A stretch of 64,000 nucleotides of DNA from the IMG/VR virus record IMGVR_UViG_3300045988_056849. The stretch is one strand, 5' to 3'. The DNA comes from a virus. The notes under the pieces were generated by a model, which saw only the letters and a list, made by a program, of their open reading frames with translations, made no database searches and was not told the origin of the DNA. This document shows positions 1 to 64,000 of the stretch, piece after piece. The position numbers and the translations under genes were made by a program. The number at the start of each line of letters is the position of its first letter. Position 1 is the stretch's first letter.

Positions 1-26
1 AAGAAACCTGATAAATGTAAGAAGTG

Positions 27-464
27 ATGGACAAACCAGCGAAACCCAAAGACACGTTCTATCTTTTCAGAAGAGAAAGAACAAGCGGAGAAGGATATGA
101 ATATATTCAACACCTTATTTCTCCGAGTCATGATGACGGCTTATCAACGTCTTGTTATCCAGAGTACGCTTGGAGAGGTCAAACGCTTCTTGATATCAAG
201 AAAATGAAATACTTGATAAGCATTCACCGATACTACAAAGATAGCGATTGGGAGCTGGTTAAGTATGAAATGGAGGTTGATACTCCTTCTTGGTCACATC
301 AGCCTGAAAGAAAGGAGTATGAATGTTTGAATATCGGTAAATGGTGTAAGTTATCCGATAAAGAGAAACAAGAACTTGAAGATTACAAACAATTTGCATT
401 ACAAAGATATGATAGCAAAAAGATAAACACTATTATTACAAGGGCAATGAATATGTCGTTGTAG
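27..464 (+). CDS. hypothetical protein
   Basis: ORF track 24..464. ATG at 27 overlaps the TGA (25-27) of an ORF running off the left edge (TGATG coupling). No recognisable motif. Confidence 0.5.
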   Translation: MDKPAKPKDTFYLFRRERTSGEGYEYIQHLISPSHDDGLSTSCYPEYAWRGQTLLDIKKMKYLISIHRYYKDSDWELVKYEMEVDTPSWSHQPERKEYECLNIGKWCKLSDKEKQELEDYKQFALQRYDSKKINTIITRAMNMSL

Positions 465-475
465 GTTTCACGAAG

Positions 476-796
476 ATGAAATCAACTCTGGACGGAACAT
501 GGGTTGAAGCCGTTCAATACAAGAGAGCAACCGAAGTAGATGACCCGAACGTAGAGCCGTTTACAAGGGAGAAAAGCGACTTTGAGTACAAGTTCATTCC
601 AGCCGTTCTTGAAATAGATATGGAGATTGTTGCCGTATCTATGGGAAAGCTGGTTGCTGAATATAAAGTTACTGAAGTAGGAGAAGACAATGCAACAGCA
701 ATAAGTCCTTCTGACGTTGAATTGGTAGTATCTAAGAATGTAAGTCCCAATGGCGAAGTTACCAAAGTATCGGGTGGAGTAGGATTATACTGCTGA
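476..796 (+). CDS. hypothetical protein
   Basis: ATG-initiated ORF, co-directional and tightly spaced. No motif recognised. Confidence 0.5.
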   Translation: MKSTLDGTWVEAVQYKRATEVDDPNVEPFTREKSDFEYKFIPAVLEIDMEIVAVSMGKLVAEYKVTEVGEDNATAISPSDVELVVSKNVSPNGEVTKVSGGVGLYC

Positions 797-806
797 ATAC
801 TATGTA

Positions 807-992
807 ATGATGCCCGATATGAAGAAGCGAGTGAGCAACCGAACGATTATCACCGCTATGTCTTCAGCCTTGTCAGATGCCGCTGTAAGAGTTCAGCAAA
901 TCAGTGCAAGCTCCGAGACTTATGACCTTCAATCGGCTCAAGCATCCATTGACCAGACTTTGCAAATGATATATACTAAGTTTGGAGTTTGA
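807..992 (+). CDS. hypothetical small protein
   Basis: 61-aa ORF filling the gap before a terminator. Confidence 0.4.
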   Translation: MMPDMKKRVSNRTIITAMSSALSDAAVRVQQISASSETYDLQSAQASIDQTLQMIYTKFGV

Positions 993-1023
993 TAATGTTT
1001 CCATATTCTTGACGTTTTGTTGT

Positions 1024-1061
1024 GAGAGGAGGGTGTCGCAAGGCATTCTCCTTTTATTTTT
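1024..1061 (+). terminator. rho-independent terminator (14-bp stem, GCAA tetraloop, T-run)
   Basis: GAGAGGAGGGTGTC-GCAA-GGCATTCTCCTTTT pairs 1024-1037 with 1042-1055 (some G:U pairs), followed by TTTATTTTT. Confidence 0.7.
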
Positions 1062-1099
1062 ACAAAGTTATTAAATACAAACCATTAAATTGTAAAGTT

Positions 1100-1528
1100 A
1101 TGTCACGGAAATTTACACCCGAAAGGATTGACGAATTGAAACCAGACGAGATATTTGTCTTTGGTTCCAATATGAATGGGGCTCATATGGGAGGAGCTGC
1201 CCGCATAGCCTACGAGAATTTTGAAGCAACTTGGGGCGAAAGCGAAGGATTGACTGGACGTTCTTATGCTATTCCGACTTTGGATGAGAACATAGAGAAA
1301 GTATCGGAGAGTGCATTGGAAGCGAGTATTGACAAGTTCATAGATTTTGTATTGAATAATCAACAATTGACGTTCTATCTGACAAAGATAGGTTGCGGAA
1401 TTGCTGGTTGGGATATAGAGGACGTGAAAAGGATATTTTGGAAGGTTATCGAAGATTACAAGCCTGACCCAGAGTGTTCTGTTCCTGCTAATTTAATAAT
1501 CCCAAAAGAGTTCTATGATGGAAAATAA
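1100..1528 (+). CDS. macro-domain-like protein (FVFGSN / A1S_2505-type phage family)
   Basis: Motifs IFVFGSNMNGAHMGGAA, SYAIPT and KIGCGIAGW. ATG 1100 chosen because the ORF-track extension from 1022 lies on the terminator hairpin. Confidence 0.55.
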   Translation: MSRKFTPERIDELKPDEIFVFGSNMNGAHMGGAARIAYENFEATWGESEGLTGRSYAIPTLDENIEKVSESALEASIDKFIDFVLNNQQLTFYLTKIGCGIAGWDIEDVKRIFWKVIEDYKPDPECSVPANLIIPKEFYDGK

Positions 1529-2429
1529 AGTTCCGAGAAAGCTCAAGAAAGAGTTGCGCAAGGTTGATTGTTTAGAGACTTCTCAGCCTTTTATCAAAAT
1601 GGAACCAAATCCATTTAGTCCTTCCAAAATGATGTTTACTCAAAATTCGAGAGTAAAACTCAAAGAAGGTGTCAAGATAAATAAATGGACAAAACGTCTT
1701 GTTCGCAATATACTCCGAGAAGTAAGGAGAAATCATAAACGCAACACGGAGCTTGCTATGAAGCGTCAAATGGAATGGATACATAAAGGTATCAATCCAA
1801 TAAATAGTTATGAAGAAATGTTGCGTTCAAAGTCTCAAGAAGAGTTCCGAAGAGAGTATATGAATGAACCTATATTACCAAGAGACTTGGATGGGTTAAG
1901 ACCTTCTTGCGTAATAATAGACGATATGGGAGAACAATGGCAACCTGCTAATCGTAGAGAGGTTGAGGAGTTTATGCGTAGATGTAACATTTGGCCTCAC
2001 GTTCAGGAGCCTGACGGAAACGGAGTTGCTATTTTGAAACTTCCTTCCTTATCGAAGGAGAAACTTGAGGAGTTCAAAACCGAATGGGAGAAATGGTCAA
2101 GGAGTGCTCAACCGATAACAGTAATTGACCCTGAAGCAAGCATAGAGTTCATTCCAGCGAAAAGACCTCACCGACTTCATAATCATCCAAGAATGGAAGT
2201 TGAACTTGGTTTGAACGAAAGAGAAGTAATTGTTGACCAAGAGTTCGTACACTTGTTCAGAAACGCTTACCCAGTACGAGGTAGGAGAAGAGAAGTTGGC
2301 GTTGACCATTTCATAGTTAGCAAGAAAGAATTTTTGGAACGGATGGAAGAGTCAGGGGGGGCAACAGATGAACCTGACGACCTTCTCAGACCGAGCTACG
2401 AAAGAAAACGCATTAAAAGACGTTTATAA
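1515..2429 (+). CDS. hypothetical basic protein
   Basis: 304-aa ORF that overlaps the previous stop. K/R-rich N and C termini. No secure domain. Confidence 0.6.
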   Translation: MMENKVPRKLKKELRKVDCLETSQPFIKMEPNPFSPSKMMFTQNSRVKLKEGVKINKWTKRLVRNILREVRRNHKRNTELAMKRQMEWIHKGINPINSYEEMLRSKSQEEFRREYMNEPILPRDLDGLRPSCVIIDDMGEQWQPANRREVEEFMRRCNIWPHVQEPDGNGVAILKLPSLSKEKLEEFKTEWEKWSRSAQPITVIDPEASIEFIPAKRPHRLHNHPRMEVELGLNEREVIVDQEFVHLFRNAYPVRGRRREVGVDHFIVSKKEFLERMEESGGATDEPDDLLRPSYERKRIKRRL

Positions 2430-2637
2430 CGTGCTTGTAAACTCATATAGGAGCGTTGCGGGCGGTTTTCTTTATCAACCGTTAGACTTATTATCAAAAC
2501 CGAATACAACGTGGCATACGTGCCTACAAAATGGGAAACTGAAATGTGTAATGATTCACAAAGAAACCCACGTTGGTAAGAAGGTTATAATGTGCGGTTG
2601 CGACGGTACGAGGGAGGGGAAAGAAAGCGTTGCTTGA
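2368..2637 (+). CDS. hypothetical protein
   Basis: ORF track. It overlaps the previous gene by 62 nt. An in-frame GTG at 2431, just after that stop, is an alternative start. Confidence 0.35.
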   Translation: MNLTTFSDRATKENALKDVYNVLVNSYRSVAGGFLYQPLDLLSKPNTTWHTCLQNGKLKCVMIHKETHVGKKVIMCGCDGTREGKESVA

Positions 2638-2878
2638 AATTCTCTTGAACTGTTTAACAGATATAAAAGAGCATTACTGGTGTGAAGCGAGCGATGCAAT
2701 TGAGCATTGGTTAGTTAAGCACGGCATGGAAGCTCACCCGAACGAATGGTGTGCGGAATTGTTAGAGAAGGAAGGAGAAAGGATTGAGTATTGCGATGAT
2801 GGAATACATTACATTCGTCATATAAACGGAGTACCAAAGGTAAAAGCCATTTATGGCAATTTAACAAATAATAATTAA
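2630..2878 (+). CDS. hypothetical protein
   Basis: TTG-initiated ORF overlapping the previous stop. No motif. Confidence 0.4.
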   Translation: MLEILLNCLTDIKEHYWCEASDAIEHWLVKHGMEAHPNEWCAELLEKEGERIEYCDDGIHYIRHINGVPKVKAIYGNLTNNN

Positions 2879-2884
2879 CAATTC

Positions 2885-3106
2885 ATGGTAAAATTAAAAG
2901 CAAAAAGAGCCGTAACGGTTACGATGACCGTAAACGGAGAAGCGTCAACCGCTGAGAGTTTGAAACTCAAGAAAGGTGAAACAATCGAAGGAGACTTCCA
3001 GTCAGAAAACCTTGCAAACGGCAATCCTACTTTGGTAGTGAACCGTGACGGAGGTTCAAGAATCATTGAGTACTTGGAAGCCGACTTTGAAGAAGTAGCC
3101 GAGTAA
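2885..3106 (+). CDS. hypothetical protein
   Basis: ATG ORF followed by a terminator. Confidence 0.5.
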   Translation: MVKLKAKRAVTVTMTVNGEASTAESLKLKKGETIEGDFQSENLANGNPTLVVNRDGGSRIIEYLEADFEEVAE

Positions 3107-3130
3107 AAACAAAGTACATCTTGTAGAATA

Positions 3131-3160
3131 AGGAGCGATGGAAGTTGCTCCTTTTCTTTT
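3131..3160 (+). terminator. rho-independent terminator
   Basis: AGGAGC-N10-GCTCCT followed by TTTCTTTT. Confidence 0.65.
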
Positions 3161-3176
3161 ATAAACAAAGAAGGAT

Positions 3177-3458
3177 ATGAAGCGACTTGATAAAGAAAGT
3201 ATATTGAATGGTGAACCGCTGTTTCCGTTATCCGAGCCGATTGTTGAAAGAAGCAAACCAAAAGTAAAGATTAAGCAAGTACCAACTACTTGTCATACAG
3301 GCAAGCTATCTTATCCAACGGCAGAAGATGCGGAAAGAGCCACAAAGTTATTAAAGAAGAAACATAAAGGAGGAACGAAATGGTACAAGTGCGAATATTG
3401 CTGGCAATACCATTTGACTTCGATTAAGAAACAACGTAAAGGAAAGATGAGGTTTTGA
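3177..3458 (+). CDS. zinc-ribbon-like small protein
   Basis: C-x-n-YKCEYCWQYHLTS cysteine/histidine cluster in a basic protein. Confidence 0.5.
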   Translation: MKRLDKESILNGEPLFPLSEPIVERSKPKVKIKQVPTTCHTGKLSYPTAEDAERATKLLKKKHKGGTKWYKCEYCWQYHLTSIKKQRKGKMRF

Positions 3459-3459
3459 T

Positions 3460-3726
3460 ATGCAACAAATGGTAATACCGTCAGGACAATTTGTAACAAT
3501 GCCGAAGCGAGGGTTGGAAAGAGTAAAAGAATTGGTAAGCAATATGAATGATTTTGAATTCAAGCAAAATACTTCTGCTAATTATCTTGCTTACCAAGAG
3601 CTAAGACGTCAATTGTCGGCTGAATTTAACTACCTTCTTTTGTCAGACGAAGAAGAATGGAAAGAGGCAAACCGATATATTGAGGATAATCTGAAAATGT
3701 TAGGTGCGGAGGGTAAAATATATTGA
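3460..3726 (+). CDS. hypothetical protein
   Basis: ATG 2 nt after the previous stop. Confidence 0.5.
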   Translation: MQQMVIPSGQFVTMPKRGLERVKELVSNMNDFEFKQNTSANYLAYQELRRQLSAEFNYLLLSDEEEWKEANRYIEDNLKMLGAEGKIY

Positions 3727-3727
3727 T

Positions 3728-4024
3728 ATGGACAATAGCAAAGAATATCTGCTTTGTGCAGCAATTCGTAGAGTAGAGCCGAGAGATTGCCCGAAAGTAT
3801 ATTGGGAACAATTCCACGACATCTACAAAATAGAATTGGGTTGGAGACATCCAGATATAATGCACCGATTTGGGAAGGAAGTATCACGCAACCTGAATGA
3901 CCAAGGCTTCTACACTTCCAAAGGACGTTTCGTGACAAGAGAGGAAGGATTGGAGATAGCAAGAGCCGCAGGTCAGGTTGATAAGATAATTGGAGGAGTA
4001 TTAACAAGTGAAGATTTATATTGA
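3728..4024 (+). CDS. hypothetical protein
   Basis: ATG 3728 directly after the previous TGA (3724-3726). The ORF-track start at 3704 would overlap. Confidence 0.5.
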   Translation: MDNSKEYLLCAAIRRVEPRDCPKVYWEQFHDIYKIELGWRHPDIMHRFGKEVSRNLNDQGFYTSKGRFVTREEGLEIARAAGQVDKIIGGVLTSEDLY

Positions 4025-4500
4025 TGCCTAAGATAATAATTTGTAGAGGTCTGCCAGGGTCAGGTAAAACTACTTGGGCGAAAGATTATGTTCAACGCAA
4101 TATCTTCAATCCTGCGGTAAGAGTAAACCGAGACGACATAAGGAAGATGCTTGCTATAACATATAATACTTTGACCGAAGAGTTTGTGAAGGGAATGGAG
4201 CGAGATATGATAACAAACGCTCTAAACTTTGGATTTGACGTTGTAGTTGATGATACTAACATATATACTTCGGCAGCAGAGCTTATAGTAGCAGCCATAG
4301 AACAATCCGATTGGGAAACGGTAAAAGTTGAGGTCAAAAGTTTCTTTGATACTCCAATTGAAACTTGCGAAGATAGACAAATGGAACGAAGTCCTCAAGA
4401 ACGAGTACCAGACTATCGAATCAGGCAACTCATGGATTATTATGAGAAGTACGGAAAGAGATTTGAAAACTATATAAAAAGAAGTGAGTGTGTAATATGA
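4024..4500 (+). CDS. P-loop kinase, polynucleotide-kinase-like (kinase domain only)
   Basis: Walker A GLPGSGKTT, RVNRDDIRKM and VVDDTN resemble the T4 Pnk kinase / AAA_33 layout. At 159 aa there is no phosphatase domain. Confidence 0.7.
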   Translation: MPKIIICRGLPGSGKTTWAKDYVQRNIFNPAVRVNRDDIRKMLAITYNTLTEEFVKGMERDMITNALNFGFDVVVDDTNIYTSAAELIVAAIEQSDWETVKVEVKSFFDTPIETCEDRQMERSPQERVPDYRIRQLMDYYEKYGKRFENYIKRSECVI

Positions 4501-4703
4501 AAGCAACCGATAAACAAAAACAGATTTGCGACCTTGTTATTCAGCAAGCGAGCTTTTGGAAGAGTTCTAATGATATAGATAGTCCAACCCATTATTGCGA
4601 TAATTCCGAGAGCGTGAGAAGTCTTGAGCTATCAGAAGAAGATGAAGAGGACTTGACAAACTTTCTTGATAACTTGTTAAATTTTGTAAAGGAAAAGAAA
4701 TGA
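4497..4703 (+). CDS. hypothetical acidic protein
   Basis: ATG 4497 overlaps TGA 4498-4500 (ATGA). Confidence 0.45.
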   Translation: MKATDKQKQICDLVIQQASFWKSSNDIDSPTHYCDNSESVRSLELSEEDEEDLTNFLDNLLNFVKEKK

Positions 4704-4978
4704 CACTGAAGGAGCTTGAAGATAATTTATTGCTAAGAGACGAGAATGTAGAATTGAAAGAAGATACGTTTTTGTCTTTTCGCATATTTATATATTCGCT
4801 AATGGGTAAGAGAAAGATATTGACATTTATGGATAAACAAAAAGAGTTCCGAGTGACCAAAATATCCGACTACCCAGACCAAGGCAAACAATACCCTATT
4901 TGTGTATTAAGAGTAGAAAGATTGCGCTTGAAGAAAAAAGTAGTGAAAGCGAAGAGAAGCGCAGCCGATAAGACTTGA
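4700..4978 (+). CDS. hypothetical protein
   Basis: ATGA overlap with the previous gene. Confidence 0.45.
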   Translation: MTLKELEDNLLLRDENVELKEDTFLSFRIFIYSLMGKRKILTFMDKQKEFRVTKISDYPDQGKQYPICVLRVERLRLKKKVVKAKRSAADKT

Positions 4979-5023
4979 TACGCAAATATAAGTATAGGTA
5001 ATGAATTGTAATCGCAAATAGAA

Positions 5024-6256
5024 ATGGATAAGAGTAAACAAATAACTATTCCAGAGGACGTAGTAAACCCAACGGAGTATAAGAAGATGCTTGCCTTGGA
5101 GAAACATCCAATAATTCGCAACACTATCTATATAAGTAGTGAAGGAGACGAAATCAATATTGGAATGTTACCTCATAGGTTGGCAAAACATATAGAACAT
5201 CTCAGTAGCAAAGAGCAAGAAGACATATTGGAACTCAAGAGAAAGTATAATCAGCTCCGAGCTAAGATAAGCACCGCAAAGTCTCTTGCCTTTGGGAGAG
5301 CAGGAAGGTATGGAGGTAAGAGCAAGGATGAATTAGCCGTATATAAACTCAGTCCGTTTGAGGAGGATATTATTGAGCTACTTGGGCGTATGTTTACCGT
5401 AGCAGAGGTTGTAAAGATAATGGGCGAGGATAACGGAGTAATTGTCAACGAGGACGATGTCAAGGGAATACTGAAGAAGCATATCGTTGAGATAGAGCGA
5501 AAGCGTGAGGAGTTCCGAAACCGAGTAGCAGATGTCCGACTGTATAACAAAAGACCGAGACTTGAGGAGCTTGCTTGGATGTATTCCAAAATGAAGAATA
5601 AGTATATTGCTCTCAATTCGATTGACTCTTACAACGCAATGCTTCGTACTTTGGAGCAGATACGCAAGGAAGCAGAAGGAGACATACTCAATATAAACGG
5701 AGTAGTTGATGTCAATATCGAAGTAACAATACAAAATCATATTCAGAAGGAAATACTCAAAACGATAAACCTCAAAGAGATTATCTTGGGGCGTGTCGCA
5801 GCACGTATGAATTATGACCCGAAGAAATTGGTTGCTGGTTTACATAATAGCTACTATGCGAAGTTTGTCGATATATCGGGAGACTATGACGAGAATGCTG
5901 AAATGAGCTATCCTTCCAACTCAGCTTATGACTTTGCTATGATAGAGCGTACCGCTGGACGAGAGGTAATGGATGTCAAGGCAGAAGATGTTACCGAAAC
6001 GGAACACTCCTCAGCTACAAATGTCAAAGACTTGTTCTTGTCTAAGATACGCAAGCAAAAGCAAGATATGGAAGCACGTCAGGCAGGATGGGACGCAGAA
6101 GCCGAAAGGAAAAGACCTGTTGCGGAGGATGAAACTCCAATAGACCGTAGTACGAACGGACGAGGTAAAGACAAGATACCACCGAGCAAGACGAAGGCTG
6201 GGCAGCGCAAGAATAAAGATAAGCCGTATGGTAAAGAGATAAAGACGAAGAAATAA
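5024..6256 (+). CDS. hypothetical protein with a possible HTH and a basic C-terminal tail
   Basis: 410-aa ORF. It has an HTH-like stretch FTVAEVVKIMGEDNGV, coiled-coil character and a K/R-rich tail. Confidence 0.6.
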   Translation: MDKSKQITIPEDVVNPTEYKKMLALEKHPIIRNTIYISSEGDEINIGMLPHRLAKHIEHLSSKEQEDILELKRKYNQLRAKISTAKSLAFGRAGRYGGKSKDELAVYKLSPFEEDIIELLGRMFTVAEVVKIMGEDNGVIVNEDDVKGILKKHIVEIERKREEFRNRVADVRLYNKRPRLEELAWMYSKMKNKYIALNSIDSYNAMLRTLEQIRKEAEGDILNINGVVDVNIEVTIQNHIQKEILKTINLKEIILGRVAARMNYDPKKLVAGLHNSYYAKFVDISGDYDENAEMSYPSNSAYDFAMIERTAGREVMDVKAEDVTETEHSSATNVKDLFLSKIRKQKQDMEARQAGWDAEAERKRPVAEDETPIDRSTNGRGKDKIPPSKTKAGQRKNKDKPYGKEIKTKK

Positions 6257-6280
6257 ATCATTGTAAAAGGCATGTAAATA

Positions 6281-6616
6281 ATGTGTACCGTTAAACCGTT
6301 CTACAAACATTACTTCTCACGAATAGATAAATGGGATGATAAGATAGCAAACAACTTTCTTGAGCTTGGTTACGCTGTTAGTATCGTAGTACCGTTGGAG
6401 AAAGTAAAGATATGTCAACTCATTTATCAGTATATCGAAAACGACCAAGGGCGTTGGCTTGCTAAGTCCGTTATGTTTGTAGATTTGAATTGGTACGTTC
6501 AATATAAAGCAAGGAGACTTGAGGAGCAATTCAGTAACGGAGCTTTGTCAATAGAGGACTTACAAATAACAGCTTGGGAGTTAAACAAGCAATATGATAA
6601 TCTATTAAACAGTTAA
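6281..6616 (+). CDS. hypothetical protein
   Basis: ATG ORF, no motif. Confidence 0.5.
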   Translation: MCTVKPFYKHYFSRIDKWDDKIANNFLELGYAVSIVVPLEKVKICQLIYQYIENDQGRWLAKSVMFVDLNWYVQYKARRLEEQFSNGALSIEDLQITAWELNKQYDNLLNS

Positions 6617-6620
6617 AGTT

Positions 6621-6833
6621 ATGGACATTCAAAAGTTTATTCAAGATAATGTTCCCAACGTAGAAGCGAGGGAAGAATTTGCGAAGTATAAGACATTGAA
6701 AGAATGTCTTGCTAACCCGAAGTTGTACGACCGTACTCAGGCAGCTTCTTTGTTTGATGAGTTCCTATATGTAAAGGATAAGTTGTTTGGGGAGGCAATG
6801 GACAATTGGTTAAAGAAACGAGGGAGTAAATAA
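6621..6833 (+). CDS. hypothetical protein
   Basis: ATG ORF followed by a terminator. Confidence 0.5.
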   Translation: MDIQKFIQDNVPNVEAREEFAKYKTLKECLANPKLYDRTQAASLFDEFLYVKDKLFGEAMDNWLKKRGSK

Positions 6834-6859
6834 GCAACTTTGATATTCTATATTGTAAG

Positions 6860-6889
6860 GCTCTGGGCTGCGAAGTTCGGAGCTTTTTT
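6860..6889 (+). terminator. rho-independent terminator
   Basis: GCTCTG-N12-CGGAGC (one G:U pair) followed by TTTTTT. Confidence 0.55.
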
Positions 6890-6916
6890 ATTGGTAAATT
6901 ATACACCTTTTGCTAA

Positions 6917-7004
6917 ATAAAAGTTAAATATTGCCCAAAATTAAAATTTCTCCAAAAATAATTGGTAAAAAATTTTGCCGTTTCGCAAGAAGTTAGTACC
7001 TTCG
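6917..7004 (+). promoter_or_regulatory. early-type promoter cassette copy A (upstream block, then TTTG-N19-TACCTTCG)
   Basis: The 24-mer ATAAAAGTTAAATATTGCCCAAAA (6917-6940) is identical to 23057-23080. TTTG at 6974-6977 and TACCTTCG at 6997-7004 are separated by 19 nt, matching the Bacteroidota -33/-7 layout. Confidence 0.65.
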
Positions 7005-7053
7005 TACTGTAATTGATAACGAAATAAGTTTAACAATCAAAAAATACAAGGTC

Positions 7054-8322
7054 ATGAAAGCAATCGAATTAACAAAGAACGAAAGAGAAATTTTGAAAGC
7101 AATCGTAGCTAACGCAAAGAAGGTAGGTGATTCAGGAGTTGAGTTCATTCTTCAGGACGTAGCGAGAGAAACTGGTAAATCTATCCGAAGCGTATCAGCA
7201 ACAACTGGAAGCCTTGCTAAGAAAGGTATGTTGCTAACCGCTAATGGAGACAGCTACTTCGATGGAGAACTCACAGAAGCTGGACTTCATGAAGTAGAAA
7301 GTAGCAAGGTTAATAACAATCAAGAAGTAAAAACTCAATCAAATAAATCAAAGAATATGGCAACAAAAGCAAACAAGACCGTAAAGGTGGAAGACAGCAA
7401 GAGTGTAACGAACGCAGTTGATAACTTCGATGCTCCTGTAATGGACGAGCGTATCTTGAAGTTGAACGAATTGAAAGCTGTGAAGATGGCTAACCTATCG
7501 AAAGGCAAAAGACCTGCTGCAAAGGAAGCAAAAGAACTTGCTACCTATATTCTCAACAACTGGGATAATCTTGCCGAGTTGAAGAATATCAAGAGCGAGG
7601 ATGTAACGAATGAAGACCTTCAGAATATCTTGTCCAGTCGTTTGAAGAATTTTGAAGACGCAAGCAAAGCAGCGGAGAAAGCGGTCAAAGAAGCAGAAAA
7701 GGCTGAGAAAGCTCCGAAGGCGAAAACCGAGAAGAAGGAAACGAAGAAAGCTGCCCCTGCTAAGTCAAAGAAGGCTGATAGCAAGAAAGCAGAGCCGAAA
7801 GCGAAGGAAGAGAAGAAGGATGAACCGAAGGTGGCTAAAACTGCCCGCAAAGTGGGAGACGTTCACCCGAAGCACCCGACTTGGGTATGGACTGAGTACG
7901 CTGAAGGAAAGTTCGATTGGAGAACCAATCCAGCCGACAAGAAGCAAGGTCAGAGAACGGACAAGGCAGCGACTTCTGAAATGAAGTCCGAGCCGAAAAA
8001 AGCAGCCGTGAGTAAGAAGGCTGTTGCTAAGGAGACAAACAAAAAGGTGGCCAAAGGTGGTAAGGTTGAAAAAGAAGCTCCGAAGGAATTGACAATTGAC
8101 GAGTTCGTTGCTTTACCTTCTAAGAGTGCGAGAGGCAACAAGAAACCGAGCGAAGCCCAAAAGGAAGCATTAAAACTTGTTATGAAAGGCTACCGAGTAA
8201 CCGCTGACCATAAGTTCTTTGAGAACGCAGAAGGTGATAAGAAAGCGTGTAATTGGGATAGCGTAGTTGCTATGCTGAAGAGATACGGAATGGAGTACAT
8301 ACCAGTTGGACTTGTAAAGTAA
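7054..8322 (+). CDS. winged-HTH protein with a histone-H1-like K/A/E-rich linker
   Basis: The N-terminus LTKNEREILKAIV...VARETGKSIRSVSATTGSLAKKGML is MarR-like wHTH. The centre is KKAAPAKSKKADSKKAEPKAKEEKK low complexity. The VGDVHPKHPTWVWTEYAEGKFDWR motif is shared with ORFs 40533 and 42503. Confidence 0.7.
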   Translation: MKAIELTKNEREILKAIVANAKKVGDSGVEFILQDVARETGKSIRSVSATTGSLAKKGMLLTANGDSYFDGELTEAGLHEVESSKVNNNQEVKTQSNKSKNMATKANKTVKVEDSKSVTNAVDNFDAPVMDERILKLNELKAVKMANLSKGKRPAAKEAKELATYILNNWDNLAELKNIKSEDVTNEDLQNILSSRLKNFEDASKAAEKAVKEAEKAEKAPKAKTEKKETKKAAPAKSKKADSKKAEPKAKEEKKDEPKVAKTARKVGDVHPKHPTWVWTEYAEGKFDWRTNPADKKQGQRTDKAATSEMKSEPKKAAVSKKAVAKETNKKVAKGGKVEKEAPKELTIDEFVALPSKSARGNKKPSEAQKEALKLVMKGYRVTADHKFFENAEGDKKACNWDSVVAMLKRYGMEYIPVGLVK

Positions 8323-8810
8323 TGATAGCAACAAAAGAAAATAGCCTGATTGTAGAACTCCGCACCTTTGCTAAGCTAATAGGAGAAGAAGGAAGACAAG
8401 CGGAGTTCTACCGTCAGATGCTAAAAGACGCAAAGCCCATAGAGGTTGTACGATTATCGGATGTATTCACGGAAACCGAGATAAAAGCAATAAAGAAGTT
8501 CGTCAAGCCTCAAGTCAAGGAATGTTTCCGCAACGCAACTCTATTCGCTCATATCTTCCCAGAGGTCAAATATGTCGAAGGCAAGATGACGGTTTGCGGT
8601 ACGTTCGGAACGGAGCATGCTTGGAATAAGGTAGGCGACAAGTACGTTGATATCACTATGGAGCTTGCTTTACAACGAGACCCAACGAAAGAGGAGTATA
8701 TGGCTTTGGGAGAGTATGACCAAGAAACCGTTGTTAGCATCTGTTCTGAGGTAGGCTTCTATGGTAGTGTGTATCCGATATTGTATAACAAACAAAATTC
8801 CGAGAAATGA
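8322..8810 (+). CDS. transglutaminase-like / papain-fold cysteine peptidase candidate
   Basis: Ordered Cys (KECFRNATLFAH), His (GTEHAWNKV) and Asp (KYVDIT) with spacing typical of the transglutaminase core. Confidence 0.45.
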   Translation: MIATKENSLIVELRTFAKLIGEEGRQAEFYRQMLKDAKPIEVVRLSDVFTETEIKAIKKFVKPQVKECFRNATLFAHIFPEVKYVEGKMTVCGTFGTEHAWNKVGDKYVDITMELALQRDPTKEEYMALGEYDQETVVSICSEVGFYGSVYPILYNKQNSEK

Positions 8811-8873
8811 AAAAGTTTGAATATTTGAGATTATCTTACAGCGTAGTTCAACCTTGTAAGAAAGAGGTAAAAG

Positions 8874-9092
8874 ATGGACAAGAAATATAATATAGCAAAA
8901 GCTATCAACATACTGGTATGTATGGGTATAGTAGTAGCGATAATGCTTTGTGCGTACAATGCTTGGAGCCTGAACGGTGAATATACTTTATTCAGTTTCT
9001 TTGCTTCTTTGGTAATGCACGGAGGATTGGGAATAATGATATATTGCGGAGTTGATTGGATACTCCGCAGAGTGTTTCACCAAATTAAGTAA
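8874..9092 (+). CDS. small membrane protein (2 TM)
   Basis: Two hydrophobic segments, INILVCMGIVVAIMLCAY and LVMHGGLGIMIYCGV. Confidence 0.55.
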   Translation: MDKKYNIAKAINILVCMGIVVAIMLCAYNAWSLNGEYTLFSFFASLVMHGGLGIMIYCGVDWILRRVFHQIK

Positions 9093-9094
9093 AG

Positions 9095-9340
9095 ATGAAA
9101 AAATTGATTATGTTGCTAATGTTAATCATAGCCTCAAGTTGCGGGATTAACAGATACCAACCAGTTCAGAACGAAGAAAGAACAGATGTAATAAAACAAG
9201 AGATTAAAGAAGAGCCGAGAGAAGGACAAATAACAATAATCGAAGTACCACGTCAGAAGTTTACGAGAGAACAAAGAATAATGTTAAACAAAATAAAAGA
9301 ACAAGCAGAAGATGTCGAATTTGAAGAAATTCAAGGTTAA
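9095..9340 (+). CDS. putative lipoprotein
   Basis: Signal peptide MKKLIMLLMLIIASSC with a lipobox-like ASSC. Confidence 0.55.
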   Translation: MKKLIMLLMLIIASSCGINRYQPVQNEERTDVIKQEIKEEPREGQITIIEVPRQKFTREQRIMLNKIKEQAEDVEFEEIQG

Positions 9341-9497
9341 GTTCTTTGGTAGCAAACACCGTAAAGAACAAATCAAACAAGTTAAAAATCTTATCGTTGA
9401 CGCTCCGAAGAGAGAAGCAGTTGAGGACGTTCTGCGTCACCAATACGGCTACGAGGTAATCAACGGATTGAAAATTCACGATTATGAAGGAGAATGA
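9312..9497 (+). CDS. hypothetical small protein
   Basis: 61-aa ORF overlapping its neighbours. Confidence 0.35.
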   Translation: MSNLKKFKVKFFGSKHRKEQIKQVKNLIVDAPKREAVEDVLRHQYGYEVINGLKIHDYEGE

Positions 9498-9951
9498 AAA
9501 CATTGACCCTATGCTTGAGGCGAAAGCTACTTGCTTGGGAGGTTGTCTGACTATGGTAGTCATGGGCGTATTATTAGCAATAGTCCTATTCCTTACCAGC
9601 TGTAACGGAGCTTTTGAACGCAAAGACCCAAGGGCAGTAACGTATCGGGAGAAGGTAAGTGATACAGATACTTCGGATATATGGAGAAACGTCACCTATG
9701 AGCTTGTAAGTGTGTCGTATGATACTGTTCCGAAGGTACGGAGGGAACGAAGTACCATAGAGCCTGAAATTTTAGCTCCGAAGGTTCAGACCATACCGAA
9801 AGACCGTGTTGATTTGAACGATTATCTTGGAGACCCAGACGATGGTACTGATTGGAATTACACCGAGATAGACGAAGAGGCAGAAAAGTATCTTGATGAC
9901 TTGGGAATTTATTGGGATAGCGACAAAGAATATTGGAGGAAAAGAAAATGA
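9484..9951 (+). CDS. membrane-anchored protein (1 TM)
   Basis: TM segment CLGGCLTMVVMGVLLAIVLFLTSC with an acidic C-terminal part. Confidence 0.5.
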   Translation: MKENENIDPMLEAKATCLGGCLTMVVMGVLLAIVLFLTSCNGAFERKDPRAVTYREKVSDTDTSDIWRNVTYELVSVSYDTVPKVRRERSTIEPEILAPKVQTIPKDRVDLNDYLGDPDDGTDWNYTEIDEEAEKYLDDLGIYWDSDKEYWRKRK

Positions 9952-10232
9952 GCAAAATCTACGGAGTTTATATGGCGTACACTAAATATGAAGTATTGCC
10001 TGATGAGGAGTGCAACAATCCAGACATTCCTAAATACCCACCCGAAATAGCGAGAGTGAGAATGTACGACAATAAGCAAGCACAAATGGATGCTTATGCT
10101 AATACGATGTGTCCTGCTTCTCAATGTTTTGAAGCCGATACGAAAGAAGAGGCAGACAAAATAGTTGAGGACTACAAAAAGAAGTTCCAAGATAAGGCTT
10201 GGCTTGAGGAAAACATAGAGCCGTATATTTGA
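9948..10232 (+). CDS. hypothetical protein
   Basis: ATG 9948 overlaps TGA 9949-9951 (ATGA). The ORF-track start is 9933. Confidence 0.5.
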   Translation: MSKIYGVYMAYTKYEVLPDEECNNPDIPKYPPEIARVRMYDNKQAQMDAYANTMCPASQCFEADTKEEADKIVEDYKKKFQDKAWLEENIEPYI

Positions 10233-10241
10233 TATCAAAGC

Positions 10242-10333
10242 GTTAAATTTTGGGCATTTTTAGTTAAAAGCGAAATTTCTACAAAGATTTTTCGCTTTTT
10301 ATTTTGCCGTTTGCGAAATAGTTTCTACCTTCG
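10242..10333 (+). promoter_or_regulatory. early-type promoter cassette copy C
   Basis: GTTAAAT block followed by TTTTGGGCA (the inverse of TGCCCAAAA in copies A and B). TTTG at 10303-10306, N19, TACCTTCG at 10326-10333. Confidence 0.6.
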
Positions 10334-10361
10334 TACCAGATAACAATTAAAACATACGGTT

Positions 10362-10721
10362 ATGGCAGTTTATAGAGAAGGTTACAAAGCTATCGAAGCT
10401 ATCGAAGCTATAAAAAGAGCAAGTAAGAGAATTTACAATGACGCTTGCGACTATGGTGCTCCAACCAAGAAAGGAGACGTGATTTGGAACTATGCTAAAC
10501 AACTATGCGATTGGTACGGAGTAGAGGGAACAAGGAAGGAGAGCCGATACAGCACTGGTTGTACTCTTACTCAGGACGTAAAATTGATAGACGAATGGGC
10601 TGTAAGTGACGAACGCAAGACTTTATCTCAAGCGACCGAGATTTATACAGTTACCTTCGTGACTTGCTCAGATGGTCAATGTAAAGGCATGAACGGATAT
10701 ATTTACATAACAAAGAAATAA
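10362..10721 (+). CDS. hypothetical protein
   Basis: First ORF after promoter copy C. No motif. Confidence 0.55.
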   Translation: MAVYREGYKAIEAIEAIKRASKRIYNDACDYGAPTKKGDVIWNYAKQLCDWYGVEGTRKESRYSTGCTLTQDVKLIDEWAVSDERKTLSQATEIYTVTFVTCSDGQCKGMNGYIYITKK

Positions 10722-10725
10722 ACAT

Positions 10726-11028
10726 ATGGGACTTATTATTTTGAACGAACAGGAAAAGAAGGATTTATTGGTATTGTTGAAAAGCTCCGATAACGAGTGT
10801 TATGATAACATTATCAAGAAACTGAGAAAAAAGCCTATTTGGAAACGTATCTTGTATGTACTTGACGGGCGTTTCGGCAATAAAGTATTAAAGGAACAAT
10901 ACAGAGGATGGTGGCGACTATTCACCTATGGTACATTGGTTATCCTATTTATAAGGTTTGTAATGTTTCCTTTCTTTCAATGGTGGGATGGAGTTGTAAG
11001 TTTTCTGAACTATGTAATTTGGGGATGA
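10726..11028 (+). CDS. membrane protein
   Basis: C-terminal hydrophobic segment LFTYGTLVILFIRFVMFPFF. Confidence 0.5.
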   Translation: MGLIILNEQEKKDLLVLLKSSDNECYDNIIKKLRKKPIWKRILYVLDGRFGNKVLKEQYRGWWRLFTYGTLVILFIRFVMFPFFQWWDGVVSFLNYVIWG

Positions 11029-11029
11029 T

Positions 11030-11329
11030 ATGACTCATAAGGAAATACTATCCGAGATTGATTGGGAGGTAAAGAAGCAAGAACGCTTCTTGAACCTTGT
11101 AGGCAGAGCCAATCGAATGAAGCCCAAAGATAGGGAAGCCGTTTTGAAGAACGCTTGTTGGGTAGATGGTACGGTTGAAGGACAAGTCCAGTATTGTTTA
11201 AGGAAGAGAGAAAAACTGCTGAAGGCTTATAGAAAGTTATATGATAAGTGGATTAATATAAAAAGACCATTCAAATACTCAATATTTGATGATAAAACAA
11301 AAAAAGATGATTTGCGAGACAAACATTAA
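11030..11329 (+). CDS. hypothetical protein
   Basis: ATG ORF, basic. Confidence 0.5.
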   Translation: MTHKEILSEIDWEVKKQERFLNLVGRANRMKPKDREAVLKNACWVDGTVEGQVQYCLRKREKLLKAYRKLYDKWINIKRPFKYSIFDDKTKKDDLRDKH

Positions 11330-11546
11330 ACCGCTTCTTCATCAACTTCAAACTTGGGAAGAAACTGATGACCCAAACATTAGAGTTTTGAAACAAACTA
11401 AAACGGTTTATGTTGATAATAGATACGAAGCTAAATTGAGATTATTCAATTATATACGTTATACCAAAAACGGTTTAGAAATCCCAAAATATGAACCTTA
11501 TAAAAATACTGAAATAGGTAAAACAGTTCCCATACTTAATTTTTGA
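11286..11546 (+). CDS. hypothetical protein
   Basis: ORF track. Alternative ATG at 11307. Overlaps the previous gene. Confidence 0.4.
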   Translation: MMIKQKKMICETNIKPLLHQLQTWEETDDPNIRVLKQTKTVYVDNRYEAKLRLFNYIRYTKNGLEIPKYEPYKNTEIGKTVPILNF

Positions 11547-11565
11547 ATCCAAACACATAGCAAGG

Positions 11566-11632
11566 TTGCTCGTGAACTCCAACCTTCGGGGTGATAAAAG
11601 ACTTCGGAGGAGAAAGCGGAACTCACGAGCAA
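11566..11632 (+). ncRNA. candidate structured RNA or complex terminator (10-bp closing stem, two CTTCGG elements)
   Basis: TTGCTCGTGA (11566-11575) pairs perfectly with TCACGAGCAA (11623-11632). The interior holds CC-TTCG-GG and C-TTCG-G tetraloop-type hairpins and is followed by TCATATTTTAATT. Confidence 0.4.
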
Positions 11633-11695
11633 TCATATTTTAATTGCCTGACGAAACGTAACAATACCAAAGATAACCGCCAAAATAATTTTGCT

Positions 11696-11832
11696 ATAAG
11701 GGGGTGTTTAGGGGGATATTCTGCGTGAGCGTACATGTACATACGTAAGCAAAAAAACTTTCTTATCAGAAATAAAGACATAACAAATAATTGAGAACTT
11801 TCTTTGCTACTTTCTTTGGTTCATAAGGGGGT
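11696..11832 (+). repeat. repeat cluster in the large non-coding region
   Basis: ATAAGGGGGT occurs at 11696-11705 and 11823-11832. Perfect palindrome GTACATGTAC at 11731-11740. ACTTTCTTTG occurs at 11797-11806 and 11809-11818, with a partial copy at 11757-11765. Confidence 0.8.
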
Positions 11833-11877
11833 AACCATCAAAGTTATCCTACCCAGTATGTATAAAAAATTGTAAAT

Positions 11878-12456
11878 ATGAATTGGATTAAGAAATTTGC
11901 TCAATGGCTTCTATCGGAGGAACTTGCCGAAGAAAGGAAGCATTATCAGAAAATCAATGACGACCTACGAGCCGACAAGGAAGCATTGGAAAAATCGAAC
12001 GAAGGTTTGAGACGTTTAGCATTCGGGAGACGTAAACACCTTGTATCTCAATTAATGCTTGAGTGTATAGTAAAGTGCTTACCAGACCCAAATGCCGTAG
12101 GAACAGGAGGCATAACCGCTTCGGACATCAAATTGCGTAACATGGGTTTTGTAGATGAGATTGGTGGAAGGAAGTACGACCATAAGTGCTTCGTCAAGGA
12201 AATAACAGCTCACGAAGGAGAGCGAGGAGCGATTGTCCACATAACCGACTACAACATGAATATCTTCATTCCGCTGAGAAAGGAGAATGTCAGTTATGAG
12301 ATGTACGGTGTTCAAACCGCAATTGAGACTTACTTCTGGGACTTTTATGGAGCAGGGTTAAGGATGTTAAGTGCGGAAGCATGGGCGATGGCTACGGAGT
12401 TCATACGAGCACAAAACAATGTATTGAAAGAATTTAGAGAACAAGGATTGTTATGA
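11878..12456 (+). CDS. hypothetical protein
   Basis: 192-aa ORF after the non-coding region. Confidence 0.55.
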   Translation: MNWIKKFAQWLLSEELAEERKHYQKINDDLRADKEALEKSNEGLRRLAFGRRKHLVSQLMLECIVKCLPDPNAVGTGGITASDIKLRNMGFVDEIGGRKYDHKCFVKEITAHEGERGAIVHITDYNMNIFIPLRKENVSYEMYGVQTAIETYFWDFYGAGLRMLSAEAWAMATEFIRAQNNVLKEFREQGLL

Positions 12457-12875
12457 AAGTAAGAGTCAGTCAAATACCCGAAGAAAGCGGCAAGCCGAAG
12501 TATCAAAAGAAGATGAAAACCACGACAAAGAAGGCAAAGGACTTCGATGACGAGGAAGATGATGACGACTTTGGAGAGGAGCCTGAGGAGGACGAGCCGA
12601 AACGGTTGAAGAAAACAATGATTAACTTCGGAGAGGAGGGAATTGTTATATCAGCCTACGATTTGAACTGCATTGAGAAGGATATGCGATTTGTAGAGAA
12701 ACCGACCGCTCACTGGGAGTTCGGTATCACGATAAACAAAGGACTCAATCCAGGGCAGTTCATCAACAAAACGGACTTATCTATGTGGTATATCAAGGAG
12801 GAAGTCAGAGACCGAAAATGGGACAGACTGATGGAACTCCTGAAATTAGAAGGTCTCAACGTTATTGAAGTGTAA
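12453..12875 (+). CDS. hypothetical protein with an acidic N-terminal region
   Basis: ATGA overlap. Contains a DDEEDDDDFGEEPEEDE tract. Confidence 0.55.
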   Translation: MKVRVSQIPEESGKPKYQKKMKTTTKKAKDFDDEEDDDDFGEEPEEDEPKRLKKTMINFGEEGIVISAYDLNCIEKDMRFVEKPTAHWEFGITINKGLNPGQFINKTDLSMWYIKEEVRDRKWDRLMELLKLEGLNVIEV

Positions 12876-12879
12876 GTAA

Positions 12880-12889
12880 ACAGTTATAG
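12880..12889 (+). promoter_or_regulatory. ACAGTTATAG motif copy 1
   Basis: Exact 10-mer, 38 nt upstream of the HU start codon. Confidence 0.5.
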
Positions 12890-12926
12890 TACCGTTACAT
12901 TTTGTTAAATTTAATTGTAAAGAAAA

Positions 12927-13229
12927 ATGAAAAAGTATGAATTGGTAGCCGCAGTGGCTAAGGAAACTGGGATGACCCAGACAGACGTGAACAAAGTAAT
13001 CGACGCAATGTGTCCTGTAATCGTAAAGGCTTGCGTTGAGGATGGTGACGAAGTGAACCTGCCTACTCTTGGTAAGTTCAAACAGAAGGTCAACCCTGCT
13101 CGCAAGGGCATCAATCCGTTGACCAAGAAACCGATGGATGTGCCTGAGAGTCATACGTTGAAGTTCACACCGACAACAACTATCAAGAAGGTTATTCAGC
13201 CCAAAGCAGCAAAGAAAGCTAAAAAGTAA
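12927..13229 (+). CDS. HU/IHF-family DNA-binding protein
   Basis: MKKYELVAAVAKETGMTQTDVNKVIDAM...LPTLGKFKQKVNPARKGINPLTKKPMDVPESHTLKF follows the HU fold signature, including the R-x-G-x-NP arm. Confidence 0.9.
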   Translation: MKKYELVAAVAKETGMTQTDVNKVIDAMCPVIVKACVEDGDEVNLPTLGKFKQKVNPARKGINPLTKKPMDVPESHTLKFTPTTTIKKVIQPKAAKKAKK

Positions 13230-13250
13230 GCGAATACCCGAATGACGAGA

Positions 13251-13295
13251 GAATGGAGATTGGCGAATAATGTTTGCTTTTCTCCGTTTCTTTTT
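13251..13295 (+). terminator. rho-independent terminator
   Basis: GAATGGAGA ... TCTCCGTTTC imperfect stem followed by TTTTT. Confidence 0.5.
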
Positions 13296-13337
13296 CTCCC
13301 AAAGTTTATAATTACAATTTAACAAAAGCAGAATGTA

Positions 13338-13628
13338 ATGAAAGCAATAACAACGAAAGAAAAGTTACCAAAGTTTCTTGTAGTGAATGCCGAAGCTCCG
13401 AGCAAGCCTTGGAATAAGTATTTGCTGAAACCTTACGAGAAAGGTGAAATTGTGAAAGTCGCTCCGTTTGAAGAACAAGTATCTCACCCCAGCGTTGGTT
13501 CAACTCCTGAACAGTTCCGCAAAAGATACGTTGTTATATATCGTAAAGATGAAGAAGGCAAATGGACGCTGAAATATACACAAGGATGGGAATCATTTGA
13601 TTTATTAACAACAATAAAAAAGAAGTAG
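13338..13628 (+). CDS. hypothetical protein
   Basis: ATG ORF. Confidence 0.5.
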   Translation: MKAITTKEKLPKFLVVNAEAPSKPWNKYLLKPYEKGEIVKVAPFEEQVSHPSVGSTPEQFRKRYVVIYRKDEEGKWTLKYTQGWESFDLLTTIKKK

Positions 13629-13629
13629 T

Positions 13630-14265
13630 ATGAAACGTTTGAAAAGATTTATTTTGAGCTTGTTGCTCACGAAACAGGAACGAGTTATGATTTGGAACGC
13701 TCTTTGGTTCTCTAATCATACCTACAGGAGAAGGGGAAATGTAGATGGTGCTGCCGCAGTACAGATGGTGATGAACAGAACTGAGGGGTTGATTGTACCG
13801 AAAGGCAGAAAATACTCCGAGAAAGAACTTGTCGAGATTGTTGAAGGAATTATCAACGAAGCGGCAAAGGCAAGCGAGGAAGTAACAAGACATGTTGCCC
13901 GTCAAGAGTTCAACAAAGGCTATCGGAAAGGTAGAAGCGAAAGAACGCTTGAAGAGATTGCTGAACCACTCAGACCTTTCGGCAGAGCCGTACACGTTGA
14001 GGAGAAAGACGGCAAATTGGAAGTTGATATGGAACTCAACGAAGGTATGGAGATTGACCGTGAGAAGTGCGAAACATGCGATGCTCGTGAAGGCTGTATT
14101 ATCTTCGCTATGATATTTGGTCAGGACAAAGAAGAGGATGCCGAGGGCAGCGATTCAAAGCCGACTGAAGGCGAAGATACCGAGAAGGAGGAGAAAGATG
14201 AAGAGCAAGCACCCGAAGGCACTGAAGGACATCACGAAGCTCCGAAGGAAGATGAGGGCAAATAA
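13630..14265 (+). CDS. hypothetical protein with an acidic C-terminal tail
   Basis: 211-aa ORF ending in an E/D/K-rich tail. Confidence 0.55.
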   Translation: MKRLKRFILSLLLTKQERVMIWNALWFSNHTYRRRGNVDGAAAVQMVMNRTEGLIVPKGRKYSEKELVEIVEGIINEAAKASEEVTRHVARQEFNKGYRKGRSERTLEEIAEPLRPFGRAVHVEEKDGKLEVDMELNEGMEIDREKCETCDAREGCIIFAMIFGQDKEEDAEGSDSKPTEGEDTEKEEKDEEQAPEGTEGHHEAPKEDEGK

Positions 14266-14286
14266 AATTCTTTGATTGTCTATATA

Positions 14287-14327
14287 GAAACCGTGCGGCA
14301 AGGTTAATAACTAAGTCACACGGTTTC
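14287..14327 (+). terminator. hairpin (possible terminator)
   Basis: GAAACCGTG-N23-CACGGTTTC, a perfect 9-bp stem. The downstream T-run is weak. Confidence 0.4.
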
Positions 14328-14345
14328 AACATTTAATAACAAGAT

Positions 14346-15008
14346 ATGATAAAGAGTAATTACATAGTATTTGACTGCGAAACAGGTGGGTTATATGAGG
14401 ACAAAAATCCAATAACCCAATATGCTGCGGTTGTTCTTGACGGCTCTACTTTGAAAGAGATAGACCGTTGGGAAACTTTCGTCAAGCCTTATGCTGATTT
14501 AGTTATCGAACAGGATGCGTTGGATAGGACTATGGTGAGTATGTCCGATATAAACAAGGGCATGAGCATTAAGGAGTTTATATCAACCGCTACGGAGTTC
14601 TGGGAAACTCATAGAGCAAAGTCCAAGAAGAAGGAAATGGGACGGCTTGTACCAGTAGGTCATAACGTTCCTTTTGATATTCGGTTTTTGAATTACGCTC
14701 TTTCTCTTCAGAAGAAGGATGATGTTGAGTTTTGGATGTATCCGAATATCATTGATACCTTTCCGCTTGCTAAGTTAGCGTGGGGAATTAATGGAGACGA
14801 GAAAATCAACTTGGGAGCTTCTTGCGAGAGGGCAAAGATACGACTTACAGATGCTCACGGAGCGATGAATGACGTAGAAGCGACAGCCGACCTTCTAAGA
14901 TGGTATATGCGTAAACTCCGAGCGAAGAAAGGAGAAGGAGCGGCAGAAGCTACTCAGGGCAGAGCGAAGGGAGATGAGTTCTTTGAGTTCAAATGTGGAG
15001 CAAAGTAA
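14346..15008 (+). CDS. DEDD-family 3'-5' exonuclease (DnaQ-like)
   Basis: Exo I IVFDCETGGL, Exo II GHNVPFDIRFL and Exo III HGAMNDVEATADL. Confidence 0.85.
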   Translation: MIKSNYIVFDCETGGLYEDKNPITQYAAVVLDGSTLKEIDRWETFVKPYADLVIEQDALDRTMVSMSDINKGMSIKEFISTATEFWETHRAKSKKKEMGRLVPVGHNVPFDIRFLNYALSLQKKDDVEFWMYPNIIDTFPLAKLAWGINGDEKINLGASCERAKIRLTDAHGAMNDVEATADLLRWYMRKLRAKKGEGAAEATQGRAKGDEFFEFKCGAK

Positions 15009-15030
15009 TTTTCACAAAGTTTATAATAAT

Positions 15031-15351
15031 ATGAGCAAAGAAACGTTTGATTTAGCTTCTAATTTAGAACAAGCATTTAATAGTATTGGAACATCAATGA
15101 TGTCTTTGAATTTTGCTTCAAAATTGCTTGCTTATGTAGCAGTAATGGGCGGAGGCAATGAAGCAGTTACTATGCACGAAGGTTTGAACGCTGGTATAGC
15201 AATAGCTCAAAGGAAGTTCAATATATTTGGCGGTGAAGTTCCAGATTATAAAGGAATTATTTGCATCAGAGCTTTCATTAATGAGCTTGAAAGGAAGGGT
15301 GATAAAACTCCTTGGTTAAAGGAAATATATGACCGTTATAATTTGAAATAA
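15031..15351 (+). CDS. hypothetical protein
   Basis: ATG 15031 downstream of the previous stop. The ORF-track start 14974 would overlap. Confidence 0.5.
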   Translation: MSKETFDLASNLEQAFNSIGTSMMSLNFASKLLAYVAVMGGGNEAVTMHEGLNAGIAIAQRKFNIFGGEVPDYKGIICIRAFINELERKGDKTPWLKEIYDRYNLK

Positions 15352-15361
15352 ACAGTTATAG
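15352..15361 (+). promoter_or_regulatory. ACAGTTATAG motif copy 2
   Basis: Exact 10-mer immediately after the stop of the previous gene, 27 nt before ATG 15388. Confidence 0.5.
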
Positions 15362-15387
15362 TAATCATAAATGTAAATTAAAATCGT

Positions 15388-16146
15388 ATGTCTGAAACAA
15401 ATGAAACTCCGAAACGTAAACGGAGAACAAAAGAAGAGATTGAAGCTGCTAAGGCAGCAGGCACTTACAAGCCGAGAACAAGAAAGAAAGTTGAGGAAGC
15501 TCCGAAAGAGGAAACAGCGAAAGCTCCTGAGGAGTTCCAAGCAAAACCTACGAAACTGCCTGCTGAACAATCCGTTCTGATTATGGCTTGCCTTCAGCCT
15601 GAGGTTTCAAAGAGAGCTATTGAAGCGGCAAAGGAGAAAGGCGTTGAGGTTGTAATTCTTGAAGACCGAGTAATTCACGACTACTTGAGCGTGCGTGATA
15701 AGGATAACAAAGAAGCAAGAAGTTTGGGAGACTTCCTGAATGATACTTCCAATCGTTTGCATGCTGAAGACCAATGCGTGAAGTTATGGATGATACTTAC
15801 GAAGGGTCAACCGATTGAGAACGCAGAGCAACGTGTATTCACGAGAACGGAGGTTGTTAAGTCAACTAATCTATCTCACGGAAAAGCTGACCAAGTCTTT
15901 CAGTTACTCCGAGCCTTCGGAATGTTACGTTTCACGAAAGGAACGCACGAGTTTGTTCTCAACTTCAGCAAGAAGAAATGTCACGATACTATCAAAACAG
16001 AAGTTCTTGCGATGTGCAAAGCGTTGAGCAACGACATTCTCCGTTACAAGGCATCAATTGAAGCCGATACTGAATTGACGAAAGAGCAAAAAGATGAAAT
16101 GTATAAAGAGTTACAAAGAGCCGTTGACGAGACAATCGAGTATTAA
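15388..16146 (+). CDS. hypothetical protein (possible small terminase, by position only)
   Basis: Basic N-terminus KRKRRTKEEIEAAK and an HTH-like central segment. Lies directly upstream of terL. Confidence 0.5.
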   Translation: MSETNETPKRKRRTKEEIEAAKAAGTYKPRTRKKVEEAPKEETAKAPEEFQAKPTKLPAEQSVLIMACLQPEVSKRAIEAAKEKGVEVVILEDRVIHDYLSVRDKDNKEARSLGDFLNDTSNRLHAEDQCVKLWMILTKGQPIENAEQRVFTRTEVVKSTNLSHGKADQVFQLLRAFGMLRFTKGTHEFVLNFSKKKCHDTIKTEVLAMCKALSNDILRYKASIEADTELTKEQKDEMYKELQRAVDETIEY

Positions 16147-16174
16147 GCGGAAACAACCATAAAAAGAGTTTGAG

Positions 16175-16206
16175 AGCTAACAGGGTACAATCCTTGTTAG
16201 CTTTTG
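16175..16206 (+). terminator. rho-independent terminator
   Basis: AGCTAACAGG-GTACAAT-CCTTGTTAGCT (one bulge) followed by TTTG. Confidence 0.6.
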
Positions 16207-16225
16207 TCGTATAAAGAGGATTGAT

Positions 16226-17944
16226 ATGATAGCAACAGTACCAGACATAATTGCGAAAGCTCCTGTGACCTTGTTACAGTCTCCAATGCATCAATTGGAA
16301 TGTCTCAATATAGTAGATGAGATAATTGACGGCATGGACGACAAGGGAATATTGGAGCTCATGCAAGGTTCAGGAGGAGACTTGGATTGGGTATTAGATA
16401 ACTTGATGAAAGATACTTATCAGGTTATGTACACGGGTGACCCAAACATTGACTTCGCTCCGAAATATACAGATAGACTTTCACAGTCTATCGAAGAAAC
16501 ATTGCGGACACGCAACCTTACTTACTTTATTACTTCGGTAATGCCCGACTTTCAATTGTCTTGGCATCATTTGGAATGGGGAGACTTGGTACACCGATAC
16601 AATAAATTATGTATCAACGCTGCCCGTGACCATGGTAAGTCGTATTATTTCTCAAATGCCTATTGTGCTTGGAAGCTCTATTCCTACGCAAAGCCTAAAT
16701 CAAGTGTATTCTCTGCCCGACCTACGAAGAGCAATTCCAATCGTGGGTATTTGTTTAGCTTCTCACTCCAGCAGTCCGTTGACCTTATGGAGATTTTGAA
16801 AGGAACGATTGAGAGCAACGACATTCTCAAAGACAGATTGTATCCTGATTCAAGAAATAGCGGAGCGTGGGCGAGTACGAACATAGTATGTAGGAACGGA
16901 GCGAGGTTGACGTGTAAGGGATTTGGGTCATCAGTACGTGGTGCTCACCCATACTGGATAGTAGTAGATGATGGACTGAAAGATAACGTCATATACAGTG
17001 CCCTACAAAGGCAGAAAAGTATAGACTATTTCCACGCTGTTATTATGAACATGCTCGTGCCAGGAGGACAAATCATTGTCGTTGGTACTCCGTTCCACGC
17101 TTCGGATTTATACGGAGACTTGAGAAGCAAGAGCATATTTGCTACACATAATAAGAAGGGTTGGTTTGTAATTGAATATCCTGCTATCTTCCCTGACGGA
17201 CGTATATTGTGGCCACAGCGTTGGAGCTTCTTCGATTTGATGGACAAGAAAGCAACGCAAGGTAACATCATCTTCAGTCGTGAGAACTTATGCCGACCTA
17301 TTACCAATGAGGCTTCTATATTCCCATTGAAAGTTTTGGAACGCTCTTTGGTACGTATGGAGAACTACACGTTGGTACGCAATCGGGATGACTTCCCAAT
17401 CAAGTTTAACAAAGTTGTTACAGGCTGTGACTTCGCAATATCTGCTAACGTAGGAAGCGACTACACCGTGTTCACGACTTGGGGAGTAGATGACGAAACA
17501 GGAGAGCGTTGGTTGCTAAACTTTTACCGAGATAAGGGCAAGACCTTCCACGAACAGATGCAAATATTGAAGGGAATCAACGCAAGATTCAGACCTGATA
17601 GCATGGTGATGGAGCAAAACACATTCCAACAGATATTCGTTCAGGAAAGCGATAAACAGGGGTTGCCAGTTATAGGACATACCACTGGAATAGATAAGTA
17701 CGACTTGAAAACAGGCTGGCCAGGATTGGCTATTGATTTTGAGAGAGGTAAGATACATATACCAACTGGAGATAAGTATTCACAAGATGTAAAAGATTTG
17801 ATTTTCTCTGACCTTGGTTCGGTAGCCTTTACGGATAAAGGACTTGAGTCAGTAGGAGAACATGACGACATCTCATCCAGCTTCTGGCTTGCTAAGTTAG
17901 GTGCTAATCTTATCACGACTGGTTTCAAATATACTTTCCTTTAA
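16226..17944 (+). CDS. terL: terminase large subunit
   Basis: ATPase motifs ARDHGKSYYFS and YWIVVDDG, coupling motif VVGTPFHASDLY, and an RNase H-like nuclease motif GCDFAIS..GSDYTVFTTWG. Confidence 0.85.
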   Translation: MIATVPDIIAKAPVTLLQSPMHQLECLNIVDEIIDGMDDKGILELMQGSGGDLDWVLDNLMKDTYQVMYTGDPNIDFAPKYTDRLSQSIEETLRTRNLTYFITSVMPDFQLSWHHLEWGDLVHRYNKLCINAARDHGKSYYFSNAYCAWKLYSYAKPKSSVFSARPTKSNSNRGYLFSFSLQQSVDLMEILKGTIESNDILKDRLYPDSRNSGAWASTNIVCRNGARLTCKGFGSSVRGAHPYWIVVDDGLKDNVIYSALQRQKSIDYFHAVIMNMLVPGGQIIVVGTPFHASDLYGDLRSKSIFATHNKKGWFVIEYPAIFPDGRILWPQRWSFFDLMDKKATQGNIIFSRENLCRPITNEASIFPLKVLERSLVRMENYTLVRNRDDFPIKFNKVVTGCDFAISANVGSDYTVFTTWGVDDETGERWLLNFYRDKGKTFHEQMQILKGINARFRPDSMVMEQNTFQQIFVQESDKQGLPVIGHTTGIDKYDLKTGWPGLAIDFERGKIHIPTGDKYSQDVKDLIFSDLGSVAFTDKGLESVGEHDDISSSFWLAKLGANLITTGFKYTFL

Positions 17945-17989
17945 TCAGCGTTTTATAAGGAGAAACTGTTCAATTTAATAACAATAAAT

Positions 17990-18439
17990 ATGAAACAAAG
18001 AAAAGTAAACATTATCATCAAAGGCTACGGCAAAAAGCCTTTGTATGCGACTTCACATTCAGCAGGAGCTGACTTATATTCAGCCAACGCTTCGGATATT
18101 GTTCTTCAGCCGATGGAACGCAAAATCATTCCCACGGGTTTGTTTTTGGAACTTCCTATTGACGCTGAAGCTCAAATAAGACCGAGAAGCGGATTGAGCG
18201 CAAAGAAAGGAATTGTAGCAATTCTTGGAACCATTGATGCCGATTATCAAGGAGAAGTTGGTATCATAGTAATTAATCTAAGCGATGAAGCGTTTGTAAT
18301 CGAAAGAGGAGAACGACTTGCTCAGATGGTTCTGAATGGAGAAGGAGGATTGTTCCAAGGAGACTGGGTTGAGGTTGAAGAGTTTTCCAGAGAGAGCGAA
18401 CGAGGAGCAGGTGGATTTGGACATACAGGTACAAAGTAA
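17990..18439 (+). CDS. dut: dUTP diphosphatase
   Basis: Trimeric dUTPase motifs SAGADL, RPRSGL, GTIDADYQGEVGIIVIN, ERGERLAQMV and RGAGGFGHTG. Confidence 0.92.
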   Translation: MKQRKVNIIIKGYGKKPLYATSHSAGADLYSANASDIVLQPMERKIIPTGLFLELPIDAEAQIRPRSGLSAKKGIVAILGTIDADYQGEVGIIVINLSDEAFVIERGERLAQMVLNGEGGLFQGDWVEVEEFSRESERGAGGFGHTGTK

Positions 18440-18681
18440 TGAACCAGTTCAGACAGTTCACTAACGGCAAAGGTTTGTTTATCGGGGTTGACTTTGGCTT
18501 TGGTAACGACTTTGCCGTTGAAACTCAAATACAGAAGCAGCCTGACGGGAGCTTGAAAATACTTTCGAGCAATATCATTGGACGTGCCAAAGATTACAAG
18601 AACGAAGAAAAGAGAGAACAAATTTGTAAGGAATATGAGAGATTATGCAATCAAGAAACCGTTGAGCAAAAATCAACTTGA
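18439..18681 (+). CDS. hypothetical small protein
   Basis: TAATG overlap with dut. 80 aa. Confidence 0.4.
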   Translation: MNQFRQFTNGKGLFIGVDFGFGNDFAVETQIQKQPDGSLKILSSNIIGRAKDYKNEEKREQICKEYERLCNQETVEQKST

Positions 18682-19198
18682 CGATTTGACTAATGGGCTT
18701 GTTAATGCTATGCGTTATTCCGACCCAAATGTTGAATACCCAAGTTACGATAAGGCGAAACAAGATGATGGGGTAATGGCTGAATGGTTTTATCCCATTT
18801 TCAATGGTACCAATGACTTCTCCGAGCTTACAGCCATTCATATGTACACTACTCAGGAAGCTACGTTTGAGAACGTAGGTGAGCTGCTATTGGGCATTGC
18901 TTTGACTGAGATGAAACACTACGATAAGCTGTCAGACTTTATCCGAAAGATAGGAGGAAAGATTGACCAGAGATATAACAACTCAGGCGTTACCGTAGGA
19001 AAGACCGCAGAAGAAGCGATTGAAATAGCAATCGGTGCGGAGGAGAAAACAATTGACTTCTATGAGAACTTGCAAAAGAAGCTCTTGAAGTTACAAGAAA
19101 CGGAGACAATCAAGATAGCTCTTCAACTGCTTGCTAAATTAGTAGCGGATGAGGTAGTTCATCTGAAACTATTAAAAGAACAATTAAAGAATGATTAA
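18635..19198 (+). CDS. ferritin-like di-iron protein (bacterioferritin/CotJC-like)
   Basis: ELTAIHMYTTQ, ALTEMKHYD (ExxH), GAEEKTIDFY and ADEVVHLK (ExxH). Start is uncertain: the ORF is open from 18578 and ATG 18635 was chosen. Confidence 0.6.
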   Translation: MRDYAIKKPLSKNQLDDLTNGLVNAMRYSDPNVEYPSYDKAKQDDGVMAEWFYPIFNGTNDFSELTAIHMYTTQEATFENVGELLLGIALTEMKHYDKLSDFIRKIGGKIDQRYNNSGVTVGKTAEEAIEIAIGAEEKTIDFYENLQKKLLKLQETETIKIALQLLAKLVADEVVHLKLLKEQLKND

Positions 19199-21128
19199 CA
19201 AAATGAAATGTAACGGTATTGATTTGTTAGCAGACTATGTGTTCTTGTCTAAATACTCTCAAAGACGAGAGGATGGACGACTTGAACACTGGGATGAAAC
19301 TATTGACCGTATCTACGAGATGCACAAGGTCAAGTTGAAACAGTTAGGTCTGCTTGGTGAAGAAACGGTTGCTATGATAGAAGAAGCAATGCGTTTGGAA
19401 GTTGATAAGAAAATCTTGTCTTCCCAGCGTGGGCGTCAGTTCGCTTCTCCTTCGGTAACGAGTGGAATATTGAAGCATGAAGCCAAGTTATACAATTGCT
19501 GTTCTACCTACGTTGACCGTGTAGAAGTATTCAGCGAAATCATGTATTTGCTTCTTTGTGGTTGCGGCGTTGGTTATTCCTTACATAAGGAGTACATTGA
19601 CAAGCTACCAATAGTCAAGCCGTATAACGGAGACCAAAGACCTCAATTTTTTGTTGAAGATAGTATCGAAGGATGGGCTGATTCAATCCGAGAGCTTATG
19701 ACGGCTCTATTTGAAGGCAAGTCCGCTGATATAGTCTTTGACGCTATCCGACCAGAAGGAGCGTTGATTGACGGTAAGTTCCTTGCACCTGGCCCAGAGC
19801 CGTTAATAAAAGCCCATAATCATATCAAAGAAGTCATGAAAGTCGCTCAAGGCAGAAAGCTCACGAGTATCGAAGTTCATGACATTATTTGTTATATAGC
19901 CGACAGTGTTGTGAGCGGAGGGGTGAGACGTTCTGCTATGATAGCCTTGTTCGACAAAGACGATGAGTTGATGCTCCGAGCTAAGACAGGAAGCTGGTGG
20001 ACGGACAATCCTCAAAGAGCTATGGCAAATAATAGTATTCTTGCTACTCTATCTGACCCACTGGGTTACGAGGAAATGAAAGACAAGTTACAAGTTATCC
20101 GTCAGTTTGGAGAGCCAGGTTTTGTAAACGTAAAGAGTTTCAAATATACAGTCAACCCTTGCGGTGAGATTGTAATGGAGCCTGCTATCAACGGCAAGTC
20201 TGGATTTGCGTTCTGCAATCTTGTAGAGATAAATGCCGAGCGAGTTAAAACCAAAGAGGAGTTCTTGGAAGCGTGTCGTGTAGCTTCGTTCGTAGCAACC
20301 GTTCAGGCTCTTTATACTGACTTCAAATATCTGTCTCCTGCTTCACGGGAAATAGCCGAGCGTGATAGAGCTATCGGAGTGAGCATAACAGGCATATATG
20401 CCAATCCTATCCTTCGGGGTGAGGTATTAAGAGAAGGTGCGAAGGTAGTTTCAGAAACCAATGCGGAATGGGCAGCAATATTCGGTATAAATAAGAGCCG
20501 TACTTGTACGACAATTAAACCGAGCGGCAATGCTTCTTCTATTCTTGGTTTGTATTGTAGTGGCATTCATCCAGCTCATGCTGAAAAATATCTGCGTAGA
20601 GTTCGCATCAAAACTTATAGCCCAGAGTTCCTTGCTTTGAAAGATACTCCGTTGGTAAAAGTTCTACGAGGGGATGAGGCTGTGATAAGTTTCCCAATTG
20701 AGTCTGATGACCCGAATATGATATTCAAAGACGAGGTATCATCCGTTGAGCATCTCAAGTTTATCGGTATGGTAAAACATTATTGGATAAACAAAGGAAG
20801 CGTTAATACCAAAGCCGTTGCTAACAATATATCCGCAACCGTTGAGGTGAAAGATGATGAGTGGGACGAAGTAGCAGCTGTTCTGTTTACCAACGATTAT
20901 CTATTCACTGGCGTGAGCTTGTTACCGAAGATGGGCGACCAAATTTATGACAACGCTCCATTCCAACGTTTATCTTCCTCAGAAGTCGAAAGTGAGTACA
21001 ATGCTATCAAAGAGTATCTTGATACCCACGAAGTAGATTTCAACGAGATAATGAGCGACCGTGAGAACTTCTATTCAGGCGACATGGTAGCCGTAGGATG
21101 TTCGGGAGGAGCCTGTGAATTGAAATAG
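19191..21128 (+). CDS. ribonucleotide reductase catalytic subunit (no ATP-cone; class II suspected, class unresolved)
   Basis: Active-site NPCGEI and a C-terminal redox pair GCSGGACELK. 645 aa. No NrdB-sized partner in the window. Confidence 0.85.
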   Translation: MINKMKCNGIDLLADYVFLSKYSQRREDGRLEHWDETIDRIYEMHKVKLKQLGLLGEETVAMIEEAMRLEVDKKILSSQRGRQFASPSVTSGILKHEAKLYNCCSTYVDRVEVFSEIMYLLLCGCGVGYSLHKEYIDKLPIVKPYNGDQRPQFFVEDSIEGWADSIRELMTALFEGKSADIVFDAIRPEGALIDGKFLAPGPEPLIKAHNHIKEVMKVAQGRKLTSIEVHDIICYIADSVVSGGVRRSAMIALFDKDDELMLRAKTGSWWTDNPQRAMANNSILATLSDPLGYEEMKDKLQVIRQFGEPGFVNVKSFKYTVNPCGEIVMEPAINGKSGFAFCNLVEINAERVKTKEEFLEACRVASFVATVQALYTDFKYLSPASREIAERDRAIGVSITGIYANPILRGEVLREGAKVVSETNAEWAAIFGINKSRTCTTIKPSGNASSILGLYCSGIHPAHAEKYLRRVRIKTYSPEFLALKDTPLVKVLRGDEAVISFPIESDDPNMIFKDEVSSVEHLKFIGMVKHYWINKGSVNTKAVANNISATVEVKDDEWDEVAAVLFTNDYLFTGVSLLPKMGDQIYDNAPFQRLSSSEVESEYNAIKEYLDTHEVDFNEIMSDRENFYSGDMVAVGCSGGACELK

Positions 21129-21130
21129 AT

Positions 21131-21427
21131 ATGAAGATTGAAAGTTTTATATTAAGTATTCTCAAGAAGATTGAAGAGTCATGGCCAGGAGTTATTTGCT
21201 ATGCTTATAAAACTGGTAACGCTCCGATGACCTACGTTTGGTGGGAAGTCTCCGTTTCAGATTTTGATTTGTATATGCACGATAAGCGTTTCAAAACTCT
21301 TACCAACGCTTGGCATAAAGCAGCGAAAGCTCAAGGGCATAAGATAATCTTTGTTTGTGGTTGGAAGCCTACGGAGGAGAAACTTGTCAAACTGATGGAA
21401 GAGGATAATTTGATATTGAACGTGTAA
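21131..21427 (+). CDS. hypothetical protein
   Basis: ATG 2 nt after the RNR stop. Confidence 0.5.
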   Translation: MKIESFILSILKKIEESWPGVICYAYKTGNAPMTYVWWEVSVSDFDLYMHDKRFKTLTNAWHKAAKAQGHKIIFVCGWKPTEEKLVKLMEEDNLILNV

Positions 21428-21455
21428 TTTAATTGTCTCATTTAAGTATGATTTG

Positions 21456-21490
21456 AGAGGAGCTACTTGTGAAAGTCGCTCCTTTCTTTT
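21456..21490 (+). terminator. rho-independent terminator
   Basis: AGGAGC (21458-21463) pairs with GCTCCT (21478-21483), followed by TTCTTTTT. Confidence 0.65.
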
Positions 21491-21498
21491 TAACAAAA

Positions 21499-21552
21499 GT
21501 TAAATTTAGCAAAGTTTCTTATAAAAAGTTTTGCGGTTATAAAATAACTTCG
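21499..21552 (+). promoter_or_regulatory. early-type promoter cassette copy D (shortened variant)
   Basis: AAAAGTTAAAT block, TTTG at 21530-21533, then TAACTTCG at 21545-21552. The spacer is only 11 nt, against 19 nt in copies A-C. Confidence 0.45.
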
Positions 21553-21578
21553 TACCAGATAATCAATATAACAAAGTC

Positions 21579-23060
21579 ATGGGAGCATTTATACCAAGTA
21601 AATATCAAAGAGCCGTTTACATCTATATTGAGAAGGGTAAAGGCAATGCGGTTATAGACGCAGTAGCAGGTTCAGGAAAATCTACAACGATTGTGAATGC
21701 GTTGAAACTTATTCCGAAGAACAAGCGAGTATTGTTTTTGGCGTTCAACAAGGCAATCGTAGAGGAACTGAAAATCAAAGTAGGTAATCTCAACAATGTA
21801 GATATTAAAACGCTACATAGTTTGGGAGCTTCGGCAACTATGCGAGCTTTGAACTCTCAGCTTCAGGTTGATAAATATACGGCTTGGGTTAATAATGGTA
21901 TCAAATACTCTTCCCTTTCTCCGAAGTCAGACTTGTTACCTGAACAGATGTCAACTTGGAAAGGCAATATCTTGAAGCTCATTGACCTTGGTAGAGTAAA
22001 CTTGGTTAAGTCCGAGAAGGAATTGGAAGAGCTTGCTTGGAAACATAATATTGATTTGGAAGATAACGAGGTTGATATTGCTATTAAGGGTATCAATTGG
22101 GGCGAAAGGGAAACGCAAGTCATAGACTTCACAGACATGATATACTTCCCGAACGTCAAACAGATAAAGATGTTCCAATACGATTGGGTATTCATAGACG
22201 AGTGTCAGGACTTGAACGCTGCCCAAAGAAACTTGTTCTTGAAATGCTTGAAACCTAATGGTAGATTTGTAGCTGTTGGAGACCCACGTCAGGCAATCTA
22301 TGGTTTTGCTGGAGCGGACGTTGAAAGTTTCAACCTTTTGAAGAGACTTCCGCACACCGTGAAACTTCCTTTATCCGTATGTTACCGTTGCGATGGAGAT
22401 ATAATCGGAATGGCCAAAGAGATAGTGCCTCAGATAGAAGCAAGAGCAGGTGCGCCAGCAGGTGTAGTTAGTCGGGAGAGCGTTATGGCGGATGTTAAGG
22501 ATGGTGATATGATACTTTGTAGGGTTTCAGCTCCGTTGGTTAAATTGTGTATGCAATATATCGGGAGAGGGGTGAAAGCGTATGTGAAAGGAAGGGATAT
22601 TGGAACCAATCTTATTAACATGATAAAGAAAACCAATCGCAAGCAGATTAAGGACGTAATGGAGAGACTTGAAAGGGAATTATCACGGATAATCGGAAAG
22701 GTGGTAGCAAAGCAGGGATGCACCGAAGCTGAAGCGAAGGAACATGAAATGTATAAGAACTACGAGGACAAGTTGAGAGCAATCGAAGTTCTTTCAGAAG
22801 GGTTGGCAACTTCCCAAGAAGTGATTGACCGCATAGACATGATTTTCTCCGATGATAACAAGAACGGTATTTGTTTGAGTACGATACACAAGTCAAAAGG
22901 TTTAGAGAGCGACCGAGTATTCATCATATGTGAAGATAAGCTCTATTTGAAATATTGTATGACCGTTCCGTGGATGGCGGAACAAGAACGCAACCTTGTC
23001 TATGTTGCGATAACAAGAGCCAAGCACTTTTTAGGATATATTCAAGACTTTGTAGCATAA
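21579..23060 (+). CDS. UvrD/Rep-like SF1 DNA helicase
   Basis: Walker A AGSGKST, FIDECQDLN, VGDPRQAIYGFAGA, STIHKSKGLESDRVFI and YVAITRAK. Confidence 0.88.
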   Translation: MGAFIPSKYQRAVYIYIEKGKGNAVIDAVAGSGKSTTIVNALKLIPKNKRVLFLAFNKAIVEELKIKVGNLNNVDIKTLHSLGASATMRALNSQLQVDKYTAWVNNGIKYSSLSPKSDLLPEQMSTWKGNILKLIDLGRVNLVKSEKELEELAWKHNIDLEDNEVDIAIKGINWGERETQVIDFTDMIYFPNVKQIKMFQYDWVFIDECQDLNAAQRNLFLKCLKPNGRFVAVGDPRQAIYGFAGADVESFNLLKRLPHTVKLPLSVCYRCDGDIIGMAKEIVPQIEARAGAPAGVVSRESVMADVKDGDMILCRVSAPLVKLCMQYIGRGVKAYVKGRDIGTNLINMIKKTNRKQIKDVMERLERELSRIIGKVVAKQGCTEAEAKEHEMYKNYEDKLRAIEVLSEGLATSQEVIDRIDMIFSDDNKNGICLSTIHKSKGLESDRVFIICEDKLYLKYCMTVPWMAEQERNLVYVAITRAKHFLGYIQDFVA

Positions 23061-23135
23061 AAGTTAAATATTGCCCAAAAATAGAAAAAAGTTTGGAAAT
23101 TATTTTTGCCGTTTGAAAAATACTCCGTACCTTCG
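23057..23135 (+). promoter_or_regulatory. early-type promoter cassette copy B
   Basis: The 24-mer is identical to 6917-6940 and overlaps the helicase stop codon. TTTG at 23105-23108, N19, TACCTTCG at 23128-23135. Confidence 0.65.
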
Positions 23136-23186
23136 TAGTGTAATTGTAAATAAAGATTGTAAATCAAACAGTAAATTTCAAAGAAT

Positions 23187-23968
23187 ATGGAAGCAACAAA
23201 TCAGAATTTAGACAGCGTATTAAAGAAGCTGAGAAAGTTACAAAACCTTTACGAAGGTGCAAAGAAAATCAACTCTGAAGGAGAAGCGAACGCAGCTGCT
23301 GCGGCTATACAAAGACTTCTTACCCAGTACAACTTGTCTATGGATGAGATTGGAACGGACGAGGAGAAAGCAAAAGATACTGTGTTTGAAGAGAAAGTGG
23401 ACGGATTCACCTACAAGAGAGTATCGGAGGAGAATGGGAGTTCCGTTTGTTATACGTTCTTTGTAAATGGAATTTCTGCAAATGTTTTCAAGTAGGAAGC
23501 ACTTACAGAAGATTGATGATTTTCGGTAAGAAAGAAAACATTGAGACCGTTAAGTGGTTGCGTGGAATGCTTGCTGAACGTTTCGTAGCGTTCTCCAAAA
23601 ATCGTTTCAAGGAGTACAAGAAAACCATGGAGTATGCTATGAAGCCTATCAGTATGGATAAGTATCAGAGAAGTTACTTGATGGGCTGTGCAGCTGGGCT
23701 GGATGCTAAGCTGAAAGAGGAGAGTGACCGAGAAAAAGCAAAGAATGCCGAATATGGAGCAAAAGTTACAGCTTTGGTAGTTCGCAATGATACAGCCGTT
23801 ACCGAGTATATTGAAAACAAGTACAAGGTTGGTAGAGGAAGAGCGAGAAAAGAGAATTTTGATTCAGCCAGAGCCTACGGATATAAGGATGGCAAGAACA
23901 CGGAGCTTCACAAGCAAGTAAGTGCGGGAGCGAAGAGTCAAGCCGATGGAGTGAAATTGCTTAAATAA
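23187..23968 (+). pseudogene. DUF2786-like gene split by a -1 frame change (23187..23495 and 23402..23968)
   Basis: The N-terminal piece has the DUF2786-like helix LRKLQNLYEGAKK..EGEANAAAAAIQRLLTQYNL. The second frame is open from 23402 and reads IGGEWEFRLLYVLCKWNFCKCF... as a natural continuation. No X XXY YYZ slippery site is present. Confidence 0.5.
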
Positions 23969-23990
23969 ACCATATGACTTTGATTGTGAT

Positions 23991-24030
23991 TATGGGGGTT
24001 GTCCTTCGGGATGGCTCCCATAGTTATTTT
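23991..24030 (+). terminator. rho-independent terminator (TTCG tetraloop)
   Basis: TATGGGGGTTGTCC-TTCG-GGATGGCTCCCATA, a 14-bp stem with G:U pairs, then GTTATTTT. Confidence 0.65.
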
Positions 24031-24067
24031 ACGCAAGTATTAAGTCTTATGAAATAGGTAGTTTAAT

Positions 24068-24832
24068 ATGTCGGGAATAATTTACAAATTCACTATAATG
24101 AGCAGTTTTAGATATTTCGGTCATAAGCCGTTCTATGTAGGACAATTTATGCGGGATGTTTCAAAAGAACAATTTTTGAGAAATGATTGTTTTGTATACG
24201 ATGGTAGCGGTAAGACTTGGGAAAGATTTTGTAAAGGACTCAAAAGAAAGTTTCCAACCTGCTGGCGTAAACTAATCAAACGAGAAGTCTTGTTTTATTC
24301 AGAGAATTGTTCGCAGAAGGCTCTTGATAGAATGGAAGAGTATTTCATCAAACATGAGAAGTCTCATTACTCATACGAGGTAGGCGGTTGCAACATACTA
24401 TGGGGAACTGCTAACAAGTTCGGTTCTGGAAGTCCTATGAAAGACCCAATGATTGCGGCTAAAGTTACTAAGCAATTACGAGGAAGAAGAGGAGCAAAAA
24501 GGTCAGAAGAAGGTAAGCGAAACATGTCTATTGCTGCTAAAAGGTCATGGGAGAATGCAAATAAGCGCAGAAGGTTAATTTCAAAGTCTATGTCTTCATA
24601 TATGCAGAACGGAGGAAAGGAACATTTGTCCAGAGTTAAGAAAGGAAGAAAGTTCAGCGATGAACATAGAAGGAACATTGCTTTGAATCATGCTGATATT
24701 AGCGGTAAAAATCATCCTTGTTACGGTAAGCATTTCAAATGGATAACAAATGGTTTAGTGGAACAAAGATTGGATGAAGGCAAATCAATTCCTGAAGGTT
24801 TTCAATACGGTAGAATTAAATACAAGAAGTAA
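24068..24832 (+). CDS. GIY-YIG homing endonuclease (free-standing)
   Basis: GIIYKFT-x-n-FYVGQ GIY-YIG module. The C-terminal part has repeated NUMOD3-like basic motifs (GRRGAKRSEEGKRNMS, GRKFSDEHRRNIA, GKNHPCYGK). Confidence 0.75.
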   Translation: MSGIIYKFTIMSSFRYFGHKPFYVGQFMRDVSKEQFLRNDCFVYDGSGKTWERFCKGLKRKFPTCWRKLIKREVLFYSENCSQKALDRMEEYFIKHEKSHYSYEVGGCNILWGTANKFGSGSPMKDPMIAAKVTKQLRGRRGAKRSEEGKRNMSIAAKRSWENANKRRRLISKSMSSYMQNGGKEHLSRVKKGRKFSDEHRRNIALNHADISGKNHPCYGKHFKWITNGLVEQRLDEGKSIPEGFQYGRIKYKK

Positions 24833-25806
24833 TGAATATAATTTTTGACGGAAACTACGCATTTCACAAATGCTTCAGCGTTTTTTCTCAATATTACAAA
24901 GGTCAAGATATGTCAGACGTATTGAGCGACCCAGAGAAGCAGCAAGTTTTACTGCGTAAATGCATCATAGACATGTGTGCAGCAATCAAACGGTTTAAGG
25001 ATATCAAACGAGTGGCATTTGTGATAGATAGCTCTTCATGGCGTTACAGTATCTACGATGATTACAAGTACGCTCTTACGAGAGTCAGAGACCCATTTTA
25101 CAAGCATTTCCTGACCGTATTAGATATGTTTGAGGCTCTTCTTCGGAGAAAAGGACTAATCGTCAGTAGAGTCATGGGAGCAGAGGGGGATGACCTTCTG
25201 TACGTATGGGGCTTGTACTTTGGATATTGTTTGGACGAAGAGCTGGTAATAATTACTGGTGATTCCGATATTCGACAAATCATGAACAAAAACGTTTCCT
25301 TGTTCAACAATAACTCAAAGAACTTGAAGATGTATTGTATCCCAGAGAAGGAAGTGTTTTGGAACGAGTATCTTGAAACTGATGTTCAGGTCATACCTAC
25401 GAAGCCATTTGAGGTTTTGTTATATAAGGTCATTATGGGAGACACTTCTGATAACATTCCTAAGCTCAAAGCAGGGTTTGGGCCAAAAGCCTTCGACAAG
25501 TTCATTGAATCAATCAGTCCTTATCACGAGCCGAAAGATATTGACCTTGTACCGATGGCTCAATGGATTGCCAAACGTTTCTCCGAGTTTACGAAAATGA
25601 AAGAGGAGGAAGTATTGGGACAAGTTTTATTCAATCTGAAGATGACGTGGTTGAACTTGTCTGTATATAACAATACCGATTATCAGACTAAGAACGGCAA
25701 GAGCCTTCTTGAAAATATGCTTGACGATGTAAACGACCAAAAGAATAAATACAGTTATAGTAAAGCATACACGTTAGAAGATTTTTATGGTATGGCAATC
25801 AAATAA
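24832..25806 (+). CDS. 5'-3' exonuclease / flap endonuclease (T4 RNase H-like)
   Basis: Acidic clusters IIFDGNY, FVIDSSSWRY, GAEGDDLLY and ITGDSDIRQ, plus the H3TH motif IMGDTSDNIP. Confidence 0.85.
   Translation: MNIIFDGNYAFHKCFSVFSQYYKGQDMSDVLSDPEKQQVLLRKCIIDMCAAIKRFKDIKRVAFVIDSSSWRYSIYDDYKYALTRVRDPFYKHFLTVLDMFEALLRRKGLIVSRVMGAEGDDLLYVWGLYFGYCLDEELVIITGDSDIRQIMNKNVSLFNNNSKNLKMYCIPEKEVFWNEYLETDVQVIPTKPFEVLLYKVIMGDTSDNIPKLKAGFGPKAFDKFIESISPYHEPKDIDLVPMAQWIAKRFSEFTKMKEEEVLGQVLFNLKMTWLNLSVYNNTDYQTKNGKSLLENMLDDVNDQKNKYSYSKAYTLEDFYGMAIK
25751..25760 (+). promoter_or_regulatory. ACAGTTATAG motif copy 3 (inside the 3' end of the FEN gene)
   Basis: Exact 10-mer, 59 nt upstream of ATG 25819. Confidence 0.45.
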
Positions 25807-25818
25807 ACATTGATAAAT

Positions 25819-25995
25819 ATGAAAAAGAAAACAATCATCTGGGTTGCAATTATTGTAGCCGTAGTTATCGGAGCGTTGGTGTATATGCACTACACTCCTG
25901 TTTGGGTATCAATCTCAAACGTTGTGAGTTTAGCAATCGGTGTCGTTGTCGGCTGGATTGCTCATGTTTTGTATAACAAATATATCAAAGAGTAA
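25819..25995 (+). CDS. small membrane protein (2 TM)
   Basis: IIWVAIIVAVVIGALVYM and VVSLAIGVVVGWIAHVL. ATG 25819 is within the ORF-track 25810 ORF. Confidence 0.55.
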   Translation: MKKKTIIWVAIIVAVVIGALVYMHYTPVWVSISNVVSLAIGVVVGWIAHVLYNKYIKE

Positions 25996-25997
25996 TC

Positions 25998-26663
25998 ATG
26001 GACGAAATTAGCAAAGCGATTCAAGGAGCGAGAGCTGCTCAGCGAGGACGCATCATGGGAAGTTTCTCAAACTTCCAAGAAGTAACAGCGGATGACGATG
26101 CTATCCGCAAAGGTGAAGAAGTATCGGAGGAAAATCCATTTGACAAAGCTGCCGAAGAAGCGGATGTGGAGAAGTCCGATGTAATAGATGCTTTATCCTA
26201 TCAGGGAGACATTAAAGTGTCTAAGACTGGTAAGGAGATTAAAGACCAAGTGGACACCGTTCTGCTGCCTGCTATGACGGCAGACTTGGCTGTAAAGGAG
26301 GCTGAAGCTGATAAGAAGTTGAAAGACTGCGGAACAGCTCCGACCAAAGACCCAGACAAATGGTGGACGGATGGTATCAAGATGGACTGCGGTTACAAAA
26401 TCTATGATTGGGAAGAAACCTATGTTCCTAACAATGACGGAGGAAAGATGATGAGTTCACTTTCGGCTTCGGATGCAGAGGACAAGAAAGGTAACGTGCC
26501 CGAAAATCAAGAGCAAGCAACATGCCGTAGAGAGTACAACGATATTGTACGAGCTATCTGCAATATCAAAGTTGATATCAAGGCGTGTGAGATTTTGAAA
26601 ACTCTTGCTGACAATAAAGAGTTTGAACTTTCACCACGTCAGGTATTAGCATTAAGGTTTTAA
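25998..26663 (+). CDS. hypothetical acidic protein
   Basis: 221-aa ORF. Confidence 0.55.
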   Translation: MDEISKAIQGARAAQRGRIMGSFSNFQEVTADDDAIRKGEEVSEENPFDKAAEEADVEKSDVIDALSYQGDIKVSKTGKEIKDQVDTVLLPAMTADLAVKEAEADKKLKDCGTAPTKDPDKWWTDGIKMDCGYKIYDWEETYVPNNDGGKMMSSLSASDAEDKKGNVPENQEQATCRREYNDIVRAICNIKVDIKACEILKTLADNKEFELSPRQVLALRF

Positions 26664-26686
26664 CGTGGGGAGGTGTACTGCGACTG

Positions 26687-26728
26687 GAGAGGGAATTGAG
26701 TTGTGAAACTTGGTTCCCTTTCATTTTT
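26687..26728 (+). terminator. rho-independent terminator
   Basis: AGAGGGAA ... TTCCCTTT stem followed by CATTTTT. Confidence 0.55.
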
Positions 26729-26759
26729 CTCCCATAGTTATTAAGTAAAATGTTACACT

Positions 26760-27101
26760 ATGCCAATAGATAATGATAATCCACAAGTATGGAGCTACTT
26801 TAAGCGAGGAGATATTGTCAAGGATTCAGAAGATAGTGTTTGGGGCAATACTAAATTTGAAATCACTGGGTTTCATGGTAATTGGTACTGTCCTTTATTA
26901 TCAACGAATATATGCGGCAAGTTCTATCCCAGCGGCAATCCTCAGCGTTGTAATTTAGGAGTGAGAGAAGCAAGGTTAATTAACGCAGCTCACCGACCTT
27001 TCAAAAGAATGAAAAAAGTTCCTTTGCTGAAACTAATGGCGAAAGGAAACGTGGAAGCGAGGAGAGAATTTGTTATGAGAGTAAATACAAAAACTTTATA
27101 A
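26760..27101 (+). CDS. hypothetical protein
   Basis: 113-aa ORF. Confidence 0.5.
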   Translation: MPIDNDNPQVWSYFKRGDIVKDSEDSVWGNTKFEITGFHGNWYCPLLSTNICGKFYPSGNPQRCNLGVREARLINAAHRPFKRMKKVPLLKLMAKGNVEARREFVMRVNTKTL

Positions 27102-27104
27102 TTT

Positions 27105-28259
27105 ATGTTTGAACAAGCAGCATGGTATGATAAGCTCCCAAACGAGAGCTTGGAAGTGTACGAGCCTCATTTGAGATTATTCTTTGAGACTATGTACGAG
27201 CGACAAATGATTTGGAAACGTAGGTTCATAGACAAGAAGGAAAGACCTTGGACAGACAACAAGATATTCCAAGAGTCAAAATTCACGAACGTGTACCGAG
27301 AACTTGACCGAAACAGTCAATGGCAAATCAAAAACATTCTTCTTGATGAAAGTCTTTCTTTGAAGAACTTGGTTTGGAAGATGATGGTTTTCCGTTTCTT
27401 CAACAATCCTGAAACATTCGAGTTTGAACCGAAGGGAAAGAGCGTTCAACCCAGTCTATTCGGAGCACCTATCAAATCAGGACTTAAACAAGCTCAATCT
27501 ATGGACGAGCTTATTTCAGCCAAGAAATGGAAGAATGGTATTCCCGATTGGGAGGAGTATGACGAAGATGAATTCAGTCGTTTCATTGCGGGCGTTCGGA
27601 GTTCGGGTCAAAATCCATATACAACCGCTTACTTGATAAACTCTCAAGCAACACCTGGTCAGCCGAGAGATTATTGTTACACAAGGGTTGTAATACCTCA
27701 CCTGCATAAGAACGTAGGAAAGCTCATTGCTACGGTGATGAAAGCTAAAAGACCAGAAGATATTATTGAGTATCTGAAAACCTTCCCTGCGGTGGCGGAT
27801 TTTATTGCTCATGAGTTCTATCAGGACTTCACATATATACCGAGATATACCAACCGTAAATTTATGAAGTTTGACCAAAACGACTTCACGAACGTTGGGC
27901 CAGGTTGTAGTATAGGCATACGCCTTATTTATCCGAGCTTGAAAACTGTAAGAGAGCAAAAACAAGCTATCTACTGGTTGAAGGAAGCAGCAACCGAATG
28001 GCTTGAGAAAATTGGTAAAGAGAAGGGTGAGCCGTTTCCGTATCTTGATTGGGACAAAGAGAGTGGAGAATATTACACTTTCAGTCGCCAAGAGTATGAG
28101 GAAGATGAATTGAACCGTGATGTGCTATATACTGAAATAACCCTTCACCAGATTGAGATGTGGTTATGCGAGTTCCAGAAATATTGGAAGATGATTATTG
28201 GAGAAGGCAAACAGCGCAGCAAATTTCAACCGAGAAGCAAATCAATTATTTCAAAATAA
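27105..28259 (+). CDS. putative DNA base hypermodification protein (5-hmdU DNA kinase helical-domain / aGPT-pyrophosphorylase-related family)
   Basis: The N-terminal signature ERQMIWKRRF...RPWTDNKIFQESKFTNVYRELDRNSQW was recognised from memory of that family. No P-loop is present. Confidence 0.55.
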   Translation: MFEQAAWYDKLPNESLEVYEPHLRLFFETMYERQMIWKRRFIDKKERPWTDNKIFQESKFTNVYRELDRNSQWQIKNILLDESLSLKNLVWKMMVFRFFNNPETFEFEPKGKSVQPSLFGAPIKSGLKQAQSMDELISAKKWKNGIPDWEEYDEDEFSRFIAGVRSSGQNPYTTAYLINSQATPGQPRDYCYTRVVIPHLHKNVGKLIATVMKAKRPEDIIEYLKTFPAVADFIAHEFYQDFTYIPRYTNRKFMKFDQNDFTNVGPGCSIGIRLIYPSLKTVREQKQAIYWLKEAATEWLEKIGKEKGEPFPYLDWDKESGEYYTFSRQEYEEDELNRDVLYTEITLHQIEMWLCEFQKYWKMIIGEGKQRSKFQPRSKSIISK

Positions 28260-28261
28260 CA

Positions 28262-29311
28262 ATGGACAAGAAATTAACAGAATTTTTTGAGAAGAAAGAA
28301 TTTGAGGTTGTAGAAAAGAAAACTACAACCCAAGTTCTTATTCAGAACTTACTTGCGTTCAGTGTACGTGAGAAGAAGGGAGGGTTGTTTGATATTTCAA
28401 TCAACATAGTAAAGGACGAAGAAGAAAAGGAGAAGCTGAGAAAGCGTATCAACCGTGAAGGCTCTTCGGAGAACGAAGGTTGGAACATTGACTTTGAGAA
28501 AACTCCGATACTTCACAACGTAACGATAAGCCAATTTGAAGCCTTCTGTAAGCAAACTAAGCTCATTGCTCAGGTGAAACGTCTTTCGGAGTTCCGAGAG
28601 GTACAGAGCGACTTCACGTTGGCAGTAGCAGAAAAGGACGGCAAAACTTTGAAGTGGCGTTCAAACCTTCCTACGGAGAAGCATATTGTTGATGCTGTAT
28701 TCAAAGGCAGCGAGTACACTCACCGTTCAGTAGGTTTGGGCGGTTTAACTCTTACCAAGAAAGACGTTGTATTGGACTTGGGTGGTAATATCGGAGCTTT
28801 CACTTGCGACATCTTCGATAAAGTCAAAAAGGTCATTGTATTTGAACCTGAAGATGTGAACTATGAATTTCTATCTACGAATATAGAAGACAACGGAGCA
28901 AAGAACGTAATTGCCCACAAACAAGCCGTAGTTGGTAATGACGATAAGGTGCGTGACTTCTATCTGGGTAAAGCTCCGTATTATTATTCATTCTTGGTAA
29001 AACATAACCGCAAGCGAGTTCCTGTTGAGTGCGTGAATATCAACGAGGTTATGAAGAAGTACAACCCTACCAAGATGAAGGTTGATATTGAAGGCTCTGA
29101 ATGGGAAGTTCTTATCAACTGCACGGACTTCGGGAATGTTGACCAGATAATCTTTGAGTACAACTTCGATATGAATATGGACTTGAAAGAGGACTTCAAG
29201 CGGTTCAAGGCTCTTCGGAAACATCTCAAGAAACACGGCTTTGACGTTCAGGAGATGGAGCGAGATATGAAGCAGAATTGGAATTTGGTTTTCATGGTAA
29301 CAAAGAAATAA
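28262..29311 (+). CDS. FkbM-family SAM-dependent methyltransferase with an unknown ~170-aa N-terminal domain
   Basis: VVLDLGGNIGAFT, VIVFEPEDVNYEFLSTNIEDNGAKNV and MKVDIEGSEWEVL. ATG 28262 lies 2 nt after the previous stop. Confidence 0.7.
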   Translation: MDKKLTEFFEKKEFEVVEKKTTTQVLIQNLLAFSVREKKGGLFDISINIVKDEEEKEKLRKRINREGSSENEGWNIDFEKTPILHNVTISQFEAFCKQTKLIAQVKRLSEFREVQSDFTLAVAEKDGKTLKWRSNLPTEKHIVDAVFKGSEYTHRSVGLGGLTLTKKDVVLDLGGNIGAFTCDIFDKVKKVIVFEPEDVNYEFLSTNIEDNGAKNVIAHKQAVVGNDDKVRDFYLGKAPYYYSFLVKHNRKRVPVECVNINEVMKKYNPTKMKVDIEGSEWEVLINCTDFGNVDQIIFEYNFDMNMDLKEDFKRFKALRKHLKKHGFDVQEMERDMKQNWNLVFMVTKK

Positions 29312-29314
29312 GCT

Positions 29315-29647
29315 ATGCCGATTTCAAAGAAAATAAAAGAACTCAAGGAGCCATTGGAGGTAGATTTACAGCTGATGGCTTCTGAGCTTGATACTTCGGT
29401 TAAGAACATGAAGTATTTGTCGAAAGATATGATGTCCGATGCTACGTCAATTGATGCGTTCGATGCGTTGGTTGAGGACATAGAAAGAGGAGAAGGAAGC
29501 GAGGTGACAACGTTTGATGACAATACCATTTTATATGAGTATTTGGACGAAGCTGTTGTTGTACATAACGTTCTTGGCGTTCGTTACGTTCTATTTGATA
29601 GTATGGTGACGCAGAAGATAGAAAACAAGTTGGACAGTTATAGATAG
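29315..29647 (+). CDS. hypothetical acidic protein
   Basis: 110-aa ORF. Confidence 0.5.
   Translation: MPISKKIKELKEPLEVDLQLMASELDTSVKNMKYLSKDMMSDATSIDAFDALVEDIERGEGSEVTTFDDNTILYEYLDEAVVVHNVLGVRYVLFDSMVTQKIENKLDSYR
29634..29643 (+). promoter_or_regulatory. ACAGTTATAG motif copy 4
   Basis: Exact 10-mer overlapping the last codons of 29315..29647, 35 nt before ATG 29678. Confidence 0.45.
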
Positions 29648-29677
29648 TTCAAACATTCATTTATAAATTTCAAGTAT

Positions 29678-30292
29678 ATGAGAACAATTGTCATTTTCAA
29701 AACGGCTACACCCGATGAAAGGATTGTCTTGCGTACTGACTCAATGTATGACGACTACGAGAGTGTGTTCACCGTCATGACCGTTGAAGGAAGTATCGAA
29801 GGAGTAATCAATGAATTCAAGGGCGGTAGCATTATCAGCCTTTCTACAATATCAAGATTTGTTGCTAACAATACTGGTATTGAAGCAGTGGCTATGTCTC
29901 CTGACGATGCTAAGTTGGATGTTGCCACAGCAACACCTAAGTTCCTATCAATTGATGTCTTTCCGATATTCAATGAAACGTCTTATCGTGAACATGTTTC
30001 TCCTGAATATCAGGAACGGTATTCATACGAGGACTCAAAAGACTCATTGCCTTGGTTGGCTATTAAGTCTGTGAAGGCGGTGTTAGCTACTCCGTTTGAC
30101 TTGGAAATATCACACAACGGCAGTGCTTGTACTTTCGGAGGTAATTCTGAGAATGTTGGAACAATATCAGACTTCCAGAACGTAATGTTTGCTTGTAAGG
30201 ATGATTTGGGCGTAGATGACCCGAAAGGCATTTGGCAGCTCAAGTTCACCATGAACGGCATTACCGATATTCGTGAAGTGGTAATTTCCTAA
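29678..30292 (+). CDS. hypothetical protein (paralogue of the next ORF at the N-terminus)
   Basis: MRTIVIFK...IVLRTD...TVMTVEG...GSIISLSTI aligns by eye with MRDFVIVN...ATLRVD...TIMWCDG...GTVTSMTEI of ORF 30305. Confidence 0.55.
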   Translation: MRTIVIFKTATPDERIVLRTDSMYDDYESVFTVMTVEGSIEGVINEFKGGSIISLSTISRFVANNTGIEAVAMSPDDAKLDVATATPKFLSIDVFPIFNETSYREHVSPEYQERYSYEDSKDSLPWLAIKSVKAVLATPFDLEISHNGSACTFGGNSENVGTISDFQNVMFACKDDLGVDDPKGIWQLKFTMNGITDIREVVIS

Positions 30293-30304
30293 AACGACAA
30301 GAAT

Positions 30305-30829
30305 ATGAGAGATTTTGTAATTGTAAACAAAGAAGACACTACCAAGAAAGCAACTCTAAGGGTTGATATGGTAGAGGATAAGACCGAGAAACTCACTATC
30401 ATGTGGTGCGATGGCGTTCGTGATACGGAGTTTGAAAAGATTATCCCATGGAAGTGCGGAACGGTAACATCAATGACCGAGATTGAAGAGTGGGCAACTC
30501 AATATCAGTCTGAGCTGGATGTTTATATGTACGGAGGGGAGCAAGTTCAAGTATTGGGCGCACCTACTCACAAACTGACCGTTACAGCTACTGTTACGAA
30601 CAACAGCAAGGCGAATGTAATTCTGAAAGGAACGAAAGAAGGAGCTTTGCCTGTAAGTGATGAAATTGAGCTTACTTCGGGAGAGCCGAAAGAGATTCAA
30701 GGTATTGAAGGATACAGCTACACGTGGGAGCTTGTAAGCCCATACACTTGGACTTCGGGAGCACCTGAGGCTTTTGTTTGTACTGAAGATAAGGATATTG
30801 CTTTAGCAATTTCTTTCCCAGTAGCATAA
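30305..30829 (+). CDS. hypothetical protein (paralogue of the previous ORF at the N-terminus)
   Basis: See 29678..30292. Confidence 0.55.
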   Translation: MRDFVIVNKEDTTKKATLRVDMVEDKTEKLTIMWCDGVRDTEFEKIIPWKCGTVTSMTEIEEWATQYQSELDVYMYGGEQVQVLGAPTHKLTVTATVTNNSKANVILKGTKEGALPVSDEIELTSGEPKEIQGIEGYSYTWELVSPYTWTSGAPEAFVCTEDKDIALAISFPVA

Positions 30830-30850
30830 GAAACAAGAAGTCAAATGAAG

Positions 30851-30887
30851 AAAGGAGGGCATTGAAAAATGTTCTCCTTTTTATTTG
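30851..30887 (+). terminator. rho-independent terminator
   Basis: AAAGGAGGGC-N10-GTTCTCCTTT 10-bp stem, then TTATTTG. Confidence 0.7.
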
Positions 30888-30899
30888 TTTACACATTTT

Positions 30900-30909
30900 A
30901 CAGTTATAG
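30900..30909 (+). promoter_or_regulatory. ACAGTTATAG motif copy 5
   Basis: Exact 10-mer, 34 nt upstream of the portal ATG. Confidence 0.5.
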
Positions 30910-30942
30910 GATATTCAAATGTAAAATTGATTTCAATATAGT

Positions 30943-32676
30943 ATGGGTAATTCATATGCTAAACAGTTAGATGCCATTGCTCTTGCAGAAGCGAAGCTGA
31001 AGGCAAAAAGGTTTAGGACACTTGAGAAAGCTCTAAGGTCAGACTCACCAGAGGATATGATAAAGGCTACTCAGGTGTTCAACCAAATTCAGCCAAAAGT
31101 GGAGCAAAATACAAAGGCATTTTTCATTGACCCATTGGAGTTCAATTCCAATTTAGGGTACAAAGATAAGCCGTTTTCATTGACGTACACTACGTTGAAG
31201 AGAATGTCGAAGACACCTATCATAAATTCAATTATCAAAACAAGAAAGAATCAAGTAGCAGACTTCGCAGAGCCTCAAGAAAACAAGTATTCAACTGGCT
31301 TCGTTATCCGAAAGAAACCGAAATTTGGAATTGAACAAAAGATGGATAACAAAGACCGAAAGATTGCGTATGCTATTACTGAATTTATCTTGAAGGGCGG
31401 TAATGTTAGTCAATGGGAGCATGACGACTTCGATACGTTTATCAGAAAGATTGTTGATGACTCTTTGACTTACGACCAATTAACTTTCGAGTGTATTCGC
31501 AACCGAAGAGGACAATTGGAGAGTTTCATGGCTACTGATGCCGCAACTTTCCGAATGGCTGATTCATACTTTGATAAGGATTATGATAATGTTTTCTTCC
31601 AAAGAAACGGAGCGAATGTATGGCAAGATAGGAACGATTATGGGCCAAAGGTTTATGGCTATTATCCTGCTTATGTTCAGGTGTATCAGAATGTCAAGGT
31701 CAATGAGTTCTATCCTTGGGAGCTTTGTTTTGGAGTTCGCAATCCTTCTACTTCAATATACTCAAATGGGTATGGTTGTTCCGAGCTTGAAGAGCTTATC
31801 AACGTTGTAACATCTATGCTTTGGGGAGATGAATACAATAGACGTTTCTTCAGTCAAGGTTCAGCTCCGAAAGGTTTATTGCGTATTAAGGGAACAAACA
31901 ACGAAGCAGCACTTCAGCAATTCAAACAACAGTGGCAGTCCATGATTACAGGAGTAATGCAGTCTTGGAAAACTCCTGTCGTGGAAGCGGACGTGGATTG
32001 GATAGACCTTCAGAAGAACAACCGTGATATGGAGTATAGTTCTTGGATGGAATATCTTATCAAACTATCTTGTGCCATATATTCAATTGACCCTTCCGAG
32101 ATAGGATGGGACATCAGCCGTTCTTCGGGGAACGGAGGATTGTTTGAAGGAAGTCAGGAACAACGCCTGAAACATTCCAAAGACAAGGGTTTGTATCCAC
32201 TTCTGAAATTCCTTCAGAGGAAAATCAACAAATATATCATTGAGCAAATCAATCCTGATTTTGAACTTGTATTCGTAGGTTTGAACGGCTTGACTATCGA
32301 AGAAGAGCTTGATATGGACATCAAGAAAGTAGGCAGCTTCATGACCGTAAACGAAGCACGTGAGAAATACGAGATGAAACCGCTTGAGTTCGGAGACGTA
32401 CCGACCAATGCTACTCTTATTCAGAACAAGAATGCGGAGATGATGGCTAAACAAGGTGGTCAAGGAATGGAGATGGATGAGAACGGAAACATCAAACCGA
32501 GTTCCGAGAAGAAAGGAGAGGAGCCTGACGCAGAAGAGGAAGATGAGGAGCAAAATCCTTTTGACTTGTATGCCGAAGAAAATGACGAGGAGGACACTAA
32601 TAAGGGTGGACTGAGAGAAACGTTTGTAAAAGCATTTGATAACTTTCTAAATAACGAAGAAAATGGAAGTAACTAA
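30943..32676 (+). CDS. portal protein
   Basis: 577 aa and the first gene of the morphogenesis block. It has an acidic C-terminal tail and a portal-like core stretch RRFFSQGSAPKGLLRIKG. Confidence 0.6.
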   Translation: MGNSYAKQLDAIALAEAKLKAKRFRTLEKALRSDSPEDMIKATQVFNQIQPKVEQNTKAFFIDPLEFNSNLGYKDKPFSLTYTTLKRMSKTPIINSIIKTRKNQVADFAEPQENKYSTGFVIRKKPKFGIEQKMDNKDRKIAYAITEFILKGGNVSQWEHDDFDTFIRKIVDDSLTYDQLTFECIRNRRGQLESFMATDAATFRMADSYFDKDYDNVFFQRNGANVWQDRNDYGPKVYGYYPAYVQVYQNVKVNEFYPWELCFGVRNPSTSIYSNGYGCSELEELINVVTSMLWGDEYNRRFFSQGSAPKGLLRIKGTNNEAALQQFKQQWQSMITGVMQSWKTPVVEADVDWIDLQKNNRDMEYSSWMEYLIKLSCAIYSIDPSEIGWDISRSSGNGGLFEGSQEQRLKHSKDKGLYPLLKFLQRKINKYIIEQINPDFELVFVGLNGLTIEEELDMDIKKVGSFMTVNEAREKYEMKPLEFGDVPTNATLIQNKNAEMMAKQGGQGMEMDENGNIKPSSEKKGEEPDAEEEDEEQNPFDLYAEENDEEDTNKGGLRETFVKAFDNFLNNEENGSN

Positions 32677-32917
32677 GAAAGATGCGCCAATAGTGCGCAC
32701 GTTTAGCGAGTATTTGCCTGAACCTTTCATTGACGAAGTTTCGGCAGATGAAAAGTATTACGGTTGGGCACCTATGGGAACTGCTGAAACCGATAACGGT
32801 TGGCGTATCATGAAAGAGACGAAGGACGGAACTGTTACCAAGAGAGAGTACGCTCAAGGAACAATGGACTTCATCTCAGCTTGGAGTGAACGTGCTACTT
32901 ATAACTATTCAAGATAA
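32663..32917 (+). CDS. hypothetical protein
   Basis: 84-aa ORF overlapping the portal stop. Confidence 0.45.
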   Translation: MEVTKKDAPIVRTFSEYLPEPFIDEVSADEKYYGWAPMGTAETDNGWRIMKETKDGTVTKREYAQGTMDFISAWSERATYNYSR

Positions 32918-32923
32918 TAGATT

Positions 32924-34810
32924 ATGGCAGGGAATACTAAAAATTTGGGGCAGGTTGCTGGTGTATATATCGGCAACACTCCGCCTGAAAACATAATTCT
33001 GATTTGGTATGATAATACTCCGAGTCAGATGCGACATAAGATATACGACCCAGGATTGAGTCAGTGGGTAGTTCTTGACCAGAACGTTATCTCATTGATT
33101 ACTTATTCCGAGTTGGTAAACATCGCAAAGAATGTCGGTCTGTCTATCGGTCAGTATTTCCAAATCAAGGATAAAGGAAATGCTTTGGCTCTTGCTATCA
33201 CAACGACCAAAGTGCAGTATGATGATGAATTGGGTAATATCCTGATTGACGATTTGGGTACCAATATTCAATATCACGTAACTTCTTCCAATCTTTTGGT
33301 AGATGACGTTGCGGGTGTATTCGATACGGTAAACAAAAAGCTGGTATTCCAATTCAAAGAAATGGTTCCCGACTTTACTGCTGATGATTACATCATGGGT
33401 AAGGTTCAGCGTAACAACGTTTGGAGCCTTGCTAAGTATCGGTTGTCTTCTTTCTTATCGAAGGTAACTGGTAACTCAATCAGTTGGAATGGAGGCTTCT
33501 TCTTTAATTTCGGTGATGCTTTGAAAGCTCAGCTGGATAAGAAAGGAGGAGTTGTTGCCAAAGACACCTACGATACGGATATGCAGAAGGTCAATCAAGA
33601 CATAGCAAACGTAGGTAAAGCAAATCAACAGATTATAGATAATGCTAACAAAGCAATAACTGATGCAACGTCTGATACGGCTATCTACGCCAAAAAGTCT
33701 CCTGCGTTAGAAACAGGAGGAGAGCCGACCGATGCAGCAAAAGGAGACAGCTTGTTAACAATCTTGTCTAAGTTTCAGAGATACATCACACGTTTCAAGT
33801 ATGCAACTGGTATTCGAGTATCTCAAGACTTCACTGATGCCGTACAACCAGAATACGTCAATAACAATGATACTGTTGACTCTGCGCTCAGAAAGATACA
33901 GTACTGGTTAAAGAATGCTGGTACGGGCAGTAAACTATCACCTGATTGGACTCCGAAGGACTATGCAGGAACCATAGCCGATGTAGCAGGTGGAGATAGT
34001 CTTGACGAAGCATTTGCGAAGGCTATCGGAAAACTGAATCAGATTGGTACTATATCGAACGGTCAAGTGCGTTCAAAGGCAACTACTTCGGGCGGTACAA
34101 GTAGAACTATTTTCAATTTAGCTTCTGCAATTCTTTCTTTTTATAGAGATGGTACAAGTGGACATAATGTTTCTCTGAGTTCATCTTCTGGTTTGAGTAT
34201 AAAGGATTCAAATAATTATGGATTGGTAGCTAATGGAGATGGTTTAGATTTTCAATCACAAACACAGCAAATTTTTGATATTCCTGCTTATGAAAAAAGC
34301 GGTTTAAGTAATGTTTACGGAGGAGCTTCTGCTTTGTATAGAGGTAGAGCGATTTCAACAGCACCTGGATATGCTTCATTAGGTATTATTTCCGCTTTAT
34401 CAGCTGTTTGTAATTGGAACGGTTTAACTCCTTCGGGGGGGTATCAAGTATTTGATGCTTATTTTGCTAATTTCAAAGCTGGAGGGCTGTCTCTTGGACT
34501 TATTCATTTATCGTCCACTGACCTTTACTTGGATACCGATTGTTCTTTTGTTAGCTGCACAAACAGCGAAAATAAAAACGTATTTTTGCCAGCTGACCCG
34601 CATGATGGACAATTGATTATTGTAAATCAAGTGAACTCTGCTAATATTGCGGTACATGGAAATGGACGTAGAATTTGTGATAATACTAATGTAGATTCAG
34701 TGAATATTGGTTCTGCAAGAAGCTGTGGAATTTTTGTATTTAATCCTAATATTGCTACTGACCCTGGTTATAAATGGGGAATGTGGGTATTTGAACGTTG
34801 GAACAGATAA
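32924..34810 (+). CDS. fibre-like structural protein
   Basis: The N-terminus LGQVAGVYIGNTPPENIILIWYDNTP...IYDPGLSQWVVL resembles conserved N-termini of phage fibre proteins. 628 aa with an S/G/N-rich C-terminal half. Confidence 0.45.
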   Translation: MAGNTKNLGQVAGVYIGNTPPENIILIWYDNTPSQMRHKIYDPGLSQWVVLDQNVISLITYSELVNIAKNVGLSIGQYFQIKDKGNALALAITTTKVQYDDELGNILIDDLGTNIQYHVTSSNLLVDDVAGVFDTVNKKLVFQFKEMVPDFTADDYIMGKVQRNNVWSLAKYRLSSFLSKVTGNSISWNGGFFFNFGDALKAQLDKKGGVVAKDTYDTDMQKVNQDIANVGKANQQIIDNANKAITDATSDTAIYAKKSPALETGGEPTDAAKGDSLLTILSKFQRYITRFKYATGIRVSQDFTDAVQPEYVNNNDTVDSALRKIQYWLKNAGTGSKLSPDWTPKDYAGTIADVAGGDSLDEAFAKAIGKLNQIGTISNGQVRSKATTSGGTSRTIFNLASAILSFYRDGTSGHNVSLSSSSGLSIKDSNNYGLVANGDGLDFQSQTQQIFDIPAYEKSGLSNVYGGASALYRGRAISTAPGYASLGIISALSAVCNWNGLTPSGGYQVFDAYFANFKAGGLSLGLIHLSSTDLYLDTDCSFVSCTNSENKNVFLPADPHDGQLIIVNQVNSANIAVHGNGRRICDNTNVDSVNIGSARSCGIFVFNPNIATDPGYKWGMWVFERWNR

Positions 34811-34812
34811 AT

Positions 34813-35397
34813 ATGAAAGCAAAAATTATAAGCCGTTATTCAGTCAAAGTGATTGATTACGACATAGAAAAACAAAAAGCTGATAATCTTTATAAGGCTA
34901 CTTTGCAAGAAAAAGAAATTGGCGATGAGTTCATAAAACCTATTCTTGCTAAAAAAGAAGAAAAGAGAACGGAAAGTGATTTGATTAAAATTATTCTTCG
35001 CAAAGAATTGGAAGATAATTATAAAAACAAACTTGATGAACTTTCAGCTTTCAAAGAATATGTTCCTTCAGAATTTTTCGGTGAAATTGATGATACAGAT
35101 TCAGTAAGACCGTATTACATTGAAGAAGGCGAATCAATTTTGCAAAAATGGGAGGTGGTAAAAAAAGATGTAGGCAAGATAAACGAAAAAATAAAATCTT
35201 TGAAGGAGAAGTTATCAGAAGGAGATTATAAAGTAATCAAAATATATGAAGCTAAATTAGCCAACAAAGATGAACCATACAGTCAAACTGATGAAGAAGA
35301 GTTTATAAAAGAAAGACAATCAATACGTGATGAAATCAATCGTTTAGAAGCTCTTTTGCCAAACAGCGGAACAATAAAAGAAATGACGCAAAAATAA
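34813..35397 (+). CDS. coiled-coil protein
   Basis: ATG 34813 lies just after stop 34808-34810. K/E-rich. Confidence 0.5.
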   Translation: MKAKIISRYSVKVIDYDIEKQKADNLYKATLQEKEIGDEFIKPILAKKEEKRTESDLIKIILRKELEDNYKNKLDELSAFKEYVPSEFFGEIDDTDSVRPYYIEEGESILQKWEVVKKDVGKINEKIKSLKEKLSEGDYKVIKIYEAKLANKDEPYSQTDEEEFIKERQSIRDEINRLEALLPNSGTIKEMTQK

Positions 35398-35402
35398 TAG
35401 CC

Positions 35403-35978
35403 ATGTGTAAGATAGTTTATTTAACGTCCAAACGTTTCGATAAGCCTGCTAACGAGTTCAAGAAGGCACTCGCAAAGGAGCTACGGAAACGAAACGTTGA
35501 AGTTGTGGTAGATAGTTCGTATGATGTATTTAACTTCTTCCGCAAGCATAAAACGTATGGGATAGCACTTGCTTTTGATTTCTATCGAGATGGACAGCAA
35601 GGAGCAGGGCTGACGCTAAATAAAAATTGTTCTTACATTGGCAGAGACTTTGCTTACAATTTATCAAACGCCTATGACGTTTTAACTCCGATAACGAAGT
35701 GGAGAGACTTTCAGTTTGTTGATTCTCACGACCGAGAATGGTTCAAGTTTTTCAATAAAGTCAGTTCTTCTACGAAAGCGATATTTTATTTGTGCACGTA
35801 CACCAATGACTCCGACCGTGAAGAGTTCTACGTTGTATATGATAAAGTCATTCAGCTTTTCGCAGATGAGATTGTAAGGTGTCTCCGTTCTGATTATAAT
35901 ACAGAAGATTACAGAAAGAGGGTAAAACTTGCTAAATTAAAAACTAACAAAGTAAAAAGGCATGGAATGGTTATCTGA
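35403..35978 (+). CDS. hypothetical protein (weak, probably inactive Amidase_3-like pattern)
   Basis: IALAFDFYRDGQQGAGLTL...IGRDFAYNL and AIFYLCTYTNDSD follow the Amidase_3 strand order, but the metal-binding His and Glu positions are replaced. Confidence 0.45.
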   Translation: MCKIVYLTSKRFDKPANEFKKALAKELRKRNVEVVVDSSYDVFNFFRKHKTYGIALAFDFYRDGQQGAGLTLNKNCSYIGRDFAYNLSNAYDVLTPITKWRDFQFVDSHDREWFKFFNKVSSSTKAIFYLCTYTNDSDREEFYVVYDKVIQLFADEIVRCLRSDYNTEDYRKRVKLAKLKTNKVKRHGMVI

Positions 35979-36450
35979 AAATCTGTTTGGGCTTATATCT
36001 TTGTTGTTTGGAGCAGGCGGTATTGGCTTTGCTGTAATTTCTAAGATACTGGACAGGAAGAAGTATGAGCAGGAAGTAAGAACTGCTTCAGCAGAAGCCG
36101 ATATGAAAGGCGATGACTTTTGGAAGAAGCGGTATGACGTTCTTCAGAAAGAGGTTGAAAACAAAGACAGCTGGTGGAAGGAGAGATATGATACATTGTA
36201 TAACGAGTACCAAAATGAAAGAAAGTTAAGCAATGAAATTGTTAAGTCTTTCCGCACAGAGTTAAATGAGATGAGAAGTGACTACGATAAACAACGAGAG
36301 CTTGAAAAGATGAAATATGACAAGCTCATGGAACAGTATCGTAGTTTCGAGGAAGAAAGTCAGAAGCGTGAGCACGAGTACAAACAACGTATTTCGCAAC
36401 TTGAAAATTTGGTTGCTTCTTACGAACAAAGATTAAAGACAAATGAATAA
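35962..36450 (+). CDS. N-terminally anchored coiled-coil membrane protein
   Basis: TM segment LFGLISLLFGAGGIGFAVISKIL, then a long charged helix. Confidence 0.55.
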   Translation: MEWLSENLFGLISLLFGAGGIGFAVISKILDRKKYEQEVRTASAEADMKGDDFWKKRYDVLQKEVENKDSWWKERYDTLYNEYQNERKLSNEIVKSFRTELNEMRSDYDKQRELEKMKYDKLMEQYRSFEEESQKREHEYKQRISQLENLVASYEQRLKTNE

Positions 36451-37015
36451 AAGCATAACCATATCTATCGGAGGACTTATTGCAATAGGCATAGCGTTAT
36501 TGATAGGTTACTTTTGGGGCAGGTCAAGTGTAGAACTACCGCAACCGAAAAGGATTGTTGAGGTCAAATGGGTAAAGGGAGACATTGTAAGAGATACAAT
36601 TGACCGTCCAGTTCCTTATGAAGTCAAAGTTCCCGTTGACCGTCCAGTCTTTGTTCCTACGGATACAGCTGCGTTATTTGCTATATGGCAAGATTATTAC
36701 TTGGACAGAAAGTATGCTTTGGACTTTTCTAATGATAGTTTGGGTACATTTAAGGTTGATGCTTTGGTGAGTCAAAATAAGCTCATTTCTGCCACTTCTT
36801 TTATTCAGCCGAATATCCGAACGGTTACGGAAAGAGAAGTCATATACAAAGTTCCTACGTTACAACCGTGGGCAATGTTAGGTACGTCAGCCGACTTCCG
36901 AACGAATAAGCTACAATTTGGACTTGATATCAAAAATAAGTACATTATTGGACTTTCGGGAATAAGGCTGGATGACCGATACGGATATACAATTGATTTT
37001 GGAATAAAATTTTAG
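36443..37015 (+). CDS. membrane-anchored protein with an OMP-like C-terminal beta-signal
   Basis: TM segment ITISIGGLIAIGIALLIGYFWG. The C-terminus ...DDRYGYTIDFGIKF ends in Phe with an alternating hydrophobic pattern. Confidence 0.5.
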   Translation: MNKSITISIGGLIAIGIALLIGYFWGRSSVELPQPKRIVEVKWVKGDIVRDTIDRPVPYEVKVPVDRPVFVPTDTAALFAIWQDYYLDRKYALDFSNDSLGTFKVDALVSQNKLISATSFIQPNIRTVTEREVIYKVPTLQPWAMLGTSADFRTNKLQFGLDIKNKYIIGLSGIRLDDRYGYTIDFGIKF

Positions 37016-37018
37016 CAT

Positions 37019-37204
37019 ATGGCAAAGAAGGAGACAAAACATAGTCATTTCATTCCTTCCCCATTCCCAGTCGTTACCGAGTATGAAAATGCTTTTGTGA
37101 AGTCTTGGAATGAAAATACCGCAAATGCAGTTGCAGAAGTCCTGAAATATATGGCTCAAGCAACTGCTTCTGCTATTAAAGAAACTAAGGAGGAGAAGAA
37201 ATGA
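37019..37204 (+). CDS. hypothetical small protein
   Basis: 61-aa ORF. Confidence 0.4.
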   Translation: MAKKETKHSHFIPSPFPVVTEYENAFVKSWNENTANAVAEVLKYMAQATASAIKETKEEKK

Positions 37205-37410
37205 AAAAGATTAAACACTTTGGTAAATGGTTATTGACCGTAGTCATTACCGTTCTTTATTTGGTAACATTCTTTTGGGTAGGACATGTATTGTACTATC
37301 TATCGAAGGTGTTCAAAATTATCGGACATACGTTCATGCTTGAGTTCGCTTCGGCAAAAGACGAGTTAAGAACGTTTTGGAAACATTATACAAATTTAGG
37401 AGACATATGA
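37201..37410 (+). CDS. small membrane protein
   Basis: ATGA overlap. TM segment WLLTVVITVLYLVTFFWVGHVLYYL. Confidence 0.5.
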   Translation: MKKIKHFGKWLLTVVITVLYLVTFFWVGHVLYYLSKVFKIIGHTFMLEFASAKDELRTFWKHYTNLGDI

Positions 37411-38339
37411 TTTTCAATCAAGGACAGATACAAGATATGTTATCAATTCTCAAAAGGTACGAATTGGTATTCATAGCAGGTCAGTTAGGATTGGATTATC
37501 TTTCTCAATCGGATAAGGATATACTGATTGCTGCTGGAATCAATCTTGATAAGTATAAGAACAAGAAAGGAGTAATTGAGCACGCATTCCTTTTCGGTAT
37601 ATTGGCTGAGGCTATCGGGGATGCGAGAGCAAAGAAAATGACTTATGCTCAGTTTCAGAAGTTTCTTGCTTCGGGTAATTTCATACCGCTTACCGAAGAA
37701 GAGGAGTTTGCCCTTCAAACCGTAAAGAATAGAGCATACACCGACATCACCAGTTTAGGAAACCGAATGAGGACTGGGTTGAGTAACGTAGTATTGAGAA
37801 ATAATCAACAACAGACTCTGGTAGTTCAGAATATGATTAAGCAAAAGACTATCAAAGCCGTTGAACTCCGTATGGGAGCGAGAGGACTTGCGGCAGACCT
37901 TGCCGAGACTTCTCAGGATTGGGAAGTTGATTGGTTGAGAATTGCTTACTATCTTACCCACGAAGCCTATAATTCAGGACGTGCTCAGAGTATCTTGAAA
38001 GAGTACGGAGCTGATGCTGAGGTTTATTTCGATGTTTACCCAGGTGCTTGTCAGCGTTGTCGGGAGCTTTACTTGACTGACCCTGAAGACCCAGATAGCG
38101 AGCCGATTGTTTTCAAACTCAAAGATATTATTGCTAATGGTAACAATATCGGGCGAAAGGTTAAGGAGTGGAAGCCGACTATTTCACCAACTCACCCTTA
38201 TTGTCGTTGTACGATAAATCACAAGAAAGCAGGTTTTGCTTGGGATGCAGAGCTGAGAGCCTTCACCAAACCTATCAAGAAAACTTCCACTAATCCAAAG
38301 TTAAAAGGAGTGAAGTTGAATATAAAAGTATCGAAATAA
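37407..38339 (+). CDS. MuF-like (SPP1 gp7 family) head morphogenesis protein
   Basis: C-terminal CQRC...THPYCRCT motif (H-P-x-C-R-C). ATG 37407 overlaps TGA 37408-37410. Confidence 0.6.
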   Translation: MIFNQGQIQDMLSILKRYELVFIAGQLGLDYLSQSDKDILIAAGINLDKYKNKKGVIEHAFLFGILAEAIGDARAKKMTYAQFQKFLASGNFIPLTEEEEFALQTVKNRAYTDITSLGNRMRTGLSNVVLRNNQQQTLVVQNMIKQKTIKAVELRMGARGLAADLAETSQDWEVDWLRIAYYLTHEAYNSGRAQSILKEYGADAEVYFDVYPGACQRCRELYLTDPEDPDSEPIVFKLKDIIANGNNIGRKVKEWKPTISPTHPYCRCTINHKKAGFAWDAELRAFTKPIKKTSTNPKLKGVKLNIKVSK

Positions 38340-38347
38340 GATTGTAA

Positions 38348-39025
38348 ATGAAAACTGAAAAATTGTTACTCATCCAGCCGCATAGTGATGATATTCTCTT
38401 TTGTTGTTCTCATCTGCTGTTCCTTCCTCAATACGAGGTTCAGGTGCTGACCGTAGAGAATGACCCAAAGAGAATAGCGGAGGATGAAAAATTGTTTGAT
38501 TTTCTCAATATTCCGTTCCATCATCTTGAATTAGATTTTCATGATGAAAGTTATTACGAGTTCCATAAGAATTACAAAGAAGTAACGGTGGAAGCAACGT
38601 ATAAACATTTGAATGAATACTTCGGGAGGGAAACGCTGAACGAGATTGAGGAAACGCTTGTAAATTGGGTTAGAAAGTTCTTGAAAAAGAACAAAGGGTA
38701 CACGGTGGTAGCTCCTTGGGGAGTTGGTCACCCATTTCATCTTTTCGTTCGGGAGACTTTACAAGGAGCGTTGAGTTACATGGAGTATTATCGGGAGTTC
38801 CCTCACTCCTATAAAAGACGTTCTCAACCTCAAGTAGAGAAACAAAAGCAAGAATACACTCTGAAACGTTCCGTAACAGTTGAGGAGTTTCATGAAGTGA
38901 AGTGGAAACTTGCTTCCAAATTCTATCGTTCTCAATCAGGTTTACAGTTCTACGAACAGGGTTATATTAAGAAACAGCTGCCCGAAGAGATATATGTGAG
39001 GGAAGCGGATGAATTACCATTTTGA
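38348..39025 (+). CDS. PIG-L/LmbE-family de-N-acetylase
   Basis: N-terminal LLLIQPHSDDILF (the [AP]H[PS]DD motif) and downstream GVGHPFHLF (HxxH). Confidence 0.6.
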   Translation: MKTEKLLLIQPHSDDILFCCSHLLFLPQYEVQVLTVENDPKRIAEDEKLFDFLNIPFHHLELDFHDESYYEFHKNYKEVTVEATYKHLNEYFGRETLNEIEETLVNWVRKFLKKNKGYTVVAPWGVGHPFHLFVRETLQGALSYMEYYREFPHSYKRRSQPQVEKQKQEYTLKRSVTVEEFHEVKWKLASKFYRSQSGLQFYEQGYIKKQLPEEIYVREADELPF

Positions 39026-39026
39026 T

Positions 39027-40478
39027 ATGAAGATATTTATTGCTGATTTTCAGATAGCGAAATATGGCGGTATTGTAGAATATGTTGCCAGTATGCTCAA
39101 AGCGTTCCGAGATTTGGGACACGAAGTAGATGTTGCTCAAATGACTCCTGCTTCTACTACCCAGAACGCTTATAACAAGAAAGTGAAAGAATTTGAAAGC
39201 GGAGAACATCAACGCAAGATTAAGTTCCATTCTCAGGCAGGAGGTTACGAGAAAGATGAAGTAACAGGTTATTGGCGCAATAACTATTATGGATATTTCT
39301 TGCCTCCAAGTAACCGTATCGGAGTATATGAGAAGAATGCGGTTGAGAGGTGGAAGGAGCTGGTGAAGGATGCTGATATAATTCTTTGGAATTTCATGCC
39401 CACGAAAAGTTCTGCTTGGAATAAGAAGGGCGTGGAGTTCGATTTTTGGCATAAGTTCTTTGACCTTCCTTCTTCGATTAAACAAGTGTTCTTGGTACAC
39501 GATGCTTATTTCAATGTAAGAGCTTCCAATATATCGGCTCTGAAAGATAAGATAATGTTTATGGCTTGTGCTCATTTAGCTGCTTATCAATGCTGTTCTG
39601 AAATAGGTATTCCGAGAAGTTTGCTATTGAATCCACGATACCTACCCAGCGGAGCTAAGATGACCGTGAAGATGATGAATAAACGCAAGGAGGACTTTTT
39701 TGCTGCTCATATGTTTAAGTCTATGAAGCATATGGAGGAGCTGATTGCTGCCGTTCCGTATATTCAGAAGGGAGAGGAGGAACGTTTCAAAGTAAAGATT
39801 GCTGGGACAGGCATAGAATATAACTATATGACCAGCGAGACGAAAACAAAGAGTAACTATATGTGTACTACGAAGCGTGACCCAGACCTTCCGAAGAAAC
39901 TTGACGGCAAACTTTCTCTTTGGGATAGAGCCGAGAAGTTTGGAATGGAGTACATGGGTCAGATGTCGGGCGGTGAAGTTATAGATACTTTGAGAAATAC
40001 GAAGTTTGCTATTGACCCATCTTGGGCTGAACATTATGCACGTTATTGTCGTACCCATATAAACGGCTTTATTATCGAAGCGATGTTATGCGGTGCTTAT
40101 CCTGTTTTGCGTGATTATAGAGGACTGGCGAAGGTGGAAGGAAAGGAAATATATGACCCACTATTCGAGAACGTCAGAGCAATCATTATTCCGTGGGATG
40201 CTACTCCGAAAGAATTTGCTGAGGCTTTGAAAAAGGCTGCTAAAATGTCTCCTGCTAAATTCTTGAAAGATACAAAGTACAACTTTGAGTTAGTACACGA
40301 ATTGTTTAATGCTACGAAGAATGCCGAAGAGATAATCAGACTGGTTAAAGGAGGAAGAAAGCTGGTAAGGAAAGAACTTGAAAAAGGCAAAGACTCACCG
40401 AATGTTAAGAAGATAACTCATGAAATCATGGAAGAGTTTTATCATATAGAACTTCCAATTGAGTGGGAAACGGATTGA
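39027..40478 (+). CDS. GT-B fold glycosyltransferase (GT4-like)
   Basis: N-terminus MKIFIADFQIAKYGGIVEYVASMLKAFRDLGHEVDV. C-terminal HINGFIIEAMLCGAYPVL is an E-x7-type motif. ATG lies 2 nt after the previous TGA. Confidence 0.65.
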   Translation: MKIFIADFQIAKYGGIVEYVASMLKAFRDLGHEVDVAQMTPASTTQNAYNKKVKEFESGEHQRKIKFHSQAGGYEKDEVTGYWRNNYYGYFLPPSNRIGVYEKNAVERWKELVKDADIILWNFMPTKSSAWNKKGVEFDFWHKFFDLPSSIKQVFLVHDAYFNVRASNISALKDKIMFMACAHLAAYQCCSEIGIPRSLLLNPRYLPSGAKMTVKMMNKRKEDFFAAHMFKSMKHMEELIAAVPYIQKGEEERFKVKIAGTGIEYNYMTSETKTKSNYMCTTKRDPDLPKKLDGKLSLWDRAEKFGMEYMGQMSGGEVIDTLRNTKFAIDPSWAEHYARYCRTHINGFIIEAMLCGAYPVLRDYRGLAKVEGKEIYDPLFENVRAIIIPWDATPKEFAEALKKAAKMSPAKFLKDTKYNFELVHELFNATKNAEEIIRLVKGGRKLVRKELEKGKDSPNVKKITHEIMEEFYHIELPIEWETD

Positions 40479-40532
40479 CGCAGTTATTATCTTTATCATA
40501 ATGTTAATCATGTAAAATAAACATAATGAATT

Positions 40533-49162: not shown

Positions 49163-49606
49163 ATGAAAATTAAAGCAAAAAATCAGAATGTAGCTTCCAT
49201 GGAGCTTATCGTGCCTGTAGATGGCCGTATTTCCATCGATGCTAACGGAGTAGCGGAGGTATCAGCTAAGTGTGCAGCCGCTCTTGTAAAGGGCACTAAC
49301 GACTGGGATTATGCTAAAAAGGCTACAGCCGTTCAGGACGATGAGGAAGAAGATGACGACAACGAGGGTGGTGAACCTTCCGACCGTGAGCGATTTGAAG
49401 CTCATCTTGACACGTTGACTCTTGCTCAGATGAAGGAATACGCCAAAGAAGGCGAAATGCCCGAAGAGGAGTATGAGAAACTGAACTCAAAGAAACTCAT
49501 GAAAGCATACTTGCTGAAAAAGTACGATGAAGCCGAAGCAGCAGGTGAGCTTGATGAAGAGGACGATGAGGAAGAAGATGACGACAACGAGGGTGGTGAA
49601 CAATAA
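49163..49606 (+). CDS. acidic protein with a duplicated D/E-rich module
   Basis: ATG 49163 lies downstream of the terminator (ORF-track start 49121 lies on it). DDEEEDDDNEGGE occurs twice. Confidence 0.55.
   Translation: MKIKAKNQNVASMELIVPVDGRISIDANGVAEVSAKCAAALVKGTNDWDYAKKATAVQDDEEEDDDNEGGEPSDRERFEAHLDTLTLAQMKEYAKEGEMPEEEYEKLNSKKLMKAYLLKKYDEAEAAGELDEEDDEEEDDDNEGGEQ
49335..49601 (+). repeat. 42-nt perfect direct repeat (49335-49376 and 49560-49601)
   Basis: AGGACGATGAGGAAGAAGATGACGACAACGAGGGTGGTGAAC is identical at both positions. Confidence 0.9.
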
Positions 49607-49630
49607 ATAACCTTTTAACATTGTCCTGAT

Positions 49631-50428
49631 ATGCCAAGTTTAAGACTGAAAATACAATACAATAAGAATATGGAGATGATTATGTCTCCTACGGAGCTAA
49701 TGGAGAATTATCTGTTTGGTATTCCCATGTGCTCTAATGACGGCAGAAAAATGTCTATGTCGGCTATTGCGCAGCACATCATTTCAGCCCAGACTACGAT
49801 TGAGAGTTTGTTCAGTATTAAACTTACAAAACAAGTCATAGAGGAAAACCGTGATTTCATACGGCAAGAATTTATGTCTTGGGGGTATATCAGGACAATG
49901 TACCCTATTGATTACATAGACAATCTTGAAGGTTGGATAAATGATGTTTGTCAAATAACCTATCCGAAGGAATGGTTGTCTATCAAAAAGATTGAAGCAG
50001 TTGCTGTATATCGTAACATCTACCTTATTCCAAACACTGGTAGTAAGGAAGGAGCGACAATGACGCAAAATTCTTTAATCTACAACGGCATTTCTCCGCA
50101 TCTTGGATGGTTTGGACAAACTTTTATTCCCAACTATTGGAGAACGAGGTATGTTACAGGTTGGGACAAAATTCCTGCTGATTTATTTGACTTCATAGCA
50201 AAGATGGCAGCATTGAACGTTCTTGCTATTATTGGAGATATATTGTATGGTATTGGATTAACTTCTATACAGATAAGTTTGGACGGAGTGAGCCAAAATA
50301 CTCCGTTGGCGAGAAGTGCTCAGGGAGGACTTTTTGCAGGACGTATAAAGACGTATATTGATGAGATGAATAGAATGATGCCTGCTTTGAAGAGCAAGTA
50401 CAGAGGCATACCGTTTGAAGTATTATAA
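49631..50428 (+). CDS. virion structural protein (head-tail joining region, by position)
   Basis: 265-aa ORF between the capsid and sheath genes. Confidence 0.5.
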   Translation: MPSLRLKIQYNKNMEMIMSPTELMENYLFGIPMCSNDGRKMSMSAIAQHIISAQTTIESLFSIKLTKQVIEENRDFIRQEFMSWGYIRTMYPIDYIDNLEGWINDVCQITYPKEWLSIKKIEAVAVYRNIYLIPNTGSKEGATMTQNSLIYNGISPHLGWFGQTFIPNYWRTRYVTGWDKIPADLFDFIAKMAALNVLAIIGDILYGIGLTSIQISLDGVSQNTPLARSAQGGLFAGRIKTYIDEMNRMMPALKSKYRGIPFEVL

Positions 50429-50431
50429 ATT

Positions 50432-51283
50432 ATGGAAAGTAACGGTAAAAACAGAAAGAGTATTATAACAGACAAACCTACTGCGTTTCAAACTCCTCCA
50501 GCTGGTATCAATCCGAAGGTAGGGTGGAATGTTGATAGGTTTGAAACTTTAATACAAACTCAAGGCTATGACGCTTTCATAGACCGAGCTTTGCGCTGCC
50601 CATGCGTAGATAAAGCAACTGGACAAGCTCTTTCAACGTGTCAAAATTGTTTAGGTAGAGGTTGGTTTTTTATTGATAGAACTGAAACACGCTTGATTGC
50701 TCAACACATGGATAGCAAAAAGCATTATGAAAATTGGAGCGAAGTCAATAGAGGAACTGCTTCCATAACTACTAAGGGAACGGATAAACTTGGTTTTATG
50801 GACAGAGTGATTTTGATGCAGTTGGAAGAATTTTACTCAGAAATAATACGACCTATTTTTTATCAGGGAGAAATCATTGCCTATCCAGTTTATGAACCTT
50901 TGGAGATAACAAACATGTTTTTGTTTTCTTCGGATGACGAAAAACTTGTACCTGTAACACCTGACGAATATACGGTTGACAAAAATAAAATAGTTTTTAG
51001 TTTAGGTATTCAAGATAAGATAGCAATATCTGATATGAATATAAAGGCTAAATCAGAGATACCTATAAGTATATCCATAAGATATTCTCACTATCCTGTT
51101 TATCATGTTATAGACATCAATCGAGAGCTTATGAAAGTACGTGAGAGTAGGTTCTGTTCATTCGATGACGAGAAGCTCAGGCAAATGCCTATAAATGTGT
51201 TAGCAAGGAAAGCTCATTATATATTCGATGCTCAGAAGTTCGGAGAAGAGAGTTTTGAAAATACTGTAATGCCGAAAGGATAA
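50432..51283 (+). CDS. virion structural protein with a Zn-ribbon (by position)
   Basis: CPCVDKATGQALSTCQNC four-Cys cluster. Confidence 0.5.
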   Translation: MESNGKNRKSIITDKPTAFQTPPAGINPKVGWNVDRFETLIQTQGYDAFIDRALRCPCVDKATGQALSTCQNCLGRGWFFIDRTETRLIAQHMDSKKHYENWSEVNRGTASITTKGTDKLGFMDRVILMQLEEFYSEIIRPIFYQGEIIAYPVYEPLEITNMFLFSSDDEKLVPVTPDEYTVDKNKIVFSLGIQDKIAISDMNIKAKSEIPISISIRYSHYPVYHVIDINRELMKVRESRFCSFDDEKLRQMPINVLARKAHYIFDAQKFGEESFENTVMPKG

Positions 51284-51289
51284 CAATAT

Positions 51290-52093
51290 ATGAAACCAAT
51301 AGTAATAGACTTATCAGGACTTCAATCGCAATTTGGTTTAGCAGCCGATACGATTGATATGCTTACTGAAACTTGCGTAAATGCGGTTACAGCAGCAGTT
51401 TATGCTAATTGGGAAGCTCTTGCTAAACAAAAATTGAACTCAACCCTTCCAGAATATACCCAACATTTGATTAAGGTAGATAAAGGAAGATTTGCGAAAC
51501 AGATTGTATTGACTGGAACACTTCCTAATATGATTGAACAAGGAGCTTCTGCGTTCGACATGAAAGAAGGTTTCAAAAAGTCTCAAAAAGTAAAGTACAC
51601 AATACCTGTTTATAACAAGAAAGGAAAGCAAGTGTATAAGGGAGGAGATTGGTATTTGACCATTCCGTTCCGTATTGGCACACCAGGCTCTCTTGGTCAA
51701 GCAGGATTCACTGGGGAAATGCCTCAAGAAATATACGATATAATGAGGAAGCGAGCGGCAGGAAAAGGCTTGACGGCTTCTGAACTTCCTTCTCCGTATG
51801 ATGTACCTCAATCAAGAGCCGCAATTGAAGCAACTCCCAATAATCCAAGATATGATGAATATACCCATCGCAATTCTATTTACGAAGGTTTAACAAAACG
51901 AAAGGCTCAATACGGACAGACTTCTCAAAATACCTATGGAACATTCAGACGAGCTGGAGCGAACTCCGACCCATTATCTTGGATTCATAAGGGTATTAAA
52001 CCGTATCATTTAGCCGAAGAAGCAGTTGAGAAAACAGACGTTGAAACAATTGTTGAAAATGAAGTAACAACCTATTTAGAAACAATATTATGA
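51290..52093 (+). CDS. virion structural protein (by position)
   Basis: 267-aa ORF. Confidence 0.5.
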   Translation: MKPIVIDLSGLQSQFGLAADTIDMLTETCVNAVTAAVYANWEALAKQKLNSTLPEYTQHLIKVDKGRFAKQIVLTGTLPNMIEQGASAFDMKEGFKKSQKVKYTIPVYNKKGKQVYKGGDWYLTIPFRIGTPGSLGQAGFTGEMPQEIYDIMRKRAAGKGLTASELPSPYDVPQSRAAIEATPNNPRYDEYTHRNSIYEGLTKRKAQYGQTSQNTYGTFRRAGANSDPLSWIHKGIKPYHLAEEAVEKTDVETIVENEVTTYLETIL

Positions 52094-52809
52094 GCGGAAT
52101 ACTTTTACCAGAAATTGTTATCTATAACACTTTGGAAAGCATAGTGAAATTGTTGCGTGATGATTTACAAGAAAACGTAGCAGATGACAAAAAAACTATA
52201 TTATACAAGATACTGGGAGTGGATGAAGAAGGCAAGCCGATTAAGATGAATTTGTATAATTACTTTGTCCAAGCAAAGAAGATGATTTTGACACCTCAAA
52301 ACTTATCTGTTAATTTCGGATATAACCAAGAGGTTGCTAAAATCATATCAATGCACATTCTCCTTCCTTCAGAACAGGGTGAAGCAGCGATTGGAGAAGA
52401 TGAAGGATATTTGGAGGATGATATATTGGATGAAGAAGGAAAGAAAACAGCAACTCAACAATACTTTACTCAGACATATAATTGTACGTATCAAATCATG
52501 ATTACAAGCAATAACTCTTCTGAAGTGAACGTAGTATATAATGTAATGAAAAGTATGCTGCTTATGCTTGTTCCTCATTTGGAGCTGATGGGTATTCGCA
52601 TTCCTTCGTTATCGGGGAACGATATAATGATGCAAGACGACCTTACCCCAGTTCCTTTGTTTCATAAAGTTCTCAATTTAACGTTCAAGTATGAACATAA
52701 CGTTCCACAACTTGTAGTTCAGGAGGTAGCAAAGAAGTTCTATTTCCAAATGAGAATGATTGATTACAACGATGATACTTCATCAAGCTCAAGTATAGAT
52801 AAGGAGTAA
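52090..52809 (+). CDS. virion structural protein (by position)
   Basis: ATGA overlap. 239 aa. Confidence 0.5.
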   Translation: MSGILLPEIVIYNTLESIVKLLRDDLQENVADDKKTILYKILGVDEEGKPIKMNLYNYFVQAKKMILTPQNLSVNFGYNQEVAKIISMHILLPSEQGEAAIGEDEGYLEDDILDEEGKKTATQQYFTQTYNCTYQIMITSNNSSEVNVVYNVMKSMLLMLVPHLELMGIRIPSLSGNDIMMQDDLTPVPLFHKVLNLTFKYEHNVPQLVVQEVAKKFYFQMRMIDYNDDTSSSSSIDKE

Positions 52810-52841
52810 AATTTGAAATAAATTCATATAAACAAAAGATT

Positions 52842-54464
52842 ATGGCAACAGTAGTTAATTTTCATGGCAAGAACTACATTGAACCTGGTTCGTATGCTGC
52901 TACCGTTTATAATCCAACGTCAGTCGTAAACGTTGCCGAATTTGGTAATGTTATGATTATCGACACTGGGTTGGCGATGAATGGCTCATACGAATACGCA
53001 GGAGGTTCAGGAGTTCAGGGTGAACTGGCACAAGGCTTGAAGTCTGTGTACGAGTTTACAAACTATGAGGACTTCTTGGCTTTCATGGGAGGAGGTCTGG
53101 TTGGCGATATAGCTAACAAGATTTTCACGCCTTTGGACGGGTCAGCAGGTGCTCCTAAGTTGTATTATGTCCGTGCCGCCAAAACGACTTGCGCAACTCT
53201 TACAGCTACAATATCAGGCTCCAATGCTTTGGTACTGAAATGTAAGAACGAGGGCATTGTTGGTAACGGAGTAAAAGTTGATGATGTTTTGAAAGTAGGT
53301 TATGGAGCTCAGATTGTAGCTGGCGAAACTACTGATACTTTCAAACTTCAAGTTTTCCGTGGTTCCTTTATGGGAGTGGACGATGCGGGTGAAGCCTTCG
53401 GAGCGAAGAGCGAAGCTGATGCAGTTCCTAACCTTATTGCAGAATCAAGTGACCTTACTACTCTTCAGGAGTTGTACGATTGGGCGAGGTCAAACAAGCA
53501 GATGCTTGCTAACTTCGTTGTAAGTATGACTGGTGATGGAGAAACCGAGCTTGCTGCTGTAGCTTTGACTTTGGCTACTGGAGGTACAACCGAGTATATG
53601 GGCGGTACGGAGTACGCAGATGTGTTAGAAGCAATCGCAGAGTTGGATGTTACGTTCTTCCTGTGCACTAACTTGAATGCTGCTAACGGCAAAGGAGTTG
53701 ATGCTGCAACGAACGGTAAATTGTTTACATTCCTGAAACAGACTGCTAAGTTCACTGAATTTATGGTAGTGCCAGGCGGTGAGGACGATACCGACTTGTT
53801 TGGAGACACTAACAGCTCCGAGTCAATTGCTAAGTATTTCAATTCAGGTCAGGTTGTTTGCGTACACGGTGCTCCTATCGTAACGAGAAAAGACCAGAAC
53901 GGTACAAAACAGCTTCACACTATCTACCTTGCTGCGGCAATCGTAGGTTTGAACGCAGGAATGGCTGCTCAAACTCCGCTTACTTTCAAGCGTGTCGGTT
54001 ATCAGTCTTTTGCTTACGACTTGAAGAAACGAGAAAGAGAGAGAGCATTACAAGCTGGTATCATGCACGTTCGCAACGTATCGGGTTATTGGTGCGTCAA
54101 CCAAGGCATTACGACCTTGCTGGATAATAAGAAAACAATTGCCGATGACGGTCAGTCGTTTGAGTTATCCGTAGAGCTTATCAAGGCTCAGTTGAACAAA
54201 GAGCTTATTTTGGAAGGACAAACGAGGTTTACAGGACAAACGGCAGCACAGGCTTCTCCGCAGTCTGTTAAGAACTTCACCGAAACAAAACTTGCTTCTT
54301 TGGTAGCATATCCTGGCAATGATAACTTGCTTATCAGTTGGAAGAATGTAAAGGTTGTTGCTAAGAACAGCGACTACTTTATCACTTACGACTTCGTGCC
54401 GAACGTACCTGTGAACAAGACGTTCTTCATTGGGAACATCTTGGATTTTTCAGTAGAAGTGTAA
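52842..54464 (+). CDS. tail sheath protein
   Basis: 540 aa with N-terminus ...IEPGSYAATVYNPTS...FGNVMIIDTG. Canonical order of sheath, tube, chaperones and tape measure. Confidence 0.7.
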   Translation: MATVVNFHGKNYIEPGSYAATVYNPTSVVNVAEFGNVMIIDTGLAMNGSYEYAGGSGVQGELAQGLKSVYEFTNYEDFLAFMGGGLVGDIANKIFTPLDGSAGAPKLYYVRAAKTTCATLTATISGSNALVLKCKNEGIVGNGVKVDDVLKVGYGAQIVAGETTDTFKLQVFRGSFMGVDDAGEAFGAKSEADAVPNLIAESSDLTTLQELYDWARSNKQMLANFVVSMTGDGETELAAVALTLATGGTTEYMGGTEYADVLEAIAELDVTFFLCTNLNAANGKGVDAATNGKLFTFLKQTAKFTEFMVVPGGEDDTDLFGDTNSSESIAKYFNSGQVVCVHGAPIVTRKDQNGTKQLHTIYLAAAIVGLNAGMAAQTPLTFKRVGYQSFAYDLKKRERERALQAGIMHVRNVSGYWCVNQGITTLLDNKKTIADDGQSFELSVELIKAQLNKELILEGQTRFTGQTAAQASPQSVKNFTETKLASLVAYPGNDNLLISWKNVKVVAKNSDYFITYDFVPNVPVNKTFFIGNILDFSVEV

Positions 54465-54484
54465 CAAATAAAAGATAACATACT

Positions 54485-54985
54485 ATGGCAAAGAATGAAA
54501 AAGTGATGACTGCCCCTTTGGCTATCATCCAGATAAATTCAGTTACCGTGGGTAAAATGAAGAACGTTCGCATCACTGAGAATATCCGAAGAGGACGTGT
54601 GACGGGCGTAGGACGTTTGAACCCAGAGGAGCTGCCTGCCTTGGAATGGAGTGGTTCTTTGTTTTGTTCTTCTTATACTATCAACTTCAACCTTTTGGCT
54701 AACAAAATGAAGAAGGGAGCGTTCAGAAACGCTGGTACAGTAGAAGAATGGGCAAACGCTATTCTGCTTCAGGAAGATGGGCTTGAAATTGCTATCCTTC
54801 GTAAAGTGAAGGACGGAGCTATTGACAACGAAACTGGTTTGGTTTCTACTAAATATGAGACTTTTGCGAAAACAGTTGGAGCGTTCATGACACGTGAAGG
54901 CTTCGATATTCAAGAAGGTCAGATTTCAGGACGTGATACTGAATTCGAGTATTTGGAACCAATTCTGTACAACGGGATTGTTTAA
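54485..54985 (+). CDS. tail tube protein
   Basis: 166 aa, directly after the sheath gene. Confidence 0.6.
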   Translation: MAKNEKVMTAPLAIIQINSVTVGKMKNVRITENIRRGRVTGVGRLNPEELPALEWSGSLFCSSYTINFNLLANKMKKGAFRNAGTVEEWANAILLQEDGLEIAILRKVKDGAIDNETGLVSTKYETFAKTVGAFMTREGFDIQEGQISGRDTEFEYLEPILYNGIV

Positions 54986-54995
54986 GCCAAAATAA

Positions 54996-55005
54996 ACAGT
55001 TATAG
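54996..55005 (+). promoter_or_regulatory. ACAGTTATAG motif copy 7
   Basis: Exact 10-mer immediately 5' of hairpin 55007-55036. Confidence 0.5.
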
Positions 55006-55006
55006 G

Positions 55007-55039
55007 AAGGTAGTATGTGAATAACGTACTACCTTTTTT
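55007..55039 (+). terminator. rho-independent terminator
   Basis: AAGGTAGTATG-N7-CGTACTACCTT 11-bp stem (one G:U pair) followed by TTTT. Confidence 0.75.
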
Positions 55040-55066
55040 ATTGTAAATAAACTAAATTGTAAAGTC

Positions 55067-55465
55067 ATGATTGAAAGACAGAAAAAATTCAGTATCGGAG
55101 AAAAGACGTTCACGGCTCAGTTCCCCAACGTTGGGCAGCTAATTGACTTGGAAAGTTTGAAACAGGCTCTAACCAATAACCGATATGGGGTTATGGCAGC
55201 GAGTGGCGTAGCAAGCATGTATTATGCTCTTGATATGGTAGATGCTATTTCCTTCCTTCAGGTATGCGTTCCGAGCGTAGCGAAGTATTATGATATAAAA
55301 AATTACACTGCCCTTGCTCCTGAAGATATCAAGGAATTGGTAGAAGCGTATCAGAAGGAATTGAAACCTTGGTTCGACAAGGTTATGGCAGAACTCAAAG
55401 GCATAAAACTGAACGATGGCGGAGACAAAACTGAAGAGGGAGCTGAAGCTGGAGAAGAGGGTTGA
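55067..55465 (+). CDS. tail assembly chaperone (gpG-like, by position)
   Basis: 132 aa between the tube and tape measure genes, with an acidic tail. Confidence 0.5.
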   Translation: MIERQKKFSIGEKTFTAQFPNVGQLIDLESLKQALTNNRYGVMAASGVASMYYALDMVDAISFLQVCVPSVAKYYDIKNYTALAPEDIKELVEAYQKELKPWFDKVMAELKGIKLNDGGDKTEEGAEAGEEG

Positions 55466-55763
55466 TAACTTCCTTTCTTCTTGGCATCAATTCCCGATTG
55501 ATTATTGGTGGCGCAAAAGATACCATGTACCATTCGGTTCACCTCAGCATAGGGAGATGAACTTCATTGATATGTATATAGAGTTCCAAGAGGAAGTTGC
55601 TATCAATAGAGCCATCAATCATACCGACTATGATGAGGATGAAGCTGAAAACGAAGCATTGGGATTAGTAGATACCAATAAGAAAGTTGTTAAAGTAACA
55701 GAGAAAGAAATTGATGAAGACTTTGAGAAATTAGATTTGAGTCAATTTGATAAACAAGAATAA
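55416..55763 (+). CDS. second tail chaperone-region ORF (gpT-like, by position)
   Basis: Overlaps the previous ORF by 50 nt in the +1 frame and has its own ATG. Confidence 0.45.
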   Translation: MAETKLKRELKLEKRVDNFLSSWHQFPIDYWWRKRYHVPFGSPQHREMNFIDMYIEFQEEVAINRAINHTDYDEDEAENEALGLVDTNKKVVKVTEKEIDEDFEKLDLSQFDKQE

Positions 55764-55765
55764 TT

Positions 55766-57799
55766 ATGGCAGATGTAACGGTAAACATACGTGGCGATGC
55801 TTCCCAGCTCCGAGATGAGTTGGATAATGTAAGCAGAAACCCAAGTTCAGACACCTCTGCTCCTACACCTTCGGGCGGTAGGGGTGTAGGTTCAGCTGTT
55901 CCTTCTAACGACCGAATGATTGAGGACGTTCGGAGGGAAATGCAGCAGCGTGGAGTTCTCTTGGTGCCTGGTTCTTCTTCGATGACTCAGATTATCAATC
56001 AGTACGGTCAAGCAACGAGAGGAGCTGTCAATGACCGTATTTCGGAAAGGTACGACGCAAGGAGAGACGACATGCGCAAGCGTATGAGTTCCGACTACGA
56101 TGCTATTGAAGCCGATATTGATAAGAGGAGACAGGAAGGACTTCAAAGACTTGGCCCAAATGCTAATGACCCATTCTATACAGCTATGCTTGACCAGCAA
56201 TTGGAGCAGGAAAGGCAAAGACAGTACCGAATGGTGGGAAGTCAGTATGACAAGGAAGAGGAACAAATCAATCAGGAAGAAGCGAACGAAAGAACGCAAG
56301 CCGAAACCGAGTTGACTGCCGCTATCCGAGAATTGACCGAGTATTTCAACCGACAAGCAAATCAAGGAGGAGATGCGCCTGATTCATATATCGGGAGACT
56401 TCGTGCTCAACAGAGAGAGTTGATGCAACAACGTGACTCAGCAGATAGTGAGGAAGGAGCTATGGCAGCTTCAAGAAGTCTTGCTGACGTGAACGAACAA
56501 CTCCGAAGAGTATTGGGAGGAGGAGCTGCTCAACAAGGCAGACCTTATTATGATTCAGCGTTGCAAGGAGCTCAAGGAATACAAAGACTTTTCAGCGGAC
56601 TTCAAAGTGGCGATATTGGAAGCACTATAATGGGTGGAGGTTCAGCCATAGCAGGAATATCGGGTATGGGTCTGAAAGCAGCACTACGCTTCTTGGGATG
56701 GGTAGGAGTTGCCGCAGGTGCAGCGAAGTCTCTGACTGGAACTTCGGACTCATATGAATCAATGCAAGGTCTGGCTTCTTTGAGAGCTACTACTGGTTAT
56801 CAAGGTGGTGACGCTTCAAACTATTTAGGAGCTATGCTGCCTGACGCTAACTTCAGAGGTATCAATTACACCAACTTTGGTTACGATACGGAGGAGTTTG
56901 CTGGTAATGCTGCGAGAAGAACGAGGGCACGTGGTACTTCGGACGATTGGTATGCGGAAACCATGCGTCAAATTGGACTGGAAAGAAACCTTGCACTTTC
57001 AGAAGGCTCTTTGGAAAAAGGAGGTCAATATGACCGATATGGATTGAATGTAACAGAAGCAATCTCACGCTTGGTTACTATCTTGAATGGTATCGAAGGT
57101 TCAGGAGTATCTATGGGAGACTTCACGAGAGTTCAAGAGAAGTACGATATTCAGCAACAGATAATGGGCTCATATATGAATAGAGCCGACCGACCGAGCT
57201 ATGATGTAGCAAATGCTAATTTAGCAGCCTTCTCAGCAGTTCAAGGTATAACGCAAGATTCAAGAATTGGAACTGATTATCAATCTTTCCAAAACATGAT
57301 TCAACAGCCGATGAACGAGCGAATGAGAGCGTTGATATATAGTTCGGTTGCTGACTTATTCCCAGAGACTGGCGGACGCATGGACTTGATTGACCGTGAA
57401 CTTCGCAATCCTGAAAATGAAGGTAAAATCATGCAATCCGTTATACAGCGTATCACACAACAGTTCGGAGGTACGGACACTCAGATGGGTTACTTTGCTT
57501 TCAAGTCCTTGTTGCCTGATATAGCTCCTGACCGTTTAGACCAATATATCAGTCAGTTCTCCGATACTGGTACAATGCCAGGAAGTATATTGAAGAAGGG
57601 AATTGGTAATCAAGGAGATTTTGACCGAGCTGGGCGACAAAATATGGATTCATGGGCGGTACAATCTACTGAATTCACTACGGCTTGGACGAAGGGAAAG
57701 AACGAAGTTGTTTCAGTTCTCAATCAAATTCTTGGTAAGATTACAGGTACAACAACTATGCCTACTCCAAACACAACTAAGAAGGGAGGAAACAAATAA
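55766..57799 (+). CDS. tail tape measure protein
   Basis: 677 aa. Coiled-coil Q/R/E-rich N-terminal half and a Gly-rich hydrophobic segment GGGSAIAGISGMGLKAALRFLGWVGVAAGAAKSL. Confidence 0.7.
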   Translation: MADVTVNIRGDASQLRDELDNVSRNPSSDTSAPTPSGGRGVGSAVPSNDRMIEDVRREMQQRGVLLVPGSSSMTQIINQYGQATRGAVNDRISERYDARRDDMRKRMSSDYDAIEADIDKRRQEGLQRLGPNANDPFYTAMLDQQLEQERQRQYRMVGSQYDKEEEQINQEEANERTQAETELTAAIRELTEYFNRQANQGGDAPDSYIGRLRAQQRELMQQRDSADSEEGAMAASRSLADVNEQLRRVLGGGAAQQGRPYYDSALQGAQGIQRLFSGLQSGDIGSTIMGGGSAIAGISGMGLKAALRFLGWVGVAAGAAKSLTGTSDSYESMQGLASLRATTGYQGGDASNYLGAMLPDANFRGINYTNFGYDTEEFAGNAARRTRARGTSDDWYAETMRQIGLERNLALSEGSLEKGGQYDRYGLNVTEAISRLVTILNGIEGSGVSMGDFTRVQEKYDIQQQIMGSYMNRADRPSYDVANANLAAFSAVQGITQDSRIGTDYQSFQNMIQQPMNERMRALIYSSVADLFPETGGRMDLIDRELRNPENEGKIMQSVIQRITQQFGGTDTQMGYFAFKSLLPDIAPDRLDQYISQFSDTGTMPGSILKKGIGNQGDFDRAGRQNMDSWAVQSTEFTTAWTKGKNEVVSVLNQILGKITGTTTMPTPNTTKKGGNK

Positions 57800-59160
57800 T
57801 GGCAGAGACTACTCATAATAACAACGATTATATCTTGCTTTATAATAGAGGCAAGAGAATGACCATATCAGACTATATGGAAAGGAATTACATTTATGGT
57901 GTAAGTCCTCAAGAGTTGTTTGACCTCAATAAAGACTTGATATGGCAACAATACACCGAGCTTGATAAGGAAATAGAGAAGGCTGGAAGCGGTAAGTGGC
58001 CAGAGAGTGCTGACGACCTGTCTTTGCAGTCTTGGCTGCCCGCTCCGTGCGTTCTCCGAATAAATCCCAGTAAGGTTACGGCTGAGTTGGCAATAGCTCA
58101 AACAAATGCCCAAGTTAATACGGAGGACTTTTATGCGTTCGCTGCTGATAAGATTCAAGATATATACCAAGATGAAGGTTATCGTGTAGCGGATAGCTCC
58201 AAACGAAGTCCTGATTGTTCAGTTCTTGGTTGGTTCAAAAGTCTCTATTATGTAGGACTTGATGCACAAGGAAAGAAAACTATCAAGATGGAGCGTCAAG
58301 ACTTTACAGAATTTGCTAATCTGAGCCGACATATAATTTCACTTGCTACTTCGGTAACGTCTAACGGAGGAAGTTTCACAATGAGACTTCCAATCATTAG
58401 TGCCCGAAGCGAAGGAGTTTCAGTCATATACGAGATACTGAAAGGTGAGAACGGAGAAAAGACCTATGGCGATATGTCGGGGCAAAAGGGCAATGCTTCT
58501 AAGAATGACGCTACATATGAATATGGAGAAAAAGGAGAGTATTATGCTAAATCAAGTTTTGATGATATTGAAGCTAACTATTTCAATTGGCTGATAAGTT
58601 CCAACGACATTCTGTTTATTTCTTTCGAGAAACTTGATATGGAGTTAGTGAAGGATACAGCTGATTGGTATAGCGGAGATGCGGACAATTTCAAGATAAG
58701 TACGAAACTTGCCGAAGGAGTGTATGATATGATTGGTTTGGTAGATGAAGTAAAGGTTGTTACCAATTCTCAATCTTCGGAGGCATACGTTGAAATCACT
58801 GGACGAGACTTGATGAAACTCTTGATTGAGGACGGTTCATTTTTCTTTAATCCTTCCACCACTTCAGACCCAAGCGGAGTATTTGCGAACGAACAGAGCT
58901 ATGGAAAGCAAGGCGATATTCGTGAAGCCGATGTTATGAATAATACCTATAACAATCCAATCAACCGACTTCGGAGGGTAACTGGAGAGATTGATATTTT
59001 TGCTAATCGTATTAACATGGACATAAGCTATATTCTGAAAGGCGTTATTTCTCAGCTTGCTAACGTAGAAGTAGTGCCAGGATATGTCTTTGAAACTTGG
59101 GGCGAAGATAGAACGAAGTACATAGAGCTTGAACCAGAAAAGAAGGAAAACAATGGCTAA
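57799..59160 (+). CDS. tail/baseplate protein (by position)
   Basis: TAATG overlap with the tape measure gene. 453 aa. Confidence 0.5.
   Translation: MAETTHNNNDYILLYNRGKRMTISDYMERNYIYGVSPQELFDLNKDLIWQQYTELDKEIEKAGSGKWPESADDLSLQSWLPAPCVLRINPSKVTAELAIAQTNAQVNTEDFYAFAADKIQDIYQDEGYRVADSSKRSPDCSVLGWFKSLYYVGLDAQGKKTIKMERQDFTEFANLSRHIISLATSVTSNGGSFTMRLPIISARSEGVSVIYEILKGENGEKTYGDMSGQKGNASKNDATYEYGEKGEYYAKSSFDDIEANYFNWLISSNDILFISFEKLDMELVKDTADWYSGDADNFKISTKLAEGVYDMIGLVDEVKVVTNSQSSEAYVEITGRDLMKLLIEDGSFFFNPSTTSDPSGVFANEQSYGKQGDIREADVMNNTYNNPINRLRRVTGEIDIFANRINMDISYILKGVISQLANVEVVPGYVFETWGEDRTKYIELEPEKKENNG

Positions 59161-64000: not shown

Follow-up and report, generated by a model that had tools for sequence, protein, structure and literature searches.

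Two adjoining genes and their families

The locus lies in a window of 64,000 nucleotides, the whole stretch of DNA that was analysed, taken from the circularly permuted genome (~99 kb) of an uncultured phage. Its central features are two consecutive genes, here called ORF1 and ORF2, which an independent gene prediction for the source contig delimited in the same way. These and other relevant genes of the window are listed in Table 1. The closest cultured relatives are Bacteroides phages, and the host is probably a member of the Bacteroidota; the phage resembles the proposed 'Gratiaviridae', and its terminase similarity suggests Bacteroides hosts.

Table 1. Coordinates and assignments of the features discussed in the text
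Feature	Position	Strand	Assignment
P-loop kinase-only protein	4024..4500	+	polynucleotide-kinase/KTI12/PSTK type; AAA_33 E=2e-18, KTI12 E=4e-8
dUTPase	17990..18439	+	PF00692, E=3.2e-28
Ribonucleotide-reductase-like protein	19191..21128	+	phrog_367, E=1.3e-109; nucleotide supply
ORF1	27105..28259	+	384 aa; standalone HMUDK_hel protein, 'aGPT-Pplase clade 1' type
ORF2	28262..29311	+	349 aa; ATG at 28262, 2 nt past the ORF1 stop (which ends at 28259)
ORF2 N-terminal region	28262..28741	+	~residues 1-160, mixed alpha/beta, no family match
ORF2 C-terminal domain	28742..29311	+	FkbM SAM-dependent methyltransferase; PF05050, TIGR01444, phrog_8156
PIG-L-like protein	38348-39025	+	PIG-L E=0.088, under cut-off; weak assignment
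GT-B-type glycosyltransferase-like protein	39009-40478	+	Glycos_transf_1 E=3.6e-4, under cut-off; weak assignment

ORF1 contains the sequence ERQMIWKRRF at residue 32 and RPWTDNKIFQESKFTNVYRELDRNSQW at residue 47. A search for a Walker-A motif in ORF1 found none, in agreement with the preliminary description, which had reported a reading frame with this signature and no P-loop and had placed it in the helical-domain group of DNA hypermodification proteins. A profile match of the expected kind was indeed found: ORF1 matched Pfam family HMUDK_hel (PF18723) over its full length (E=8.3e-49, 166.9 bits, cut-off 25), and a match to phrog_2396 spanned residues 20-377. It also aligned end to end with residues 316-597 of SP10 gp186 (E=1e-23) and with M6 gp55 (E=2e-13), and its alignment with CBA120 orf156 took in 93% of the query. 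SP10 gp186C, M6 gp55 and ViI gp160-type proteins were all confirmed as PF18723; these correspond to the 'aG/PT-PPlase1' of Lee et al. 2018 (ViI gp160/CBA120 orf156, M6 gp55 and the C-terminal domain of SP10 gp186). Identity to the named HMUDK_hel proteins is only 22-26%; judged by sequence, ORF1 is a true member of the family alongside ViI gp160, M6 gp55 and SP10 gp186C.

The suggested relation to the aGPT-pyrophosphorylases holds for clade 1 and not for clade 2 (now Pfam ADDT, PF18724), the only aGPT-Pplase clade with demonstrated transferase activity. ADDT gave no match to ORF1 at E<=1, and BLASTP showed no similarity between ORF1 and M6 gp51; in a control, both M6 gp51 and ViI gp247 matched ADDT. 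A clade-2 assignment was ruled out on these grounds, as was a 5-hmdU DNA kinase proper, since ORF1 has no P-loop kinase domain. The HMUDK_hel family comprises 2321 cluster representatives at 50% identity, nearly all of them standalone proteins. No activity for any HMUDK_hel protein is reported in the literature, and in-vitro reconstitution did not need ViI gp160 or M6 gp55 (PMC8989533). Given that no member has an established function, the family offers ORF1 no transferable mechanism.

ORF2 is, by its profile matches, an FkbM-family methyltransferase. It carries VVLDLGGNIGAFT at residue 169, VIVFEPE at 191 and KVDIEGSEWEVL at 273, and residues 172-328 matched PF05050 Methyltransf_21 (E=5.6e-9, 36.8 bits versus a cut-off of 22.7). 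Matches were also obtained to TIGR01444 fkbM_fam (69.2 bits, cut-off 37.7) and to the methyltransferase family phrog_8156 (E=1e-20). Among 36 homologues, LDLGGNIGAF, FEPE and KxDIEGxE were invariant, including residues D172, G174, N176, G178, E195, P196, K273, I276, E277, G278 and E280. The AF2 model (pLDDT 90.9) has a Rossmann methyltransferase fold, and Foldseek retrieved class I methyltransferases and viral FkbM proteins, down to E=1e-17. The preliminary description was therefore right about the position of this gene and its C-terminal FkbM motifs, and also about its N-terminal domain, for which it had recognised no relative: residues 1-160 matched nothing in Pfam or PHROGs. The AF2 model of this region is confident except for residues 64-80, a structure search gave no specific fold match, and the region is less conserved than the methyltransferase half, with full-length homologues down to 45% identity. 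Family memberships and gene content are established.

Viral and bacterial relatives of FkbM typically O-methylate hydroxyl groups or sugars. BFVD matches also pointed to such enzymes, as did a weak RfbT match. ORF2 shares the SAM-binding and DIEGxE motifs and the Rossmann fold with FkbM of FK506 biosynthesis and with V. cholerae RfbT, but has the additional N-terminal region of ~160 aa and lies among DNA-base modification genes, whereas typical FkbM contexts are polyketide or polysaccharide loci. We found no report in the literature of an FkbM enzyme acting on DNA and, in line with the preliminary description, none in the described 5-hmdU pathways.

Conserved residues and predicted fold of ORF1

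Conservation was assessed with ~135 HMUDK_hel representatives whose mutual identity is below 50%. Residues conserved in at least 90% of them correspond to ORF1 R33, W49, F60, N62, R65, D68, R97, F233, G265, P266, G267, G271, E351, C355, E356, K359 and Y360. The motifs FTNVYRELD, GPG and IExxLCEFxKY are common to ORF1 and the named members, and ORF1 retains the family-invariant E-x3-C-E-x2-K motif (E351, C355, E356, K359). The invariant polar residues are consistent with an enzyme more than with a passive domain.

The AF2 model of ORF1 is all-helical (pLDDT 91.4). When it was searched with Foldseek against 350,542 PDB chains, ranks 1-2 were taken by PaMx11 gp46 PUGT (8z2m, 8z2n), a 5-PmdU glycinyltransferase, although these matches are weak (E=0.14-0.4, TM 0.33-0.45); helix-hairpin-helix glycosylases ranked next. 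In addition, the M6 gp51 motif EVETVLC247KWK and ORF1 IE351MWLC355EFQK have equal Glu(-4)-Cys spacing. The catalytic residue of PaMx11 gp46 is Cys247, and the metal ligands of Pplase2 are Glu/Thr (PMC11472151; PMC13458397). The residue following the Glu is Met in ORF1, where the transferases have the metal-binding Thr. ORF1 may resemble the ADDT/Pplase2 proteins (M6 gp51, ViI gp247, PaMx11 gp46 PUGT, SH-Ab 15599 Pplase2) in its predicted helical, glycosylase-like fold, in the Glu(-4)...Cys motif of the C-terminal helix and in occurring in 5-hmdU phages, but differs in that known members need kinase-made 5-PmdU, and no such kinase was found here.

We predict that ORF1 is a Cys-dependent enzyme acting on a 5-hydroxymethyl-pyrimidine in DNA. 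As the core post-replicative enzyme of the clade and a helix-hairpin-helix, glycosylase-like protein, it would flip out this base; Cys355 would then attack C6, and the C5 substituent would be exchanged or activated.

ORF1 might instead be a non-catalytic DNA-binding or base-recognition partner, which guides or regulates some other enzyme, possibly the KTI12/PSTK-like protein at 4024-4500, or which reads or protects 5-hmdU DNA. The Pfam name, 'helical domain of 5-hmdU DNA kinase', suggests such a role, which also agrees with the fusion of HMUDK_hel to a kinase in SP10 gp186, its position beside a kinase in M6 (gp54, gp55), the dispensability of gp160 and gp55 in vitro and the presence of a kinase-only P-loop protein in the window. 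However, a set of invariant Cys, Glu, Lys, Asp and Arg residues across so diverse a sample is typical of an active site, and the kinase of the window, encoded 23 kb from ORF1, does not resemble 5-hmdU DNA kinases. Moreover, SP10 has no clade-2 transferase (Table 3 of PMC5889632), leaving gp186C as the only candidate for glutamyl transfer. We therefore regard a purely non-catalytic ORF1 as improbable.

Nucleotide supply, kinase and transferase genes

An HMM scan of the window detected no thymidylate-synthase-like reading frame, as had been observed before. A search beyond the window, which the preliminary description had proposed, yielded a candidate: in each relative covered by sufficient sequence, whether FkbM-positive or FkbM-negative, a thymidylate-synthase-like gene lies outside the region equivalent to the window. 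Some of these relatives carry this gene, ORF1 and ORF2 on one contig, and it was seen in close relatives whose neighbouring genes are up to 96-100% identical, but not in the available part of the contig from which the window comes. From these relatives, we infer a dUMP hydroxymethylase in this exact genome.

The protein of the relatives (413 aa) has SPO1 gp29, SP8, SP10 'dUMP hydroxymethylase' and M6 gp58 as its best cultured-phage matches (36-47% identity, E~1e-44). Against these proteins it scored 130-172 bits, with the highest value for the SP10 enzyme, whereas E. coli ThyA gave 66 bits. It retains the catalytic Cys and the Asn that specifies uracil, and it shares the long C-terminal extension of the SPO1/SP10/M6 hydroxymethylases. 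Its scores were below all NCBIfam thymidylate-synthase equivalog cut-offs (75 versus 174.6 bits; 71 versus 327). Companions of the gene include a YfbR-like 5'-deoxynucleotidase, as in M6, and DUF1599/Nmad1. In one lineage (L220), Asp occupies the specificity position, so that the family may act there on hydroxymethyl-C and not hydroxymethyl-U.

These data bear on the possibility that the phage has ordinary DNA, the thymidylate-synthase-like protein being a divergent thymidylate synthase and the roles of ORF1 and ORF2 being unrelated to base modification. True thymidylate synthases also have the Cys and Asn residues, and databases often label such proteins 'thymidylate synthase'. Nevertheless, the similarity to the SPO1/SP10/M6 enzymes with their extension, scores far under the equivalog cut-offs and co-occurrence with 5'-deoxynucleotidase, Nmad1, HMUDK_hel, TAGT and radical-SAM genes make ordinary DNA very unlikely.

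The dUTPase of the window would supply dUMP and bar uracil from DNA, a pool-level support for a dUMP hydroxymethylase. The Pfam Ribonuc_red_lgC match of the ribonucleotide-reductase-like protein is weak. Just upstream of this protein, at 18635-19198, a ferritin/DPS-like protein is encoded. The dUTPase, reductase and kinase that had been put forward as supporting genes are thus all present, but the part assigned to the kinase is less secure. The P-loop protein matched phrog_505 polynucleotide kinase (E=3.5e-28), and its PSTK match was under the cut-off; it matched neither PF18748 (HMUDK_HMUD1) nor PF18747 (HMUD2) and did not align with M6 gp54 or SP10 gp186N. In view of this missing similarity it was ruled out as a recognisable 5-hmdU DNA kinase and can at most be put forward for the phosphorylation of nucleotides or bases.

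BLASTP searches of the composite genome revealed no 5-hmdU DNA kinase, and no amino-acid:DNA transferase was found in searches of the window and composite genome. BLASTP queries with ViI gp226, M6 gp52 and M6 gp53 gave no match, and the scanned reading frames contained no PLP decarboxylase, M6-type radical-SAM isomerase, FAD lyase or acetyltransferase families. Like the relatives of this phage, and probably the phage itself, other HMUDK_hel phages (ViI, M6, SP10) encode a thymidylate-synthase homologue of the dUMP-hydroxymethylase type, but they differ in encoding 5-hmdU DNA kinases (PF18748 or PF18747). ViI and M6 also have an amino-acid:DNA transferase (PF18724); SP10 has no separate one. 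Characterised transferases of the ADDT kind all need 5-PmdU, and the phage has no kinase available for 5-hmdU activation, which counts against the pathway proposed below.

Variable tailoring genes and a proposed modified base

Each of the 80 relatives compared has ORF1 at the corresponding position, and the gene belongs to the core of the clade. ORF2 is an accessory gene, present in 20 of 77 relatives and missing even where ORF1 of the relative is 93% identical; pairing of the two genes is not obligatory. Among 77 loci, the slot after ORF1 held FkbM alone in 17, TAGT with FkbM in three, TAGT with a radical-SAM gene in one and none of these in 56. The TAGT gene of the relatives matched PF20691 (E=3e-10) and phrog_842 (E=2e-36), and the radical-SAM enzyme of some relatives is of the SPASM type. 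Wherever ORF2 is near ORF1, it lies downstream on the same strand, either adjoining it or with only the TAGT gene between. The window itself contains no TAGT gene; its sole glycosyltransferase candidate is the weak GT-B match 10 kb off.

A second variable site lies upstream of the PIG-L-like/GT pair (38348..40478). The pair is a core pair, in a block conserved in 39 relatives with a radical-SAM insertion in five. In relatives, the slot before it is occupied by the gene for a radical-SAM enzyme or an N6/N4 methyltransferase, or by the FkbM gene. In one relative (L221), the FkbM fusion and a radical-SAM gene are directly upstream of the pair. The pair may itself be another component of the modification system.

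Similar gene neighbourhoods were found elsewhere. A 37-kb contig of an unrelated PolA phage carries an FkbM homologue separated by 6 nt from an HMUDK_hel gene, with dUTPase, thymidylate-synthase-like, dCMP-deaminase and GT-like genes nearby, and a third lineage has the gene order dUTPase, GT, FkbM, P-loop kinase, thymidylate-synthase-like. The nearest non-clade FkbM homologues thus have HMUDK_hel, thymidylate-synthase-like or dUTPase neighbours in two unrelated phage lineages; at 78 of 80 generic metagenome FkbM loci, no association with modification genes was seen. Comparative genomics places ORF1 and ORF2 in a DNA-base modification context on account of the hydroxymethylase-like gene, the TAGT and radical-SAM genes in the same slot and the FkbM-HMUDK_hel adjacency in an unrelated phage; these conservation patterns and gene linkages are established. 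Of the earlier proposal that a two-gene pair installs an undescribed modification, the context is retained and the fixed pairing is not.

Given that ORF2 is absent from most relatives, its adjacency to ORF1 could reflect an insertion hot spot. ORF2 would then be an unrelated 'moron', placed beside ORF1 only because the intergenic site tolerates insertions, and FkbM, the PIG-L-like/GT pair and the radical-SAM enzyme would modify a glycan of the host capsule/LPS or of a virion protein. Consistent with this are the lack of ORF2 in 56 of 77 relatives, including some with 93%-identical ORF1, the position of the L221 FkbM gene beside the PIG-L-like/GT pair within the structural module, and the generic FkbM loci that are unlinked to HMUDK_hel or thymidylate-synthase-like genes. 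Sugars are also the usual methylation targets of FkbM enzymes, and capsular-polysaccharide proteins are among the giant-virus FkbM matches. For the 'Gratiaviridae' glycosyltransferase, a host-capsule role has been proposed by Benler et al. (PMC8008677). On the other hand, a TET-associated DNA-base glycosyltransferase occupies the same slot in relatives, the closest FkbM homologues outside the clade have HMUDK_hel, thymidylate-synthase-like and dUTPase genes as neighbours in two unrelated lineages, and any ORF2 near ORF1 keeps the same orientation and follows it directly or after a TAGT gene. We consider a glycan role for ORF2 rather unlikely.

The reading we favour, with a probability of roughly 0.6, is that the phage DNA contains 5-hmdU in place of some or all thymidine, which is modified by ORF1 on the polymer and tailored by ORF2. 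5-Hydroxymethyl-dU would be supplied by the dUMP-hydroxymethylase-like enzyme, the YfbR-like 5'-deoxynucleotidase and the dUTPase of the window, and after its incorporation the base would be modified further on the DNA polymer. ORF2 would be an optional tailoring enzyme in some clade members, a SAM-dependent O-methyltransferase acting on a sugar that a phage glycosyltransferase has added or on the hydroxymethyl group itself, and FkbM-positive phages would bear a methylated version of the base of the clade. Our best guess is that ORF2 O-methylates a hydroxyl of the modified base.

This scheme follows the same pre-replicative logic as the M6, ViI, PaMx11, SP10, PhiW-14 and SH-Ab 15599 pathways. 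The dUMP-hydroxymethylase-like enzyme and HD-type 5'-deoxynucleotidase parallel M6 gp58/gp59, a dUTPase and an HMUDK_hel gene are present, and tailoring genes vary between relatives in both cases. The clade differs from described pathways in its tailoring set (FkbM, TAGT glycosyltransferase and SPASM radical-SAM) and in its host, which is probably a member of the Bacteroidota. A further likeness is to glycosylated-base systems, including T4 glucosyl-hmC, TET/TAGT phages and base J (glucosyl-hmU), in that relatives have a TAGT-family gene between ORF1 and FkbM and that the closest FkbM homologues elsewhere adjoin glycosyltransferase and thymidylate-synthase-like genes. We know of no methylated glycosyl-hm-base. 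To our knowledge, all worked-out pathways involve a clade-2 transferase as well as a 5-hmdU DNA kinase. Because neither of the two enzymes on which the described pathways rely was found, the DNA base is probably one not yet described, and the system is probably a new variant of thymidine hypermodification.

A bolder form of this proposal, which we put forward tentatively as a possibility, is a hypermodification free of both kinase and ADDT. ORF1 would act as a Cys-dependent C5-methylene transferase on 5-hmdU DNA, FkbM, TAGT and SPASM radical-SAM enzymes would diversify the base, and ORF2 would O-methylate it. If so, standalone HMUDK_hel would be the long-missing active enzyme of 'clade 1', and candidates for the base would include 5-methoxymethyl-dU and a methylated form of glycosyl-hmdU, a 'methylated base J'. 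It would be the first O-methylated hypermodified DNA base, in a widespread clade of uncultured ~100-kb phages.

Hypermodified thymidines shield phage DNA from restriction enzymes and CRISPR nucleases, and they have also yielded enzymes for 5-hmU labelling and mapping. HMUDK_hel ('clade 1') is as widespread as clade 2, and the clade described here has HMUDK_hel without the kinase or transferase. Its natural variants with FkbM, TAGT or radical-SAM genes can be set against others that lack all three, so that the functions of HMUDK_hel, and of an FkbM enzyme on DNA, become open to direct testing. Should the hosts be Bacteroides, the modification would affect sequencing, restriction and engineering of these phages.

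Membership and possible activity of ORF1

ORF1 and ORF2 are very probably parts of a thymidine hypermodification system unlike any described so far, judging from sequence comparisons of both genes and of their surroundings. The preliminary description had given the two ORFs as separated by 2 nt, quoted peptide motifs from them and noted that ORF1 has no P-loop; all of these observations were reproduced, including the lack of a Walker-A motif. Its proposal that ORF1 is a member of a hypermodification family was upheld by a profile check, in which ORF1 matched PF18723 (HMUDK_hel) in Pfam (E=8.3e-49, 166.9 bits, cut-off 25). In addition, the function-unknown family phrog_2396 matched residues 20-377. 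The C-terminal half of SP10 gp186 (E=1e-23) and M6 gp55 (E=2e-13) each aligned with ORF1 end to end, and no alignment was obtained with M6 gp51. Further cultured-phage matches, at ~25% identity, were 'hypothetical proteins' of ViI-like (CBA120 orf156), Vibrio and Klebsiella phages and of Bacillus phage YungSlug.

Calibration of the Pfam families with known proteins placed M6 gp55, CBA120 orf156 and SP10 gp186C in PF18723, the characterised transferases M6 gp51 and ViI gp247 in PF18724 (ADDT), and the kinases in PF18748 or PF18747. PF18723 proteins were listed as 'aG/PT-PPlase1' by Lee et al. 2018 (PMC5889632). Lee et al. 2021 showed amino-acid:DNA transferase activity for clade-2 (PF18724, or Pplase2) proteins only, and their reactions in vitro did not depend on gp160 or gp55 (PMC8989533); Pplase2 is likewise the sole subject of two later papers on structure and biochemistry (PMC11472151; PMC13458397). 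The Pfam assignments and the studies of Lee et al. thus firmly link the ORF1 family to thymidine hypermodification. When a diverse HMUDK_hel alignment was used as query, the same phage clade was retrieved again, both as proteins and as viral contigs. In the SPO1-like Bacillus phage YungSlug (MT416612.2; locus L217, 6068-7656), HMUDK_hel lies ~1 kb upstream of a 413-aa SP10-like thymidylate synthase (TS) homologue, and the gene before it encodes a Tad2-like (Thoeris anti-defence 2) domain, not a kinase.

Among 1.84 billion representative proteins, we detected 2321 HMUDK_hel members at E<=1e-3, nearly all of them standalone proteins of 290-420 aa. Conservation computed on ~135 representatives less than 50% identical to each other revealed an invariant or near-invariant polar set (R33, N62, R65, D68, R97, D241, G265-P-G267, E351, C355, E356 and K359), a sequence pattern that fits an active site. 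The C-terminal segment IE351-M-W-L-C355-E-F-Q-K resembles EVE-T-V-L-C247-K-W-K of M6 gp51. In PaMx11 gp46, a homologue of M6 gp51, Cys247 is the nucleophile attacking C6, and a Glu-Thr pair in Pplase2 binds the essential metal (PMC11472151; PMC13458397). The AlphaFold model of ORF1 was of high confidence and all-helical (pLDDT 91.4, pTM 0.90). A sequence search of the PDB gave nothing useful; in a Foldseek search of 350,542 PDB chains, the top two matches of the model were PaMx11 gp46 entries, both weak (E=0.14, TM 0.33-0.45), followed by the glycosylases OGG, AlkA, EndoIII and ROS1. A profile-profile comparison of HMUDK_hel with clade 2 was uninformative, as the clade-2 side was a two-sequence alignment of M6 gp51 and ViI gp247, which aligned poorly with each other. 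From the invariant residues, the C-terminal motif and the weak fold match, we infer that ORF1 may be a Cys-dependent enzyme acting on a flipped-out 5-substituted pyrimidine.

The phage genome around the two genes

All credible genes of window 1-64000 are on the + strand, GC skew is positive in every 2-kb bin, and minus-strand ORFs are only short, nested in + strand genes and probably spurious. Exact ORF1 sequence was found in ERZ28666920 scaffold_57 (ENA; 98,831 bp), which is circularly permuted relative to the window. More than 600 ORF1 homologues were detected in metagenomes; the best 120 of these showed at least 68% identity, many being located on 95-125-kb contigs. At the nucleotide level, the 4-kb region had no match among 50,697 phage records.

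The window terminase was 35% identical to terminases of Bacteroides phages DAC and SJC. In gene content, the phage resembles the 'Gratiaviridae' proposed for phages of Bacteroides and Parabacteroides, as described in PMC8008677, a paper that makes no mention of thymidylate synthase, hydroxymethylation or hypermodification. The ferritin/DPS-like protein agrees with the DPS-like enzymes reported for 'Gratiaviridae'; alternatively, it could be an RNR-associated di-iron subunit.

Several local features were also observed. A NUMOD3/GIY-YIG-type homing-endonuclease gene (24068-24832) separates the DUF2786/DUF7168 gene from that of the 5'-3' exonuclease, and is missing in L003 (6225-7083), a relative with identical ORF1. 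The DUF7168 gene is represented by two ORFs in different frames in the window (23187-23495 and 23516-23968) and by a single 259-aa ORF in L003. AT-rich leaders that lack a Shine-Dalgarno sequence precede both ORF1 and ORF2; such leaders are usual in Bacteroidota.

Features of the window, of its relatives and of compared phage contigs
Feature	Coordinates	Strand	Description
P-loop kinase-only protein	4024-4500		158 aa; resembles kinase half of polynucleotide kinase, KTI12/PSTK
Terminase large subunit	16226-17944		
Ferritin/DPS/rubrerythrin-like protein	18635-19198		directly upstream of RNR-like gene, overlapping it
ORF1	27105-28259	+	384 aa
ORF2	28262-29311		349 aa; ATG start 2 bases after ORF1 stop
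Portal	30943-32676		
Conserved block between portal and head/tail genes	37407-42500		310-aa ORF, PIG-L-like, GT-B-like, 655-aa ORF
dUTPase, RNR-like protein, UvrD-type helicase, 5'-3' exonuclease, tail and baseplate proteins			further genes of the window
RecA, Mre11/Rad50-like proteins, second UvrD helicase			upstream of the window
DnaB, DnaG-like primase, SF2 helicase, DnaE polymerase			further upstream, in relatives
413-aa TS-family protein, DnaE, YfbR-like 5'-deoxynucleotidase, DUF1599 ('nucleotide modification associated domain 1') protein			upstream of RecA, in relatives
L220 (Logan SRR21686402_67371)	3183-9580		unrelated 37-kb PolA/Prim-Pol phage contig
L218, third lineage	6364-10334		ERF/RecT phage contig
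L222, third lineage	3727-8083		ERF/RecT phage contig

Predicted supply of 5-hmdU and enzymes of described pathways

The preliminary description had reported no TS-like hydroxymethylase in the window. Our search of the window likewise found no TS homologue there, and extending the search to the rest of the genome, as it had proposed, yielded a candidate outside the window, in relatives. In one of these, UViG_3300045988_076549, the TS-like region is on the same contig as ORF1 (89% identity) and ORF2 (96-98%). The TS-like and YfbR-like genes were kept in all relatives whose locus reached far enough, whether FkbM-positive or FkbM-negative, and we infer from these relatives that the exact source genome also has the TS-like gene, which should lie in a further ~16 kb of its contig.

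Best cultured-phage matches of the TS-like protein were SPO1 gp29, SP8, SP82G, SP10 (annotated 'dUMP hydroxymethylase') and M6 gp58, at 36-47% identity and E~1e-44. It scored 130-172 bits against SPO1/SP10/M6-type proteins versus 66 bits against E. coli ThyA, and far below every NCBIfam TS equivalog cut-off. The SPO1/SP10/M6-type dUMP-hydroxymethylase-like proteins have a common C-terminal extension of ~150 aa that is not in E. coli ThyA (compared locus L014, 1769-3010; M6; SP10; YungSlug), and the TS-like protein of the relatives has it too. The catalytic Cys is present, and Asn occupies the uracil/cytosine-discriminating position. Together, these matches, scores, residues and the extension favour a predicted dUMP hydroxymethylase over a thymidylate synthase. 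In M6, too, a TS-like gene is paired with that of a YfbR-like HD hydrolase (gp58, gp59). Combined with the dUTPase of the window, the TS-like and YfbR-like proteins would form the pre-replicative set that is usual in 5-hmdU phages.

Downstream enzymes of the described pathways were sought in a composite whole genome, pieced together from the window and from sequence flanking it and its close relatives. In this composite, BLASTP detected no homologue of three types of 5-hmdU DNA kinase, M6 gp51, ViI gp247, PLP enzymes or the M6 radical-SAM enzyme, and PF18724, PF18747 and PF18748 were absent from all Pfam scans. The P-loop kinase-only protein, earlier suggested as kinase support, was not recognisable as a 5-hmdU DNA kinase, as it matched neither PF18748 nor PF18747 and gave no alignment to either M6 gp54 or SP10 gp186N; it is the sole kinase-like candidate for the system, and a speculative one. 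It is preceded by a T4 Y16D-like small protein (both within 3728-4500), with no phosphatase domain or ligase nearby.

ORF2 and the tailoring genes

A longer reading of ORF2 from GTG at 28160 is possible; this GTG is not taken as the start in an independent annotation of the source contig. The earlier assignment of ORF2 as an FkbM-type methyltransferase with an unfamiliar N-terminal domain was borne out: residues 172-328 matched PF05050 (Methyltransf_21, E=5.6e-9), TIGR01444 (fkbM_fam, 69 bits, cut-off 37.7) and phrog_8156, and residues 1-160 had no match in Pfam or PHROGs and no assignment by Foldseek. SAM-binding and DIEGxE motifs were invariant across 36 homologues. The structural model, of high confidence (pLDDT 90.9), matched class I methyltransferases in the PDB (E~1e-7) and viral FkbM proteins in BFVD (down to 1e-17). 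FkbM enzymes are typically hydroxyl O-methyltransferases, and a weak match to RfbT agreed with this.

Local gene order was kept in 80 IMG/VR relatives: 5'-3' exonuclease, 113-aa ORF, ORF1, a variable slot, 110-aa ORF and portal. Slot contents were counted in 77 informative loci. Of these, 56 lacked FkbM, TAGT (TET-associated DNA-base glycosyltransferase) and radical-SAM tailoring genes alike, 17 had an FkbM gene only, three a TAGT-family gene together with FkbM, and one a SPASM radical-SAM gene with a TAGT-like gene. ORF2 can be missing even in relatives with 93%-identical ORF1. The slot is a tailoring-gene slot and ORF2 an accessory gene in it. The two genes, previously regarded as a pair, do both lie in a modification context, but ORF1 is the core component and ORF2 an optional decoration. 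The relatives' TAGT gene matched PF20691 ('TET-associated glycosyltransferase', E=3e-10) and phrog_842 ('beta-glucosyl-HMC-alpha-glucosyltransferase', E=2e-36); enzymes of the TAGT family add sugars to hydroxymethyl-pyrimidines in DNA.

The conserved block downstream of the portal gene, seen in relatives L174-L216 and L221, has a variable slot of its own. This slot contained a SPASM radical-SAM gene in five relatives (L193, L194, L201, L202 and L212) and an N6/N4 DNA methyltransferase in L194 and L221. In L221, the homologue of 37407-38339 is separated from the PIG-L-like/glycosyltransferase (GT) pair by an FkbM fusion and a radical-SAM gene. The slot contents of relatives indicate that accessory genes move between the two slots. 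PDB sequence searches with the GT-like, PIG-L-like and TAGT proteins gave nothing useful.

The nearest FkbM homologues outside the clade (36-43% identity over the methyltransferase domain) were examined in their own contigs. Gene order in L220 is dCMP deaminase, TS-like, GT4-like (weak), a nucleoside-2-deoxyribosyltransferase-like small ORF, PolA, dUTPase, FkbM and HMUDK_hel, the last beginning 6 nt after FkbM, being 22% identical to ORF1 and containing LCEFHK; a search for its relatives found one distant locus only. L218 and L222 have dUTPase, glycosyltransferase, FkbM, two small ORFs, a P-loop (thymidylate-kinase-like) protein and TS-like; this cluster lacks HMUDK_hel and is a candidate system for making a methylated glycosyl-hydroxymethyl-pyrimidine. 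Asp occupies the base-discriminating position in the TS-like proteins of both L220 and L218; by this residue, both systems may be built on hydroxymethyl-C, and HMUDK_hel may not be restricted to hydroxymethyl-uracil systems. Among 80 generic metagenomic FkbM loci from an FkbM-alignment scan, HMUDK_hel was nearby in two, both of the same clade, and none had a TS-like gene within 6 kb; the linkage is therefore confined to the closest FkbM subfamily. The FkbM neighbourhood of Pelagibacter phage HTVC112P (ParB-like, SNF2-like) also had no link to thymidylate synthase or HMUDK_hel.

In every context found, ORF2-type FkbM was accompanied by a TS homologue and by a glycosyltransferase, whether firmly assigned or a candidate, and often by dUTPase. 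The most economical reading is that ORF2 would O-methylate a hydroxyl of the modified base, either on a sugar or on the hydroxymethyl group. The clade is a clean natural setting in which to assign a function to the large HMUDK_hel family, and it may include the first case of a DNA hypermodification methylated by an FkbM-type enzyme.

Follow-up and report, generated by a model that had tools for sequence, protein, structure and literature searches.

A Gene Pair Within a Phage Head Module

Two genes, ORF1 and ORF2, lie 1 nt apart in the 64,000-nt stretch of phage DNA analyzed here (the window; Table 1). The initial annotation had proposed that they encode an LmbE/PIG-L-type deacetylase and a glycosyltransferase (GT). 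Its coordinates for the ORF1 stop and the ORF2 ATG were reproduced, and the motifs that it had singled out (PHSDD and HPFH in ORF1; EAMLCGAYPV and an N-terminal MKIFIADFQIAKYGG in ORF2) were all found where claimed. ORF2 has an alternative in-frame ATG at 39009; its homologues begin with MKI..., which corresponds to a start at 39027. Metagenomic homologues number 254 for ORF1 and 378 for ORF2, the order of LmbE-like gene followed by GT gene is kept in 66 of 68 related loci, and dN/dS values of 0.05–0.10 (ORF1) and 0.06–0.09 (ORF2), comparable to that of the capsid gene, reveal strong purifying selection on both. Because homologues are this numerous, the order is kept and dN/dS is low, chance ORFs are excluded and both genes are real. 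Comparison of the pair to PHROGs, NCBIfam and GenBank phages (megablast, tblastn) gave no direct match, nor did PDB sequence searches with profiles of the narrow ORF1 family alignment (A1) and the ORF2 family alignment (A2). Some relatives have insertions separating ORF1 from ORF2; these were examined as possible pathway genes and rejected, most being GIY-YIG homing endonucleases, i.e., selfish elements.

Table 1. Coordinates of the genes and motifs discussed in the text.
Feature	Coordinates	Strand	Description
HMUDK	27105..28259	+	5-hmdU DNA kinase; PF18723 HMUDK_hel, E 8.3e-49
FkbM-family methyltransferase	28262..29311	+	PF05050 6.4e-9, TIGR01444 4.9e-19; directly after HMUDK
Upstream neighbour	37377..38339	+	Conserved minor head ("MuF-like") gene; context only, outside the enzyme module
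ORF1	38348..39025	+	225 aa, TGA at 39023-39025; predicted divergent LmbE/PIG-L-superfamily metal-dependent de-N-acetylase
P-H-S-D-D motif	38378..38392	+	ORF1 aa 11-15; predicted zinc ligands His12 and Asp15, general base Asp14
H-P-F-H motif	38729..38740	+	ORF1 aa 128-131; predicted third zinc ligand His131, oxyanion-stabilising His128
ORF2	39027..40478	+	483 aa, ATG at 39027, stop 40476-40478; GT-B-fold GT4/GT5-like (retaining-type) glycosyltransferase
K-Y-G-G motif	39060..39071	+	ORF2 aa 12-15; resembles the KxGG nucleotide-sugar-binding loop of GT5/GT4 enzymes
E-A-M-L-C-G-A-Y-P-V motif	40077..40106	+	ORF2 aa 351-360; putative second Glu of the GT4 EX7E region

The pair is packed among late head genes, with intergenic gaps of 8, 1, and 54 nt, in a module that includes the portal (30943), prohead protease (46054), and major head protein (47592) genes. 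The gene immediately upstream bears CxxC and HPYCRC motifs and has homologues in the head regions of SP-10-like, Bacteroides DAC and Chryseobacterium phages, one of which is annotated as a "minor capsid protein"; the name "MuF-like", given to it initially and kept here as a label, finds no confirmation in Pfam or PHROG profiles. The 320-aa product of this gene was also considered as a counterpart of an ADDT-like protein of sister clades (321 aa) and rejected, the two having no similarity, and searches of g655 and g790 against solved structures gave no match. The closest cultured relative shares the head module and has no such pair after its MuF-like gene; the pair is therefore not a core head-assembly function, and its location in the capsid cluster is lineage-specific. 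The initial emphasis on capsid genes was thus misleading, since sister clades place the module in DNA-modification, nucleotide-metabolism or replication clusters.

ORF1 as a Predicted Divergent LmbE/PIG-L-Type Deacetylase

ORF1 itself scores only 13.8 bits against Pfam PIG-L (PF02585; E 0.088), below the gathering cut-off of 28.2, and is linked to this superfamily through its relatives. PIG-L is the top Pfam family in 35 of 38 ORF1-family members (best E 5.4e-4). A search of 1.84e9 proteins with the A1 profile retrieved P0346, P0351, and P0356 at E~3e-7, which score PIG-L at 39–42 bits, and 15 of the 39 distant proteins recruited by the ORF1-family profile are PIG-L at E≤1e-3 (best 1.2e-13). 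Among solved deacetylases, a profile of a broadened set (A3, ~20% identical) matches Dbv21 (6e-14), Orf2* (4e-12) and diacetylchitobiose deacetylases (~3e-5), and weakly MshB (E 0.1), BcZBP, and TT1542. An hhalign comparison of A1 to A3 was disregarded as circular, ORF1 being present in both alignments.

The predicted zinc site is conserved at all these distances. PHSDD is invariant across A1, with P, H, D, and D still invariant in A3, and aligns with PHLDDA of Dbv21 and Orf2*; H128, P129, and H131 are invariant in A1, with H131 invariant and H128 nearly so in A3, and HPFH aligns with HPDH of the same two enzymes. The roles of these residues (Table 1) are presumed to be those established for MshB and other LmbE enzymes. 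Intermediate sequences and zinc-site motifs together place ORF1 in the LmbE/PIG-L superfamily as a divergent member, in line with the first reading, and predict that it is a metal-dependent de-N-acetylase; the proposed link to PF02585 holds for family members and the broadened profile, while ORF1 itself stays below the Pfam threshold. In the AF2 model (pLDDT 94.9), the zinc-site motifs come after strands 4–10 and 118–123. Foldseek matched this model to nothing in the PDB at E≤1e-3 and to no LmbE entry among the best 50; the top matches are the Rossmann-like halves of UDP-GlcNAc 2-epimerase (TMq 0.34), a weak and generic resemblance.

ORF2 as a GT-B Glycosyltransferase

The ORF2 model matches PDB entries at E 1e-10 to 1e-8 with Foldseek probability 1.00 and TMt up to 0.70, with glycogen synthase at the top and TarM, BshA, PimA, and MshA also present; SdgB, GtfA, and T4 alpha-glucosyltransferase (AGT) match at E~1e-10, and the last has the highest TM-scores in the PDB list (TMq 0.53–0.57). 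In BFVD, an 80%-identical family member superposes on ORF2 at TM 0.94 and is followed by SP-15 GTs and annotated DNA alpha-GTs; the likeness to the T4, SP-15 and DNA alpha-GT enzymes is structural only and is shared by many GTs that do not act on DNA. FkbM::GT fusion proteins are also among the structural neighbours. Profile scores are lower: Glycos_transf_1 (3.4e-4, 20.6 bits vs. 26.4) and Glyco_transf_4 (2.3e-3, 18.4 bits vs. 28.5) fall below their gathering scores, Glyco_transf_5 matches weakly, and precomputed PF00534 or PF13439 assignments occur on 3 of the 120 ORF2 homologues listed. The predicted structure thus identifies ORF2 as a GT-B, GT4/GT5-like transferase, and the GT4-type assignment made from the sequence is borne out by fold, with both Pfam scores remaining below threshold.

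Two sequence motifs of ORF2 were compared to those of such enzymes. In KYGG, which resembles the KxGG loop, G15 is invariant and K12 and G14 are nearly invariant in A2. EAMLCGAYPV, in which E351, G356, Y358, and P359 are invariant, may correspond to the EX7E region; the first Glu is missing in ORF2, where Thr343 occupies the position eight residues upstream of E351. The presence of a deacetylase partner and, by analogy, the use of GlcNAc by phage TAGT enzymes suggest UDP-GlcNAc as the donor. Isoelectric points (8.9 for the GT and a mildly acidic 6.0 for ORF1) were also considered as an indicator of the acceptor and rejected, as they do not discriminate.

BshA, MshA, and PimA, top structural matches of ORF2, bring to mind a small-molecule acceptor: the pair could make a GlcN metabolite in the style of MshA/MshB, BshA/BshB, or aminoglycoside paromamine, or remodel a host envelope glycan. 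The mycothiol, bacillithiol, GPI, and aminoglycoside pathways are all defined by the combination of a GT4 with an LmbE enzyme, and butirosin and apramycin biosynthesis also use the trio of a GT4, an LmbE deacetylase and a radical-SAM enzyme. Such a role is nonetheless very unlikely here. Genes for a cysteine ligase (MshC/BshC) and for inositol-phosphate, malate or cyclitol steps are absent among the ~40 window ORFs scanned with Pfam, an informal look at ORF2 identified no membrane-association signal, and a thiol cofactor would be of no evident use to a virulent-type myovirus; furthermore, the replacement of the GT-B by TAGT and the clustering with HMUDK, ThyX, and PolB (see below) point to nucleic-acid chemistry.

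A Probable Hydroxymethyl-Pyrimidine Handle

The HMUDK gene, located 10 kb from the pair, probably marks the phage DNA as containing 5-hydroxymethyl-dU, and comparative genomics suggests its tie to ORF1 and ORF2. The FkbM gene directly after it, whose start is inferred from the beginning of the alignment, is 53% identical (E 3e-125) to a gene directly upstream of an LmbE::TAGT fusion at locus L070. FkbM alternates between HMUDK-adjacent and LmbE::TAGT-adjacent positions and links the HMUDK locus to the LmbE locus; it might, speculatively, O-methylate the sugar.

A source of the hydroxymethyl group lies farther away. A motif search of the window revealed no thymidylate-synthase (TS) homologue, and none is present in the 10-kb flanks on either side; a TS-superfamily enzyme is found two steps further upstream, on a contig that carries an LmbE-like gene and a GT gene 100% identical to those of the window. 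Its best solved match is CMP 5-hydroxymethylase (4.7e-17) and it has Asn at the uracil-specificity position, features that suggest a dUMP-type hydroxymethylase-like enzyme with hydroxymethylase rather than methylase activity. Kinase and candidate hydroxymethylase thus both accompany the pair, the first in the window and the second on the identical-pair contig; no TET or C5-methylase is seen for this phage.

Sister Clades and Gene Fusions

Several unrelated phage lineages also combine a GT with this type of deacetylase, and fused versions of the two genes occur. In L080 and L084, the order is ADDT-like, LmbE, rSAM/SPASM, TAGT, HMUDK, and portal, with the HMUDK cluster directly upstream of the portal; the MuF-like gene of L080 has no adjoining LmbE or GT. 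In L088 and L089, ThyX, a deoxyribosyltransferase and an HD nucleotidase precede LmbE and GT4, and in L086, LmbE is followed by a distant ORF2 homologue (E 6e-7) and DNA polymerase B. In these sister clades, therefore, the module clusters with HMUDK/TAGT, ThyX, or PolB; in the window, the pair is not adjacent to such genes.

A rearrangement is found in L070 and L071, which have MuF-like genes 58–60% identical and in which a single LmbE-like::TAGT fusion fills the slot from the MuF-like gene to g655, replacing both LmbE and GT-B, with TAGT-domain scores of 51 and 59 bits vs. a threshold of 27.5. An independent TAGT::PIG-L fusion is present in P0333, for which no genomic context was retrieved from viral or metagenome contigs. 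L072 has a standalone TAGT relative; a Tet_JBP dioxygenase is encoded two genes upstream of it, and the contig includes a C5 DNA methylase as well. An N6/N4 DNA methylase is inserted within the L021 cassette.

ThyX, nucleoside deoxyribosyltransferase, HD 5'-nucleotidases, and dUTPase flank the LmbE-like gene in L082, L088, and L089, an environment that could also be read as one of nucleotide-pool enzymes, whose substrates, to be modified or salvaged ahead of replication, would be free (hydroxymethyl)deoxynucleotides or nucleotide sugars and not polymeric DNA. GT-B DNA GTs do associate mainly with TS-type pre-replicative pathways (Pyle et al., 2023, preprint). Such a function is most improbable: the known DNA sugars, those of T4 and of TET-associated GTs, are installed on the polymer. 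Bulky sugar-dNTPs are poor substrates for polymerases. HMUDK, clustered with the module in L080 and L084, likewise acts on DNA (PMC8989533).

A Probable Amino Sugar on Phage DNA

The initial annotation had listed virion proteins, phage DNA, "possibly linked to the 27-29 kb module", and a host envelope or thiol molecule as candidate acceptors; among these, the comparative evidence favours DNA. Probably, a HexNAc, likely GlcNAc, is put on a hydroxymethyl-pyrimidine of the phage DNA, and a subsequent N-deacetylation turns it into an amino sugar. Thymidine would be at least partly replaced by 5-hydroxymethyl-dU through the TS-like hydroxymethylase; after replication, ORF2 would move an N-acetylhexosamine, most likely GlcNAc from UDP-GlcNAc, to the hydroxymethyl group or, alternatively, to a group already attached to it through the kinase pathway; and ORF1, a putative zinc hydrolase, would then strip the N-acetyl, so that the base ends up bearing a glucosamine-type sugar whose amine is free. 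Radical-SAM/SPASM and FkbM enzymes probably tailor the sugar further in relatives. The likely benefit would be to shield DNA from host nucleases, as do other bulky or cationic DNA hypermodifications.

The case for a DNA acceptor is one of guilt by association. It draws on the TAGT fusion that replaces LmbE and GT-B in the same slot, the position of sister-clade LmbE-like genes inside DNA-related clusters, HMUDK in the window together with the TS-superfamily enzyme on the identical-pair contig, the alternating positions of FkbM, the DNA methylase inserted in the L021 cassette, and the absence of the pair from the head module of the closest cultured relative. The enzymes themselves contribute two arguments: the structural neighbours of ORF2 include T4 AGT, SP-15 GTs and DNA alpha-GTs, and the closest solved relatives of ORF1 deacetylate GlcNAc already attached by a GT to a bulky acceptor. 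TET-associated GTs have been shown experimentally to put GlcNAc on 5hmC in DNA (PMC8256090).

Several observations weaken the DNA reading. The pair lies far from HMUDK and among late head genes; the kinase and the GT would be rivals for one hydroxyl, except if the GT works after HMUDK or on another fraction of the bases; DNA-modifying and small-molecule GT-B enzymes are structurally alike; ORF1 is mildly acidic; and its confident model has no LmbE structure among the best 50 Foldseek matches. TAGT is no proof of a DNA acceptor because the TAGT-family domain of eukaryotic GREB1 glycosylates a protein (PMC7968844), and SPASM-type radical-SAM enzymes are typically peptide or protein maturases.

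The last two points would fit a virion or internal-head protein as the acceptor, as would the position of the pair, which follows the minor head gene, precedes the prohead protease and capsid genes and is apparently co-transcribed with them. GlcNAc would be O-linked by the GT to a capsid, decoration, or packaged protein and deacetylated there by the LmbE-like enzyme, and the rSAM/SPASM enzyme of relatives would act on the same protein. SdgB and GtfA, protein O-GlcNAc transferases, are among the ORF2 structural matches. Capsid glycosylation in mycobacteriophages was reportedly described by Freeman et al. in 2023. Mycobacteriophages have GT genes thought to glycosylate their capsids (PMC11256854). 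A protein acceptor is still rather unlikely. The arrangement expected of virion glycosylation, a GT gene within the structural module, is found in the window's lineage only: three other lineages have the module in HMUDK, ThyX/nucleotide, and DNA-polymerase clusters, apart from head genes or independently of them, the MuF-like gene of L080 stands without it, and the cultured relative keeps the same head module and lacks the pair. In addition, ORF1 and ORF2 have no counterpart of the leader-like N-terminus common to the neighbouring putative packaged proteins.

Extended beyond the window, the DNA reading becomes a tentative proposal: abundant ~100-kb Bacteroidota-type gut myoviruses and several unrelated lineages may carry a free-amine glucosamine-type sugar on the hydroxymethyl-pyrimidines of their DNA, made by a GT and an LmbE-type de-N-acetylase and, in some lineages, tailored by rSAM/SPASM and FkbM enzymes.

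Relation to Known Systems

In agreement with the initial annotation, which knew of no described phage system with this pairing, a search of the literature on phages found no published system that joins this GT and deacetylase, and no deacetylase described in DNA glycan hypermodification. Among the nearest parallels are the TET/5mYOX-associated GT clusters (Burke et al., 2021, PMC8256090; Pyle et al., 2023, preprint), in which a sugar, including GlcNAc, is added post-replicatively to 5-hydroxymethyl-pyrimidine by TAGT-like GT-A or by GT-B enzymes; relatives of the module have TAGT genes too, either in place of the GT or beside it. The Pyle preprint, however, mentions no deacetylase, LmbE or radical-SAM step, and here the handle is probably pre-replicative hmdU and the GT of the window is a GT-B rather than a TAGT. 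The T4 alpha- and beta-glucosyltransferases, one of which is the structural match noted above, are GT-B enzymes that likewise act on a hydroxymethyl-pyrimidine, in their case hmC in DNA, supplied by a TS-like hydroxymethylase, but they transfer glucose without further tailoring, are encoded by early genes outside the head module and have no detectable sequence similarity to ORF2.

The pathway of 5-HMUDK and amino-acid:DNA transferases (Lee et al., 2018, 2021, PMC8989533) shares the HMUDK that this phage encodes and that sister clusters join to an LmbE-like gene, and M6 gp53 offers a precedent for a radical-SAM enzyme in DNA hypermodification. Known pathways of this type add amino acids or polyamines, not sugars, whereas the radical-SAM enzyme here is SPASM-type, not SPL-like, and no aGPT-Pplase was detected in the window. 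SP-15 and Carin-5 have oligosaccharide-hypermodified thymidine (PMC12686479), with sugars, including GlcNAc, on a thymidine derivative, and the Carin-5 gene block, in which gene roles are predicted, contains GTs and a deacetylase; the viral structures closest to ORF2 include SP-15 GTs. A dihydroxypentyl-phosphate linker joins the sugar in SP-15 and Carin-5, and the Carin-5 deacetylase is of the polysaccharide-deacetylase (CE4) type, not LmbE.

Outside phage DNA, MshA/MshB, BshA/BshB, and PIG-A/PIG-L combine the same two enzyme superfamilies in the same inferred reaction order, but their acceptors are small molecules or lipids, their follow-on enzymes are absent among the window ORFs scanned, and MshB is only remotely related to ORF1, also when the broadened profile is used. 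Orf2* and Dbv21, the solved structures closest to ORF1, aligned full-length with PHxDD and HPxH in register, are the teicoplanin and A40926 pseudoaglycone deacetylases, which act on GlcNAc already attached by a GT to a large acceptor; their substrate is a peptide antibiotic whose freed amine is then acylated, while no acyltransferase is seen adjoining the phage pair. Virion glycosylation in mycobacteriophages also involves GT genes in or beside the structural module, but no deacetylase partner has been described there, and the comparative contexts of the present pair point to DNA.

If the DNA reading is correct, ORF1 would be the first deacetylase known in DNA hypermodification, the radical-SAM enzyme of relatives would be the first SPASM one, and the product would be a new cationic sugar base. 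Deacetylation would yield a free-amine sugar combining bulk and positive charge, both known protective strategies, and the amine would provide a reactive handle for more tailoring. Hypermodification with sugars or amines shields phage DNA against restriction enzymes and CRISPR nucleases, complicates sequencing, and is a source of enzymes for DNA labelling; the module could thus affect the evasion of host defences by gut Bacteroidota phages and the recovery of these phages in viromes. For annotation, the case would illustrate that a displaced DNA-modification module can look like an odd enzyme amid capsid genes.

The module is present on metagenomic contigs by the hundreds, a large share of which apparently derive from the human gut, and a family of ~100-kb gut phages carries the pair in conserved form.

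The Gene Pair and Its Setting

ORF1 (LmbE-like) and ORF2 (GT-B) lie exactly where the initial annotation had placed them, and the motifs it quoted are present: PHSDD (aa 11-15) and HPFH (aa 128-131) in ORF1, and the N-terminus MKIFIADFQIAKYGG and EAMLCGAYPV (aa 351-360) in ORF2. An alternative in-frame ATG for ORF2 is found at 39009; the MKI... start is used by all homologs. Both are real, constrained genes, with 254 (ORF1) and 378 (ORF2) metagenomic homologs and, at unsaturated distances, dN/dS values of 0.05-0.10 and 0.06-0.09, respectively, vs. 0.075-0.12 for the capsid gene. All functional statements are based on homology, predicted structure and gene neighborhood.

Coordinates of the pair and of associated genes
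Feature	Location	Strand	Details
5-hmdU DNA kinase (HMUDK)	window 27105-28259	+	PF18723, E 8e-49
Portal	window 30943	+	head module around the pair
ORF1	window 38348-39025	+	225 aa; TGA 39023-39025
ORF2	window 39027-40478	+	483 aa; ATG at 39027
Prohead protease	window 46054	+	head module around the pair
Major head protein	window 47592	+	head module around the pair
Tail sheath	window 52842	+	same surroundings
N6/N4 DNA methyltransferase	L021:9297-10004		PF01555, 2.7e-18
TS-superfamily enzyme	L097:5436-6686	-	416 aa; same contig as L003

Every gene in the window is on the + strand; GC content is close to 40%, and tRNA genes are absent. A Herelleviridae-type capsid protein is encoded, and the cultured relatives closest by this protein are Bacteroides phages DAC16-23 and SJC03 (45%) and Chryseobacterium phage MA9V-3 (40%), followed by SP-10- and SPO1-like Bacillus phages. 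Related contigs span 89-100 kb. The pair itself has no nucleotide or protein match among GenBank phages. Two large conserved proteins, g655 (40533-42500) and g790 (42503-44875), are encoded between ORF2 and the prohead protease; neither has a match in Pfam or PDB. g655 matches phrog_1250 and carries a KAE(E/S)(V/I)LF motif three times (at aa 514, 547, and 647); these repeats might be protease cleavage sites.

ORF1 Is a Divergent LmbE-Like Protein

The initial assignment of ORF1 to LmbE/PIG-L does not stand on a direct profile match (PIG-L E 0.088, below the Pfam cut-off) but holds at the superfamily level through relatives. Nothing is returned for ORF1 from PHROGs, NCBIfam or a PDB search with a narrow profile, yet PIG-L is the best Pfam family for 35 of 38 members of its family. 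A family profile searched against 1.84 billion representatives recruited 281 proteins; PIG-L matches 15 of 39 distant recruits (~20% identity) at E<=1e-3 (best E 1.2e-13) and exceeds the Pfam threshold in three multidomain matches of the profile. Once distant members are included, the profile matches solved LmbE-family GlcNAc deacetylases along the whole length of these enzymes: the glycopeptide pseudoaglycone enzymes Dbv21 (6e-14) and teicoplanin Orf2* (4e-12), diacetylchitobiose deacetylases (~3e-5) and, weakly, BcZBP, MshB and TT1542. P11, H12, D14, D15, H128 and H131, invariant or nearly so throughout the set, distant members included, line up with the zinc-site motifs PHxDD and HPxH of the solved enzymes. 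The AlphaFold model, of very high confidence (pLDDT 94.9, pTM 0.92), gives weak, generic Rossmann-like Foldseek matches in PDB, none at E<=1e-3, and no LmbE structure is among the 50 matches listed. Judged by its relatives, ORF1 belongs to the LmbE/PIG-L superfamily as a divergent protein whose metal site is intact and whose deacetylase activity is predicted. Its C-terminal half (aa ~140-225) contains invariant YREFPHSYK and KFY..QSG motifs and may be a lineage-specific elaboration.

ORF2 Has a Predicted GT-B Fold

The GT4 assignment of ORF2 fares similarly: Pfam Glycos_transf_1, Glyco_trans_1_4 and Glyco_transf_4 all fall below threshold, but the modeled fold is GT-B (pLDDT 79), and superposes with TM 0.94 on the model available in BFVD for a homolog of 80% identity. 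The best PDB matches (E ~1e-10), glycogen synthase, TarM, BshA, PimA, MshA, SdgB and GtfA, identify retaining GT4/GT5-type enzymes as the neighbors of the model; the highest TM-scores in the PDB list, 0.53-0.57, belong to T4 DNA alpha-glucosyltransferase. Beyond a family member, the nearest viral models comprise a Gordonia phage glycosyltransferase, two glycosyltransferases of Bacillus phage SP-15, in which thymidine is sugar-hypermodified, two proteins annotated as DNA alpha-glucosyltransferases, and FkbM::GT fusions. A resemblance to BshA and MshA is likewise seen in published phage GT-B enzymes that modify DNA (Pyle et al. preprint), and the fold therefore cannot tell the acceptor of ORF2. 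A small-molecule or host-glycan pathway, which we consider distinctly improbable, would share the MshA/MshB logic of the pair; no follow-on genes for such a pathway appeared among about 40 window ORFs compared with Pfam.

Probable Hydroxymethylated Pyrimidines in the Phage DNA

In the window, HMUDK, a 5-hmdU DNA kinase, is followed directly 3' by an FkbM-family methyltransferase gene (both within 27105-29311); neither an aGPT-Pplase nor an amino-acid:DNA transferase is detected near it. The FkbM gene is patchy among relatives, with only a 26-aa remnant kept in L038 and L062. Genes for dUTPase, ribonucleotide reductase, helicases and exonucleases are present in the window as well. A thymidylate synthase (TS)-like gene was read not from the window but from contig IMGVR_UViG_3300014963_000008, which carries an LmbE-like and a GT gene 100% identical to those of the window; the TS-like gene lies upstream of the region matching the window and adjoins a DnaE-type polymerase gene. 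The best solved match of its product is CMP 5-hydroxymethylase (4.7e-17), with thymidylate synthases at an equal level. Its catalytic Cys aligns; at the position that sets base specificity it has Asn, as in dUMP enzymes, vs. Asp in the CMP enzyme. The protein has PCN in place of the PCH of thymidylate synthases and a C-terminal extension of ~170 aa without a match. From the TS-like enzyme and HMUDK together, we infer that the phage DNA contains 5-hydroxymethyl-dU.

The Module in Sister Clades

Sister-clade contigs were looked up after a homolog search with intermediate LmbE-like sequences. L080 (98.5 kb; portal 46% and MuF-like protein 42% identical to the window's) has the order [321 aa], LmbE-like, [94 aa], radical-SAM/SPASM (rSAM/SPASM), TET-associated glycosyltransferase (TAGT), [117 aa], HMUDK, portal; no LmbE or GT gene adjoins its MuF-like gene, which is itself downstream of this cluster. 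The gene after MuF-like (L080:16386 onward) encodes a protein exceeding 1000 aa that contains both NUDIX and Topoisomerase I domains (precomputed Pfam), a pairing unusual in a head-module gene. L084 reads ADDT (PF18724, weak match), LmbE-like, rSAM/SPASM, TAGT, HMUDK, portal. In L088 and L089, dUTPase, Rad50/Mre11-like genes, ThyX, nucleoside deoxyribosyltransferase and an HD nucleotidase precede LmbE-like, a directly adjacent GT4 and another HD nucleotidase; L082 is similar, and GT1 and sugar-epimerase genes lie downstream there. ThyX and HD nucleotidases as neighbors would suit action on free nucleotides, which we nevertheless consider very improbable. In L086 and L087, LmbE-like is followed by a 354-aa distant ORF2 homolog (21% identity over ~370 columns, E 6e-7) and then by DNA polymerase B, nucleases and a helicase. 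Other LmbE-like proteins are fused to GT4 and GT5/GT1 domains (P0356, P0359, P0375, P0384).

These clusters and fusions indicate that what stays constant is the partnership of an LmbE-like deacetylase and a glycosyltransferase of one kind or another, which rSAM/SPASM often joins; the module recurs among genes of DNA modification, nucleotide metabolism or replication. In MA9V-3, the closest cultured relative, the MuF-like gene is not followed by such a pair. The location among capsid genes emphasized in the initial annotation is correct for the window, but the position after MuF-like is peculiar to the window's lineage. Glycosylation of virion or internal proteins, for which this late-operon position argues, as do the fact that SPASM enzymes usually act on proteins and the O-GlcNAcylation of protein by GREB1, a TAGT-family domain (PMC7968844), is rather unlikely given the non-structural contexts of the module in three other lineages.

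A Possible DNA Hypermodification Pathway

On balance, we lean toward a scheme in which a sugar is added to hydroxymethyl-pyrimidine DNA and then deacetylated. The TS-like enzyme would produce hm-dUMP, leading to hmdU incorporation into DNA; ORF2 would attach an N-acetylhexosamine (GlcNAc is the probable one) either to the hydroxymethyl or to an HMUDK-route group; and ORF1 would remove the acetyl group, leaving a free amine. Further sugar tailoring could follow, by FkbM in the window phage and rSAM/SPASM in relatives, and the modified DNA would resist host nucleases. Kinase-activated hmdU can take amine or hydroxyl nucleophiles (PMC8989533), and GlcNAc transfer to 5hmC in DNA by phage TET-associated glycosyltransferases has been shown experimentally (PMC8256090). 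Phage Carin-5, whose thymidine hypermodification includes GlcNAc and which has a CE4 deacetylase gene (PMC12686479), offers a precedent, as does phage M6, in which a radical-SAM enzyme works on DNA hypermodification, for the rSAM step. DNA sugar hypermodification is already known; the new elements would be the putative deacetylase tailoring step and the accessory enzymes in relatives. The initial annotation knew of no described phage system with this pairing; in full-text literature outside subscription-only papers, no account was found in which a phage DNA glycosyltransferase is paired with an LmbE/PIG-L deacetylase, nor any of glucosaminyl-hmU or glucosaminyl-hmC as a base.

Variation at the Locus

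Gene order in 69 IMG/VR loci is MuF-like, LmbE-like, GT-B, g655, g790, protease, capsid, and persists down to 51% GT identity. An rSAM/SPASM gene (PF04055 4e-13, PF13186 1e-13), absent from the window, lies directly beside LmbE-like in 24 of the 69 (e.g., L020:8358-9323, L038:8354-9295, L048:8343-9326); it encodes ~320 aa with a CNLGCSFC motif and a Cys-rich C-terminus. In the representative protein P0243, rSAM/SPASM and LmbE-like domains are fused in frame. In L021, an insertion within the LmbE, rSAM, GT cassette carries the rSAM gene and an N6/N4 DNA methylase; a candidate second methylase gene is upstream of the rSAM gene at L026:2199-2960. In the more distant L070 and L071, the slot of the pair is occupied by a single LmbE-like::TAGT fusion (PF20691, 51 and 59 bits), with no GT-B; two rSAM/SPASM copies flank the fusion in L071, and directly upstream in L070 is an FkbM methyltransferase that shares 53% identity (E 3e-125) with the FkbM next to HMUDK in the window. 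L072 has a standalone TAGT relative two genes downstream of a Tet_JBP dioxygenase, and its contig has a C5 DNA methylase as well, a canonical DNA-hypermodification cluster.

The 0.6-0.8 kb stretches that separate LmbE-like from GT in some loci are insertions of GIY-YIG homing endonucleases, positioned exactly at the junction in at least 10 relatives (L007:1203-1890, L008:9313-10001, L010, L013, L014, L041, L042, L049, L058, L059); homing into this site appears to recur. Homing-endonuclease genes (NUMOD3, SegE-like GIY-YIG) are also scattered across the replication module (window 24068-24832; L075:2229-2918 and 5882-6547), and the genome family is therefore rich in selfish endonucleases.

Many accessory proteins encoded between portal and protease in relatives (L029:5152-7115, L039:7737-9227, L054:3286-4809, L070:2038-4966 and 7252-7845, L071:4692-6533) share an N-terminal leader-like sequence, e.g., ...ILEHR..V...I.K.F..., which resembles a signal that would direct packaged or ejected proteins to the capsid; one of the accessory proteins, L070:7252-7845, is an inorganic pyrophosphatase (InPase; PF18823, E 9e-51). 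MuF-like proteins reach 484-711 aa in several relatives (L011:7138-9273, L016:7281-9308, L022:6621-8327, L041:5791-7452, L030:7142-8596, L068:7743-9212) vs. 320 aa in the window, with variable C-terminal extensions reminiscent of MuF-fused toxin/effector domains.
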